Assembly (NCBI GenBank): GCA_964252035.1
Contig: OZ176207.1
Length of the DNA: 64,000 nt
Strand: one strand, 5' to 3'
Source of the DNA: Podarcis erhardii
Taxonomy: Eukaryota
The notes below the pieces were generated by a model. That model was not told where the DNA came from and made no database searches. It worked only from the letters and a program-made list of their open reading frames with translations. A program made the position numbers and the translations under genes. Each line of letters starts with the position of its first letter. Within the stretch, counting starts at the first letter, position 1. Of the stretch, positions 1 through 64,000 are shown piece after piece.

Positions 1-389
1 TAAAGCCTATTTTATTTTTAAAAATTATTATTATAAACTGTCATGTTTCTGTATTGTCGTGTCCCCATCCTCTTATTCTAAAAATACATAAATCTCAATG
101 TTCATGTAATGTTAAGTTTGGAAGGTTAGCTGACAGTTATTGGTTGCTGTTCTTATTGTTTTGCTTTAGTTTTCTTTGCTCCTTTTAGGTACATTTTGAA
201 ACTTTCCTCAGTTTCAAAATCCATGGGGACAGGCCAGGGTGAGACTGGTGTTTAAGAAAAAGGGCGGTTCTATAATCCCTCTGGGTTAATGTTAATTTAC
301 ATGAAGTTCATGTAAATGAGCTCCCTTTCCAAAAGGTACTGTATTATGTTGTAGTAGAATGGTTCTGGATCACATAAGACATGAACCCA

Positions 390-1031
390 GATCATGAACC
401 AACAGTGTGACGTGGCAGCTAAAAAAGCCAATGCAATTCTGGGCTGCATCAATAGGAGTATAGCATCTAGATCAAGGGAAGTAATAGTGCCACTGTATTC
501 TGCTCTGGTCAGACCTCACCTGGAGTACTGTGTCCAGTTCTGGGCACCACAGTTCAAGAAGGACACTGACAAACTGGAACGTGTCCAGAGGAGGGCAACC
601 AAAATGGTCAAAGGCCTGGAAACGATGCCTTATGAGGAGCGGCTAAGGGAGCTGGGCATGTTTAGCCTGGAGAAGAGGAGGTTAAGGGGTGATATGATAG
701 CCATGTTCAAATATATAAAAGGATGTCACATAGAGGAGGGAGAAAGGTTGTTTTCTGCTGCTCCAGAGAAGCGGACACGGAGCAATGGTTCCAAACTACA
801 AGAAAAAAGATTCCACCTAAACATTAGGAAGAACTTCCTGACAGTAAGAGCTGTTCGACAGTGGAATTTGCTGCCAAGGAGTGTGGTGGAGTCTCCTTCT
901 TTGGAGGTCTTTAAGCAGAGGCTTGACAACCATATGTCAGGAGTGCTCTGATGGTGTTTCCTGCTTGGCAGGGGGTTGGACTCGATGGCCCTTGTGGTCT
1001 CTTCCAACTCTATGATTCTATGATTCTATGA
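390..1031 (+). mobile_element. CR1 LINE, 5'-truncated 3' end (ORF2 C-terminus, 3' UTR, (ATTCTATG)n tail)
   Basis: ORF 394-951 [17 protein letters not shown]...[13 protein letters not shown] is typical CR1 ORF2; terminal CTATGATT repeats at ~1008-1031. Confidence 0.93.
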
Positions 1032-2303
1032 AACTGCAGTAATGCTGTGCCTGTTTCATCATCCTTGAACTATACCTTAAAAGAATTGTAAAACACAATA
1101 TTAAGGCAATGCACTGATGCAAAATGCAAGTTAATGTATTGCTGTTGCTACTGCTGTTATCAGAGGGGGAAATTCTAAAGGTACTGTATTATTCTTAAAA
1201 GTATTGGATTACTCCTGTTACAGAAGTAGGGTTTTTTTACATGAATGACCTTATGATGAAGCATGACCTAATGATGGGTACCAGTTTTATAGGTAACTTT
1301 CTTTCTTCTCTGAATAGGCTCATGTGCTCTTTTTTTATCTCAAGCACAGAGTAAACCCATGCATATTCACTTAGAAAAACGTCCCTCAGGTAAATGTGTA
1401 TAGGATTGCAGGCTCAATCACACAGAAAACTGAATATAAATATTATATTTAGCAAATGCCCTTAATAGTGATGCTCAGTGCTTTAATTTCACCCAGCATT
1501 TGCTCCAAAGGCTCTTGAGCAGAGGTGATTAACCTGTGGCCTTCCAGATGTTGTTGGACTCCAGTGTCATCTGCTCCAGCCAGAAATGCCAAGTGGCTAA
1601 GGATGATGGGAGTTGAAGTCCAGCAAAAGATGGAGGGAAAAGGTTAGCCACACATGCTCTATAGACTGCATCTTCTAACTCATAGAGAAAGCAATAAAAA
1701 GTTCCAGTCTTGAATTTAGTGTTGAACTTGGTCAGATATTTAGACCTACTAGAGTGAGTGGAACTAAATTTGCTTTATTCCTAATAAATCAGTGTTGGTG
1801 GATTATTGATTGAGCTGTATGCATCCCACCACTTTACAGACCAGGGTTGGGGGAACCTGTAGCCCTGTAGATGCTATGCAAAGGTCTTCTTTTTTTGTTG
1901 CTGACCTCGCCCCCCTTCCCATAAGGTGCACCCCCGTACTGCATTGCATGCCATTCTGTCTTTTCAGACAGAGCTGCACCAGAGACGTGGAAAAGACCTA
2001 TTGCATAAGTAGAATTGTGCCTGCAGTTGTTAGGCTCCAAGCCCCTACGTATTCATTACTATGAAATGACTGTTTAACATGGGTAAAATTATGCATGTTT
2101 TCTTGCATTTATTTTGTAGACACAAAACAGAAGGTCACAGAAAACAGATTTCTAGTGACACCCAGTCTCAATTATCTAAGGCTCTCCTGGAAGAAGGCTC
2201 CAAATCAATCATTTCCTGATGTGAAGTCTTCTGGAACATGTCCCCGCAAAATGTTAGTTTGCTCAGAATCCTAAAATCAATATTGTGGTTTCATATTCAG
2301 TCC

Positions 2304-2304
<1 letters not shown>

Positions 2305-2350
<46 letters not shown>
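2305..2350. repeat. (CA)n microsatellite
   Basis: Read directly. Confidence 0.95.
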
Positions 2351-2352
<2 letters not shown>

Positions 2353-3425
2353 CAATGGTACTTGCTTAGAAATGGATATGCTTATGAGTGGAATGTCAAT
2401 GTACTGTGTATGGACTATGAAGATTTACTGAACAAAAAGAAATGAAATATGATAATAAGAGCCATCAACTATTCTTTTAATGATGATAAAGACTGTCCAG
2501 AAGAGATGTATTATCTATATGTATAACACCAATCCCCAGTATTCCACCATTCTCAAGAAGTATCACAATTCTAGTATCCTATGATGAAGAATCATAGCCC
2601 ATAATATAGCTATGCAGAACCAAGAATAGGGCTATGCAGACAGGAACGTATGATAATATCTGGGATCCCCAGGAAGCAAGGAGCAAATTTGGCCTCTTTT
2701 ACTAGTGTACCCCATACATTCCTCCTGTTGCAAGAAGGAAGTGCTATTCTCTCCAGTCTTAAGCACTGGGAAATTGAACACTGTGCCCAGGAGCACTGAA
2801 GTAGAGGTTGAAAAACACATCTGACAATAGGTGATGAGTTCTCACTAGAGAGAATCTGGGGCAGGGAACTTCAGGCAAATACCTCCCATATTTCTTGTCA
2901 TAATGGCAGGAATGTTGCTGTTGTTGCTAGTCTCATATAAATGATAGGAAGCAAGAATCATCAAACAATTAGGAATTCATGGCACAAACTATGTATCATA
3001 ATGATTTCACAAAGCATTTAAATGAATAAATATGAAATCTGTGCTGAAACCAACATGCACAGGCAAGTTTGAGCTTAGGTAGGATATGGATCAATTGCAA
3101 AGAACATGTCAAAGAAGGTAGTAAAATAATATACACAGAACCACACCTTTTTTTGAGTCTTCAGATACAGATGACATACATGGCACTTAGTTCTATGTAA
3201 GTCATAAGCACAGTATTTCCAGTGAATAAATTAATATTGGGAGAGAAGCTCAACCTCCTCCTCCTCTTCTTCAAACAATAAATTGAATGAACCAGCTTAT
3301 CTAGCTGGTTGTAATACAAATAAAGAATATCTGTTCAAGATGCGTTGGATGAACAAGATTCACCTCCAGGCTGGATTACTGCAGTGTGCTGTATGTGGGG
3401 CTGCTTTGAAGGCTGTTCAGGAACT

Positions 3426-4890
3426 TAGAATCACAGTTGAAAGAGACCCAAGGGTCATCTAGTCCAACCCCCTGCAGTGCAGGAATCCCAACTAAAGCAA
3501 CCATGACAGGTGGTCATCCAACTTCTGCTTTAAAACTTCCAGTAAAGGAAAGTCCACAACCTCCCGAGGGAGTTCATTCCACTGTGTGACACCTTTTACT
3601 GTCAAAAAGTTATTTCTGATGCTTAGTCAGAATCTCCTTTCTTGTTGAAGCCATTGATTCAGGTCCTACCCTCTGGAGCAGGAGAAAACAAGCTTGCTCT
3701 ATCTTCCACCTGACAGCCGTTAAGATATTTGAAGATGGCCATCATCTCTCTTCTCAGTCTCCCTTTTTCCAGGCTAAACATACCCAACTCTCTCAAGGGT
3801 TCTTCTTAAGGCTTGGTTTCCTTGATCATCTTGATTGCCCATCTCCGCACACGTTCCAGCTTGTCAGTATCCTTCCTCAATTGTTGTGCCTAGAACTGGA
3901 AGCAGTGCTCCAGGTGTGGTTTGAGGCAGAACAGAGAGTTCTTTTACTTTCTTTGATCTGGACACTATACTTCTCTTGATGCAGCCTAGGAAAGGTACCC
4001 CTGCCCGTACGGGCCAGTCTTGCCAGACTCTAGGGTTGTGTGCTCATCTCACTCTATAGGCCGGGAGCCAGCGCTGTCCGCAGACACTTCCGGGTCACGT
4101 GGCCAGTGTGACAAGCTGCATCTGGCGAGCCAGCGCAGCACACGGAACGCCGTTTACCTTCCCGCTGGTAAGCGGTCCCTATTTATCTACTTGCACCCGG
4201 GGGTGCTTTCGAACTGCTAGGTTGGCAGGTGCTGGGACTGAACGACAGGAGCGCATCCCACCGCGAGGATTCGAACCGCCGACCATGCGATCGGCAAGTC
4301 CTAGGCGCTGAGGTTTTACCCACAGCGCCACCCGTGTCCCACGGGTAGCAGCCTCGGATAGCATTAGCATTTTCTGCTGCTGTATCACACTGTTGACTCA
4401 TGTTATATTTGTGGTCTATTAAGACCCTCAGATCCTTTTCACATGTACTACTGGCAAACCAGGTGTCTCTCATCTTATATTTTTGCAGATGGTTATTCCT
4501 ACCTAAGTGTAGAACCTTACATTCATCCCTATTAAATTTCATTTACTTAGTTTTTGCCCAGTTCTCCAATCTGTTAAGGTCATACTGAATCCCAGTTCTG
4601 TCTTCTGTGGCATTCACTACCCTTCCCTGTTTGGTGTCATCTGCAAATTTGATGAGCATCCCCTCAATACCTGGACAGAACCCTGCAGGACTCATGTGTC
4701 CCTTTTTTCCAGGGTGTTGAGGAACCATTAGTTCTAGGATCTTTCCTGGTATCAATGTTAAGCTTACCAGTTGGTAGTTACCTGGGTCTTCTTTCACTCC
4801 CCTTTTGAAGATGAGGACAACATTTGCCCATCTCCAGCCTGCAGGGACCTCACCTGTCCTCCAATACTTTTCCAAGATTATAGACAGTTC
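3426..4890 (-). mobile_element. Degraded CR1 LINE with internal deletions, interrupted by a Sauria SINE
   Basis: Minus-strand peptides WRTGEVP..WRWANVVLIFKRG.KEDPGNY, LIKFADDTK, MKFNRDECKVLHLG; 3' tail at ~3426. Confidence 0.88.
3991..4340 (-). mobile_element. Sauria SINE (near full length)
   Basis: tRNA-derived head GGGACACGGGTGGCGCTGTGGG..GGTTCGAATCC, core AGCAGTTCGAAAGCAC..GTAGATAAATAGG; approximate TSD GCAGCCT(A/C)GGA. Confidence 0.9.
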
Positions 4891-4940
4891 TGCTTTTGAT
4901 CTTTGAAAACCATATACAGTACCGCTCAGGATGCTTGCAC

Positions 4941-5032
4941 CATCAGTAGAGCATGAGACTCTTAATCTTAGGGTTGTGCGTTCGAACTCCATGTTGCGCA
5001 AAAGATTCCTGCATTGCAGGGGTTGGACCAGA
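4941..5032 (+). mobile_element. tRNA(Lys)-derived SINE with CR1-like 3' end (partial)
   Basis: GTAGAGCATGAGACTCTTAATCT..GTTCGA head joined to CCTGCATTGCAGGGGTTGGAC CR1 3' UTR sequence. Confidence 0.75.
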
Positions 5033-7808
5033 TCTCCTTATTTGTGAGTGGCAAGTTAACCAAGTAATTTTCAGAGAGATATGCCTTTCTTTTGCACATA
5101 ACTCTTGCAAAATAAGCAAATGGGTGTGTTTTAAATGAAAAATATGTGGCGGTAACTGAGCTTCTTGGCCTATCAAGTGTATTCTACATATTTTTCCAAA
5201 TGGCTTGAAAAATTTGCATGGAATCTGCCTTAGATGAATCACATCTCTTGCATTTATCAGCGCTAGCTGAGTAAAGCTTAGTTGGCTTGTGCACCATTTG
5301 CTTATAAGATTCATTAACTTAGGGCATGTAATTAACAGCTGAAATTCAGATTTTGTTTGTAAATGCCTATATTTAAGTATAGGTTGATTTATAATATGCC
5401 TTAGCTGAAAATATTGGAACATCTGGATGATATACATTCATTCTATTCTTTACTGTCTCATACAATATCACATATTTTCCATCACCAAATTTTGCAATTA
5501 AGTTAAAGGTCATAGTCCCACTGGACATATGATAAACCTTGTAATTTGCAAGTTTCTTTTAGTTATAATTCTTTCCTCAACATGTAAAAAAATTGCATAA
5601 CTTATACTTTATGTTGATGTTAAACTAACTTTTGTCCCTCTTTAGCTTCCTTGTACAATTTTGATCTTTTATTTTTAAAAAAGTAGGCAAGATATGTAAG
5701 CCACAAAGAGAGCATTTTACTGGGCCATTTAACTTCTGGAGAAAAAAGAAGCCTTCCATGTATTTTTTAATATAAGCAAATTATCTGTGCAAGTAATTAA
5801 GTAAGATTTTTCTGTGCAAATCCTATGGGTGTGAAGAAGCAACTAGTGCCATCACCCCTAGTGGGACTTGTTCTATGTTCACTCAAGGCATGTGGGGCTA
5901 AGAAGCCCTGTATGTAACCTGCTGACTCTATTCCAAAAGTTTTAAAGAAAAAATGGGGGAGGGATAAAAGAGGCATATAAGCTTTCGGCCACCACATAAG
6001 TACTTTTAAATGTTTTTTTCCAGGCAGATTTTTAAGGATGTGACATCAAAAATCTGCCTGGAAACAGGTTGAGGCAGACTATATTCTATCCCCTCTGAGA
6101 TCTGAGAAGGACCAGACTTTAATGGGTCTGGTGGTTTACAGGCGGTTTATTCTCTAGTATTCTAATGTTAATGCTCTTGTCTAAAACTATTTGAACCATG
6201 ATTGTTTTGCCAAGTGTATGTACATACATTAGCTTTTAATTTCAGAGCAGTCAGTCATATTTTTTTTATTAAGTGTTTGTTCCTTCTCCAGTTCTTAAAG
6301 CAATTATCTGAATCTAGATAATCCAAAACAGGTTATAAAGGAGATATGTGCATGCTTAATAACCACTTATTACAATGCCATACCTTTAATCAATGTGAAA
6401 TTAAAGAGTTTTTGTTAATTTTGGTAAATTGGTTCTATCCCCTCACAGTGTTTTATGCAATGGAGATTTTAGGGGTTCTCCTAAATTTGCAATACTGAGG
6501 AATCTGGAGTCCATGTCCAGTGTACTAAAGTAGCATTGCTCATAGACGATGTTCACATTTAGAACCAACAACCCACCCCTATTTATTCAGCATGAAAATC
6601 CTTTGCTTGTTTTTTTTCCTTATTTTAGATATACTTTTATATAAGATATTGCCCCTTTTTGATTTGCTGGTTTGTTATCCTAACTGAAAGTGTCCAATTC
6701 TTGATTTTTTAAAAAAACCAATATTGGTAGTAATACCATTTTTTACCATAGTTATTCTTCCTGGAAAGTAGTTTCCCCTAGTGTATTATAAAACCTTCAC
6801 ACTCTTTATAAAAGGATTCATGATTATTTGCATGGCGACCACAAATTCAAGATCATTCCATTGAAAAGTGGGATATATGTGCATTTATTTGAATGAATAA
6901 AATTTCATTCTCCTCTTACATTTATAACAAATGGAATTGTGAATATTTCATGCTTTGATAATATAACTGCCAAATGCAAAGTCCCTTTACAATGGCCAGG
7001 TATGATAGGAGTTGTTATCCAAAGTATCTGGAAAGATCACCAAGGTTGATTTAGCTAGTACTCTGAAGCTCCTCTTTTCTGAAGCAAGGAACCCCCACCA
7101 TCATTTACAAATCAATAGGTTTATAAGGATGATATTTAAATTAATCAATGTCCTTTGAATAAAGGACAACTGAAAACCTTGGTGATGAAATGGAAGGCTA
7201 GAGCTTCTTCTATAAATAGAAAAGAATTGTTTTATATTAATTTAATTGGGATCCCGGCAATCAAGAAAGATATGGTAGATGAGACAAAGTGGCATGGCTG
7301 ACTGGGGAGCATGGTCCTTGAATGAGGAGGCCAGAATCTTTGCACTGGTCTTGGCTGAAAGCTCACTGCTTCAGCCTCTAGCTTAAGATTCTATGAAACC
7401 AAGAATTATCTCTGTGAAACCAAAAACAATTTAGTCCTAAGCAATTGGGAAGGGAAGGGCAAGCCCAGGAGCCCAATCCATCCAACTTCTCCCTTTCCCC
7501 CAGCATTTCACCAGGGCAAGGAAAGTCTGAAATGAAATAGAGCACGTTCCACAAGTCTCTTTCAGGACAAGCCCCATGACATTTAGCAAGAGAGCTGAAT
7601 TAACAACCCGGCCCTTCTTAGACAGCAAAAGCTTTAAGTGAAAGGGAAGAAAAGGAAGAAAGTTGCATTCACTTTTTGCACCATATACTCGCTGCTGCTG
7701 CTGCCTTGCAGTGTTTCCTTTCACCCTGACTCCTCTGGGGACTATCACCAGACCCAGCAAGTCAGTAGCTGGAAAAGCCCTGCAGCCCACTGAATTTCTA
7801 TACTGGAA

Positions 7809-7889
7809 ATGGTGCTACTAGCTGTAAGATGGTCTAAAGGCAGCATCTTATGTAGAGCTATCTGGCTACAGCTTCTCTTCAGTCTACTG
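7809..7889 (+). CDS. DSC1: Gene A exon 1 (signal peptide MVLLAVRWSKGSILCRAIWLQLLFSLL)
   Basis: ATG, 27 codons, CTG|GTGAGT donor, phase 0 as in DSC exon 1; not in ORF track. Confidence 0.8.
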
Positions 7890-9899
7890 GTGAGTAGAAC
7901 AGAATGTTGAATTGGTTGTATATCAATAGTAAGTAGTCAGAATTCATCATGAAATAAAGGGACCAAATAAAATCTATGTAGATATTTGTATTGAACTATT
8001 CTTTGCCAAAGACTACGGCCATTATAGAGCTGTTCTCTGGAGTATGGTGAGAATAGTATCTGCTAAAATAAAGAACATCTGCTTTATTTTATGTAGCTGA
8101 TGTAGTTTTAAATATGTTGCATGTCTTAGTACAGGAGACATCCCTTACACTGACTCTTGGCAATGCTGAATACGAAACAGTTGCTATTATTATTTAAACT
8201 TCTTGCAACAATTCCAGTATGCCTTTCTAATTGTCAAAATAACACTGAAAGTCTAAAGATCATTGTGGGGTCCTATTTATTGTTTTTAAAACGGTATGCT
8301 AATAAGCTGATTACATCTAAAGTAATTGATGCATGGAACTGTTTGGTACAGTTTACTGGAATCACTGTGTTCCAGCATCAGGGATATTAATTTTGATTTA
8401 AGGAACTTTAATATTCTGATATCAACAAACTTTTGAGAGGTCTGGAAAGTTACCATCACAGAAAATGTCTAAGCCTGAAATCCTGTGCCCATTTATCTGG
8501 GAGTAAGCCCTAATGAACTTAAATGAATTTACTTCTGAGTAGATATGAATAGAATTGTGCTCTAAGTATTCTATATTAATTTCTTTGCATCAGGTATTGG
8601 CTCTCTTCAGAATTTTTTAGAAGGGGAAATACTCAGTGACAGATAATATCAGCAGGATTGTTTCTGCATTTGTACTGAAATATTATAATAAGGATTATGC
8701 TAAAATAAATGAGTTTTTATTTGATTCTTTGGGCAAAGTCCTAGTTAAATGTGTGTGTGTGTGGGGGGGGGGACAATTTCTGGTTTTGTTAAATTCTCTT
8801 GTATTTATTTCTTGTGGGAATTTATGGTCAGTAAATTATTGCTGAGATCCTATCCTGGCTATGTATTGGAAGTGGTTTGTAATATTTAATAAGAATATGA
8901 TTGCAGATAGAGATATTTATGGTCATTCTGAACAAGGAGTCTGTTATGTTACTCTATTTACATAAAATAAAAAAGGAGAAGAAAAAGCAGAGAGCCAATT
9001 GTCAGAAATGATGGGAGTTGTAGCCAATAAAGGCCACAGATTTCCTACCCCTGAGGCAAAGGAAATGAGACTGGGGCCAGACCACAAATCAGGAGAAATT
9101 TGGTTCGGTATTAGAACTTGTACTAAATAAAATAAAACAAAAAGTTGGAGATAAGGAATTTATGAAAAACCTGGCCATGTCAGGGACACAACAGGAGTGC
9201 AATATGTAATGCACATCATCACATTTAGGAACTTCCAGGAAAAGACTCACATCCTTTCACTTCAGTCAATTCAAACCATTAGGAAGGCATATGGTATAGG
9301 TCATATATGACTGTACAACTTCTGAATGAATGTGGGGCGGGGGTTGCTTGTTTTTAGTTTTGGCTGAGATCTGAAGGTTTGTGTCTGACTCTTACACCTT
9401 GTTTGGGCCTTTGGATTGGAACAACTATTGACTAGTTGCAAATACACCCTTTTGGGAGAAGGTGATAGAGGCTGTGGTGGAATAGCTGCACATTTTTGGA
9501 GGACACAGATTATCTGGGCCACAGAACCGAGTTGCTCTTGGTCGTCTTGATGGATGACCTCTGCAGAGTGTGACCTTGCTCCTGCTTCTTGATCTCTCAA
9601 CAGCATTTGATACCATCAACCAAGGTATCCTCCTGGAACAACTCCAGGGAATGGGAATTGCAGGCACCATATTACAGTGGTACCTTGGTTCTGAAATTTA
9701 ATCCATTCCAGAAGTCCGTTCCAAAACCAAAGCATTCCAAAACTAAGGTGCGCTTTCCCATAGAAAGTAATGCAAAATGGATTAATCCGTTCTAGACTTT
9801 TAAAAACAACCCCTAAAACATCAATTTAACATGAATTTTACTATCCCATGAGACCATTAATTCATAAAATGAAAGCAATAAACAATGTACTGCAGTCAC

Positions 9900-9930
<31 letters not shown>

Positions 9931-12900
9931 GTAGCTGAACTGGGTTTCACACAGTCACAAAAACAAAACAAAAAAGCCACAAAAACAAAAATGCAAAATA
10001 AATAGCAAAAACAGACAGACCTCAGCTTAACAATCAAAACGGAAGTGTGGCACTCAAATCAGAAGTGTAACACTCAAAACAGAGCATGTTTGGCTTCCAA
10101 AAAATGTTCACAAACTGGAACACTTACTTCTGGGTTTGCAGTGTTTGGGTTCCAAGCTGTTTGAGTACCAAGGCATTTGAGAACAAAGGTAGCACTGTAC
10201 AGTGGTTCTGATCCTACCTTTGGGACCGAGTTCAGAGAGTAGCATTGAGAGATTGCTATTTAACATCTCCATTGCTATTTAACATCTCCATTGCTATTTA
10301 ACATCTACATGAAGTCTCCATTGCTATTTAACATCTACATTGCTATTTAACATCTACATTGCTATTTAACATCTACATGAAGTCACTGTGAGCAGTCATT
10401 GGGAGTTTTAGAGTGAGGTGCCAGCAGTCCCCCCTTGCCTCCACAGGTCCTCAGCAGTCCCCCCTTGCCTCCACAGCGGCCCCTCTAGGAGGCACTGCTG
10501 GTCTCCTTCCACCCTGCTCCCAATGTTATTATTTATCTCACCCTTGTTCCTGATGTAAACCTTGACTCCCTCTTCTTCCCTGGTGATGGGAGGGGGGCAC
10601 CATTTTATGATTTGCCTCAGGTGCCAAAATGACTTGGGCTGGCCTTGAAGCAGCAGGTTCACAGTTTGGGGATGCTTCTAGATCCAGCTCTGTCACTAGA
10701 GGCTCAGACAGCCGCAGTGGCTAGAAGTGCCTTTTACCAAGGGCAGCTGGTTCAACAGCGACGGCCATTCCTGGACCAGGAAAGCCTTGCCACAATAGTT
10801 TATGCGTTGGTAACTTCAAGACTGGACTATTGCAATGTGCTCTATGTGGGGGCTTCCCTCACGCTTGATGCTGAAGCTGCAGCTAGTGCAGATGTTTATA
10901 AAATTTGTAGGAGTTTTAATATTTTTAGTCTTTTATTGTGGTTTTAACCTTTTTATGTTTTAAATTACAGCTGTATAATTTTTAGTTACAATTTCATTGT
11001 TTTATCCTTTTTGTAAACCACTGAGGTTTTTTCTACAAGCAAGCAGTATATAAATATAAATAAATAAAACAAAGGGAAGCTTTGTAACACATGGTTTGCA
11101 ATATATTTCCCCCTAGTCCATTCATACATCTTGAATGTGATTAGATGCTGAATGATACATCATTTACTTTTTACCAGAACTAATATTCTCTTCCTGCATT
11201 TGCTTGCTTTAATGATGTCTCTTGCAAGTGCAATACAAATATTGGTGGCTTGTAATACTAATCTGAAATACGATACAAGAAGTCTGGCTTCCAAAGTTCT
11301 TCTCTAAGTATTACAAAATATGGTCTGGAGAATAATATACATCCAGCTTCCTGCCGACTCCCTTACCCACTTAATTTCCTTGCAGCTTCAGAAATGGTGG
11401 AATGGAAACAGGAAGCGGGTCCCTCTCCATTCTTCCTTGGTTCCTGACTAATGGCCATAGCAGCAAGTAAAGCATAACAGAAAGAGTGAAGAGGGAGATA
11501 CACTCCTGTCACTCTTGCTTCAAGACCACCATTGTAGGAACACCAAACCTAGTTAGTGGGAAGACAGGAGATGGCTTGCAAACAGATGGTAAAATCATGG
11601 GAAGAAGGAAGGGAATTAAGGGGCTCACTGGGCTGGGGGAAACTGTTGCATTCCTGAAAATATAATTAGGGATATGAGGGATGGAGTTTGAGTTTTTTTC
11701 CCAGTTTTGAGGGAAACTGTTCCATATTCCAAGCCCAGTTTATTTATTTATTTCACTACATTTATACAGTATATCACTTGACTGCAATAAAATCTCTAAG
11801 CAGTTTGCAAAATTCCAAGGACAATATTCTTCATTACTGATATGTTTAATTCTCTCTCTTTGTGTGTTAACTTTTAGTAGAGCCTTTGAGTAGAGTCTCT
11901 TATTTGGTGTAAAGGAACCTGAAGCAACATATATTTTGAAGATATATGAGATCCATTAATGGACATTTTGCTTCTCAAATGAACCCTTTACAATTCACTG
12001 GTCTTTTGAATTTGGGGTCAGCAAAGAAATTTGCTGGAATGAGGAATACAGGACTGGGCTATGAGAACTCTACAGTTCCACTGATGTAGATGTTTGTTGT
12101 CATCAAAGCAAACTAACTGCTGAATACTTTTAGAATTTAAATAACAAGCCAATCAATACAAAGTTTGTATTGAAATAATTTTGTTGCTTCATGAAAAAAG
12201 AATATTTAAGGTTTTGGTCTCTCTCTCTCTTTAAGGTATTGAGTTTATCTTCTGAAGCTTGCAAGAAAGTAACTTTTCATGTCCCTCATAATCTAAAGGC
12301 AGGGGCATTTGTTGGCCAAGGTGAGAATCCAATAATGCGTTGTTGCTGTTGTTGTCAAATATGTACTATTTGAAAACCAATAATATATAGGGAAATTAAA
12401 ATTTAACCTGAGTTGTTTCCAGATTCTGGAGTTCAAATTCTAAGGTTACCTAAATTATCCTACATATTATGTGAATTGTACCGATCCGGAGGACAATAGG
12501 TTATGGGGAGTGCCCAGACCACCTGTGCCATCAACAGCTAATTAATTTTTGGCCAGGGCAGTGGGGACTCCTCTGCCTGTATATCATAAATTTGATTTGG
12601 CACTAAATACAGTTTTAGGCACCTTTGTTTGGAATTACGTCCTTGTAAACTATTTTTCCTCCTCATTTCAACTAGTCCTTTAAATTTATATTTTCCTACA
12701 GTAAACATGAAACAGTGTCTTAATCATTCTGAAATTATTTACTCAAACAATCCCAATTTCACAATTCAAGAAGATGGCTCATTGTATACAACAAGGGATG
12801 TTTCCCTGACTTCCCATGAAATCATCATCACCATATTTCTTAAAAGCAATCATGAACAGGAACAAAAGAAGATACATATTAGTTTGCTCACACATTCCAA

Positions 12901-15900
12901 AAAGGTAAGCATATCTGATTTGCATCAGTATATCTTATCCTGCTTTTTTCTGCTCTTTTCACTTCTTCCTCATCTTTTAGTGCTGCTGTTTTACTTTGAA
13001 GGACAATTTTCATGACTCTGTGATCAGAATCTGAATGTGTATTCCCATATGCTACAATTATCCTAGAAGTCAGGAAGTCTTATTAACTGTTAAAATATTT
13101 GTAATTCTAGCAGAGAGATAGACACAGAGGGACTGAAAAATAAAGTGATGCAACACATAGGGTGGCATCCAACTTAATCAGAGGAGACCCATTGAAATCA
13201 ATGGATTTAGGTGCCTTGAGTATGACTTGGCTGAATACTGCTCATGATTGCTATTGTTGTTTGCTTAGTTATCTCTCCCGTTCTTCTAGGTCCCAATAGC
13301 AAAGGCAAGACATTTACGAGATACTTTTCTTAGACGGACTAAACGGAGATGGGGTCCTGTCCCAACTATTTTAATGGAAAACTCACTTGGACCTTATCCA
13401 ATGCAGATTCAACAGGTATGTTTTAAATTCACCTCTTCATTTTTACTTTTCAAATTATCAGTCAAGGATTTTTGAGCAGCTTGGCATATGTTATAAGTGA
13501 TCAGTAACAGAACTTCAATCAATAGGAACTATGATTGAAGCCTTCAGATACACAGCATACTCTCTGCCCCCCAATTCTTGCTAGGCAGCCAAGAACTTTA
13601 CTGTTAAACACATCGTTTGTGTCTATAAATGTCTACCCCATCTGGTAAACTCATCTGTCTGGGGGAATTGTTTGTTGCATCACTGCTGCTGATATATACA
13701 TTGCTGCAGAAATCTGGGATTAGGGAAACCAGTTTGTCTCTGCCTACATCTTTTGAAGAAGCTTGTAATTGCAATGTAAATATCTAAAGTCAGCTATTTA
13801 ACACCAGAGATGGAAATCCATTTAAATGCTTCAGCTTTTGCCTGGAAGTACCAAGGAAACAACAGCTTGAGTCTGATGGGAGTTCAATATAAGGCTTTTA
13901 CATTTGTAAGCAACTAGCTATGTGGAACAGCCTAATCATATGAATTCTCCCTACTCTCACCAGGAACATGGTAAGCAAGTCACAAGCATTTTAGACTTTA
14001 CATGGAGCTACTATCACATGAAACATTTATTTCCTGTGTCCATAATATTTGAATTGATGTGTAAATATTTTGTTTTTGCATCTTGGGATTGCTAACGGAT
14101 TCTGAATAAATAGACAAGAAAACAAGATTTTGTTAATTATTATTTCTGTTTCAAATTGGTTTGCATTTACACAGCTGCTTTCCGACACATCACTAACATA
14201 CGATATCAGATACTCCATAAGTGGCCATGGTGTTGACAAACCACCATATAATTATTTCTACATAGAGGAGGACACTGGAAATCTATTTGTTACCTGTCCA
14301 ATCGATCGGGAAGAGTACCCAGAATTTCAGGTATGGGTTTCAGACTTCTGTTTACATATTTACTGATAAGTAACAATTGGACAGATCCATGGTATTTCTT
14401 TTACTAAAAGTTTCTCTGAACAGGGCTGCCTTCAGATGTTTTCTAAAAGTTGTGCAATTCTTTATCTCCCTGACATCTGATGGGAGGACATTCCACAGGG
14501 AGGGCCCCCACTGCTAAGAAGGTCCTCTGCAGTATAGTCTCCTCAAGGTAAAGAATTAAAAATGAATGAACAGATGCAACAATTATCTGTTGCAGCTGTC
14601 TGTATGTTACTTTTTTGACAGGTAACTGCATGATTGAGGGAAACACGCGGGGAAATGAGTTTTCAAACACTGTATCCACTACAGAGAAGCTGTTTTTGGT
14701 AGCCTCACAATGTTTACATTAGTCCTCAGTTCTTCAGTAGAAGGTGAGAGGGATTTGGTTGGTGAGCAACATGTAGAATCATCAACAGGCCATGCACAGC
14801 ATCAACTTGCCAATCAGAGCCAGATGTTCCTGTACATGTAAATAGGTGGGGGGAGAAGACTGATTTACTGGCTGCTAGCAGTACCAAGGCACTCAAGGAA
14901 ACCTGAGAAGGCATTTGTGGGTTTTCTTACAGATGAAAGATAGCAACCAGCCTGCGCTCACCCCAGCCTATTATCTTCCTTTACTTCACAGCTTTCTGAT
15001 AACACTTGCCCAATCATACTAGTGAAACAGTTCAGGAAAAGGTGAGGAGGCAAGCAGACACAAAGAACATGATGCTTGAACCAGGCATTTGACTGACTAG
15101 ATGTCTTTCCTCCTAAACTGTTGTTCTGGGCTGCTGTGTTGATATTTTGTCATTGGCTGTATTGTGGTTTTATTTTATGATTTCAATGAAAATTGTACTT
15201 CCTATAACCATTCAGTAAAGAGGAGACTACAATAATAAATATATAAATACTAACACTCAAGGTGCAGCGCCAATTGATGGGGATATATATGAAAACTTGT
15301 CCACAAAGATGGATTATAGTTGAACCAGCAAAAAGGTACTTGCCCCACCTTCCCTTCACTGTTCCCCTGTGGTCTTTCCTATCTTTCCCATATCTCCTTC
15401 TTCCTTCATCTCTCCTTTCCATGGCCCAAATGGCTGTGCCTAGTCCCTTATTTGTTTCCTTGCCTCAGACCCCTGTTCCAACACACAATTGCCTTGCACA
15501 AGTCCTTCTTTCCCAGGCCATTCAATGGACTACTTTATTTGACCATTGCTTCCTCTGTACTTTACTTTGTATGACGCACAACTCCTTTGTACCTCCTTCC
15601 CATGGCTCTTGGACTCTGTCCATTTCCTCTTATGCCACTTTACCTCATGTCCCTGCCTCCTTTCTCGCTTCTTCTTAGTCCAACTCAACTGTAGCCTATC
15701 CTTATGTCTGTTTTTAAATGCATATTCTCTGGGAGATCATGGGGACAGAATGTCCCATGCTTTTCTGGATGTACAGTTGGACTGCTCACCACAATGGCCA
15801 CACACAGCATATAACAGCCTGTTCACCTTGGCAGATTCCTGTTTAGAAACTTGGACTGAAGTAATTGTGTCCTGATTTGTTAAAAATATTTTTTTTCTGC

Positions 15901-18900
15901 TTCAGATCAACTAGCAAATAAAAGTTTGTTTGTTTGTTTGCTCTCTTTTATACAGTTGATTTGCTATGCAATGACAACAGATGGATATACACCAGAGATA
16001 CCGCTTGTGCATATAATTAGAATAGAAGATGATAATGATAATGCCCCAGTGTTTGAGCAGGACGTTTATACTTTTCTTGTCTTTGAAAACTGTGGAATTG
16101 GTAATTTTAAAAAACTTTTCTTTTTTAAATAAATCATGTTTAGTTTAGACAGCAATATTTTAAAGTACTAATTAAAAACTGAGGTGCTGTGAATTGTTAT
16201 GTAAGCTCCATATCATTTTTATTTGCTATAATTCTGAGCTTATATCTGAGTTCAGACAAATATTAATCTACATATAGCCCTATACAAGGATTCTGATTCT
16301 GGTTAGAGTAATCATGTAACAGCCCCCATCCTCAGTCACACGGGGATGAGAGGCCTACCTCCATCTTCATAGCCATCATTTTTGTTACTCTACATAGGAG
16401 CCAACTCCTAGGGGCTGGGGTGTGTGTCTTTGCTCCCCCAGTAAAATATTTGAGGGGGTCAGGGGCCCCTAAGGGTTATGGGTATTGCCATCCAAATGGC
16501 TTCCATGCAACGTATCATGTGAAACGATTATGCAGGGCATAATTCATTCAAGTTGGCACCCCCTGTTGCTCTCCATGAGTTAGAGGGCAACTGTGTGAAA
16601 TGGGGAGCCTTCTATACTTGTGGAGCCTCCCCATGCATTTTAAAATACTGATTTTCCAGGTGTCTACAAGCCCTACAAATACAGTAGGTTCCCTGCTTCC
16701 CACAATTGCTCTCTAACTGATGAGAATGATGATGAGTAAGCATGACACTGGTAAAGTCATCTCCAGAGTGTACCTGTCCCCCAAATGAGTTGTTGCTATA
16801 ACCAGCAGGAGAACTTCGGTTTCTCATCAAAGAAAGGGTGGTGAACTACTGTTCAACAATGCAGTCCTAAAATAACGAACTTCACTATTTATGCAGTAGG
16901 AAGTCCCCAACAGCGGGGGAAACCAATCTGTTTCAAATAAGAATATAGAAAGATGCATAGACAGATATATCTGTTTCGTTGATCAAATGTTAAGAACGGT
17001 TATATTTCTCTACAGATGTTTTAAAATAGGTATACTTAGGTATACAAAAGTGATTTTTTAAAAAAGAATTCTGACATATATGCCTGGATTTACATGTTTA
17101 GATTAAGTGAAAAATCACCACATCTAAATAATTATTTTAAAACTATTTTATGAAGGAAAGCTGGAAATTTAAAGATGATGTATTGTACATGCAGGGACGC
17201 TAGTTGGACAAGTGACTGCAACAGACAATGATGAGCCATACACCCTACATACTGAAGTGAAATACAGAATTGTATCCCAGGATCTTCAAAGTTATCAGAA
17301 TTTAAGGGTATTTGCTATAAATCCAGATTCAGGCTCTATTACGGTGGTAACATCACATCTGGACAGAGAGGTAAATTTCCTGTGCACCTAGCCTTCATTC
17401 ACATGCCAAAACTCTATCAAGAAGGGCAACTTGGAGCTTTTTAGAGGGAAGGTAGATTTTAAGTGAAATAAATTGGTACATCGCCATGCAATTGTTGTTT
17501 AGGATCAGAATGTGAAGTCATTCTTGCTCCCTCTTTAAAAAAATACGGAGATGTGTTTGATGTTGCAAACAGATCATTTAAAGCATATATTGCTCAAATG
17601 CTATTTTGTAGGCTCAAACAATGCCAAGCTGTTTTTTTTCAATGCAGCATCCATCATCTTGGCTAATATTATACAAATGTGTAACTATCTGAAGAACTGC
17701 GCAGTCCCATGGTCTCTGGTTTTCCTTTTCATAAAATCTTGTGATTTCAATCAGAACAGGGAAATTATGTTTATATATTCTTTTTAATGCAGACAACACC
17801 AGAGTATAAGCTACAAATTGAAGCAAGAGATATGGGAGGCCAGGAATTTGGTCTGTGCACTACAGCACAAGTTATAATTACAGTTGGAGATGTAAATGAC
17901 AATGCTCCACAATTAGAACAAAATGTGGTAAGTTTGTTATTGTTAAAATTCAACAGAGCTTTAAAAAACGTGGGGACCTCCTGAGAAGCCAGCATTTCCT
18001 ATGGTGTAAATGTAATCATAATAAATGTTAAATTGAGGAAAAATATAATTATTTGCATTTTAGCTATAGAGAATTCTATCAGGATGAAACATGTATTTAC
18101 AGAATCATTGTCAAGACTATTCTATTTCTCTGAATCCTTCAAAATTACAGCTTTGTTATAGTGCAATCCTACAGATATCTGCCCAGAAGCATGGCCTATT
18201 AAATTCAGTTGGGCTTACTCACTGGTACATGAATATAGGATTGCAGCCCAAGTCCCAAAGTAGCAAAAGTATGTGTCTATCAGATTCTACTCTGTTAGAT
18301 GCATGAAGGGTTAACCTCAGTTTGCAGCTATATAGACATGTGGGTAAAAAAGAAGAGGTGGGAGTGGAATGCTATTACCATGTCTGGCCAGGAGGCCACT
18401 AAAACAAGAGATACATGTGTCCTATTACTATGGTAACTAAAATACAAATGCAAACAAGGCATAGATGCAAACAAATTCCCATCCTAGGGGTAAAGTATCA
18501 ACTCAAGAGTTGATGTGGTCTAATCTCCAAAGATAATGAACAGGAAAAGCAAAATGAATAATACTGTATATGTAAACACCAAGGGACAATCACATCCTGT
18601 AGTGAGCTAGCCATTCCCATTTGCGGCTCATTTCAGGTCTGGTAGTGTCAGATCTGCACAAGGCTTGAAACTCTGCAGCTTCACCACTGGAGTTAAAATA
18701 TTTTATTGTTGCCTTTGGAAAATCATTTCACTGTTCTAGAAGTGTTTATTAATTGCTTATTTGAAAACGTCATTTCAGTATGAAGTGAAAATATATGAAA
18801 ACGAAGAAAATATAGAAATATTGTGCATTCCTGTAAGAGATAATGATGAACCTGGGACTCCTTCATGGTTGGCTGTATTCACAATTATAAAAGGAAATGA

Positions 18901-21900
18901 AGATAATGTTTTTTCTATGAATATTGATCAAGAGAGGAATGTCGGGTGTTTACTTGCTTTAAAGGTAAATGCAGATGGGGAAAAATTACCTATGGTACAA
19001 AGGTATATTACTAATGGGAATCATCTAGAGTTTTTTTTGGAAATTATTTGATGGTATGCAACATAATTTTAAGCCCTGAAAGGCTGTTCTTGAAATGTTA
19101 TATTTGTAACTATTTTCCAAGGGTTCCCAAGCTTGAAATCCTCTAAAGGAAATTTATCCATGGTTTATGCAATTTGGGGGAAATAAGCAAGTATGAGGAA
19201 AAGGAAGGGCGGCAAGAAACTTAATGAAATTGCAAAATACCAATTGATAACTATTGTGTGGAATCCAAAAGGTGCCATTCCACTAATGGAAGGAATCCAC
19301 TATACCAACAGGGAGGCAATTTTTGAAGACTCCCTATGCAGCCCACATCCCTTTAATCTACTCTACAGGGTCCCTGGCCAGAGAAATCACCCCAAAAAAT
19401 TGTCCTCTCCCTGTTCTGCTTATGCATGTCTTCTGTCAGCAGAGTGACACCCATTGGATTCCACTCATTATTTTTACCATATTTGTTCAAAGTTTATAAC
19501 TGCAACCCAGTAATAAATATTGTGTTAGTTTTAACAGAAATGTGTTTGTTTCCAGGGACTGGACCATGAAACTTCCAAGGAGAGAAGATTAGAAATTGTT
19601 GTAAATAATGAAGCACCTTATATCCTAGCACCAAATTCAAGAGCCCCATCAAGAAACCCCACCACAATTGTCATTGAAGTTATGGATGTGGATGAGGGGC
19701 CAACATTTGCCACTGAATATATTATAACTTTAAGGGAATCTTTCCCAAAAGGAACAGTGGTTGGAATCTATCAAGCATATGACCCAGAAACTGGAGATAG
19801 CACAGGCATAAGGTACACTTTTAATTATAACACAGTAATTTGGTTTATAGATTGTGGTTAAAAACAGGGAACAATTATAACTGGTTTATATTATCACATT
19901 GTACTAATGGTATACAACCCTCCTAAAATGTTCTCAATAGTTACGGAATAATAAATGACCCATGCAACTGGATCACCATTGATGAAACAGGACAGCTGAT
20001 AACCACTACAATTTTAGACAGAGATATATTAAATGAGGAATACAGTCAATGCATTGTAACAGTCTCTGCAACTGACCAAAGTGAGTAACAAATGCTTGTA
20101 AACTGCTGATTATGCTATCTACATATTTGCAGTAGTATTTTGTATCTTACTTTTTAACCACAATTTAAGATACAAAGTATTTTGTATCTTACTTTTAAAC
20201 CACAAACTCCATCTTCTGTTGCTGAACTGAATTCCTAGTTTGTTGCCCTGTTGCCACAGAAATAAGTCTAAAAGCTAGCTTTAATCCATGAGAGAGAGAG
20301 AGAGAAATTCTTATAATTTTCTATATTTGGGGCAGAACTTTTTTTCCACTACTACATATTTCCACAGATTAGCTGAAGCCTGCTACTGTGTCAGTGTGTG
20401 ACTATTTACAGCATTAAATCATGAAAAACTTCCATTTTCCAGGTGGTAAAACAGGTCAAGGGAAAATTGTGATAAACATCATGGATGAGAATGACAATTT
20501 CCCAGTGATTATGACAAAGAATTACACCATGTGTAAGGACAAAACACCAATTTGTATTACGGCCTTTGATGCCGATCTACCTCCTTACACTGGACCTTTC
20601 CATTTTGAAATAGAGAATCGAATGGGCTTAACATGGAGGTTAACACCGAATGATGGTATGTACATGGTTTTCCCTGTCCCACTTCTGTAATAACAACTGT
20701 AGCTAACAGAACAAATAATGTAAAAATGTTCATCATTGCACAATTTGTTTTACAGATGAATCAGCATTGCTTTCACCCGTGGAAGATATTGACTATGGCT
20801 ATTATATAATACCTGTTAGGATATATGATAATGAAGGTAACAGTGGAATAAGTGAAATAACAGTTCACTACTGTGACTGTGACATTCCAAGTAATTGTTC
20901 TGAACGCAGCACAGTCGCTGCTCTGGAGAATGGGGCAATCCCTGTAGATCGCGTTCCATATCAAGCAGAATCTGCTTTTGGTCCCTGGGGCATTGCTGCA
21001 ACAGTCCTTGGATCAGTATTATCACTGTGTAAGTATATCGCTCTCTTATAGATGATATACAAAATGAGCCATTAACTCCAGTCTGTTGCAAAACTGCTTC
21101 TCCCTTGACTCTTCCTTGGAGTTCTAAATGTTCAGTTAAGGTGGCTTAGTCCCATGTTTGTGTATATAGGTATGTTAAATGGAAAATGCACATAGCAATT
21201 GGCTACTGTGCACATTCACCAGGTGTCCTGGAAAATGTGCACATGTCCATAAAGATGGACTTCTGCACATTTCCCGGTCAATTTGTACAATCCACAACAA
21301 GCTTTGGGCATTGTGCATGTATCAGCTACATTAGGTATGTTCTCTGGCCAATATGCATTATCTCCAACAGGCTTTGCAAAACGTGCATATCTCAACTGCA
21401 TTCTGTACATACATGCTGACTGTTTGCTGTTTGGGAGAACTAGGCCTCTTTTCCAGAGCTATCAAATCTTCCAAAGGAAGAAAAGGGGGGGGGGGAATGC
21501 CCTGAATTGAAAAATCATGCGTAGCATTTTATTATTAGAGGTACTCATTAGATTTGTACACCACCCTTCATCCGTAGATCTCAGGGTAGTTCAGAGCATA
21601 AAAATACAAGCTAAAGACACAAATAAACATAATAAGAACAAGAAGAAGCCAAACCAAACCAATAACCTCCTTCTGCTCCCCCCAAAACATTTAAAACGCT
21701 ATAGGATGTTAATCAGCCAAAGGCTTAGTTGAAGAGGAACATTTTAACCTGGTGCCCAACGGTGTATGATGAAGGTATCAGCTGAACATCCCTGGAGAGA
21801 GCATTTCACAAATGGGGAGCCACCCTTTACTTTATTGTATTTACTTCTCCAGCCCCCCACTTCCTGAGGTACATGCCAGCCTCCGATGCTATTTGCTTTA

Positions 21901-24893
21901 TAGAAAATATGTAACAATTTACTTATTGTTTACTTATTTAAATTTACTTATTTAAATTCAGTTCCCTTCATGCATGACTTTGAATCACATAATTAAAAAC
22001 TAAAGCTCAGATTATGTGTATTTCTTTCTACAGCAGGGATGATGGTACCCTGTGGTTACTGGCTCCATAAAAGAAATTCCAATACTGAAGAAGCGCCTGG
22101 AGAAGCACCTGGAGAAGCGTCTAATAATGCAGCTTTTGAGAACTTAATGATGTCAAACACAGAGGCACCAGGTGAAGAAATGACAGTAAGTAGCATTTTT
22201 TGGCTAAAAGTTATGAAGTTCCATACTGCATTTGCTTTCTAAAAAGTGGGGTGTGGGTGGGTGGGTGCACACTAAATATTAGAGTTGCTGTGTTACTATA
22301 AAAGGGGAAAAACATGCTTGCAATGTTTTATCTTTTTAGTGTGTGTACTTTTGAGCTAACTCCTGCACTGTGGGTGTGAGAGAGCGTGTGAGTGAGAGAC
22401 AGAGAAAGGTAGGGGATCAGTAAGAAGACTGCTGGGCACCCAAAAAATTCCAAAACATAAGGTGGTATTCAACTAAGTTTTATTCGGAATATACACATGG
22501 AAATTAATGAACATGGCTACGTTTCTGGGTTCAGAAAAGATTGGGATTCATTTTCTTGGGTTTGGAAGTCAAGTTAAGCCAACTCTACGTGCCAAATAAG
22601 ATGGTGGGCAGTAAGTTAGCTGCAGCACTTTATCATGGTTATAAGAGGACCTACAGGTTGTAATGTGGCCTGGTGCTGCAAAATGTATTTCTGGATCCTG
22701 GAATGGCATGCAGGCAAGAGAGTTGCTGAGTTGTGGAGATGGTAAGGCCCACAAGTTACTGCTTTGAGTTGGTATGGGATATGTATACATAATGGGGAAA
22801 ATAGTTGGTTTGGGTTCAGGCCCTGTTTTTCCGAGAATTCAGGAATCTTATCTCCCAAACTATAGATGGTAAAAAGAAACTGCTGCTTCTTTTACAAAAT
22901 TCTGCTGTTATCTTTCTTTTCAGGTTCTAAATATACTTCCAGTGAGCACACTGAATACAGCTGTAAGCATGGGCACAGTTGCAGAGAAAACTGGAAAGCA
23001 GGAAAGTTTGGAAGTGATAAAAGGAGAAGGCCATCACCCACCAGAATTGGTCAAAGGTGGAGGAAATAAACTGGCAGCATCTTTACATGACATCAGAGGG
23101 CAAAGCAAACCAGAATTAGTCAAAGGAGGAGGAAAACTCTTGGCATCATCTTTACATGATATTACAGGGCATCACAAACCAGAACTAGTCAAAGGCGGAG
23201 GAAATATCGTGGCAGCATCTTTACATGATATTAGAGGGCTTCGCAAACCAGAATTAGTAAAAGGCGGAGGAACTCTATTGGCAGCATCTTTACATGATAT
23301 CAGAGGGTATCGCAAACCAGAATTATTCAAAGGTGGAGGAAATCACTTGACAGCATCTTTACACAATATCAAACAACCCATACGGAGTTCCTCCAGGGAT
23401 TTGTGCTCACAATGGCAGGAATTTACCAATCCTCATTTAGCTAAAGTAAGCATTCTGATACAGATTTCCCATGGTTTATGTTTGGATTAATGTTAAGACT
23501 ATCCACCATAGTGTGATATATTTCAGTTAAGTAGCTACAGTTCATATTCTGGATTTTAATATTGGCTGTAGCTCTCTAGTTATTTGATGCACTTGGGCTG
23601 TTTTACTGGAAAGATCCATGTTGTTCATGCTTGTGAGGTGTTTGTGTGGCCCACAATTATTAATATATTTCCAAAAAAGAGTCGAAGGTCACTCACAGCA
23701 TAGTATACTGTTAAAACAATACAATAAAAGCTAAAAATTCAGTTATAATACTAAATAGCGTAAAGCAGTGAGATAAAACATAATCCATAAAGATGACAGC
23801 AGAAAACACATCAATACCATCAATTAACGCCTCATACAATCAGCATAAAATAGTATCAGTCACTTATCAAGCAAGGCAACATAGCCCAAAGAGTGGGGGA
23901 AATCAGATCACCTTCCTTTGGGATGCTGTTTCAGAGCTTTGGTGCAACTACTGAGAAAGTCCTACCTATTCAAATGCTTCCATTATTTGAATGCAAAGCC
24001 TAATGCTGATGCTCAAGGTATCCCACAGTTCTTGCCATCAAAATTTTAAAAGGAAACTGAGAAAAGAAAGCAAGCCCACAGATCCTGTACTGACCAGGAA
24101 GGGGGCATTTTGTTCACTGCCCAGGCATTCTGTTGGATGAAGGGTGACATAAAAACACAATAAATATTAATAAATAGGCGGCCAGAAAATCCGTTTCAAC
24201 CCGATGATTCTATCCTGTGTAGTATGGGATAGATTGACACAAGAAGCTGATCATTGCCTTTAATAAATAGTATGCAAACTGCATTGTTATGCTTTATAGA
24301 AAGGGATTTAAATAGTATGAATCATATACATGAATTATATTCATCTTTGTATGCAGGAACCAGTTAGAAGCTCTGATTTATGTTTAGGTGCATTTAAGAA
24401 AATGGTTAACATGTACTTTCTTTGTGTGCAGAAGGTGTTTTTGTGTGAACAGGAGGAAGAATGTAAACGTGTCGGCGAATATGTACATTCATATAAATAT
24501 GAAGGAAAAGGATCGCTGGTTGGTTCCCTAAGCTCCTGTACTGGCGAGTCATCATCAGAAGAACTTGAGTTTTTAAATGAGCCAGAGCCTGCTTTTAAGA
24601 CATTGGTTGAAGCCTTTGTAATGAAGAAGCATGCTTCCATTGGTTCTGAAACCCACCTGCACAATTCTACAGGAAGCTATGTGCTGACTTCCACAGTTGG
24701 AGGCAGCAATGCTTCTGAATACCAGCTGCTAGAAACCACAGGACAGAAGAGTGCTCTCGTGCCCAGAACGTGCTTGCTGGTTTCCCAAAGGCAACTTGTT
24801 GGCCACTGTGAGAACAGGATGCTGGACCAGATGGGCCACTGGTCTGACACAGCAGGCTCGTCTTATCTTCTTAACTCCATTGAAATGAATTAA
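7809..24893 (+). CDS. DSC1: Desmocollin gene A (DSC1-like), 16 coding exons, ~1103 aa, with remodelled cytoplasmic tail
   Basis: Exons 7809-7889, 12236-12320, 12702-12904, 13290-13415, 14175-14330, 15956-16100, 17195-17370, 17793-17927, 18779-18964, 19556-19812, 19941-20080, 20443-20655, 20756-21028, 22034-22185, 22924-23445, 24432-24893 join in frame (3312 nt), all GT-AG. Signal peptide ending QLLFSLL resembles mammalian DSC1. Also furin site RRTKR|RW, DxNDN/LDRE/PE cadherin Ca2+ motifs, TM segment and YEGxGS tail motif. The symbol rests on signal-peptide similarity and gene order, so orthology is tentative. Confidence 0.9.
9675..10197. mobile_element. Tc1/mariner (Tigger-like) non-autonomous element
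   Basis: TIRs CAGTGGTACCTT / AAAGGTAGCACTG with TA duplication on both sides; contains (ATCA)n. Confidence 0.75.
10252..10384 (+). repeat. 19-bp minisatellite (TTGCTATTTAACATCT[C/A]CA), 6 units in 2 higher-order blocks
   Basis: Read directly; each three-unit block ends in TGAAGTC. Confidence 0.9.
12236..12320 (+). CDS. DSC1: Gene A exon 2 (VLSLSSEACKKVTFHVP...)
   Basis: 85 nt, same length as gene B exon 2; AG/GT boundaries. Confidence 0.9.
12702..12904 (+). CDS. DSC1: Gene A exon 3 (prodomain)
   Basis: 203 nt, NPNFTIQEDGSLYT motif, AAG|GTAAGC. Confidence 0.9.
13290..13415 (+). CDS. DSC1: Gene A exon 4 (furin site, mature N-terminus RWGPVP)
   Basis: 126 nt, LRRTKRRW...MENSLGPYPMQIQQ, CAG|GTATG. 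Confidence 0.92.
14175..14330 (+). CDS. DSC1: Gene A exon 5 (EC1)
   Basis: 156 nt, YSISGHGVDKPP...IDREEY. Confidence 0.92.
15956..16100 (+). CDS. DSC1: Gene A exon 6 (EC1/EC2)
   Basis: 145 nt, ICYAMTTDGYTPE...IEDDNDNAP. Confidence 0.92.
17195..17370 (+). CDS. DSC1: Gene A exon 7 (EC2)
   Basis: 176 nt, VGQVTATDNDEP...LDRE; not in ORF track. Confidence 0.92.
17793..17927 (+). CDS. DSC1: Gene A exon 8 (EC2)
   Basis: 135 nt, EARDMGG...DVNDNAP. Confidence 0.92.
18779..18964 (+). CDS. DSC1: Gene A exon 9 (EC3)
   Basis: 186 nt, YEVKIYENE...IIKGNED. Confidence 0.92.
19556..19812 (+). CDS. DSC1: Gene A exon 10 (EC3/EC4)
   Basis: 257 nt, GLDHE...VNNEAPY...DVDEGP...AYDPETG; not in ORF track. Confidence 0.92.
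19941..20080 (+). CDS. DSC1: Gene A exon 11 (EC4)
   Basis: 140 nt, [13 protein letters not shown]...LDRD...ATDQ. Confidence 0.92.
20443..20655 (+). CDS. DSC1: Gene A exon 12 (EC4/EC5)
   Basis: 213 nt, GKTG...MDENDNFP...AFDADLPP. Confidence 0.92.
20756..21028 (+). CDS. DSC1: Gene A exon 13 (EC5 and start of TM)
   Basis: 273 nt, HYCDCDIPSNC...FGPWGIAATVLGS, T|GTAAGT. Confidence 0.9.
22034..22185 (+). CDS. DSC1: Gene A exon 14 (TM end, juxtamembrane)
   Basis: CAGCAG tandem acceptor (exon start 22034 or 22037), [19 protein letters not shown]|GTAAGT. Confidence 0.88.
22924..23445 (+). CDS. DSC1: Gene A exon 15 (cytoplasmic, 5x 23-aa repeat)
   Basis: 522 nt open frame, ends WQEFTNPHLAK|GTAAGC; homologous to the 270-nt gene B exon 15. 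Confidence 0.9.
24432..24893 (+). CDS. DSC1: Gene A terminal exon (catenin-binding segment plus 88-aa extension)
   Basis: TGCAG|AAGGTG acceptor, KVFLCEQ...YEGKGS...LEFL, open to TAA at 24891-24893. Confidence 0.85.
   Translation, partial: KVFLCEQEEECKRVGEYVHSYKYEGKGSLVGSLSSCTGESSSEELEFLNEPEPAFKTLVEAFVMKKHASIGSETHLHNSTGSYVLTSTVGGSNASEYQLLETTGQKSALVPRTCLLVSQRQLVGHCENRMLDQMGHWSDTAGSSYLLNSIEMN
24675..24875 (+). mobile_element. CR1/L3-type LINE 3' UTR fragment inside the coding extension of gene A
   Basis: GGCCACTGTGAGAACAGGATGCTGGAC..TGGGCC..TGGTCTGA..CAGCAGGCTC..CTTAT is the reverse complement of intergenic/intronic copies at ~29200-29330 and ~35458-35700. Confidence 0.75.
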
Positions 24894-26033
24894 TGTTCTT
24901 GTACCTCCCTAGTTCATCCCAATAGGATTTGAGCAGGAAAGCATGGCCTACTGTAGGCTGTCCCCATTCACATCTCCCCCCCCCCCCATTTTTTATTTAA
25001 GTAGGCTCTAAAAGAGTTGATTTAGTGGGTTTTTAAAAAATAATAATTGAGATTCTGAAATTTGACCTAACTGCACAAAACAGTTTTAAGCTCAGGTGCC
25101 TAATTTTATATTTTTAACAAAATGTAGTTTCGTCCTTATCTTTAAAAACACCCTTTGGAAACAGTAACACTCTATTATTTCAATTTCAATATTATCTGTC
25201 ACATGTCTAGTAAATAGAAAGTATTACTTGGTTTAGTGTCTCTTTTCAAAGACTTCTAGTAATAACCATGAAATGCTACTGGTGTGCATGTTATAGTATT
25301 TTCTTAGTTTCTTACTTATATTAATTGCTTATTTATATTCTTTTAATTTCTTACATATCATCTGTGTACTGGGTTCTGAACTAAGGTTCTGAACTAAGCC
25401 AGAGCATAGTTGCCTAGGAAGTCCAACTGAAATCAACACAACTCATGTGCATAACAATGTACTGGATACAACGTTTAGATTTTATAGCCTGAACTGTGGA
25501 AATAAGATTAAATTGGAATGCAGCACTAGTCCACTAGCAAATAAATGCCATTAAAAGCCCTCCATACTTTATCTCTGTCCACACAGCAGTTGTAAGCATG
25601 CAGTTATTTTTCTGTAGCTCCTCCTGCAATGAAATAAAAAATAAAGCCCTCATGCCGTGTGTGTATGAGAGCAATCATGTGCAAACTGCTGCCAGGCCCA
25701 CACGTCACATGCTATTTGCCTTTCAGATCCTTTTTCACTCTTGCCTCTGGCTTCTGTCCATATTGATTAGATTATATGGCTTGGGGCAAGTGCTTGAAGA
25801 ATCATAGCAATAACAAGGACTACTGATATGTCTAACATTTGCCTGGTGTTATATTTGGTTCCTGACCACAAGGTAATTGAACTTGAGCATAAAATGAAGA
25901 TCAGCTAACCAAGCAAAAAACTAAATTTCAGATACATTATGTATTTTCTAACATTGTAAACAGTGAGGTCAAAAGGCCATGAAATCAAATTCAAAAAGTT
26001 TTGTATGCAAAGCTCAGGTCAGTGAATACATCA

Positions 26034-26168
26034 GCCTTTGCCAACCTTGTGCTTTCCAGATGTTTTGGGCTACTACAAGTTCCCATCATTCCCAAGCAAC
26101 ACAACCATACTAGCTGGGCTGATGGGAATCATAGTCAAAACATCTGGAGGGCACCAAGTTGGCAAAGA
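26034..26168. mobile_element. Older relative of the palindromic hAT MITE (similar copy at ~1530-1655)
   Basis: CCAGATGTTTTGG..CCCATCA / TGATGGG..AAAACATCTGGAGGG inverted arms. Confidence 0.7.
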
Positions 26169-27660
26169 TAAGTATGCAAGACTGGCATAGCAACCTTTCA
26201 GAAATAATCTTTCTTAACATTCTAATATTCTCAATTTTATCTAAGCTTTACCAAAATGCATTAAGGCTGTTTCCATACACTTATTCCAGATGAGTGCTGT
26301 TCTGGATTGAAATAAAAGAGAGTTACTGATATTTCATCAACAAGGTTACTTTTGAGAACTGCCCAGTCGCTAGCTTTTTCAGACCTTTAACCTAAACATG
26401 CATTTGGAGGCCCATTTCTTAATTTTATACAGTGTATTTATTTGGTGATGGTAGTGCTGCTGTTGTGACCCAGCAGTGAGTCCTGACCCACTGGATGAAG
26501 ACAAATGGCCTAGTTGAATATATATATTTCTTCCTTGCTGATTATTTTAAATATCTGATCAAGTTTTGTTCTTTCAAAAATAAACTGGCATTTAAACAGG
26601 AGCTCATTTGTTTTGTATGCTAAAAATATTAATATACTTCTGTATAATAGTCACATCATAAATTAATGTTGTACAGTATGACTGAAAGTGACCTGTTATG
26701 ATTGTAAGCTGCTTGTGGTAATGGGAAATGCTGAAAGCAGAATATGACAAAGTTTCTTCTCATGACACTTCTGCAGTGAGAAGGAATTAGAACACTGCCC
26801 TGCAGCCTCTAGGAACATAACTCAGAACTGTGCCTCCCATACCGGAAATACTACCCTGACAGGGTAAAGTGTATCTTCCAGATGCCTTGAGAGATGTTTA
26901 AGGCATTGTTTGCACACTTTTACATGTAATTTATTAATTGCCCAAATGTCAACCCTAACAGACATGCATGCAAACGCAGCAGTCTTCTTCTACTCTACTA
27001 CATTAGGCTGCTTTCATGTTGCTGAAATTGAGGCTTTTCCTGCTGGACCAATTATCTGTTTTGACAGTGCTGATGGTTTCGGAGAGTAGAAAAAGCTGAT
27101 GACTAGAATAAGAGCTGTTCAGTGCTGTGGGCAAAACTCCTACCCAGCTACAGTTACAGCAGATAAAACCCTAAAAATATGGTGTAGATTTCCATGCCCC
27201 TAATCCAGATGGGTGATTTGTGTGCAGAAAACATGATTTTGTTCAACTGTTTCCTTGTTTTATCTACCAAAGAAAACAGCTATTTGGACTAATATAGCTA
27301 AGTAGACCATTAAAATCTCTGCCTGTTTTGCATCTTTACAAAATTGTGCTTATTTGTTACGACAGCCTTATAAAAGGCAGGAAAATGTAGTAATATAGCC
27401 CCAATCTGTGGCAAAATAGTTGATCGTAAAAGCAGCTGGGATCCTTTTGCTGTGATAAAAAGGGTGCCTGTGCACACTTAGCTTCGCTGATCTTCTGCTA
27501 TCAGAATATATTGATTTATATATTAAAGTTTTCATGTTTTAAAATGAGGCCTAGTTCTCTAAAACTGTGGATAAGGACACATTTGGGGCAGATGTGTCAT
27601 GTGAATTAATCCTCTTCTATTCACAAAAGGATCTGGTATGTAGAAAACAAAGGAGTGAAG

Positions 27661-27796
27661 CAGGCACCCCCAAACTTGGCCCTCCAGATGTTTTGGGACT
27701 ACAACTCCCATCATCCCTAGCTAACAGGACCAGTGGTCAGGGATGATGGGAATTGTAGTCCTAAAACATCTGGAGGGCAGAGTTTGAGGATGCCTG
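27661..27796. mobile_element. hAT-type palindromic MITE (same family)
   Basis: Same internal hairpin; 8-bp TSD GAGTGAAG/GAGTAAAG. Confidence 0.88.
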
Positions 27797-29199
27797 GAGT
27801 AAAGGTTCTAGCTGCCCCTTGCAGAGAAGGAGAGGGGAGGGGAAAGGGGCAGATTGTGGTGGAGCCAAGCCGACAGTCCTGCTACTGTTTTTCTTATGAT
27901 GGTACAGCTATTTGGGGAATTTTTGTGTAGGAAAGATCATTCAGTCGTGTGGGCCCCTACCGTCAATCTGAAGAGATGCAGCCTTCATATATACCGGAAG
28001 GTTCACCAGCCCATTTGCTCTCTGTGACAACTAGGTCGATGACTGCCTTTTATTAATGCCAAGCTTTGTTTAGAATACAAGACTGGTCAGAGAAGGGAAA
28101 GGTAAAGCATATAAATGAGATTACACAAAACACGTCAGAGCTTATTCAGCACCGTTTTACACATATACCTAAGCTTTCCAGGTGAGCAGCTATCTAAATG
28201 TCCCTGTTGTCACCCAAACAATTAACACAGCAACCATAGTGCGAAAGCACCACAGTGTCGGACAGTCATTATAGTATGTAGTCACCTCTTTCTTCTCATG
28301 CTTGTATATTACTCATCATCCAAAGTGTTTATAACCTAATAAGAACCCTTAAAGAGAGATAAATTTGGAAGGTAATGGTTTACCAAAGGCCATCAAGTGC
28401 ACTTCCTAGCCAAGTCAGGATTTATTATGGGGTTTTCCACATTCAAACCCAACAAGTCAGCCACCAAGCACACAAGGTTTTCCTGTAACACCCTCTCCGC
28501 CCCAGGCATCATGGCTGCAGAAACTGCTATGTGATTTATGATTGATCATGTCTTATAGGTTGCATTGTACGGACTTTTAGGCTGCAAGTCAATATCCTCT
28601 TTCCTCTCAGTAAGCTCTGTTGACTCAATGTCTAAGATGAAACATACAGGATTGCACTGTTAGTCTCTTCCATCATTGTAAATGTGAGAACATAAGACAG
28701 ATAATTTCCAGTGATTTCTGAGATGCCTATAACATGTATTCCCAATATATTGTTATAGGAGAACAATTATGAAAGAGATTTACTTTTTAAGCACTCACTG
28801 TGGTTACAGAGAAATTGCAACAATACTTTGAAAAAAAATGTATACAATCGAAAGACTTACAAGCTACTGGAAAAACATTGCAATAAAATATTGTTAAGGA
28901 CACTTTGTTATATATCTCAATGACAACAGCACCATGTACTCAGGCAGAATTGGATACAACATTTACACAAATTTTATTCAGGTAGTAATTCTTCTATGTT
29001 TTTAGCAGTGACTCCTATGTGATATCATAAATTACCGGTAGCTTTGAAAACCCCAATTTCAAAAGCAGTTTGCCATGTGGAATGGGTGGCTTCTCTCTGA
29101 GGGAAAAACCCTTGGGCTCACAAAACCACAACCCTGAACCAGCAAATAATTGTTTAAAATAAGGAACAATTATTGCTGTAGTGGCTGAAGCTCCTCATA

Positions 29200-29330
29200 A
29201 GATCATAAGAAGAATGTTGTTGGGTGAGGCTAAAGGCCTATCTAGTCCAGCATCCTGTTCTTATGGTGGCCAACCAGATGCCTATAGGAAGCAGGCAAGC
29301 AGGACCCAAGTGCAGGTCTTCCCTTGCAAT
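29200..29330 (-). mobile_element. CR1/L3-type LINE 3' end
   Basis: CATAAGATCATAAGAAG..CTAGTCCAGCATCCTGTTC..GTGGCCAACCAGATGCC. Confidence 0.7.
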
Positions 29331-30051
29331 AACTGCCTCTGCCCTTTGCTGGCTACCCCACAGTTATGACATTGCATCCATGCCCAATATAATAGTGCTC
29401 AGGCAACACTATGCATACTCCGAAGCTTCCCACCCATACCACATTTGCATTAATAACAGGTGGTTGACTGGTACTTAATAACAGGATTGAAAATAATAGC
29501 ACAACAGATCATAGATTGTTCTGCAGATACATTAGTGCAATTCCTTTCTAGTGCAACTATTCCTATATGGAATGTGAATCCTATGTGGTTCATCAGGACA
29601 GGAAAAAAGAATGTGCTATAAAATCACTGTGCCAATTCCATGCTCTATTCAGTCATGGAGTCTAAAGTATGAATAATAACTGAATAGCACATAGGTTATT
29701 ATGGGTAATTATTCTCTAAGCAAAATACAAGTTGTGTGTCATCTACATGGATGGGATAACCATAAATAAAAAGAGAAATAAAAAGTGGTGCAAATCTCTT
29801 AGGCAGGGCTTTATTTATTTGTACATTGTTTATTCAGTTTTCATTTTGGATATGGGTCTACCTTCTAAATAAAAGGGAATCTTTCAACAACATCCCCACA
29901 AAAGAGAAAGATCAGTTCAGAAATAAAAAACAAGCATATAAGTATCGTACCAGTTTTGAGTATGGTAAGCAGTCTAAATTCTTGTTTAAATGGCAGTGAA
30001 AGAACACAAACGAAATATGTACTGAACTCTGAAGAAATTATAAATAGTGTT

Positions 30052-30086
<35 letters not shown>
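30052..30086. repeat. Compound (TA)n(GA)n microsatellite
   Basis: Read directly. Confidence 0.9.
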
Positions 30087-31284
30087 CGCAAACAGCAAAC
30101 AGACCTCAGAATCAATAGTAACACTAAAAACATATAAACATATAAACATCTGTATGTACACGGAGGCTGAAAACTTTAGTCCTTGTATCTTCAGTGAGCA
30201 GTATACATTCAGAAAAAATTAACAATCATAGATACTTTTAAAATAAAAAGTAAGAAGTAATGTAGAATAACAATATTGGAAGTATCACGCCTTACCTATT
30301 TCACATGCATCCAATATAACTTGAAAACCTGCTTCTCTTGGTCTAGTCTGAGTCTAGTATTGAATAAAAAAGATGATTTAGTTAAAAACACACACAAACA
30401 CACCTGCATCACCTCCCGCCGTGTCTTCCAAAGCATGTTAATTTATTCATTAACATTTTACTTCATACTTTTCATTTTCATGCCTCAATATATGGAAGTT
30501 GAAGCCTATGGCAGCTTTACCAGCAATATACGAAATGCCATTAAAATGCTACAAACATAATACTCTATGCACATGCACACACATGGCTGTGCCCTTGGTC
30601 GCTAAACTCATCAACCTCCTTCCAGGTTCTGAATCACCCCCTGCTTCCTTCTCCTGCTTTCCACAGCAACTGTGTTCCTCCCCCCTACTGCTGCCCAAGT
30701 AGAAAGTGAGAAAGCTTGCATTTTGCAAGCCCACCCCACACTGAACCTTTCAACACCAGGCATCAATTAGAAGGATCAGTGCAAGGGAGCTGAGACCTTC
30801 CCCTTAGCACCTCGTGCTGCTCCTGACGCTATGGATCCTGAGTCTGGCTGGCTGCCACTTTGTCCTTTTCCACCTCATGCCACTATGGATCATGAGGCTG
30901 GCCAATGCTTCTGGGTATCTTTTTCTTTCCCACGCCACTCCTCATACTAACTGGTGCTAACTGGTGGCCAGCTGCAGAGGATGAGGGCAGTCAGTAGTGG
31001 TGCCAGCCTGCTTGAGGATCTGGATCCTGGGGGCAGGGCCGCTGACACTGGAAAGTGGAGGAGTCAGCAGCTGCATATTCTTGCTGCCCCTCTGCAGTTC
31101 CCCATCGCTGTCCATCCACTGCTTCTTGTCACACACGCACTGCAGTTTGCATCGCCATCTGTTACCAGCTATGCAAACTACTGCATAATGGTGGGCAAGT
31201 GCAAATACACACATACACACAGAGAGTTCCCAACAGAACTATAAGAGGGCCACATACTTTCCTCTATAATCCTCCCTATAATCC

Positions 31285-31560
31285 AGTTACAGATAGGTAG
31301 CCGTGTTGGTCTGCCATGGTCAAAACAAAATAAAAAAAATATCCTTCCAGTAGCACCTTAAAGACCAACTGAGTTAGTTCTAGGTATGAGCTTTCGTGTG
31401 CATGCACACTTCTTCAGATACCCACTTCTTCGTATACCACTTCAGATACCCACACTTCTTCGTATCTGAAGAAGTGTGCATGCACACGAAAGCTCATACC
31501 TAGAACTAACTCAGTTGGTCTTTAAGGTGCTACTGGAAGGATATTTTTTTTATTTTGTTT
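31285..31560. mobile_element. Penelope-like element end with 99-bp perfect inverted repeat
   Basis: GATAGGTAGCCGTGTTGGTC..GTAGCACCTTAAAGACCAAC..GAGCTTTCGTGTGCATGCACACTTCTTCAGATAC resembles squamate Penelope termini; arms 31323-31421 and 31462-31560; flanking 14-bp direct repeat CCTCCCTATAATCC. Confidence 0.8.
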
Positions 31561-32091
31561 CCTCCCTATAATCCTTTGATAATCAATAGTATTTGTCTCA
31601 TTGCCTCATTGCCATGGTTAATTCCCACTGTATGTGTTAACATGAACCTCTTATGGTACCGTAACTCCAATTTAACTCAGATCTGGATAATCTTATTTGG
31701 GTGAAATAGCCATCTTTAGATGGCCTTACAGGTTTGCATTATTGGCCATCCTGTTCTGACAGGGCTGTGATGATATGGAATAGGCAACATCTATTTTAAA
31801 TATGGACCTGCCTCAACTGGGGGAATATGGCACCTCTCATTGTATTAGCATTATTGTCAATTCAAAATTCTGGGTGGTGGGCAACCTTATTGTAGTTGAA
31901 AATCACATTCCTTCGGAGGAAAGAGGTCAAGGGCTATATAGATCAGAGACTATGCACCCCTTTTCTCTCCATCTATCTATCTCCTCCCTCTCTCACACAT
32001 AGGCTTTCCCAAACCCTACTGGCCAGCCTTCCTACCTCCCTTTGGGGTTATCTTCCACTCACCCTTAATCTTTCTTTCATTAATTCACTGT

Positions 32092-32092
<1 letters not shown>

Positions 32093-32147
<55 letters not shown>
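32093..32147. repeat. Compound (CT)n(CA)n microsatellite
   Basis: Read directly. Confidence 0.95.
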
Positions 32148-32749
32148 CAACACTGGGTAGTCTCATTGTGAAATACAATTTGAACTATCCCGTTGTGCAA
32201 AATATGACACCTATTGTATGCTAAAGACTGCAGTGTCAGAGGATCGCCCTGAAAAGTTTTTTCCCCTGTCATAGTAGCTGGTATTTCACAACCCAGGAAT
32301 CTGATAATTTAGGATTGCTCAGTGATAGTTACTTTCTTCTGCAGCAACTGGTTTGCCTTTCCATGTAATCAAGAAAAAAATCAATAAGCATACTTGTATT
32401 AACAGAAGTAAACAGTGGTGGTTGGTTAATTAGTAATGTAAAATTGAGCTGTGGTATAGAATATAGGCAGAATCCCTTAAAAATGTTTCCCGATTGCAGT
32501 ATAACATACACTTCTCCATACCATTCAGAATGCATGCTTGTGCAACAGTTCCCAAATGCTAAAACATTTCCTAATAAATCAGGTGGTGTTCTGCCACATC
32601 GAAAGGTGCTTCTCTGTGGGTACCCCCATTTTTCTTTATTGTGTGTCTTTCGCCTCAGTAAAAAAGATCCCATCTGTACTGGATAAAATGTTTTAAAGGC
32701 GCCTATGCTCGTCTGTTATGAGAGTAATCATGTTTAGTACTACTCAATC

Positions 32750-34600
32750 TACGTTTGCAAATAATTCTGTTATTAATAAGAGAATATGAGCCAGGCGCAG
32801 ACTTGCAGGCTCTCTGCTCAGCAACCTGTGCACCACGAGAGAAAAGAGGGCGCGGCTGCAGGACCTCGCTTTGGCCTGCGAAAGCAGAGCGCGAGAGAGG
32901 AATGGACGCATTGAAAGCGGGTCTAGCAAAGCGAAACTAGACTTCGTAGGGACTTTTCCCCTGTTCAGAATGAGGTGTTTGTTTGTTTTTAAAGACAGCT
33001 ATGTGAACTCCTGATCTGAGTGTGGGCGAGGGCGCCTGCCTCTGCAGGGTCTCCCCTGGTGGGGGGCTCTGCTGGTGTCCCAGACGTCCATGGAAGCAGC
33101 CCAGGCTTGCCTGGAGAGGCGGCCCTGGACGTCCAGGGCAACCTGAAGACCGAGGCCGTGACGTCGCGGCCCGTCTCGCCCCTTTGCCCTGCCTGCGCGC
33201 GAGTCTCGCTCTCCGGGCACAGGCAGGGGCCAAGCAGCTGGGAACGGCGTGTGTTAATCCTCCGCGCATCTCCTATCGGCCCAGCAGCGGGGCGGGGTCG
33301 GAGCCAACCAGGGTGTCTCCCGCTCCACTCCCTGGCCGAGTAGAAAGAAAGAAAAAGTGGGGCGGGGCGAAGGGAGGAGGGAGAGAGAGAGAGAAAAGGA
33401 AACCTAATTAAAGGTGCTCGCTCAGAAGAGCCGCTGAGGTAAACTCACCTCCCTTCGCCTCGCCCCACTCCCTCGCTCGGAGGCAAATCCTCCAGCGGAC
33501 GGGAGGAGACTTGAGTTAACAGAAGAAGGACAAAAAAAAAAAAAAAAGTAGGAGAAAACAACCGTCTCCGCCTCTCTGCTGATCCACTATCGCTGCCGCC
33601 ACCACCCTTGCAGCTCCTGCTGTGGAGACAGGCGGGTCGCCTCAGACTCACCTGGTCGCTCGTCCTGCGCGCGCGCGCGCCGCCGTTTCCGCTGCTCTCT
33701 TTTTCCCGCCGAGCCCACCTTCGCTCGCTCGCTCGCGCGCGCGACCCCAATCCGGCTGCAGCATGGCCCCGCTAGCGAGAGCGCGGCGCAGGGGGGGCTG
33801 GTGGACGGACGCCGGCCTCCGGGTCTTCGCCGGCCTTCTGGTGAGTAGGAGTAGGAGTAGGAGTCGCGCCTTGGGGAGCGGGAGAAGGGAGGCCGAGGGT
33901 GGGCTGAAGGGAGAGAGGCGCGGGAAGTCTGGGCGGCGGCGGCGGCGGCGGCGGCCACAGGTAACGGCGCCGCAGTGGGAACTTGCGGGGCGCAGTTGGT
34001 TGGGTTCGGCCTGGCGGACGTGCCGCGGGGCTCTGGGGCGGGAGGCGCTGCGGGGGGGGGGGAGGGGGAGGGCAGCGCCCACCTGGATTTTCCAGGGACG
34101 CCTCTTCGGGAGAAACAAAAAGCCGGACTCTTTATGCTATTTGCGCACACCGAAAAGTAATTTTTCGTTCTTAGGCTTTCGAAGCTGGGAGAAGCTTTCC
34201 CTCGCCAGATTCCGACTCGCATATTCGCAGAGAGAGAGAGAAAATGGGGGGGGGGGGTTCTCGTAGGAGTTGCGAAACTCGGAAGTTTTTAAAAGTGGGA
34301 ATGGGGAGACTTCACTGCGCTGTGGCGAGGAGAGAAAATGCAGAGACTCCTTTCAAAAAGGAGAGACGCGTTTACTCGGAAGCGAGTTCCCTTTTTTTCA
34401 AGTAGCTTTTTTTTTTCACACGGTGACTTCAGGGGCGTTCAGGGTGGAAGTTTCGTCCTGGAATTTGCTGTGGGGTTTTTGGGGGGTGGGTGGGGAGAGT
34501 TAGGATCCGATGGAATATACCGTGGGACTGGCTTCTTAAAATCGGCGACGCGCCTTGGCTCAGTGGCGTTTGTGTGCTCTGCGGGTTTCGCCCTGCCCTT
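32750..34600. promoter_or_regulatory. CpG island / promoter of gene B
   Basis: Abrupt GC- and CpG-rich block in AT-rich background around exon 1, with GGGCGG boxes, (CG)n runs and a (GGC)n tract; boundaries approximate. Confidence 0.85.
33763..33840 (+). CDS. DSC2: Gene B exon 1 ([26 protein letters not shown])
   Basis: GCAGCATGG Kozak-like ATG in CpG island, 26 codons, CTG|GTGAGT. Confidence 0.85.
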
Positions 34601-37600
34601 ATTAACTCGTGCCTTTGATCTGCCTTAGTCTTGCCCGGGATGGTTCCCACTTTGAAAAGGAAATGTGCTGGTTAAGAATTGACGGCATGCTTTTATTATA
34701 CCTGTGAGATGGTTAATCTGTGTGCTTACATATCAGTATTAGACTTGGGAATATATTTGCCTGGAAGAGGTCCTGAAGTGGGGGCAAAACTCTCTAGAGG
34801 CACAGGAAATTCAGTACCTCTTCTTCCTACATTTCTCTACTGTATTTGAAACGGATTATTTGAGACTGGGAGGAGGCGACTTTTAGGTTGCTTTTCATTT
34901 TTATTATGTACAGTGGTACCTCGGGTTATATATGCTTCAGGTTACATACCCTTCAGGTTACAGACTCCACTAACCCAGAAATATTGCTTCAGGTTAAGAA
35001 CTTTGCTTCAGGATGAGAACAGAAATCGTGCTCTGGCAGCGCGGCAGCAGGAGGAGGCCCCATTAGCTAAAGTGGTGCTTCAGGTTAAGAATAGTTTCAG
35101 GTTAAGTACGGACCTCCGGAACGAATTAAGTACTTAACCCAAGGTACCACTGTATTTTGTGTTTTCATATTGTGATTTTATGTTGTAACTGCCCTGAGAC
35201 CTGCAGGTATAGGACGGTATACAGATTTAATAAAAAATAAAAAATAACAATTTTCTAGCCATTTGCTATCAGTAAACTATTGCTGTTCTCTGAGTTTGGC
35301 TTCTGTTGCCAGTGGGTTTAAGTTCACCAGAAAAGCTGTAAGCAAATAGGAGATTGGAAATATTTCCCCCCCTTGTCAGTCTTGTAGGAAATAACAGCTG
35401 CGGTACACTCAGTGAATTTGATTTGCATGTTTCAAATAATAATTCTAAGGTTGCATCTAAGAACATAAGAGCTCTGTTGGATCAGGCCAAAGTCCCCTTC
35501 TAGTTCTCACAGTGGCCAACCAGATGCACCTATGGGAAACCCACAAGCAGGACATGAGACAGTACCCTGCTCCCCAGACGGTGGTGTCACATATCATCCA
35601 ATGCTGGAGGAGCGCACGAAAATCATGACTAGAAGACATTGATGGGTATAGCCTTCTTGAATTTGTCCAATTCCACTTTAAAGCTGTCCAAAGTGTTGGC
35701 TGTCTAGTAGAAAAAAGAAGCTTATATAAATTACCAACCCTTTGTCAAATACAGACAATGGGTTGGGTCCAGATTTAGTCATGCTGGGAGTAGACCCATT
35801 GAAATAAAAGCCACGGCTAACTTGTCCCCTTGGTTTCAATAGGCCTGCTTTGCCTGTATGCTTGTCTAGATCCAACCCACAAATGGGGAACATGATTAAC
35901 AGTGTGAACATCCTTTTTAAAATCTATAAAAACTAGCGATTGTGCAGACATAGACATGTTGGTTGAAATTTGAGCTTCTAATCCTTTGTAAGCAATAGGC
36001 CAGTTAATATGAATAGGCTCATTTACACAGCCCAGACATAGACATGTTGGTTGAAATTTGAGCTTCTAATCCTTTGTAAGCAATAGGCCAGTTAATATGA
36101 ATAGGCTCATTTACACAGCCCAGAGTCTCTATATGAATTTTATTTTAAGAAATGTACCTTACTTCCTTTGTCCAGTATCTTCCTTTGTCCAGTATCATGC
36201 TAGACTTATGGAAAACATTGGGCTTCCTTTCTTACTGAGATCTTTATAGACCCCATAGCCTTTCTGTGGCTCCCCGTACCTTACTGTATTGAGTTACGGT
36301 TCGGAATTTTCTCTCACAATTGTTTGTATCATTCCTTAACATCAAAAAAATTGGAGTAATGACTGTAGTCATGTGCACATTTGCTTCAGACTAAGTCCCA
36401 CTCTGGATTATTTTGATATCTTTTAAAACGAATTAAATCAACATTCTAATTTCTTTCAAGGTCGTCAACCTACCGTAATTCTGTGATCCATACAAAAGCA
36501 CAACCAGAGTGCTGCTCAGATTCATTTTGAAAGCCTGCATGTTTATCAGATTTTCGTTTCAAGACGCAAATAGTTCACTTGCCCCTTGCCTTCAATACAT
36601 TAATAATAATATAACTATTAATTGGTGGCTCTTCTAGCTTGCCATTTGTGGCCAGAAATAGCAAGTAATTTAATTTCCTAATTGATTGGTTTTACTTCCC
36701 CTTCAATAGACTTTTCCTGCTTTTTTTTTTAAAAAAAGTACCCTCTGCTACTGATGGTATTCAATCTGCACTCTAGCCTTTACAGCATTAATTTCATTAT
36801 TTATTTTTGGAATATCTAATGTATAGTAACTGCTTACACTCACTCCTATTCTATGTGAATTAGTTGACAGTGTATCAAATTGACTTCCATGGAACCCACT
36901 TGTTTCAATTAATGTTGCAGTATAGAGAAACTTGCACTCTTCCATCTAAGTACTTCACAATTTTAGATACATTATTACTTATAAGGCCTGCTGATATAAT
37001 TGTACCTTGTTTTCAAACAAGGTGTTTAGGAACAGGATGTTTAATATGTTTGAATCCCACTGAAATCATAAGATTTATACATACCACCCAAGTCCCATTT
37101 TTATAATGCTTTCATTGCGACACAATACTTTAAAATAAATAAAGCCTATCTTATTGGACAGAATTCCATTGTTCTAAAATGCAAACACTTCAGAAAAAGT
37201 TTGCTATCTTTTTTGGGATGAAAATAGGAACTTCACAAAGAAAACAATGAGTTAAAGTATTTGATTTACAAAACAGAGCTCTGTAAATCCCATCCCTGGC
37301 ACTGGTAATTCTGTGAATGTTTAGAATGTTTGTATGTGTTTAAACCAGTTTGAAAGTGCTGAATGTGTTACCTGAATTGTAATATACAAATAAAACCTGC
37401 AAAGTGATTTTTAGACTGCAATCCTACTATACACACCTCTGAGTAAATCCCATGGAATTCAGAAGGACTTCCTTCTAAAAGGCCATGCATAGAAGCACAC
37501 GGCTATTTTCTCTCTTATTCTTAATGTTCTTTAAACATAGCTAGGAAGAATGGAACTGTGCTGCATATATGAAACACTTGATTCTCAAATTGACATGAAT

Positions 37601-40600
37601 TGCTTTCAATAAGACAACTCTACACTAACTTTAACTGGTTATTGTTTGGTGTGACATATTCTCTTCGACTTACTCATACTGAATTTATTGACACTCCTGT
37701 AATTCCAAGACCATTTGTAGTGCCTTTAACAACCTTTTGCAATGATCATAAACCCACTTATTCCAGGGTAGAAATAATGAAGCAACGTGACGTCACTAGA
37801 CTTTTGTAAAAGTATAAGACAGTAATGGAAAATTGGAATGCAGGAAAAATGTCACTGCTTTTGCTCTTAAAAACTTTAATCCATTTTACATTTAAAGTGG
37901 TAATTTAATCTACATACTATTTTCCTGGGCACTTTTGTTAGAAACCCAGTAATACCTTTTAATTACCTCACTTTCACTTTCTTGCTACTTGATAAAGGAG
38001 TGCTCCTAATCTGTATTCTGTTGCATCCCTCCTTCCCACGCCCAAATATTAGTAGTTCCATGCGAATTACCATTATTTATAATTTGCCCTGAGCACAATG
38101 GAAGGATGGGGTAAAAATTAAATAATAATAATAATAATAATAATTGTACATATAGATAAATCTACTGCAGCAGCAGATACATTCAATACTCTGTGATTGT
38201 GACCCTGTAGGTGTTCAATTTATCAAGTAGTCTCCTTTTATGCTTCTGTTATCAGATTCTGTTATATCTGCCACTTTATTATTATTAATTTATTATCTTT
38301 TTATGTCTCTATTATATTGCCCCAGGGAAGGTCACAACAGTTTAAAACACAACATTAAAAATAGTTTTAAAACAAATTACAATCACAGTGTTTCTCAGTT
38401 TGGTCTTATGGACTTGATACAACATGATGCTTGACAGCTTTCCTACAGAGGGCAAAGTCACTATGGAGAGGAACCATGAGAGTAATGGTTCTGTGTTAAA
38501 TGGTAGACTGAAAAATGTCCCAACAGGTGAATATTTATTTCCCCGAGCCCCGTGTGCTGGCTCCCTCCAAAGCTTCTCCTAGCCATGTAGCAATGGCACA
38601 ATCCTCATTCACTGAAGAGGTTGCAGTGGAATCTGTTCCTTATCAAATGGAAATCTCCACTTGAAATGAATGATATGCTCAGAGATGCATCTAGTAATGC
38701 CAAACCTTTCATTAGTCGCTCCAGTAAGGCAATGTCTACTGATGTAAAAATAATAAAAAGAGGAGAGGAATAATTAAAAACATTTATTTGTGTGTTGTTT
38801 TTTGAGACTCCTTGATTTAGGGGATCAGCTGATTCCAGTGAAAGGGGGCATATGGTAAGGGTTCCAATTTTTGGAATTGCCAGCGCTGTTAGCCTCAAAG
38901 CTGTTGGGAATAAAATTCTGAAAACTTCTGGGCACTGTATTCACAGGTTCCCCATCAGTATCATAATGGAAAGGATCTTAGAAGGTGTGTTTTCTTAACT
39001 ACCAAGCTGAATTCTTGCCTGTTGAACTTAGGGCGGAAGCTTCCTCAATTTGTATTTTTTATTTTTTAAAATATATAACAGCCAATGAGCCTTTCTTACT
39101 ACAGTGGTACCTCGGGTTACATACGCTTCAGGTTACATATGCTTCAGGTTAGACTCCGCTAACCCAGAAATAATACCTCGGGTTAAGAACTTTGCTTCAG
39201 GATGAGAAAATAAATTGTGCTCTGGCAGCGGGAGGCCCCATTAGCTAAAGTGGTGCTTCAGGTTAAGAATGGACCTCCGGAACGAATTATGGTAAATACT
39301 TAACCCGAGGTACCACTGTATAAGTGGCACCACACTCATCTGATAACATGGTGGTAGGACTGGATGACAACAACTGCCTCAAGATGGGTTTGATCTGCTG
39401 CTGACCCTCTATAACCAGATCATGTGTATCTAGATTTGTTATAGAGAATATAGACTATCACAAAGTACCTCCTTTGAAGCGTGGTTTGAATCCTATGGTT
39501 TTAGTATATCCACCTGTTGTTTTGACATGCCATGTTGGAAAGCTTCTGAAATGCATGATCAGCATTCATGAGACCCAACAACATACTGGCAAATACTCAA
39601 TATAGTTTCTGCAGACACTTATCACCTGATTAAGCTGGAAATCAGATCAACTGATAGTTCACTTAAAAAGAAGAAGGAAAGGCTTATGAAATATGAAATC
39701 AACAGAAAGTCTTATAATTTTGGATTAAGAAGCAATCTCCTCATCTTCATACAGATCCTTTTGAGGAAATGTGCATTCCAGGTTCACATTAGTTTTGACT
39801 TTCAAGTGGGAGAAAAGTGTCCCTCAAGGTAGTGTTCTCGGTGTGTTTGTCTTCTCTGTAAAGATTTGTTGCAGTGTGATATCATATCTTATAGCATACA
39901 GTTGCCTTTTTGCAGATAATTTCCAGATGTTCTGTAGGTCTTTTGTTACATGGTTTAATGAAAGATAACTACAACAAGCTTCCCGCTCTCTCAATATATA
40001 TTGGTGTATACCAATCGGCTGTACTTTGTGACTGTACCTTTCTCAAACAAAAATCATTTGTTTGTACTTTTGCTGAAGGTGTAGCTTACATCCTGAAGTT
40101 ACATTGAAATTCCTAGTAGTTTCATACCTAGTAGTTTCAGAGTGTATGTATCTAGGGTTGAACAAGACGCTCACATTCTTACTGCACATTAACTTCCTAA
40201 AGGTGTTATACATGAAGGCACTGAATGTCCTGTTTTGCATTCTTCAACCACTTCAGGAACAGACTACACTTATATACTGCAAATCTACAGGGTGTTGATC
40301 TACTCCAGACTAGATTTGGGGCTCCATAATGTACAGTTCTGCAAAGCTGTTTGCACTGAAGAAACTATATCCTGCTTATTGGGGAATTAAATTGAGCATT
40401 GGAGCATATTACACCTCAACTCCTTATAGCCTTGGTACAGACTATATGCAACAATTTGTGGAAATCTCATTGATTCCCACATATCTCTGAACTAATTCTC
40501 ATGTTAATTCCAGCCACAGGCTCATTCAGCTATAGCTTACATCTGTTATTTTTTTGTCTTTTTTCCCATTTGAAGACTGCCTAGAGAAATGTCATGTTGT

Positions 40601-43600
40601 TTTTGCTGGGTTCCTGGGCATGCTGGAATTAAATTTGGTTGCCCAAGCTGCCAAGATGGCAACTCACCTTGCAACTAAGATTCCCATTTAGTGATTCTCC
40701 CTCCCCCAAGCTAAATCAATGGTACAGTGCCAAGAGCTGTGAGACAGCTGGAACAACAGACTTTGAATTCAAAATCAGTATTCCCATCATAAATACTTCC
40801 CTAAAAGAGCACTTCTCAAGAATTGCATGCCATTAACATTCCAGCAGTTCCTTCTGAAGAGAGAGGGCCTAATGGTGTTGGTGCTTTGCAACACTTCCCT
40901 CTGTCAAATATCTTTTTATCTGCTTGTCAAAACTGTCTCTAAATCCAGCCATCTGATTGGCACCACATGAGCCTAACTTCATTTTCTGGGTGAATACATT
41001 AATTAATGTGTCAATTTTCTGGTTTGCTGCCAATTTCCTCTGGTTTGCTGACCAGAAGATGCTTTATCAACAGAACATAACCTTCTAGATGGCTTACTGA
41101 AATGCATCTTGTGCACATAACAGTGCAATATGGCTTAGATGTTGTTGCATCAAAATAATCTCAAATCCTTCCTTATATTGACATCAAATAGTATGAAGGC
41201 CTGTCAACCATTCTTAATGGGGGAACCTGGAAATGTATATGTGCAAATTTCAGTCATATTAAGGAATATTACAATCTAATTCATGGATAAGGTTAGATCA
41301 CTATGCTATATTTCGGCCTATTGTTTATAGTTCTGTATATACAAAAATAACAAAAAATAATAATGCGATTCTTTTACTCCTCAGGTACTAAGTTTATTTT
41401 GTGAAGCTAGCAAGAAAGTGACTTTTAACGTGCCTTCCAAACTAGAAGCAGGAACATTAATTGGCAGATGTGAGTAACAATTACTAGAGCCTCTTTCTGT
41501 TGCTTTCACAATGATGTTCTGTTTTCTTCTCCCTGCAACCCATCTCATATTTACAGCGCACTCCAATGTACATCATTTTGGAAGCCTATCTGTGTTCAGT
41601 GGGGCTTATGCTTAGTTACAGTATAGCATAAGCTTACAACTTCAATCCTGGACACACTTAATGGGCAGCAAGCCCCAACTGAATGGGGTTCCTTTCAAAT
41701 AAATATGCATTGGATTGTGCTGCTATTCTGAAATCTTATGGTCCTTAGGAGGGTGCCCATGGGGTCATAGGAAGTATTGGATCTCACTTTCTGAAGGCAG
41801 AGAGAGCGCTCTGACCTTGGAGAAGGAGATCAGATGCTAGATTCCCCCACCCACACCACTGTGAAAACTTCATTGACTTAGTGTCAGGGGTCAGACATCA
41901 GTGGAGCCAGAAAGGGTGGTGGTGTAAGGGGTAGACAAGTAGAAGTATTGAACCTGAAGGATCACATGCATTTCTGCTCTCCTGACATGCCCCCTAAGCA
42001 TACTAAACACCCCCTGCCCTAAACCCAGCCCCAGAAAATGACAGAGGAGTGCAAGAGGGCTCCTCTGCCCTTACAGTTGAAGCAGATGAACTGCCTCTAG
42101 TTGTGCTGCACTCTGCCATGCCTTAGGCAGCATGGGATATGTATTTCATTATTGATTGTAAATAAAGCTTGCTTTTGAATCTATAACCAACAAAACTACT
42201 AAATAAGTTTTTGGATTTTGCATTTCATTCTCATCTGTAACCAGTTTATTTATCCATTCGCTTATTCGCTATTTGTTCATTTAATTGTTCTTAGTTTGAG
42301 TCATAGCCTTTTCCCCCAGTTGTGAAGGCTCTGGGTGGATAAGATCGACTTATTAGATTCATACTAGAGTGTCATGATAATGCTCTAGAAACTTTACCCT
42401 GACACTGCAACTATGTACAAATTTTAAAATTGTAAGCATGCAAATATAAATTTAGGACATGGATTTGGGAGTTGTTCTTTGCTGCTTTGTTTCTTGGTTT
42501 ACAGTTTTTACTGTTTTTGTTTTGTTTTACAGTAAATCTGAGACAGTATCTTAGGACATCTGACCTGATCAGTTCAAGTGATCCTGATTTCATAGTACTA
42601 GAAGATGGTTCTGTATATACAACAAATGCTGTTTCTTTGTCTTCTGAGAAGAAAGCTTTTACCATATCACTTAATGACTTGCAAGGTCATCTGCAAAAGA
42701 AAATACATGTCAATTTGCTATCACATCCAAAAAAGGTAAGTGACATGCAATTTTTTTTTAGATCAAAGTACATTTCAGTTATCTTCCTCGTTAGGCAAAT
42801 ATAGATGTTATAGGTACTGAAAAAGAGGTGGGGTTTTAGGGCGGGGAGAAGCAATGCTTGACATGACAGAACTGCACTGAAAGTTTCCTTGCCCCTGCAA
42901 GCAAACTTCAGCCATTGAAAAGGAGTGAGAACATTATGATTATGTCATATATACATTCCAGGATACATAATTCTGCTTCTTTTGACAGCAGCTTTGCAGT
43001 TCCTGTAATGTCTATTTTTGGCCTTAATTGACTGTCAACAGAACATTTGATTTAGCATATAACTTAAGCTCTCACTTCAGGTAAAGAGGAGGGCTGAATC
43101 TGTCTCTTTATTGCCCAGTTAAAATTGATGTAGCAAAAAAGGAATTATCTTCATCAAGGACATTAGAATTCCAAAAACACACACAAACATAATGAAAATA
43201 GAGGCATGAAAAACTGAAAACAGTTATGCAGGGTTGAAGTACTCAAAAATCACCGTACCAGAATGTTATAGCAATTCATGGAGAAAAAGATGGATACCAT
43301 GGTGAAATGCTGGAGAACGTTAATAGGAACAACACAGTATAGGAGAATGGAAAAAGTAAGGAATTACTAGAATATATTACTAATGTTCGTTTCTATTTCC
43401 TGAACACAGGCTCATAAAACAGGAGAGACTGTTCTTAGACGAACTAAACGAAGATGGAGTCCTCTTCCAACCCTAATAATGGAAAACTCACTAGGACCTT
43501 TCCCAATGCAAATTCAGCAGGTAACGTTTAATAAACCAGTCTGATTATACTCTACGCTCTAGCAAATGTGTTTTATGAATAAGATGAGTAGAAGAAACCT

Positions 43601-46600
43601 ATGATTTTAGGATAATTCTAATGACTTTTTGAGAAGCCTTGAACATGAAAAAGGAAACATCAATGATATCAATAATGACTAAGTAGTTGCTGGAGAGTAA
43701 TTTGTACCAGATAGAGTGATCCTAAGCACACTTGAAAATCAGTTCTATTAAAACAGGACTTACTGCCTCAGTGTGATTATGATCTCACAAGCTAAACAGT
43801 GTGTACTAAATTACACTCCTGTATAAATGGTGAAGGATTTTAAATGAACAAATATTTATCATGTTCTTCAGGAGTCTGAACTAACTTTGGTACTAGAAAA
43901 TTAAGAGACAAATTGATACTTTAATTCTGAGATACTAGCTATAGTATGATGACTTACGTTTTTCTGTTTCATACATCATTCTCTTTATACAGCTGTCTTC
44001 TGATACAGCCCAAAAATACAACATCACATATTCTATAAGTGGTCGTGGAGTCGACCAACCACCACTAAATTATTTTTATATTGAGAGGGAAACAGGAAAT
44101 CTCTTTGTTACTGTCCCAATAGATCGGGAAGAGTATTCAGAATTTGAGGTAAGAATGCAAACTTTGTCAGTTGTAACAGTTATAATATGAAGCCAAATGT
44201 GTTGTAAGTATAAAATGATGTGTTTTGAACAATGGATCAGTAGTGTTCATTGACACTTTGTTCATTTTGAGTATTTGAATTGGAATGGTAGGATCTGCAA
44301 CCTTGTTCTGCTTTTACTAAGCAAAACTTTTTCTGAGACACTGAATAGAACTTTATCTGATAGATGTTAATGATGGAGAAGTTTGACAGGGCAAAAGAAT
44401 GTATAAAGTAAAAAGTTTGGATTCCTTTCTGATGAAACACAGAAATGTACTTGAGTTTAAGAATTCTACAGAAAGATGGCTATTGGTAAAATGGAAACTG
44501 TAAACCTGTCAGTCTTTCACTGTTAAAGTATAAGAAACGTAAAACATTGGAAGTTCTTGTGTTTGTTCAGAAGCAAATAGCAATGCATTACAATAAAACC
44601 AATTGTCCTTACATAGGTAGCTACTAAAAGTGTTCCCTCTTTTTTTTTTTTTTTTTTTTTACAGATAATTTGCAATGCAAGGACATTAGATGGCTATACT
44701 CCAGAGGTACCACTTAGACATGTAATCCGAATTGAGGATGATAATGACAACCCACCAATATTTGACCCAGTTACTTGGGCTTTTAATGTTGTAGAAAACT
44801 GCAGAGCTGGTAAGCAACTAGAAATTTTATAATATCATTTCAATTACTTTTCTCTATTGGTGCCCTTCCACCAGTGGAATGAACCTTCACATGTGCAACA
44901 TGACTAGCTCTCTTTCCCCTCCTCCCTCCAGACATCTGTGTGCTCCCAAAATCTTTGCTGAAGGATTGGCAAACCATCTGGAGCAGATGGGGGAGCAGTA
45001 AAGAGGGAGGAAAAAAAAAAAAAGGAAAACCTGGATGTATAATCAGACATCTATTTGCCTGTCATTGAATGTTGCCCAGTGTTAAGATCTTCAATCTTCT
45101 TACTGGATGTTATATAATGGCAGATGTTAAGCCAGTGTAGGTTAATATTAATTTGTTTTACTATACTATTTTGGATTTTAAAAGTATTGACTGCACCATC
45201 CCCTTGGAATGGGGCAGGTTAGTAATCTAATAAATAAATGCATGGGCAAACACACAAGTACATACAATTTCACTAATTATGCATGAATGTCCCACATTAT
45301 TATTATATTGAGCACTGATATATATGAACATACACCAAGTCAAATGACTAGCCCATCTAGTCCAGAATTGTCTACTCTTATTAACACCAGCATTTTAGGG
45401 ACTGAAGCAGAAATCTTTCCCATCACCTGCTCCCTGATCATTTAACTGGCGGTGCCTGTGATTGAACCTGGGAGTCAGGACCTTCTGCTTTCAAAATATG
45501 CATTACCACTGAGCTATAATCCTTCCCATCACATTTTTCAAAAGCTTTCAGATTAGACCATGTATTTGCATCCATATTCATTTCAATGACTCTTGATATA
45601 AATGCTAGTCAGATTTATAACTGGTCTGTCCAGTTTGAAGAGTGTTTTCATTTATCTGTGTATGTTTGTAACTGGGTAAACCTTTGCTCCAAAATAGTGA
45701 AGATATTATTTTCTATGTAGAATAAAAGTTGTATCTCATCAAAACATGTTTTCATCATTCAGCATTTAACTGCTGCTTATGAAGACAGGGATAAATGTTA
45801 GACGGTCATTAACAAAATGAATGTAACACGAACAGCATCAGTGAAAAGATCTGCGCCTACTGTACACCGAGAATATCGTTTGACAGCAGCAATTGCGCAC
45901 ATGCTTATCTGGTGCAATTTCATGTAATTGCTAACTTAACAAATTTCCATAGGTATACATGGGGAGCAAGTGATTGTAAGACCACATTTTAGACATCGGC
46001 CTGCATAGATTTATCAGAATATGATAATATGAAACCTAGATTATTTTCTTAGGCAATGTCCTCCATTAGGAATCTCTGTGATTCAAAATCTGTAGATCAT
46101 TACAAATATATGTAATTATCTGAAAGCTCAGAATTACTACTTTTTAAAAATCACATAAACAGTGCAGGGCTTCTTCATCTACTGCTGCATATCTTCTGTT
46201 CATTTCACCAGGGCTTGGGCTGGAATCCCTTGCACTAACCCAGGCATAGGCAAATTCGGCCCTCCAGATGTTTTGGGACTACAACTCCCATCACCCCTAG
46301 CTAATAGGACCAGTGGTCAGGGATGATGGGAGTTGTAGTCCCAAAACATCTGGAGGGCTGAGTTTGCCTAGGCCTGCACTAACCCAAATGAAGTAAGGAG
46401 AGGTTTCAAAGCAAAGCAGCAGTCCATAAGCTTTATTAAGGGTGAAGTTAACAACCATGTATTGTATTTTCTTTTCGAGTACTTTAGGCGGGAGTTGCAT
46501 GTGTGCCGTATTATTAGGCTAGATCTCCAACGATAATTTGATCAGTATTTTATAGTATAATCTTAAAAAGGTTACAATGATAATCTGTGTATGCAGGTAC

Positions 46601-47458
46601 CGTGGTTGGACAAATAACTGCAACGGACAGAGATGAACCTGGTACACTGCACACTAAACTGAAATACAGAATTGTGGGCCAGAATCCTATACCACTTCAA
46701 GGTTCCAATACGTTCTCTATACATCCAGATACAGGTTCTATTACTGTGGCATATCCAGTTCTGGACAGAGAGGTAATTTTATTGAAAGTCTAATGTTGTT
46801 ATTTAGCATTATGCCTATGAGTAAGATATAATTTGATGGGGAGGCGGGGAGAGGACGCATGAATCTCTGGGAAATTTATAGTTTGCTTGCTTGACAAACT
46901 CATTATTTTGTTGTTGTCGTTGACACCTCCCTTCTCTAAATCCTATGCAGAAAAGAGAGTTTGTGTTAGTGGCAGGTTGTTGCAGGAGATACAAGCTGCT
47001 GCTTAGTCCTGCAAAAATACAACAGAAAGGGAGGTGACCTATCTTGTCTTTCATCAACGGGGGAAAAGGGAGAGGTTCTCTCTCTTTCCATCACTTTTTT
47101 GCAGGAGGCAGCAGTGAGAATGAGAGAAAGGGTACTTGATGGACTTCTGCATAAGAAGCCTTAAAAGCATTTGTTTAGCTAGGAACTCTGGTGGTTCCCT
47201 CTGGTGAAGTTCTGGTGGTTTCCTTACTGCGAGAAGTGAAGTTACAGGGAACCATGCAGGGACTTCTTGGCAGTGGTGCCCACCCTGTGGAACACCCTCC
47301 CATCAGATGTCGGTGAGATAAAGTACTACACAACTTTTGGAAGACATTTGAAGGCAGCCATGTATCAGGAAGTTTTTAATGTTTGGCGTTTTACTATGTT
47401 TTTATATGTGTTGTAAGCTGCCCAGAGTGGCTGGGGAAACCCAGTTAGATGGACGGGG

Positions 47459-47504
<46 letters not shown>

Positions 47505-50500
47505 TAATTATTATTATATGACTAAAGAGAGTCAGTATTAAGAGGATATTGTGTTCCATTGGCCTTCCCCTCCCATTACTGTGTTTATATTGTACTATAT
47601 TCATATACTGTTTGCTGTGTTCTTTTTCAGAAAATAACGACATACACAATACTGGTAGAAGCAAGAGATATGGGAGGTCAGCCCTTTGGTTTGTGCAATA
47701 CTGCAACAGTTGTAATTGAAGTTGATGATGCAAATGATCATGCACCCATGTGTGAGCACAGTATGGTATGTTTGCTACCTTCACACTTCTTAGAACATTA
47801 CTCTTCTTTTTAAGATCTTCTGCATTCTCTCTCTTTTATTTTGTTTTTGTCATTTGCATGAGTTTCATAATTATGTGTCCAATCCTGCAGCTTTTAACTC
47901 TATTCTGATTGCATCAGCCCTGGTTAAGAAGCTGGTCAATAAGAAGGATAAAGACACACACTTTGTTTCAGTTGCTGGCAGAGATTTAATCTCATCATTG
48001 CATTATATCTTAAGCATTAATATTTTAAGGCTATGATTTATCAACCCATAGCAATTTGCAAAAACATATATGACAGCATGTGCATAGAAAACTATGTTGT
48101 GGTGACCATATGGTTTTGAAACAAATTTCTGAAAATCTTGTTCATTTCAGTATGAAGCATATGTTAGTGAAAACACAGTTGGCGAAAAAGTAATGGACAT
48201 CGGTGTCGTAGACAAAGATTCACCTGGAACACCTGCCTGGCATGCTACCTTCAACATTATAAAGGGAAATGAAGATGGTGCCTTCAAAATTGTAAAAAAT
48301 CCTGATTCAAATATTGGTACACTATGTGTTGAAAAGGTAATTACATTTCACAGCTTTTCTATATCCAATTGAATATAGTTTAATAAGTATTATGATAATT
48401 CCATTCATACTGACCAATACAGAAGTGGGTAATAATTTTCAGCAGAGTTTAACACTTCTGACCTTCTGTGGCAGCACTGAGGTCCCTGAATTTAAATTTA
48501 TAATTATTTCTCAGCAATGATTTTCCAATCTGTATATTGATCACATAATGGCTGTGGTTGCATGACACGCTAAGCCAAATCTTGGTTACAGTTAAGAGCA
48601 TAATCAGAAGCCCCTGTTCAGAAGACACACTAAGTTAAACCTTGACTTAGCTTAATGTCGCATAGCAGCAAGAAGTGCTGGGTAGAAACAAAGCAGCTGT
48701 GAGCTTCTCTCTGAGAGCCTAGATGCTTACTTGTTTGTGGTAAGCCAGAGTGGAGCATCTCCACCCCCACTGTGCAGCTCAGACATTGTGGTCCAGCTCG
48801 AAGGGCCTTCTGGCAGTTCCTTCACTGAAAGAAGTGAAGTTACAGGGAACTAGGCAGAGGGTCTTCTTGGAAGTGGCGCCCACCCTGTGGAACACCCTCC
48901 CATCAGATGTCAAACAGATTACCAATTATATGACTTTTAGAAGACATCTGAAGGCAGCTCTGTACAGGGAAGTCTTTTTATTTTTGAGCTTTTTAATATT
49001 TTGTTGGGAGCCGCCCAGAGTGGCTGGGGCAACCTAGTCGCATAGGTGGCATATTAAATAATAAAATTATTATTATTATTTATTATTTGGTTTAGCATGT
49101 TCTGTGAACCAAGCCATTGTAGATGTTTTATTCTTTTCATTTTAAAGTAGATGTGTGGGAAAGTAAGAAACTCACAATGCATTTGCATTACGTAAAACTG
49201 TACCATCATTCCCAGTGTTCAGGTTTTGAGTGCCGTTGCTTATGTTGTCAAAATACCACTACCTCTGTACAAGAGGGAGGTATTAACAGGCTTTTCATAA
49301 GCACAAAATCTTTACATAAAATGCTAAGGGAGCGGACCACAAAAATACATTGAATTTTCCATAAGGCTCACCATCGCCACCTAGGGTCACATTGTATATT
49401 GCAATTAAAACACACTTAAATCGTTTTATTTGCAGCTGTATAGCTGAGTCCATGATGTCATCTGTGGGAAAATGGCTTCATGGACCTAATTTGGCCTGCA
49501 GGCTGTGGGCCCCTTATGCTTGTTTTAAGGCAAGTGAAAAGGTTCAGGGCTAGAAGTGGGCTTCTGGTCCAGCAGACAAAAGAGCCAATAAAAACCCTTA
49601 CTTCATTGACAAACCTATCTGGGAGGCAGAGACATTCCATCCACAACCTGCTTCTGAATAGGGAATCATCCCTCCATGATTGTCTGTTTTTGCTGTGAAT
49701 ATTAGAAAAATCTTGCAATTGACACACACATTTATTTATTTTCCAGGGGCTAGACTACGAAAGAAACAAGGAGAGAAAGTTGGAAATTGTTGTAAATAAT
49801 GAAGCACCTTATTTCCTCCCACCAAATTCAAGAGCAGTTTCTACAAGTACTTGCGTCGTTGTTGTCAAAGTGCGGGATATGGACGAAGGCCCTGTATTTG
49901 ATCCTTGTGTATTTTTTTTGAACATCAAGGAATGTTTGCCTGCTGAAACGATGGTTGGCCAGTACACAGCAAGGGACCCAGAAACTGGAAATTCTGAAGG
50001 CATAATGTATAGTATTTTGTTGGCTAATTCATGTTATACTATTAGTGTTAGTATTAATACAACCATCTGATTCACAGATGTAGCAGCTGGCAGAGCAGGG
50101 TAGGAGCAGGCAGTGCATTGCTTTCCAAGGGAGAGTTTGCCGCTTATAACCAGGGGAGAGGGGTGATGTGGCAATGAGGTCAGTAGGTGTAAGCTCAATG
50201 GCAGCAGCATTGGCTTGGCTCTGCCACTGTACCTGCACTGCCCAAACTTCCCTCCTACCTCACCCTCCCCTCTTCGTTAAAAGCAATGACCTCTGTGTTG
50301 GGAAGCCAGGCAAGCAGTGCTGTTCTATCCCAGTCTGCCAGCTGTTACTGGTGATGGATAAACATTGTTGTACCTCTGTTGTTGCACCACTACACTGGGG
50401 GCTATCTGCACATTACACAAGCAAACCTCGTTCTGTTACATAGGAGTACATGTGGGTATTGGGTTCATTCTGTGAGTTTTATACTGGCCTGATGGTACTG

Positions 50501-53500
50501 CCATCCTTGTGGAGTAAAGCCAGAAATGCCAGTGGGGAGCAGATCAGGCTGGAAGAACTAAGTATACTCTAAATTTATTGGACACCAGCACAGCAGGGAA
50601 ATGCTCTGAACTATAGAAATGTCTTACGTATATACTAAAGACTACTACCTAGTATGAGGCTGCTTGAGAATCTCTTGCTGTGTGATGGTGCAACACAGAG
50701 ATTTGTACCAGCTTATTTAACTGCACCAGGCCTAAAAACCATTAAGATATAATAAAGCATATATTTTGGTGTTTGTTTCTAACAGCTGTATTTATTCCTA
50801 ACAGTTATAGAATAATAAATGATCCCTGTAACTGGATCACCATTGACAACGCAGGTCAGATCAGAACCACTAGACTCCTAGACAGGGAGCAACCACAAAT
50901 GCAGCTCTACCAGTGTAACGTAACAGTCTCTGCAACGGACAGGAGTGAGTATTACATACTATAAATAGACTACAAAGTTCAATAAAGTAGCCTACAAAAC
51001 TACTGAAAACGTATGTGGCAGAGCAAATACCACATCCAAAGCTGTGTTTGCTAGCTTCAACTGGGGCGGGAAGTGTGTATATGTGGGGGAAGCTTTTTCT
51101 TCCATTTATTCTTTCTCAACCGTTCCTTGACTCCAGTGAGAGAGAGGGAAATCACACTGCTACTCCCAGGGCTCATCATTTTGGGTCTTGTTTTTCTTTT
51201 GCCAGGGGTGGGGCTTATTTTTTTTATTTATTTATTTATTGGGTGTACCATTGCTCAGTATAATCACTTATAATACTTTTGTCTATACGATCAAACCCTT
51301 TTCAAACTAAGTTAAATAATGAACAATTAGAGCCAGTACTCATGCCATGCCTCTGAATGCTTAACCACAATTAAGAAATTAGAATTAACCTACAAACCCA
51401 TGCATTCATTCCTTGGCCTTTCTTTGCTGATTGTGGATTCCCCCCTGCCAGCATTAACCATGGTTAAGATTAACGTTGGGACCAGTGTTAACTATGTTTG
51501 AAGCTAGCCATGATATTTTCTTAACCAGGTTTCTTAACAGTTTTTTTTTTAATGTTTATATACATTAATTAAATTGACATTTTAAAACAAATTTGTACAT
51601 GAGCTATGTATATCATAAGGCCACATAGAATATTACACAACATCAACAAACTATGAAACACATTACTGTAAAATGAAATCCACATAGAGGTTTACAAAGC
51701 AAGGGAAGATTCAGGCAGCACTGCTCCCCTCATAAATCGGTATAAAAATGTAACTGCCATCCTTTACAAAGAAAATATTGCCATTCAGGAATTAATTATT
51801 TTGTTTCCAGAGGGGCTGGCATGGGTGCTCAAAGTCTTTTGTGAATATCCCAAGCCTCTGGATTTGCTTTCAGTCCATTTACATGATGTGGACACATGCC
51901 TTGCTCTTAGGGGTGCACACAACTTTCCCAGGCCTCTGTGTCAAAGAAAGGAAGGACCCGGTTCACTCTTCTGTTATTTAAAAAGCAATGCCTTTCCTCA
52001 GTGCTTTTTTCCCCTAAAAAATTGTTTAGGGGTACTCATATTTTCCTACTCATATTGAAATACTGCCCCTCAATGAGGCCAAACTTAGATTCACAAAATG
52101 TTTAGGGGTATGCATACCCCAGCGTACCCCCAGAAAAAAGCATTGCCTTTCCTCATGAATGCTAGTCGAAAAATGGAACATCAGCCTGGAAATGCCTTGT
52201 AATTAACATTGAGTATGTAGGGGTGGGATCCATCTTGGACACAGGCTATCTTATTGAGCCCATCTCAGATTCTATTGTTTGGGTGAGTTTCCTTGCAAGT
52301 ATTTGTTGTGAACTGCTGTTGGAAATAGTAAAATTAATAATTTCAGAAGTGTAACTTATGAGTAGGACAAAGATATGTTAAACCATGGAAACAGCATTAA
52401 ATTGTAAGGCTATAACTCATTCTTTGTTATTTCCTAGGTGGTAAAACAGGCACTGGAGTAATAGTGGTTAATCTATTAGATGAGAACGACAATTTCCCAG
52501 TCATTCCCAAGAAAGAGTACATAATTTGCAGAGACAGACAACCAGTTTGCCTTACTGCTGTGGATGCTGATTTACCTGAACATGGAGCCCCTTTCAGTTT
52601 TACTCTTCCTGACCGCATGATCCCACAGTGGAAATTGACACAACATGATGGTGTGTGCTGCATTCCAAAATTCTTGCATCTGCAGTAATTAATGATTTTG
52701 AAAGAATGCTCGTCACTGAGTTGTGTTTTTGTTTCATTTTTGGCAGAGAACTCTGCATACCTGGTACCAGCAGAGAATTTGCCATTTGGCGCTTATGAGA
52801 TCCCTGTGATGGTAACTGATCGTGCAGGCAAAGGTGGAATCACTGAAGTTCGTGTAATTATGTGTGATTGCACCACCCCTAGTGATTGCCGTTACTGGCC
52901 ACGGGTGGGGCCACCGGTTGCACGTCAGACTCCTAATGTGACTCTTGGTCTTTGGGCCATCCTTGCAATGATTGGGGGATCCTTGTTGCTATTATGTAAG
53001 TATGTTATATATGAAATGTAGCATTTGCCATGAATGTCAAGTTGAAGGGCTATGTTATAAGATTGTTAAGACTGCTTTGGACACTTGAAGTTTGCAAAGC
53101 TGTGAAGATGGCTTATTTAATTCATTTATGTAAACAATTGTCCATTAAACACTGCGTTGAAATGATACTATTGGCAATAAAAGAACTAATAATTTTTAAA
53201 AATGTCAAATGTACTTCAGGCTCTTTAAGTCCCATAAAGGTTCCTTTCCTTAAATGCATAGGCACCCCAATACAGCTAGCATATCTCTGCAGATTGAAGT
53301 AGGTTTCTATAGGTGTATCCCTAGCTGGATAGGGATGCACCTATACAAGTAAATGCTATGTGCCTGGCTATCCCCTCCAAGTCAGTTGCCAGGACTGATT
53401 GTATGGAGTCATTATTTAAATCTAGAATTCAAGCAATTGACATTTGGGAAGGTGGAGCAGGGGGCTGGGTCCCTTTGCCTAATTATTTCCTTCCAGCTAG

Positions 53501-56500
53501 TGAACATATTGGAGAAAGAGCTCATATGGTTTCCACTGGATAAAATTGTGCATTTAAATTATTTTTAGACATCCAGTGGATTATGTGACTACTCTTGGCT
53601 TTTGCTTCTGATATGTACAATACTGTGCCTTGATTTTAACTAGAGAGAAGTGCTGAAACTTGCTCTGATTCTTAAAATACTGCAGTAGTTTGTGGTGGTT
53701 GCTTTTGAATAGTAAAAAAAAGAAATATATTGTATTTTCTAAGCATTTAAATTGCATTTTATGGCAAGGTGACTTATATCAGTGACAACTGCAATTAAAC
53801 CAGTACACTACTGAATATGGACTGGGTGAGGTAGATTTTCAGGGAAGTACTCACTGTCATATCCAGGCCCTTGGGCAAGACACCCTCCCTTCATTCCCCT
53901 GCTCAGTGAGGCTGCTTCATGTTGGTAGGTCCACCCTTGCCAGAGGGTGGGCTCTTGGCAAGTACCCAGTCCTGTCAACCTTTGATGCCAGTTCTGTTAG
54001 TATTTAACCAACACATTATTTGACCTGCTCATTTACTCTAACAGAGTGAATGGCACTTCTGTGTCTTTCTTACACATACTGTTTAGAAGCAAGTTCAACT
54101 GAAGCTGGTCTGGAGCTTTCTTGGAAGCACATATATTTTTTTATTAGGTCTAAGTAGCGGATTTTTGTGATGGTACTCACTAGTATGGAGTACTGCCACA
54201 CCTCTTTTTTGCTGTCCGTGGCAGACATTTTGTGCATGAACCCGCAGCACTTTTATCAAGTTATGAATACCAGCACCTCACTTTTTACCCCAAAACACTG
54301 GGTCTGAGCATTCATAAAGAAAACCTGTGTGGATTGTAGTTAAGAGTGTTGAACATAGATTGGTGAGACCCAGGTTCAAATCCCCAATCATCCACTGGGG
54401 GATTGCTAGGTCACTTTGGGCCACTGATTTTCTATCCTCTTTGAAACTATTTCATGAGCATATTGTGTGGATGAATGTGGGGGCAGGGCATAGACTGCTG
54501 ATGATGCCATCTTGGAGGAAGAGGGTGGTAAAAATATTGTTAAGAAATAAAAGGCTAATAATATGTAGATGCCCTGATGCCTTATTGTATCTGATTCTTT
54601 TTCCTCTCCCCATCCACTTTTCCAGTAATCCTGATAACACTTTGCGGCTGTTGTGGTGCTGCACCTGTGAGTAGCAGTAAGCATGTGTGTGATGATTTAG
54701 CTAATCAGAACTTGATCATTTCAAACACTGAAGCACCTGGTGAAGAAGTAATGGTAAGTTGTTTTATCTGCTCATTATTTCTTGGGCAATAGATGCCATA
54801 CCCACCCACCCACAGAGCTTCAGAGCAAGTGGAAGGAGGTGGAGGGAACTTGATTTGAGAAAGTTTTAATATTGTTTAAATGCTGAAGCAGAGAGGGCTA
54901 GATGGGAACAGATCCGAGAGTGAAGGCATTCTAATTATGTGGAATGACAAGACATAAGAAACTACAGTATAAGCTTTGTTAAACAACTTTTTTTAAAAAC
55001 AAAAACTGGCCTTGCACTGGTATTCTATCAGCCTCCTGGCTGCTATTTACCCCTAAAGATGATGTCACAATCCTAGGGAACAAATAGTAATGGGGAAGAC
55101 AATTTTTGGCATTGGGTCCCCAATCTGTATTGGGAAAGCAGCACTGCATCAGGACTGCCTCACGATCGAAATTAAATGCCGCCAATATACATGCTTTTAA
55201 AAAGCTATTAGTTTGGCTTTTAAGGGAGATAAAGAAGGAGAATGGGACAAAAGGAGAGACTATATATAAGGTGCTAGGGAAAAATATTAGTTGTAGTTTG
55301 AATGCTGGAACTAATATAAATCCCATGGTATCTCAGCCAATTAATCCCAAGAATAAAAAATAGGGATAATGTATTTCTGATTACTGTGTTAATTTTTAAA
55401 TCGGAGTTTAAATTCATATATACACCACAGTATATAGTAGATTCTTATTCTTATAGTGGATGGTAATAAGCATTTGACACTTAATTCTTAACTAGCTTGA
55501 ATGAGAGAACTGAACTTAGTGAAATGTTACATCATGCACACAACTATAGAATATTAAGTGTACTTAGCATTACCTACTACCTTTGCTTTAAGGAAAGCTG
55601 CTTATTATTTCAGTTAAAAGTATTTCAATGGCTCAAGCAAAGAAAATGAGACACTGAACAGTTCAAGTTTTCTTTCTGCACATACACCCATTTTAGCTAG
55701 AATTTAACAGGTCAGGTTGAGCTGCACTTTCTAGGCTAAGGTTAACTGAGTCATTTGCTTTTCCGAGTGTTCATCCTCCACTGGAGAAATAGTTATGATA
55801 TTTTGCAGTGGGTAACAGACAACAATTACTCCAATCCTGAACATCTGTGTGTGTAGGGAGGACTTCAGAATTGGGGTATTTTGAATTCCATTTATCCCAG
55901 GGCCACAGAAGTTGCCTATGTCTGTCACAAATGTAAGTGGAGGAGGATAAACAGGAGCTATTACTTGATATTAAGCAAAATCAGGGATAGTTAATTGGAT
56001 TGGCTTCCATTATATACCTACTGGAGAGACTGAATACCCAGCAGGGAATACAGAAATCCAAATGCCATTCCTTGTTCTCGTGGTTTCTCATAATGTCCAA
56101 TTCCTTCTTCCCAAGCACCCTAATGTATTTCTTTTGCTGTTTTTTCTTTCTTTTTAGGACCCCAATATACTTCCTGTGAAAACAGGAAACATGGTTACTT
56201 GTGATCAAGGAACTCTTGGAGTGAAAACTGGAGGACAGGAAAGCTTTGAGATGGTCAAGGGACACCAGACACTGGAATCAGTCAAGGGCGGAGGACACCA
56301 CACCTTAGACTCTGTTAAAATGGGGCATCAGACATTAGAAAGAGGAGGATATGGACAATCTGCGATGGATGCATATAGATACAATTATTCAGAATGGCAA
56401 AATTTTACACACCCTCGCCTAACTGAGGTAAGCACTGTTAAACATACTTTTATTCAGAGCTCACATCTTCTTAGCTGGATATTATATTAATGGCCTGCAA

Positions 56501-57308
56501 CTATAGGTGATATTTTCTGAGCAAATGTTTAGGATTTACTTTGAAATCACCCTGCAGCTTGGAATGTGAAAAGCAATCCTTTAGTTTTAGTGTTTGGATT
56601 TAGAAAAGGTAACCTGACCAGGTATTTGTTTCGTATATCTGTGTTGTTTTAACTTGTTTTTCCTGTAGTGATTCTCTCCTGCTTTGACCTCATCTCTCAT
56701 TACTCCTCCAGTATTGACCACGGTTGATAGTAATGGCTGTAATGTCACCCAAGAAACTGTATATGTTATGAACTGGGCTCCTAAATCTGAGCCTGCCCTG
56801 TAATAAGCAATATATAACTAGGGTGTCCCCACCCCCAATTTATCTGAACATTGTTTTTTAAAAAAACTGATAAGGAAGTTCATTGCATTTGATTATTACG
56901 TATGTGATCAGTAGGTCTGATTTTGTTAAATTCGTCATAGAATGAATGATATAGACCAATCATGTGCATTTTTTGTATATAGGAACCCATTAGAGGACAC
57001 ACTCTGATTAAAAATTAAACATTGAAAGGTAAATCCACGAAATCATTTTTATGTCATGTTCAGGTTAGTTTAAGAAAACAAGTAACACCCAGTTTTTCCC
57101 CCCTATGCAGAAGGTATATCTCTGTGGACAGGATGAAGAGCATAAGCATTCCGAAGACTATGTCCTTTCATATAATTATGAAGGAAGAGGATCGCTGGCT
57201 GGCTCTGTAGGCTGCTGCACTGATCAGCAAGATGAAGAGGCGCTTGACTTTTTAGATCAGCTGGAACCAAAGTTTAGGACATTAGCAGAAACCTGTATAA
57301 AGAGATAA
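33763..57308 (+). CDS. DSC2: Desmocollin gene B (DSC2 position), a-form 910 aa, b-form 856 aa
   Basis: Exons 33763-33840, 41385-41469, 42533-42735, 43410-43520, 43993-44148, 44665-44809, 46597-46772, 47631-47765, 48151-48336, 49747-50006, 50805-50944, 52438-52650, 52747-52995, 54626-54753, 56158-56427, [56983-57028 b-exon], 57111-57308 join in frame (a-form 2733 nt). Canonical DSC C-terminus [15 protein letters not shown]. The symbol rests on position downstream of the DSC1-like gene and the CpG promoter; parts of the tail resemble mammalian DSC1, so orthology is uncertain. Confidence 0.9.
34911..35152 (+). mobile_element. Tigger-like MITE (~240 bp), copy 1
   Basis: TA|CAGTGGTACCTCGGGTT...AACCCAAGGTACCACTG|TA. 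Confidence 0.9.
35458..35700 (-). mobile_element. CR1/L3-type LINE 3' end
   Basis: TAAGAACATAAGAG..GGATCAGGCC..CACAGTGGCCAACCAGATGC..GGGAAACCCACAAGCAGGAC. Confidence 0.7.
35945..36124. repeat. Perfect 88-bp tandem duplication in gene B intron 1
   Basis: CAGACATAGACATG...TTACACAGCC starts at 35945 and again at 36033. Confidence 0.92.
39102..39318 (+). mobile_element. Tigger-like MITE, copy 2
   Basis: Same TIRs and TA TSD, highly similar internal sequence to copy 1. Confidence 0.9.
39780..39960 (+). mobile_element. Highly decayed LINE reverse-transcriptase remnant
   Basis: VPQGSVLG followed ~20 codons later by CLFADN (degenerate RT PQG and YADD motifs). Confidence 0.5.
41385..41469 (+). CDS. 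DSC2: Gene B exon 2
   Basis: 85 nt, [28 protein letters not shown]. Confidence 0.92.
42533..42735 (+). CDS. DSC2: Gene B exon 3 (prodomain)
   Basis: 203 nt, [17 protein letters not shown]. Confidence 0.92.
43410..43520 (+). CDS. DSC2: Gene B exon 4 (furin site, RWSPLP)
   Basis: 111 nt, VLRRTKRRW...[14 protein letters not shown]. Confidence 0.92.
43993..44148 (+). CDS. DSC2: Gene B exon 5 (EC1)
   Basis: 156 nt, [22 protein letters not shown]...IDREEY. Confidence 0.92.
44665..44809 (+). CDS. DSC2: Gene B exon 6
   Basis: 145 nt after a poly-T tract, [13 protein letters not shown]...EDDNDNPP. Confidence 0.92.
46241..46376. mobile_element. hAT-type palindromic MITE
   Basis: TIR CAGGC..GGCAAA, internal hairpin GGGACTACAACTCCCATCA/TGATGGGAGTTGTAGTCCC, perfect 8-bp TSD CACTAACC. 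Confidence 0.9.
46597..46772 (+). CDS. DSC2: Gene B exon 7
   Basis: 176 nt, [16 protein letters not shown]...LDRE. Confidence 0.92.
47215..47515 (+). mobile_element. L2-type LINE 3' end with (AAT)n tail
   Basis: GCCCACCCTGTGGAACACCCTCCCATCAGATGTC..CATTTGAAGGCAGCC..(AAT)n; near-identical to 48740-49080. Confidence 0.8.
47631..47765 (+). CDS. DSC2: Gene B exon 8
   Basis: 135 nt, [13 protein letters not shown]...DDANDHAP. Confidence 0.92.
48151..48336 (+). CDS. DSC2: Gene B exon 9
   Basis: 186 nt, YEAYVSEN...IIKGNEDG; not in ORF track. Confidence 0.92.
48740..49085 (+). mobile_element. L2-type LINE 3' end
   Basis: [41 protein letters not shown]; (TTA)n tail. Confidence 0.8.
49747..50006 (+). 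CDS. DSC2: Gene B exon 10
   Basis: 260 nt, GLDYE...DMDEGP...ARDPETG; weak donor AT|GTATAG fixed by reading phase. Confidence 0.88.
50805..50944 (+). CDS. DSC2: Gene B exon 11
   Basis: 140 nt, [10 protein letters not shown]...LLDRE...ATDR. Confidence 0.92.
52438..52650 (+). CDS. DSC2: Gene B exon 12
   Basis: 213 nt, GKTGTG...LDENDNFP. Confidence 0.92.
52747..52995 (+). CDS. DSC2: Gene B exon 13 (EC5/TM)
   Basis: 249 nt, [10 protein letters not shown]...[17 protein letters not shown]. Confidence 0.92.
54335..54540 (+). mobile_element. Old tRNA-derived SINE
   Basis: GTAGTTAAGAGTGTTG..GACCCAGGTTCAAATCCCC A/B-box-like head. Confidence 0.5.
54626..54753 (+). CDS. DSC2: Gene B exon 14 (TM end, juxtamembrane)
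   Basis: 128 nt, [10 protein letters not shown]...[16 protein letters not shown]. Confidence 0.92.
56158..56427 (+). CDS. DSC2: Gene B exon 15 (cytoplasmic)
   Basis: 270 nt, [19 protein letters not shown]...[13 protein letters not shown]. Confidence 0.92.
56983..57028 (+). CDS. DSC2: Gene B alternatively spliced 46-nt b-form exon ([11 protein letters not shown])
   Basis: AG|GAACCC...GAAAG|GTAAAT, 46 nt with in-frame TAA at 57016-57018; matches the known mammalian Dsc b-exon peptide [11 protein letters not shown]. Confidence 0.92.
57111..57308 (+). CDS. DSC2: Gene B terminal exon (a-form catenin-binding segment)
   Basis: [13 protein letters not shown]...[16 protein letters not shown]...[15 protein letters not shown]. 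Confidence 0.93.
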
Positions 57309-58094
57309 ATGTGCTGACAACAACAATGCAGAGAATTGTCGCCCTTTCCACAGGATAGCAACTTGAATACAAAATATTTTTATCTCTCCCCCCCCCCCCA
57401 CTTTTCTCATGGGAGTAGTTAATCAGAAGACATTCTGACATTAGGTTTGTCAGTATCAAACTTTCTGCTCTTAAACCTCTGGATGCTATTTGACCTACCT
57501 ACATGTGTACTGCCTTAGATTTACACCAAAAAGTATTTTTTTAAACCAAATGTACAGACAATATTGTAGTCACATAACTTTTCAAAATAGCAACAGAGTT
57601 TCTAGTGTTCTCTGCATCTACCGTTACAGGGAGGCAAAATGCATTCTTTATCATTTTAAGAACTGAGCTTCAAAAATTTCTGGCTGTTTGGGTCTGGGTT
57701 ATAGCAAGCATGGTTTGATTCATATGAATCTTTCCTTTAGTTTTATAGAAATAAACGCTAAATACTACTGCTGAATGTTAAAATAGTTATTCATTTCTTA
57801 CATTCTTAAGAAAAACAGGGTTTCTAAGTATTTTTTTAAAGTGGGATCTCTAACAAAATTTGCAGCCAGCCATGACCTTTTCTCGAATACTCCACACCCC
57901 CCTACAGTTCCAGTTCCCCCAAAACACAGCTTATTGTGGCTACTGAGCATGCATGCATTGAGCCGATTTGATTCTCCCTTTACATTTTTCTTTTTAAGCA
58001 TATTCACTAACCTGATGAGCACCTCCTCCTTGAGTATGGACAGTGTTGCTTTGATTATGTAATGATTGATACTCATAGAATGCGTTCATTATTA

Positions 58095-58230
58095 GCAGGG
58101 CTTTTTTTCATCCTGAACTCACCGGAATTCAGTTCTGCCACCTCTCAGGTGGGCGCCATTGCCATTCTATGAGAATGAGGGAGGTGTTCGTGGTGTGTTC
58201 CGGCATCTCTTTTTCTAAAAAAATAGCACT
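58095..58230. mobile_element. Short MITE in gene B 3' UTR
   Basis: Terminal inverted CAGGGCTTTTTT / AAAAAATAGCACTG around a GC-richer core. Confidence 0.55.
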
Positions 58231-58997
58231 GATTATTAGCATATATGGAATGGCAGAGGGGAGCTGGCCCTGTGAACGCTAATATTGCTTTAGCATACAT
58301 GAATGGAGCACAGTGGTAGTGAGATCAGTCCGTGCAGGTGCACTGGCAAAGCTCACCTGGCACAGCTCCAGCCTCACCAGCTGCAGTGATACTGGTGTTG
58401 AGAGGGCTACGCTGTATGGACTGCTAGGTGAGTTTAATTAGGCCAAAGCTCCTAAATTAGTAAATAGAGAAGGAGGAGAGTGAAATGTTTTAATGTATAT
58501 ATGTACACATTTTTCTTTGTACTGAATTTTTGTGTTCACCAAATCTGACAGCATTAGTTTGTATGTTCAAATCCACTGGAGGAATAAGTATAGAAATTAA
58601 AATGTGACATTGAAAACATTTGCCAAGGCCACAGTTTCCACCCAAAAGACTTTGAATTAATCTAAAGTATAGTACTTGTATTTGCCATTCTAATACAGCT
58701 GAGTGTTAAAATACTACGATAGGAACTGGAGAAAATTGCTAGTATTAAGGCACTACTTATTGTTGACTCCTCCCATCTCAGGAAAAGTGGGGAGCTGAAC
58801 TTGGAGCAACAAAGGTATGATCTGTGCTGATTCTGTGTTATCATGTAGTGACTGGTGCTTTGCACTTAACATGCATGAATGTGCTTGTTGTATTCGGTTC
58901 TGATGGAATAAACATTGACTGATATTTTTTATACATCTGTATACATACAGTTTTTTTTGGGAATTCAAGAGAAATGTATTGGAAATTTTGAATTGTA

Positions 58998-59003
58998 AAT
59001 AAA
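58998..59003 (+). terminator. Candidate proximal polyadenylation signal of gene B
   Basis: AATAAA followed by a GT-rich stretch; another AATAAA lies near 58907. Confidence 0.4.
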
Positions 59004-60672
59004 GGGAAGGAGGTGTGCTGTAGCTGCTGTTTTGGTGTTACACATCATAGTCTTCTCTTTAATCAAGTGGATTTAAAGATATGCATTTAAAAAACTGATT
59101 TTAAAAAAGCAGGTGTTGTTTCTTTGCTAGAAATTAATTGACCTAAAATGAAAGACCTAAAATTCTCATCAAGCTGGTATTTTAGGCTTTTCTTTTGTGC
59201 TTTATTATGCTCATGTCAGTGCCACTGAGCAGAGAATAACATGAAGTTGCTGCAGCAATAGAATAATGAGTTTGATTCTTCTGGTGCACTAAGGATCTTA
59301 AACACTGAAGATCCTGTTACTTTGGTGAAATTGGTATATAGTCTATTTTAAATAGGTCTTTTTCCTAATACATCTCATATTAGTCTTCTAGCCTTTTATG
59401 CAATACAGACATATTTCTCTAGATCTGCAGAATCCAGAGAAGATATTTAAAATGTTGCAAAGCATTACAAGGCCTTAACTTACCAATAATATAGCTTTTA
59501 GGTTCAGGGTATTTTCAGGGATTGGGTTTCTAATGCACAGACTTCTGAAGTCACTTCTTCACACTTAACACTCACTGGCTTACATGGGTGTGTTATTAAA
59601 AAAACAGGCCCTACTTTGAACATCAGAGCCCTTAACCAGTTTACAATCGAAATAATTTGGATTTAATTTACACATGAGTATCTTCTTGCATTTGCTTCAG
59701 TAGGACATGGATGAGTGATTAACCTTAGGTAGATTGTAGCCCCCATACAAAAGACAAAGCAAAAGAAGTAAAAACTGATGGAACAGAAAGAAGATGAATG
59801 AATGGGCTGTATCAAATACTACATTCTTGGTATTTTTTTCTGGCAATAATAATAATATAAAAAGAAAATGGAGAAATCATGGGTTTTGTGGTTTACTTTT
59901 AAGCTTTGGAAAAAAGTAAAAACAGAAATACACGCTTCTCTGTTTGTATCTTACACTCCAAATAATTCATATACCGATGTATAAAGCAAAATCTAAGAGC
60001 AAATTAAGTATATAGTATTCTGAACTAATTCTGCTAAATTGCAAGCTTGCAAAAGTAGCAGCTATGCCTTATTGAGTAAGAGTTTTTGTATGTCGGGCTA
60101 GCTTACCCATCAGTTTAAATCTGCTTAAGTAATGTTGCAATGTTAATGGGTGCTGCACTGAGTCACAACAGCTATAAATCTGATGCAGGGGCTTTTGCTG
60201 AAAAGAAAACACAGTATGGCATAAAAGTACTAACTGATGAGCTATCACAGAAGGTTTCAATTCAGCTCTTTCCCCTCATTTGTGTAACATTTAAACATCT
60301 AAGAAGAACCTGTTCAAAGTTATTGGAGAAGATGGAAGTCTCCAGTAGAATACTTTACTTTGAGAAGTTTTCTGTGGTTTTAAAATGGAGACCAGCTTTG
60401 GGTCCCTAATTTGTCACTACCCAACCCCCGCTAATCCTGAGTTGTGTCAGTGACTGTATTTATTGAAACCAAGGTAGTCTTACAAATCTATTTTGTTTTT
60501 TAAAAGAATATAAATTGCAAAAAGCCAATTACAGTCTAAACTAAGAAAAATGTTGCTATTTCTATTGGTTTTCTTCTAAATACAAAATGCTATGAAATAA
60601 AATATGAACTCCAAATCATACACTATATTTTCTGTTTCCTTAATTTAGTTCATGTTTGTAAAAGGAACCCTA

Positions 60673-60806
60673 GAATCATAGTGTTGGAAGGGGCCACAAT
60701 GGTCATCTTGTACAACTTCCTGAAATGCAGGAATCTTTTTGCCCAGTGTGGGGCTCAAACCCATGACTCTGAGGTTAAGAGTCTGATGCTCTACCAACTA
60801 AGCTAT
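60673..60806 (-). mobile_element. tRNA(Lys)-derived SINE with CR1-like tail, second copy
   Basis: Reverse complement of TAGCTTAGTTGGTAGAGCAT..ACTCTTAA..GCAAAAAGATTCCTGCATT...ATGATTCTA. Confidence 0.75.
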
Positions 60807-61922
60807 CTCTCTCTGATGAAGAGTGCAGTCTTAAATGGGGAATGAAGTAGTGGATGATATGCCACTAGCAAACCTTTGCTGGTTTGTGCTGTTGGGCAGG
60901 GGTTGGGTGTAGATTATCTATCTGCACACACATGTCCTGACCTTCTCAAAGCAGTGGATCTGGGGTTAGGATTGCTTTGAGCAGTTGGAAGTGAGATGTG
61001 CCCAGTTAAAAGCTTAACTTACCTGTAATTTTACTAGATGACCTGAGGCAACCCAATATCTCTCAGATCCCTAGATTACAACTGGTGGGCTAATAGTGCC
61101 CTCCATATTAATGCTGACGCACTCTGTGTAAAGTCCTTTGAGCGCTGAGGCAAAGTGCTGTAAAGTAATGCAACATATTAATAGGTAATTGTTTTTAGCA
61201 TTTTGCACTGGGTTATTTCCTCTGCCTCTTCAACCAGTTACTCCCTATTTGCTTGCTCTGCTTTTGGGTACAAACTATTAGAATCCCAAAGATGACAAGT
61301 ATCTGTTTAAATTTAACAAAGCGTTAATTTAACTATGTTATTTGTAATGTTTATTTGTTACTACGGTGTGCAAATATGGTGCCTTTCCTAGCTGCATCTG
61401 TTTATCAAAGAGTCTTTGATTATCAATAATGGTGGACAAGCCCTCTAAGAGTCAGGGTGTCAACCACTATCCATCTTCCATTGCAGTGTGTAGCTCAAAT
61501 GGAGCATAACAGACCTTGTTTGCATCCTGCATGAATCACGTGTACCCTAGAATGTGGCCAAACACTTCTTTAAACTGCATCAAGGTTCTGTGGCAGTCTG
61601 CTTGATATGGAAAGGCTGCCTGACAGCAGAAATTGTGAGAACCCCTGTACCAGGCAATCCACAGAATTATAAAATTTGCTGGCCTGGAGAGATAAAAATG
61701 TAAAATAACACATGATTGTCATGTAAAGTTGAGAGATTTGTTTTAGGTATTTATAACTTTACAGGCTATAGGTGTATATCATCTTTTATGTTCTTTACCT
61801 CACCAACAAAATGCTTTGACTCAAAATGAAAAATGATTCCCAATGACGTTCTTATCAAGAACTGTCTCATTGTGTAAACATCTTGTTTAATTTCGTATTT
61901 TAAATACATTTTGTACAAGAGT

Positions 61923-61928
61923 AATAAA
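61923..61928 (+). terminator. Candidate distal polyadenylation signal of gene B
   Basis: TTTTGTACAAGAGT-AATAAA-GTTGCTTTTATT, typical end of a vertebrate 3' UTR. Confidence 0.4.
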
Positions 61929-63220
61929 GTTGCTTTTATTTCAAAATCAAAGGGACCTACTATAGAATTTGCTTATTTCTTATGTGTTCTGTCTGATGCT
62001 CACTGGCAGGTACTGTTGCAAATATGGGCCGAGTTTCACCAGGGGCTCATTCATTGCCTAGTCTATAGCGCTACTTCTTTCTTCTAAGTTGTCCAGATGG
62101 CAACCAGTACCCATTTCATAGATGTTGGGCAATATAATATCCTTGTTTTCCAGATATAATGATTTACTAGGCCCAGTTTCTAGCCACTGGCAACATGGTT
62201 GGGCAGTTCGTGAGTCCTGCAGGTTTTCTAGATCACACTTTTCATCACAACGATGAAAGAAGCTTTTAAAATGGGTAAGCTGCCTAATGTACTGTCTATT
62301 TGGAAGTAAATGGAACAGATAGGATGGAGAAGATATACAGTAGTCATTGCAGCAAACTGATGGATGTGTGAAAAGACAACACATGGGAGCCTCAAAAGGA
62401 TATTTCCCAACTTTGTATAGTTCTATACCAGAAATACAATTGCTGCAACCTTAAATCATTCAGAACATAAAACTGCATGTATCCCAAAAACCTCAAACAT
62501 TTGACAACTTCAAAAGTAGCACCGCCTACTATATGGAAAATCAGTAAGTGGATAGGAAAAAATGTCTCTGCTTTGAAAGCTGCAATTCTTGATTAGTAGG
62601 TTCTCTCTAATGCTGCTCTGGACAATATCTAGTGCTGTTTACAGAATCCAGCAATACAAGCCTGATAAGGCATAATCAAAGGGACTTTTTAAAAGGGTTA
62701 ATTCAAGAATCAAGCCCTCAAGAAGAGCCAGGGGCCAAGAACCCTTTGGCTCCTGCATCTGGGTGGGTACCTCCCACTTAAATACTTGAGGGGTGGGAGG
62801 AAGAAACACAAGCTCAGGATACAGACTGAAGCTCCCAGGTGTTTTCCTTCACTTCCACACCAACTCCCCACTCCCTGAGTTGAAATGAGCTGTTCTGCTG
62901 AGGCAGCACTTCATAGGAAAAGCATAATGATGCTGGCATAAGATCTAGGGATCTGCCAAAACTTGTCCTCCAAGTTCTCCAGGGTTTTCTTCTCCTGCTT
63001 AAAGAGGCTTCTGATTTTGTTCTCTGCCTCACTTGCAGGGTGTTTCAGAATTCCTTTATAAATATGGCGAGACATTCACAAGGATTCCCATCTCTATGTT
63101 GGAAATCCTACATGTAAGCCAGCTTGCTTTAGGCCAGAGCTTTCCAAACGGTGTGTCGCGTGAATGCTTCCCATGTTCTTCCCGTGGCTGGAAAGGAGTT
63201 TAACCTCTGGTTTGCTAGTA

Positions 63221-63421
63221 TGGTGGTACCTCGGGTTAAGAACTTAATTCGTTCTGGAGGTCTGTTCTTAACCTGAGGTACCACTTTAGCTAATGAGGAC
63301 TCCCGCTGCCGCCACTGCATGATTTCTGTTCTTATCCTGAAGCAAAGTTCTTAACCCCATGTACTATTTCTGGGTTAGCGGAGTCTGTAACCTGAAGCGT
63401 CTGTAACCCGAGATACTACTG
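63221..63421 (-). mobile_element. Tigger-like MITE, copy 3 (inverted)
   Basis: Reverse complement of copies 1/2 with slightly decayed TIRs. Confidence 0.85.
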
Positions 63422-64000
63422 TAAAACTGCACTACTGTGTTGTGAAATTATGCATGTCTAAAAGGTGTGTCACCAATATGAAAAGTTTGGAGAGCTCTGC
63501 TTTAGACTAAGGCCAATCATACATTAACCGGGGAGTCTGCCCCGTGTCTCCCATGTCAGGCCTTGCTGGTGCATTTTTGCTCATAAGGTCAAACTGAATG
63601 CCTGAAAAAGGGCAAGAGTCTTACAAAATCCTTGGCTACAGTACCACAACATAGTGTTTCTATGTTGCAGCTGCGATCTTACACAGGCATTTTAGTACAG
63701 CCAAGGATGCAAGACAGAACGAAGAACCGAAGAGTTCTTTTCAAACTCTTTTTTGTGTGAAGCACTACATGAAGCAGTATGTTCAACACAGTGGAATGAC
63801 TGAGAAAAGAGGTCATCAGACAAATACGGAATTCCACCAAGAAATGAAATAAGTCATATATAAATCTACCAGACTCTGTTTCAGAGTGATGCATTCTTGT
63901 AGAACATGTTCTAAGATGCAGGTATCGGTACATGATTTTTCACGCTCAGCATGATTCAATCCTGTTACCAGAGGAAAGGCACATGGGAATGTTCAAACAT

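Follow-up and report, generated by a model that had tools for sequence, protein, structure and literature searches.

A probable dead b mini-exon in one of two tandem desmocollin genes of the lizard Podarcis erhardii

Does a desmocollin gene whose alternative b-exon carries no stop codon still choose between two C-terminal tails? In mammals, exon 16 of DSC1-3 is a mini-exon of 46, 46 and 43 nt with an in-frame stop, and it is subject to a/b alternative splicing (PMC3268089). The question arises from a 64,000-nt stretch of DNA from the lacertid lizard Podarcis erhardii (contig OZ176207.1, hereafter the window), which holds two tandem desmocollin paralogues, gene A and gene B. An earlier sequence-only reading had proposed that the a/b switch is rewired in gene A, an upstream acceptor inserting 25 residues ahead of the full tail. 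Our results favor another answer: the interval 24357-24431 is very probably the relic of a dead desmocollin b mini-exon, an old neutral pseudo-exon, and gene A makes only the long ‘a’ form.

Both genes encode cadherin ectodomain repeats, a transmembrane segment and a cadherin-type cytoplasmic tail, and their closest relatives are proteins named desmocollin-1/2-like that carry PF00028, PF01049 and PF08758. The exons of gene A match the Podarcis muralis protein P0157 at 87-100% in alignment, and the gene is a member of a squamate paralogue marked by ...GSLSSCTGES... in the tail. The C-terminal sequence of gene B is that of P0163, a Zootoca desmocollin-1 (isoform X1). The squamate desmocollin set was reached via P0058 and P0022, in an ectodomain-exon search that otherwise returned mostly giant multi-repeat cadherins. 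In Zootoca the 3′ end of gene A was absent from the 10 kb upstream of gene B (L001), the intergenic distance being larger, and it was located via P0276 (L009). A literature search on squamate desmocollin splicing yielded only the listing of DSC1 among lizard claw proteins.

Gene B has the arrangement expected of a desmocollin with an a/b choice. Its b-exon (56983..57028, + strand) measures 46 nt, encodes 11 residues followed by the stop TAA, and lies between an acceptor tatAG/ and a donor AAG/GTAAAT (slashes mark exon boundaries). Intron 16 (57029..57110, +) is 82 nt long, in agreement with the earlier description of a 46-nt exon and an 82-nt intron, and the coding part of the terminal exon (57111..57308, +) ends in ...TCIKR with the stop TAA at 57306-57308, matching the C-terminus of P0163. 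A 46-nt exon with a stop, an AG acceptor, a GT donor and a downstream intron are thus all present. Moreover, the b-exon is identical to that of Zootoca gene B at 46 of 46 positions, and its peptide forms the end of annotated b-isoforms of B-type genes in many sauropsids (E[SP]IRGHTLIKN). Every b-form protein that we retrieved, ending in [SP]IRGHTLIKN, had a B-type exon 15. Judged by its sequence, gene B keeps the ancestral a/b cassette.

In gene A, exon 15 (22924..23445, +) encodes the cytoplasmic domain with five 23-aa repeats; it ends in ...NPHLAK in the protein models P0269, P0274 and P0277, and its donor is AAA/GTAAGC at 23445/23446. The following intron reaches to 24356, and its last ~16 nt (24341-24356, +; ttcatctttgtatgcag) form a pyrimidine tract and an AG (...tatgcAG/ at 24355-24356) homologous to the acceptor of gene B. 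Next comes a relic of the alternative b-exon of ~22 nt (24357..24378, +; GAACCAGTTAGAAG+CTCTGATT), with neither a stop codon nor a 5′ splice site; its limits were taken from alignments with gene B and with A-type genes from other squamates, in which gap placement is ambiguous by a few bases. The relic adjoins the 3′ part of a former intron 16 (24379..24431, +), which aligns with the 3′ part of gene B intron 16 and matches the A-type intron of Hemicordylus closely. Within this piece lie the elements that serve the last exon: a branch-point-like TTAAC at 24406-24410, a pyrimidine tract and, at 24430-24431, the AG. A T-A-A/G-A-Y motif ~21-27 nt upstream of that AG is kept in most aligned A- and B-type sequences, the Crotalus and Gekko rows being too diverged to judge. 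The coding part of the terminal exon (24432..24893, +; KVFLCEQ...IEMN, stop TAA at 24891-24893) contains the conserved catenin-binding segment and then a stop-loss extension. Consequently the basic observation behind the earlier reading holds: a homologous acceptor lies 75 nt upstream of the terminal exon, and the intervening nucleotides are open in frame 0 (EPVRSSDLCLGAFKKMVNMYFLCVQ, 25 aa) and run contiguously into KVFLCEQ from 24432.

The origin of this arrangement can be read from the comparison with gene B. The acceptor and the first 14 nt that follow it are homologous between the two genes in two alignments, and in three alignments, one of them by MAFFT, gene A is without the segment AAAAATTAAACATTGAAAG/GTAAATCC...TGTCA that gene B has. 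These alignments show a loss of ~53 nt from gene A that, by its counterpart in gene B, comprised the b-exon stop codon, the donor and the first half of intron 16. Gene A accordingly has no separate exon of 43-46 nt, the ~22 nt of b-exon homology adjoining the former intron directly; it has no in-frame stop, as the deleted segment is the one that in gene B contains the TAA; and it has no 5′ splice site, as the homologous donor was deleted. Because the cassette stop codon and the 5′ splice site are both gone, the classical truncated b-form is impossible from gene A, as had been stated before. The acceptor and ~22 nt of the exon are still recognisable, so gene A descends from a cassette-bearing gene. 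We also considered templated repair from exon 15, given the likeness of the relic peptide EPVRSSDLC to QPIRSSSRDLC in that exon, and rejected it since b-exon and intron homology accounts for every base of the relic.

Information on splicing comes from run X1, one sample of assembled contigs, presumed to be RNA, from a congener (not the window species) that is ~4-5% diverged in introns. Depth in X1 was 712 on exon 15 up to 23445, 19-29 on the intron (23446..24356, +) and on the relic, and 737 on the last exon, where one contig begins exactly at 24432. The earlier reading had set junction 23445>24357 against 23445>24432. The latter is the sole X1 junction here in a listing of the best-supported joints that leaves 56 further ones aside, with GT..AG ends and a depth of 711.9, the shorter side of its contig being 30 letters, one below the rule of thumb for a bridging record; the former is not found among those joints, and depth does not rise at 24357. 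Over the relic runs only an uninterrupted contig (24027-24461), unspliced and with a depth of 19.2, the level of the intron, and there is therefore no assembly-graph branch at 24357. In the contigs of this one congener sample gene A thus displays 23445>24432 alone, neither the two isoforms of a cassette nor two acceptors joined to one donor; such contigs drop rare variants, and a minor or tissue-specific isoform could be missed.

A truncated product would require a donor within the relic region, where the remaining GTs define introns of 6-69 nt with poor consensus. The GT at 24405 (ATG/GTTAAC), put forward earlier as the best remnant donor, does exist and would leave a 27-nt intron, but it aligns to the branch-point region of gene B (AGTAACA), the true donor having been inside the lost ~53 nt. 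The GTs at 24388 (TAG/GTGCAT) and 24382 could in principle pair with the relic acceptor and restore a b-like product by a cryptic, very short intron of 44 nt (EPVRSSDLCLEGVFV, then a stop) or 50 nt (EPVRSSDL, then a stop), both products ending early. There is a precedent insofar as human introns of 37-65 nt have been catalogued, with splicing supported for 15 (PMC4463651). However, most of the validated ultra-short human introns are G-rich (PMC4463651) and the stretch here is AT-rich; the sole branch-point-like motif (24406-24410) lies 18-28 nt from the two GTs. Furthermore, TAG/GT is mutated to CAA/GT in Zootoca, and neither joint is among those listed for X1, including 24387>24432, which the earlier reading had named. 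We consider such an intron very improbable.

The same 75-nt architecture recurs, identical, in three independently assembled lacertid genomes: Lacerta agilis (L007), P. muralis (L008) and Zootoca vivipara (L009). Together with DNA contigs of organism C (X13), in which two alleles span 24312-24443 gap-free, and with the gap-free X1 contig over 24027-24461, this makes it scarcely credible that the missing 53 nt are an assembly error and that the b-exon of gene A is really intact. The deletion junction is also common to the worm lizard Rhineura (L010), but the acceptor is absent there; the lesion is hence present in five species (the window species, P. muralis, L. agilis, Zootoca and Rhineura). 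All four lacertids retain the acceptor (pyrimidine tract and AG), and three of them, the window species, P. muralis and L. agilis, also have an open frame; in Zootoca the relic is closed in frame, reading ESVRSSDL-TGA. The relic varies at 7/75 sites, compared with 37/295 for the upstream intron and 11/200 for the terminal-exon coding sequence, and by these counts it evolves like intron; the b-exon of gene B, over an equal species distance, does not differ at any of its 46 positions.

These observations bear on the proposal that alternative 3′ splicing at the 24357 acceptor gives gene A a further isoform, in which 25 additional residues precede the full catenin-binding tail, so that a choice between long and longer forms replaces the a/b choice. 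The conservation of the AG and of a moderate pyrimidine tract in four lacertids, and the frame that stays open in three, would be compatible with this, and the 25 residues do occur in two UniProt/Ensembl-derived P. muralis proteins, A0A670I8K0 (P0157) and A0A670I8P1 (P0280). However, the Ensembl models in question omit exon 15; they read through intron sequence up to a non-canonical ‘donor’, ACT/GCATTT, join this to the acceptor, and look like an artefact of model building. NCBI models of three lacertids (P. muralis, P. lilfordi and L. agilis) have the direct junction ...NPHLAK/KVFLCEQ, corresponding to 23445>24432, and all of the Rhineura isoforms of this gene (8/8), the longest being P0285, are a-type at the C-terminus. 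Nor is the open frame remarkable: in any given frame, 26-27% of all 75-nt segments of the window lack a stop, and the figure for shuffled versions of the relic is 12%; if a length divisible by three is also required (a 1-in-3 chance), the overall probability falls to ~4-9%. Added to the joints listed for X1 and its flat depth at 24357, the intron-like substitution rate, the TGA in Zootoca and the acceptor missing in Rhineura, this evidence renders a functional alternative acceptor unlikely, and the rewired switch is not what the data support. They favor instead the outcome that the sequence-only reading had itself named as contrary to it, an acceptor at 24357 that is never used and a b-exon that is simply dead. 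Presumably no tissue uses the acceptor to any real extent. We regard its use at a low level or in one tissue as improbable; such use would add the 25-residue insert before the catenin-binding segment in Podarcis and Lacerta, and would yield a b-like truncated form, ESVRSSDL followed by a stop, in Zootoca. Zootoca RefSeq models end in a read-through of intron 15 (HLAK-VSILIQISHGLCLD, then a stop), and it is a possibility that a truncated form is supplied in this way.

Beyond the lacertids and Rhineura, the comparison across squamates that had been suggested reveals other forms of decay. Hemicordylus, Elgaria, Anolis, Crotalus and Gekko have the same paralogue with a differently decayed b-exon. 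In the A-type gene of Hemicordylus the GGT of the B-type donor is replaced by GAT, and there is an internal deletion in addition; in Elgaria the acceptor AG has become GG, the stop GAA, and there is no GT; in Anolis the acceptor side is lost and a GT is likewise lacking; Crotalus displays an independent internal deletion; and in Gekko the stop has become CAA, again with no GT. We considered whether all A-type genes share one donor mutation, GGT to GAT; this fits Hemicordylus and possibly Gekko, the alignments of Elgaria and Anolis being ambiguous. As aligned, none of these A-type genes keeps a GT at the donor position, and we do not claim a single ancestral event. The b-form itself was presumably lost once, early in the history of gene A's paralogue.

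We suggest the following sequence of events for the dead b-exon. The b-exon of gene A's squamate paralogue would have decayed long ago, and in the lineage leading to lacertids and Rhineura a loss of ~53 nt would then have taken away its stop and donor together with the first half of intron 16. The ~22-nt exon relic would thereby have been joined to the last ~53 nt of the intron, a piece in which the terminal exon appears still to have its branch point, pyrimidine tract and AG; because these elements are kept, exon 15 (23445) would be spliced normally to the terminal exon (24432). The upstream AG at 24356, having no partner donor, would be skipped, and the predicted product of gene A is the long ‘a’ tail with its catenin-binding segment.

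After gene duplication an alternative cassette exon can be lost in one copy, and isoforms can be divided between paralogues. Gene A is an ordinary example of this: of the two copies, gene B would keep both isoforms and gene A only the constitutive one, and the unused exon decays differently by lineage. What is peculiar to lacertids, relative to an ordinary cassette loss, is the open in-frame stub beside the terminal exon. This stub matters for annotation, as it has already misled at least two automatic gene models and placed public proteins with a spurious 25-residue insert in the databases; otherwise the case is one of ordinary pseudo-exon decay. One squamate paralogue has been able to dispense with the a/b choice for a very long time, while its neighbour keeps it letter-perfect. 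The desmocollin b-form has no known function (PMC3268089), and the contrast between genes A and B adds modest comparative evidence that it is needed in only one gene per cluster.

Compared with the mammalian a/b cassette, gene B has the same arrangement, its 46-nt stop-bearing exon lying after exon 15 and before the terminal exon, whereas in gene A the stop and the 5′ splice site are gone, intron 16 is no longer a separate intron, and RNA-like contigs and NCBI models exhibit the a-type junction alone. Another counterpart to gene A, as a desmocollin making only the long ‘a’ tail, is the zebrafish gene zfDsc, for which 16 exons without a mini-exon, and one RT-PCR band, have been reported (PMC3268089). 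The two cases differ insofar as the mini-exon of zfDsc is described simply as missing, whereas gene A represents a secondary loss, with a datable relic and a neighbouring paralogue that has the cassette.

The feature at 24357-24431 is a neutral pseudo-exon relic of the desmocollin b-exon. It lies in gene A, whose exons span at least 12233-24893; its tandem partner, gene B, begins near 33 kb in CpG-rich sequence and extends to 57308, and both are on the plus strand. The window holds no N runs. Its nearest protein matches, lacertid models named "desmocollin-1-like", come from P. muralis (XP_028594399), P. lilfordi, L. agilis and Zootoca; the DNA is thus lacertid, though identical to none of these species. 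On re-reading, everything that the sequence-only reading had stated about the sequence of the two genes was correct. In gene A, the donor AAA/GTAAGC closes exon 15 at 23445, an acceptor AG follows at 24355-24356, and the next 75 nt read EPVRSSDLCLGAFKKMVNMYFLCVQ, free of stops and in frame into KVFLCEQ at 24432. The 46-nt b-exon of gene B (56983-57028) ends in TAA, carries the donor AAG/GTAAAT, and is separated by an 82-nt intron from the last exon, which starts at 57111. The open 25-codon frame of the relic is weak evidence: for any one frame, 26-27% of all 75-nt windows in the stretch are open as well, and shuffling the relic leaves it open in 12% of cases.

The homology of the relic was judged by pairwise and multiple alignments (A1, MAFFT and A2). 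Genes A and B have in common the acceptor and the 14 nt after it (GAACCAGTTAGAAG and GAACCCATTAGAGG, respectively), and probably CTCTGATT as well. Some 53 nt present in gene B are then absent from gene A, which has thereby lost the b-exon TAA and 5' splice site together with the 5' half of intron 16; this deletion supports the claim that gene A is unable to make a truncated b-form. What is left in gene A, ~53 nt, aligns with the 3' part of intron 16, matching gene B at ~75% and the orthologous Hemicordylus intron more closely. GTTAAC at 24405, previously taken for a remnant donor, aligns instead with the branch-point region of this intron: TTAAC (24406-24410) lies 22-26 nt before the terminal exon, and the motif is kept in most aligned sequences orthologous to gene A (A-type) or gene B (B-type), the Crotalus and Gekko rows being too diverged there to judge. 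Since the surviving intron piece keeps the branch-point region, the deletion spared exactly what splicing of exon 15 to the terminal exon needs. The relic peptide EPVRSSDLC (24357-24383) also resembles QPIRSSSRDLC near the end of exon 15 (23374-23406; ~63% DNA identity with a 6-nt gap), a likeness that we take for coincidence because b-exon and intron homology explains every base of the relic.

Orthologous genomic loci, retrieved via their proteins, revealed an identical 75-nt architecture in L. agilis (L007), P. muralis (L008) and Zootoca (L009). Zootoca differs by five substitutions within the 75 nt, one of which creates an in-frame TGA (ESVRSSDL, then stop). Among four lacertids, the relic varies at 7/75 sites, the upstream intron at 37/295 and the conserved coding stretch of the last exon at 11/200; on these small counts the relic behaves like intron. 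The b-exon of gene B is identical between the window and Zootoca at 46/46 positions. In the Rhineura floridana locus (L010) the deletion junction is common with lacertids (TTAGAAGCTCTGGTTTATGTTTAGGTGCATTTA), and thus the deletion is older than the split between lacertids and this amphisbaenian; the relic acceptor has additionally been lost. Zootoca (L009:23250-25775) has ~2 kb more intron between exon 15 and the relic than the window (23760-24030), the extra sequence being inserted between matching blocks.

In five non-lacertid squamates the A-type paralogue, recognized by ...GSLSSCTG[EQ]S... in the tail, retains a recognizable b-exon that is broken differently in each lineage. Hemicordylus keeps the acceptor but has an internal deletion, and GAT in place of the B-type donor GGT; in Elgaria the acceptor AG has become GG and the stop GAA; in Anolis carolinensis the acceptor side is deleted; Crotalus tigris carries an independent internal deletion; and in Gekko japonicus the stop has become CAA. 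A GT at the B-type donor position is kept in none of these five A-type genes in the alignments. The simplest reading of the sequences would be that this paralogue gave up its b-form before the squamate radiation or early in it, with independent decay of the exon afterwards. Accordance with the sequence-only reading is partial: gene A did lose the b-exon stop and donor, but the relic frame is closed in Zootoca and the acceptor is gone in Rhineura.

That reading had further proposed a switch rewired to a 25-aa insertion isoform retaining the full tail. The RNA-like contigs speak against it, as do the NCBI models, the Zootoca TGA and the acceptor loss in Rhineura. The sequencing runs were available as assembled contigs; X1, labelled "RNA?" (organism A), diverges from the window by ~4-5% in introns and ~1% in exons, and has the profile of spliced RNA, with depths of 712 on 23330-23445, 19-29 over 23455-24385 and 737-848 from 24432 on. 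Where junctions 23445>24357 and 23445>24432 were to be compared, the direct 23445>24432 joint (GT..AG ends, depth 711.9) was the sole one near the relic among the best-supported joints listed, in one sample, of unspecified tissue, from a related species and in contigs that drop rare variants. Its contig has 30 letters on the short side, as expected for 31-mer unitigs and one below the bridging rule. Another contig (depth 737) starts exactly at 24432, and one of depth 19.2 spans 24027-24461 without break or gap, which is unspliced RNA and shows the assembly graph to be unbranched at 24357. DNA contigs of organism C (X13, ~2% diverged) span 24312-24443 gap-free in two alleles.

NCBI models from P. 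muralis (P0269, P0275), L. agilis (P0277) and P. lilfordi (P0274) all join ...SQWQEFTNPHLAK directly to KVFLCEQEEE..., and the Rhineura orthologue has an a-type C-terminus in 8/8 NCBI isoforms. All b-form proteins retrieved, recognized by their end E[SP]IRGHTLIKN, had a B-type exon 15; their sources were geckos, snakes, Rhineura, Hemicordylus, tuatara, a turtle and a ratite. Two UniProt/Ensembl P. muralis proteins, P0157 (A0A670I8K0) and P0280 (A0A670I8P1), do contain EPVRSSDLCLGAFKKMVNVYFLCVQ. They omit exon 15, however, and reach the relic acceptor via exon-14 donor read-through ending at a non-canonical ACT/GCATTT, so that 15 intron-encoded residues (VSSIFWLKVMKFRT-like; 22189-22227) precede the 25-aa relic (24357). 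Both are probably artefacts of annotation or model building, and show that the stub can mislead annotation. The Zootoca RefSeq models P0276 and P0278 of the gene A orthologue end by exon-15 donor read-through (...NPHLAK-VSILIQISYGLCLD, then stop); the terminal exon is nonetheless present ~3 kb downstream (L009:26184). The same 14-codon frame exists in the window (23446-23490; VSILIQISHGLCLD, then stop), where X1 intron depth is only ~4% of exon depth. If real, transcripts ending in that intron would encode a b-like tail without the catenin-binding segment.

Gene A is very probably an a-only desmocollin, in which the spliceosome pairs the donor at 23446 with the AG at 24431 by way of a branch point near 24409. 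The AG at 24356, lying upstream, is skipped, the downstream 5' splice site that once defined the exon being gone. Splicing at the alternative GTs within the relic would leave an intron of only 27, 44 or 50 nt and place the branch point 1-28 nt from the 5' splice site. In human, the practical lower limit for an intron is near 65 nt; shorter ones that have been validated are few and mostly unusual in being G-rich (PMC4463651), whereas the gene A stretch is AT-rich. Even minor use of the relic acceptor is, in our judgment, very improbable.

The A-type tail varies in other respects. Exon 15 carries five 23-aa repeats in the window (23035-23385), L. agilis and the newer P. muralis assembly (L008:21250-21830), four in Zootoca, and one unit in the non-lacertids Rhineura and Hemicordylus. 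The 1011-aa NCBI P. muralis model has only one; given the five in the newer assembly, this stems from the model or an older assembly, not from biology. The frame of gene A runs on for ~88 codons past ...EAFVMKK, where desmocollins usually end, into repeat-like sequence (24630-24893), with thousands of contigs piled on 24690-24860. The P. muralis NCBI model shares this extension, and L. agilis diverges after ...TTGQKN. Snake orthologues (P0165, Crotalus tigris; P0272, Thamnophis) have three tandem copies of another unit after the transmembrane segment, a lineage-specific repeat different from the 23-aa one in the same fast-changing tail.

Loss of an alternative exon from one duplicate is a familiar pattern; a literature search found no paper on a squamate case of such b-exon loss. 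The mammalian standard is an a/b cassette with a stop-bearing exon 16 of 46, 46 and 43 nt, and zebrafish Dsc, in which the mini-exon is missing, has the a-form only (PMC3268089). Gene A resembles zebrafish Dsc in being a-only, but it reached that state secondarily, by loss in a single member of a neighbouring pair of paralogues; it is a second kind of a-only desmocollin.

What the first reader, a model, noticed from the sequence alone, without database searches (positions are those of the whole stretch)
24627..24893. Stop-loss extends gene A by 88 aa, about 66 of them from a LINE 3' UTR
Seen: the terminal exons of genes A and B align without gaps for 65 codons. Where gene B has TAA, gene A has AAG (24627-24629, one substitution from TAG) and stays open for 88 more codons. 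About 24675-24875 is the reverse complement of CR1/L3-type 3' UTR copies at ~29200 and ~35458, ending at the CTTAT-type tail. An 88-codon stop-free stretch has roughly 1-2% chance under uniform codon usage ((61/64)^88). Inference: transposon sequence has been recruited as the C-terminus of a desmosomal cadherin, just distal to the plakoglobin-binding segment.
Basis: partly seen in the sequence, partly recalled or inferred. Interest (0 to 1): 0.75.

Follow-up and report, generated by a model that had tools for sequence, protein, structure and literature searches.

The report
Lizard desmocollin tail extended by retroelement
In wall lizards and their relatives, one desmocollin (cell-junction cadherin) gene lost its stop codon through a one-base deletion and now reads 88 extra codons, 61 from a retroelement tail. 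The change is real, expressed and already in RefSeq, but nothing shows the new tail has a function.

Summary
The last exon of gene A (24432-24893, + strand) aligns codon for codon with that of gene B for 65 codons. It has AAG (24627-24629) where B has TAA, and stays open for 88 more codons to TAA 24891-24893.

It is not an assembly error. Independent assemblies of Podarcis muralis, Lacerta agilis and Zootoca vivipara carry the same open frame with no indel. Spliced RNA contigs join 23445 to 24432 and cover the exon at high depth. RefSeq already predicts this tail (XP_028594399).

Outgroups change the mechanism. Rhineura, Hemicordylus, a gecko and paralogue B have 8 nt ending in TAA where lacertids have 7. 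The stop was therefore lost by a 1-nt deletion and frame shift, not a TAG>AAG substitution.

Rhineura and Pogona show an empty site for a 184-nt insert (24690-24873) flanked by a short AACT duplication. The insert is a 5'-truncated, sense-oriented 3' UTR of a very high-copy CR1/L2-type LINE. It supplies 61 of the 88 codons; the other 27 come from the old 3' UTR.

Tests for constraint are not significant: 16 non-synonymous against 11 synonymous changes, and P(no stop by chance) = 0.44. No fold is predicted. The tail is best read as tolerated. Interest is modest.

The parts
7809..24893 (+). Gene A coding span. It is the orthologue of RefSeq 'desmocollin-1-like' XP_028594399 of Podarcis muralis.
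   Evidence: tblastn of P0075 covers all exons without stops. The last five exons are joined in frame by RNA contigs. dN/dS of 2157 nt of CDS among lacertids is 0.15-0.31.
24432..24626 (+). Conserved part of the terminal exon: 65 codons, the catenin/plakoglobin-binding segment.
   Evidence: RNA joint 23445->24432 with GT..AG ends at depth 712. PF01049 match, E = 2.5e-8. Ungapped alignment to gene B 57111-57305.
24622..24629 (+). Site of the lost stop. Between the anchors GTAA and GCATG there are 7 nt here, where outgroups and gene B have 8 nt ending in TAA. AAG 24627-24629 occupies the old stop position.
   Evidence: Alignment of the window, 3 other lacertids, Rhineura, Hemicordylus, Pogona, Anolis, Sphaerodactylus and gene B.
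24627..24689 (+). First 21 codons of the extension. This is former 3' UTR, homologous to the 3' UTR of Rhineura, Hemicordylus and Sphaerodactylus and to the read-through of Pogona.
24690..24873 (+). 5'-truncated 3' UTR of a CR1/L2-type LINE in sense orientation. It supplies 61 codons (codons 22-82 of the extension).
   Evidence: Empty site in Rhineura and Pogona. About 12,000-fold excess depth in DNA runs, and genomic copies continue upstream of 24690. Copies in Rhineura and a gecko. A longer Rhineura copy ends an ORF about 25 nt upstream of the point corresponding to 24690. Stem-loop plus short TCTTATGT-type tail.
24686..24689 (+). 5' copy of the short target-site duplication. It reads AACT in the other lacertids and GACT in the window.
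   Evidence: Rhineura has a single copy, GTGCTAACTCGATTG.
24873..24876 (+). 3' copy of the short target-site duplication (AACT). Its first A could equally be the last base of the element.
24828..24830 (+). CAG codon at a position where two of the four other copies of the repeat on hand have TAG in this frame. Without this difference the tail would end here.
   Evidence: Copy alignment. tblastn shows '*' in the 29.2-kb copy.
24874..24893 (+). Last six codons (from 24873) and the present stop TAA 24891-24893. This is former 3' UTR. TGA 24886-24888 would have been the stop in the frame that held before the insertion.
   Evidence: Anolis ends at the homologous TGA.
24894..26012 (+). Present 3' UTR, at least to here.
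   Evidence: RNA run X12 has depth of about 420-610 from 25028 to 26012, against 2-28 in introns.

Best explanation
Gene A is an intact, expressed desmocollin of a Podarcis-like lacertid. Two events lengthened its coding sequence, in an order that cannot yet be resolved.

(1) A 1-nt deletion at or just before the ancestral TAA removed the stop and shifted the frame into the 3' UTR.

(2) A 5'-truncated copy of the 3' UTR of a very abundant CR1/L2-type LINE (184 nt, sense orientation, short AACT duplication) inserted about 60 nt downstream.

The element copy is open in the new frame, and it carries CAG where the family often has TAG. Translation should therefore run through 21 old-UTR codons, 61 element codons and 6 more old-UTR codons to TAA 24891-24893.

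The state was fixed before Podarcis, Lacerta and Zootoca split. It is carried by the major mRNA. It most likely yields an 'a'-type desmocollin with an unstructured 88-residue C-terminal tail that is tolerated rather than selected.

Shown: the DNA events, their phylogenetic distribution, splicing and mRNA coverage. Inferred: translation, and the lack of function.
For: The same 88-codon frame, same stop and no indel occur in independent assemblies of P. muralis, L. agilis and Z. vivipara.

RefSeq XP_028594399 ends with the same tail.

Spliced RNA contigs give the joint 23445->24432. A contig covers 24432-24717 at depth 737, and another covers 24809-25760 at depth 604.

Outgroups with the normal stop are Rhineura, Hemicordylus, three geckos and paralogue B.

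Repeat copy number and 5' truncation are.

In a search of 1.84 billion representatives, every desmocollin hit ends 1-2 residues after query residue 63-64. Residues about 85-150 match only short ORFs of 62-168 aa.

The gene body is under purifying selection, with omega 0.15-0.31.

For the extension, there are 27 substitutions, 16 non-synonymous and 11 synonymous. Simulation gives P(syn >= 11) = 0.16 and P(no new stop) = 0.44. Its dN is 2-3 times that of the gene body.

Mean pLDDT is 45.5, and the tail has no Pfam match.
Against: No peptide or ribosome-profiling evidence was available, so translation of the tail is inferred.

No single displayed RNA contig bridges 24717-24809, because assemblies break in the repeat. 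Continuity rests on equal depth on both sides and on the RefSeq model.

The extension has no indel in three genera, whereas the adjacent 3' UTR has 6-13 pairwise indel events per 650-780 nt. The Poisson probability of none in 264 nt is about 0.03-0.09. Pairwise omega is 0.35-0.6. Some constraint therefore cannot be excluded.

The L. agilis RefSeq model splices out of the tail after its 40th codon. Isoforms may therefore differ between species.
Confidence: 0.8

Rival explanations
1. The element-derived tail has been domesticated. It is kept by purifying selection as a new functional module of the desmocollin tail, for instance modulating plakoglobin binding or adding a partner site.
For: The frame is open and free of indels in Podarcis, Lacerta and Zootoca. 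The family's TAG is replaced by CAG. Pairwise omega is 0.35-0.6. Indels are frequent in the neighbouring UTR. The gene is highly expressed. The same tail also carries an amplified 23-aa repeat, so the tail is being remodelled.
Against: The excess of synonymous changes is not significant (P = 0.16), and an open frame is expected by chance in 44% of simulations. dN is 2-3 times that of the gene body. There is no domain and no confident fold. Many of the UTR indels lie in homopolymer runs, which the tail lacks. The stop of this paralogue was also lost in Pogona and in Anolis/Phrynosoma, each with an unrelated tail. This suggests that the C-terminal end is simply permissive.
Confidence: 0.13
2. 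The tail is mostly not made, because alternative splicing or polyadenylation removes it from the main product.
For: RefSeq's L. agilis model uses a donor at the position matching window ~24750 and a small exon about 1 kb downstream. An Ensembl P. muralis model leaves the exon right after ...VMKK.
Against: In the Podarcis-like RNA run X12, depth stays at about 600 across the would-be intron, against about 830 in the coding part. No such joint is among the best-supported ones. Even the L. agilis model keeps the stop loss and 40 codons of the tail, 19 of them from the element.
Confidence: 0.05
3. The missing stop is an assembly error or a polymorphism of this one genome.
For: None found.
Against: Three further independent assemblies from three genera have AAG-AAG-CAT at the site. 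DNA and RNA contigs of runs from several related organisms cover 24432-24717 with 0-1 gaps.
Confidence: 0.01

Closest known systems
Desmocollin 'a' isoforms (DSC1-3 of mammals; squamate 'desmocollin-1-like/2-like' RefSeq models)
   Same: Same exon layout, cadherin repeats and C-terminal PF01049 segment. Orthologues in geckos, Hemicordylus and Rhineura end 1-2 residues after that segment.
   Different: Lacertid gene A continues for 88 residues beyond the conserved end. Pogona (39 aa) and Anolis/Phrynosoma (11 aa) have other, independent extensions.
Exonisation of transposable elements and C-terminal extension by stop loss or frameshift (known from Alu/MIR/L2 exonisation in mammals)
   Same: Non-coding element sequence becomes coding because it happens to be open in the frame that reaches it. 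The result is lineage-specific, and such tails evolve fast.
   Different: Here the element was not spliced in as a new exon. It sits inside the terminal exon and is reached by read-through after a 1-nt deletion at the stop.
CR1/L2-group LINE 3' ends (stem-loop plus short tandem-repeat tail; mostly 5'-truncated copies; PMC11303007 reports 97% of squamate CR1 inserts truncated and a few hundred overlapping exons per genome)
   Same: The copy here shows 5' truncation, a 3' stem-loop, an about 8-nt repeat tail, a very short target duplication and high copy number. A longer copy has an ORF end of the '...LPQE.V.A....FK.GLDKF...' type.
   Different: No reverse-transcriptase-bearing copy was on hand, so the clade (CR1 versus L2) is not assigned.

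Membership tests
Desmocollin (desmosomal cadherin, 'a' form) | Cadherin pro-domain, extracellular cadherin repeats, transmembrane segment and cytoplasmic tail | tested here: met
   P0036/P0075, which is near-identical to the window product (92-100% in clean exon HSPs; lower where an HSP runs into an intron or the tail repeat number differs), carries PF08758, PF00028 and PF01049. All exons are found intact in the window.
Desmocollin (desmosomal cadherin, 'a' form) | C-terminal catenin/plakoglobin-binding segment encoded by the last exon | tested here: met
   PF01049 matches residues 18-60 of the exon, E = 2.5e-8, above the curated cut-off.
Desmocollin (desmosomal cadherin, 'a' form) | Protein ends a few residues after that segment | tested here: not met
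   88 further codons follow. All non-lacertid homologues end 1-2 residues after it.
Stop loss by point substitution in the stop codon | Same length and frame as the ancestor, with only the stop triplet changed | tested here: not met
   Lacertids have 7 nt where Rhineura, Hemicordylus, Sphaerodactylus and gene B have 8 nt. The downstream GCATG anchor is read in a shifted frame.
CR1/L2-group LINE 3' UTR | Interspersed high-copy repeat with defined 3' end and variable 5' truncation | tested here: met
   Depth is about 860,000 against about 70. Loose ends show that other copies continue upstream of 24690. Copies in the window, Rhineura and a gecko all end at ...TTCTTA.
CR1/L2-group LINE 3' UTR | Lies directly downstream of the LINE ORF2 stop | tested here: inconclusive
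   A Rhineura copy reads ...LWSSLPQEAVMATNVGGFKSGLDKFMEDKTISGY* about 25 nt upstream of the point matching 24690. That this is an ORF2 C-terminus rests on my recollection of CR1/L2 proteins. No RT domain was on hand.
CR1/L2-group LINE 3' UTR | 3' stem-loop followed by a short tandem-repeat tail | tested here: met
   The stem GCUGGAC...GGCC/GGCC...GAUCCAGC appears in the better-kept copies. The tail is TCTTATGT-TCTTA.
CR1/L2-group LINE 3' UTR | Clade assignment (CR1 versus L2) by reverse-transcriptase phylogeny or a repeat library | not testable with these tools
   No Dfam/Repbase was available and no full-length copy is in the sequences held.
Domesticated (exapted) transposable-element coding sequence | Purifying selection on the element-derived codons | tested here: inconclusive
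   16 non-synonymous against 11 synonymous changes, P = 0.16; P(no stop) = 0.44. No indels against an expected 2-3.4 per pair.
Domesticated (exapted) transposable-element coding sequence | Evidence that the peptide is made | not testable with these tools
   Only mRNA evidence is available.

The most novel reading that the evidence does not exclude
The LINE-derived tail, together with the amplified 23-residue repeat further up the same cytoplasmic domain, is a selected lacertid-specific remodelling of a desmocollin tail. It changes plaque assembly or plakoglobin binding in lizard epidermis.
Probability: 0.12. Interest if true: 0.55.

Novelty: new member of a known kind. Interest (0 to 1): 0.3.

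Why it matters
This is a clean, datable example of how a coding sequence grows. A one-base deletion at a stop codon and a retroelement insertion together add 88 residues to a conserved, highly expressed junction protein, with an empty-site outgroup and a target duplication to prove it.

It also shows that the extreme C-terminus of this desmocollin paralogue tolerates extension, because the stop was lost at least three times in squamates.

The practical value is mainly for annotation. The long RefSeq model is right, and the origin of its tail is now explained. It does not open a new biological question unless the tail proves to be under selection.

Tried and rejected
(1) My own alternative was that TAA 24891 is the ancestral stop and the 264 nt are an in-frame insertion. 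The idea came from the A/B alignment, where the distance from stop to poly-C is 76 nt in A and 73 nt in B. I rejected it because Rhineura, Hemicordylus and the gecko stop at the position of 24627, and the TTGAAATGA motif lies in their 3' UTR.

(2) A word-based protein search with the 153-aa exon alone found nothing, because of the length window. It was solved through the representatives search and then a full-length gecko protein with 'region'.

(3) P0001 and P0018 are bacterial repeat proteins and are spurious.

(4) Looking up the partial protein P0002 found no contig.

(5) The intron alignment among lacertids was too poor to use as a neutral baseline. I used the 3' UTR and the gene-body dS instead.

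(6) Raw RNA run X24 gave reads only on the repeat, none on the gene.

(7) No LINE ORF lies next to the in-window or Rhineura copies.

(8) A literature search for the repeat motif and for lizard desmocollins found nothing on this tail.

(9) The letters at the differences within 24432-24717 in the runs were not displayed because the table was cut, and read laying could not be repeated.
Full report
**What is there.** The window holds two tandem desmocollin genes on the + strand. tblastx of one half of the window against the other pairs their exons: gene A at about 12.2-24.9 kb (first coding exon 7809-7892) and gene B at about 41.4-57.3 kb.

The last exon of gene A starts at 24432. In run X12 a spliced contig joins 23445 to 24432 with GT..AG ends at depth 712. 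The four preceding joints give an uninterrupted frame.

The first 65 codons align without gaps to gene B's last exon (57111-57305; 49% identity). Both match Pfam PF01049, the cadherin C-terminal catenin-binding segment. Gene B then has TAA. Gene A has AAG at 24627-24629 and continues for 88 codons to TAA 24891-24893.

**It is real, fixed and already annotated.** A search of 1.84 billion representative proteins with the 153-residue exon product gave two kinds of hit. Desmocollin hits all end 1-2 residues after query residue 63-64. Hits to residues about 85-150 are all short ORFs of 62-168 aa.

Through a gecko full-length protein (P0030) I retrieved squamate orthologues. Podarcis muralis XP_028594399 (1011 aa, 'desmocollin-1-like') ends with the same 88 residues; one version is identical in the tail and the other differs by one residue. 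The window is therefore a Podarcis-like lacertid, and RefSeq already predicts this tail.

I fetched the loci of P. muralis, Lacerta agilis and Zootoca vivipara, which are independent assemblies. All three have AAG-AAG-CAT at the site, the same 88-codon frame, the same TAA and no indel. An assembly error or private polymorphism is excluded.

In RNA run X12 the exon is covered at depth about 830. A contig runs 24432-24717 through the former stop, and another runs 24809-25760. Depth stays at about 600 for more than 1 kb past the stop, against 2-28 in introns. No displayed contig bridges 24717-24809, because the repeat breaks short-read assemblies, so continuity there is inferred.

Across 2157 nt of the rest of the coding sequence, dN/dS among the four lacertids is 0.15-0.31. 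Gene A is therefore a working gene.

**How the stop was lost.** I compared the DNA of Rhineura floridana (a worm lizard, and the nearest outgroup I could fetch), Hemicordylus, Sphaerodactylus, Pogona and Anolis.

- Between the anchors GTAA (ATAA) and GCATG, four sequences have 8 nt ending in TAA: Rhineura, Hemicordylus, Sphaerodactylus and paralogue B.
- All four lacertids have 7 nt (TGAAGAA; TAAAGAA in Zootoca), so the downstream anchor is read in a shifted frame.

The stop was thus lost through a 1-nt deletion at or just before TAA, together with two substitutions. It was not a TAG>AAG substitution.

Pogona also has 7 nt. It keeps TAA out of frame and reads KHAY... for 39 residues in the same shifted frame. 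Whether this is the same old deletion, later reverted in Rhineura, or a parallel one is equally parsimonious on the taxa I have.

Anolis and Phrynosoma lost the stop by a deletion of about 43 nt and end 11 residues later. This paralogue's stop has therefore gone at least two or three times.

**The repeat.** Rhineura and Pogona, like Hemicordylus, Anolis and the gecko, lack about 184 nt that all lacertids have.

- Rhineura reads GTGCTAACTCGATTG across the empty site.
- Lacertids read GTGCTAACT, then the insert, then AACTCCATTG. This is a 3-4-nt duplication.
- The insert is 24690-24873.
- DNA-run depth over it is about 860,000 against about 70 beside it.
- Many genomic copies continue upstream of 24690 with a shared sequence, so this copy is 5'-truncated.

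Other copies in the window (29.2 kb and 35.5 kb, minus strand), in Rhineura and in a gecko all end at ...TCTTATGTTCTTA. The better-kept copies fold into a stem-loop just before that tail.

A longer Rhineura copy ends an ORF (...LPQEAVMATNVGGFKSGLDKFMEDKTISGY*) about 25 nt upstream of the point matching 24690. From my knowledge of CR1 and L2 proteins, this is an ORF2 C-terminus. The insert is therefore pure LINE 3' UTR in sense orientation.

I could not assign CR1 versus L2, because I had no repeat library and no copy with a reverse-transcriptase domain. PMC11303007 reports that 97% of squamate CR1 inserts are truncated and that a few hundred overlap exons per Podarcis genome.

**Composition of the tail.** The 88 codons are made up of:

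- 21 codons of old 3' UTR (24627-24689);
- 61 codons of LINE (24690-24872, plus one base of the next codon);
- 6 codons of old 3' UTR.

Before the insertion, the shifted frame would have ended at TGA 24886-24888, giving a 24-residue tail. Anolis ends at the homologous TGA.

Two of the four other copies on hand have TAG where gene A has CAG (24828-24830). A second chance difference was therefore needed to reach the present stop.

**Is the tail constrained?** Parsimony on the four lacertids gives 27 substitutions in the 264 nt, 16 non-synonymous and 11 synonymous. I placed the same numbers of transitions and transversions at random. At least 11 were synonymous in 16% of trials, and no stop arose in 44%.

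Pairwise omega is 0.35-0.6, and dN is 2-3 times that of the gene body. Divergence of the tail (5-9% between genera) is close to that of the 3' UTR (about 8%).

The one hint of constraint is the absence of indels. The UTR shows 6-13 pairwise indel events per 650-780 nt, which predicts 2-3.4 per pair in 264 nt (Poisson P about 0.03-0.09). Many of those UTR indels lie in homopolymer runs, which the tail lacks.

AlphaFold2 on the four-sequence alignment gives mean pLDDT 45.5 with no confident element. Pfam finds nothing in the tail. I read the tail as tolerated, with domestication possible but unsupported.

**Isoforms.** RefSeq's L. agilis model leaves the tail after its 40th codon, using the donor AAGA|GT at window ~24750, and joins a small exon about 1 kb downstream. 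In X12 the depth over that interval is about three quarters of the exon depth, so this form is minor there.

The event belongs to a known kind, namely stop loss plus exonised element sequence, and the protein model already exists in RefSeq. I found no description of its origin in the literature held here.

The scan's other notes on this gene (23-residue repeat, a/b switch) concern the same cytoplasmic tail. I saw the repeat in my own translation. I also saw that the spliced a-type joint dominates, at depth 737 for the spliced form against 19 for the contig running through the acceptor.

Noticed in passing
L005 (Pogona) 23493-23810; L007 (Anolis) 27221-27451: The same desmocollin paralogue lost its stop independently. 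Pogona has a 1-nt deletion before an intact but out-of-frame TAA, giving a 39-aa tail. Anolis and Phrynosoma have a deletion of about 43 nt, giving an 11-aa tail that ends at the TGA homologous to window 24886-24888.
   Followed up: partly
window ~24750 and 25726-25761; L001 22011 and 23129-23203: RefSeq's Lacerta agilis model splices out of the extension at a weak AAGA|GT donor to a small downstream exon (...HPAELINILKLHID*). The homologous exon in the window is cut by a 31-nt gap relative to related genomes.
   Followed up: partly
window 25759-25760: RNA run X12 carries about 31 extra letters here that the window lacks (table 5c), and contigs of DNA runs X1 and X16 are also broken at this point. 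This is a deletion in the window's genome or assembly.
   Followed up: no
window 24027-24461: An RNA contig runs through the terminal-exon acceptor at depth 19, against 737 for the spliced form. The frame is open from 24330, and Ensembl P. muralis models (P0071, P0080) use an upstream start of this exon. This bears on the scan's a/b-switch note.
   Followed up: partly
window 23035-23385: Five tandem 23-residue repeats (...KPELVKGGG..LAASLHDIRG...) lie in the cytoplasmic exon. P. muralis and the window differ in this stretch: residues 726-832 of P0075 were not matched.
   Followed up: partly
window 31323-31560: A perfect 99-nt inverted repeat (31323-31421 and 31462-31560) with a 40-nt spacer, in the A-B intergenic region.
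   Followed up: no
window 27661-27796 and 26036-26167: Short MITE-like inverted repeats with the motif CCAGATGTTTTGGGACTACAACTCCCATCA, typical of squamate genomes. A related piece lies at 1537-1646.
   Followed up: no
window 33000-34300: A very GC-rich, CpG-island-like stretch lies about 7 kb upstream of the first gene B exon that I mapped. It may be the gene B promoter or first exon.
   Followed up: no
window 24969-24992 and 57381-57404: The 3' UTRs of paralogues A and B share a poly-C block and several short conserved blocks further on. This points to conserved UTR elements or past gene conversion.
   Followed up: no
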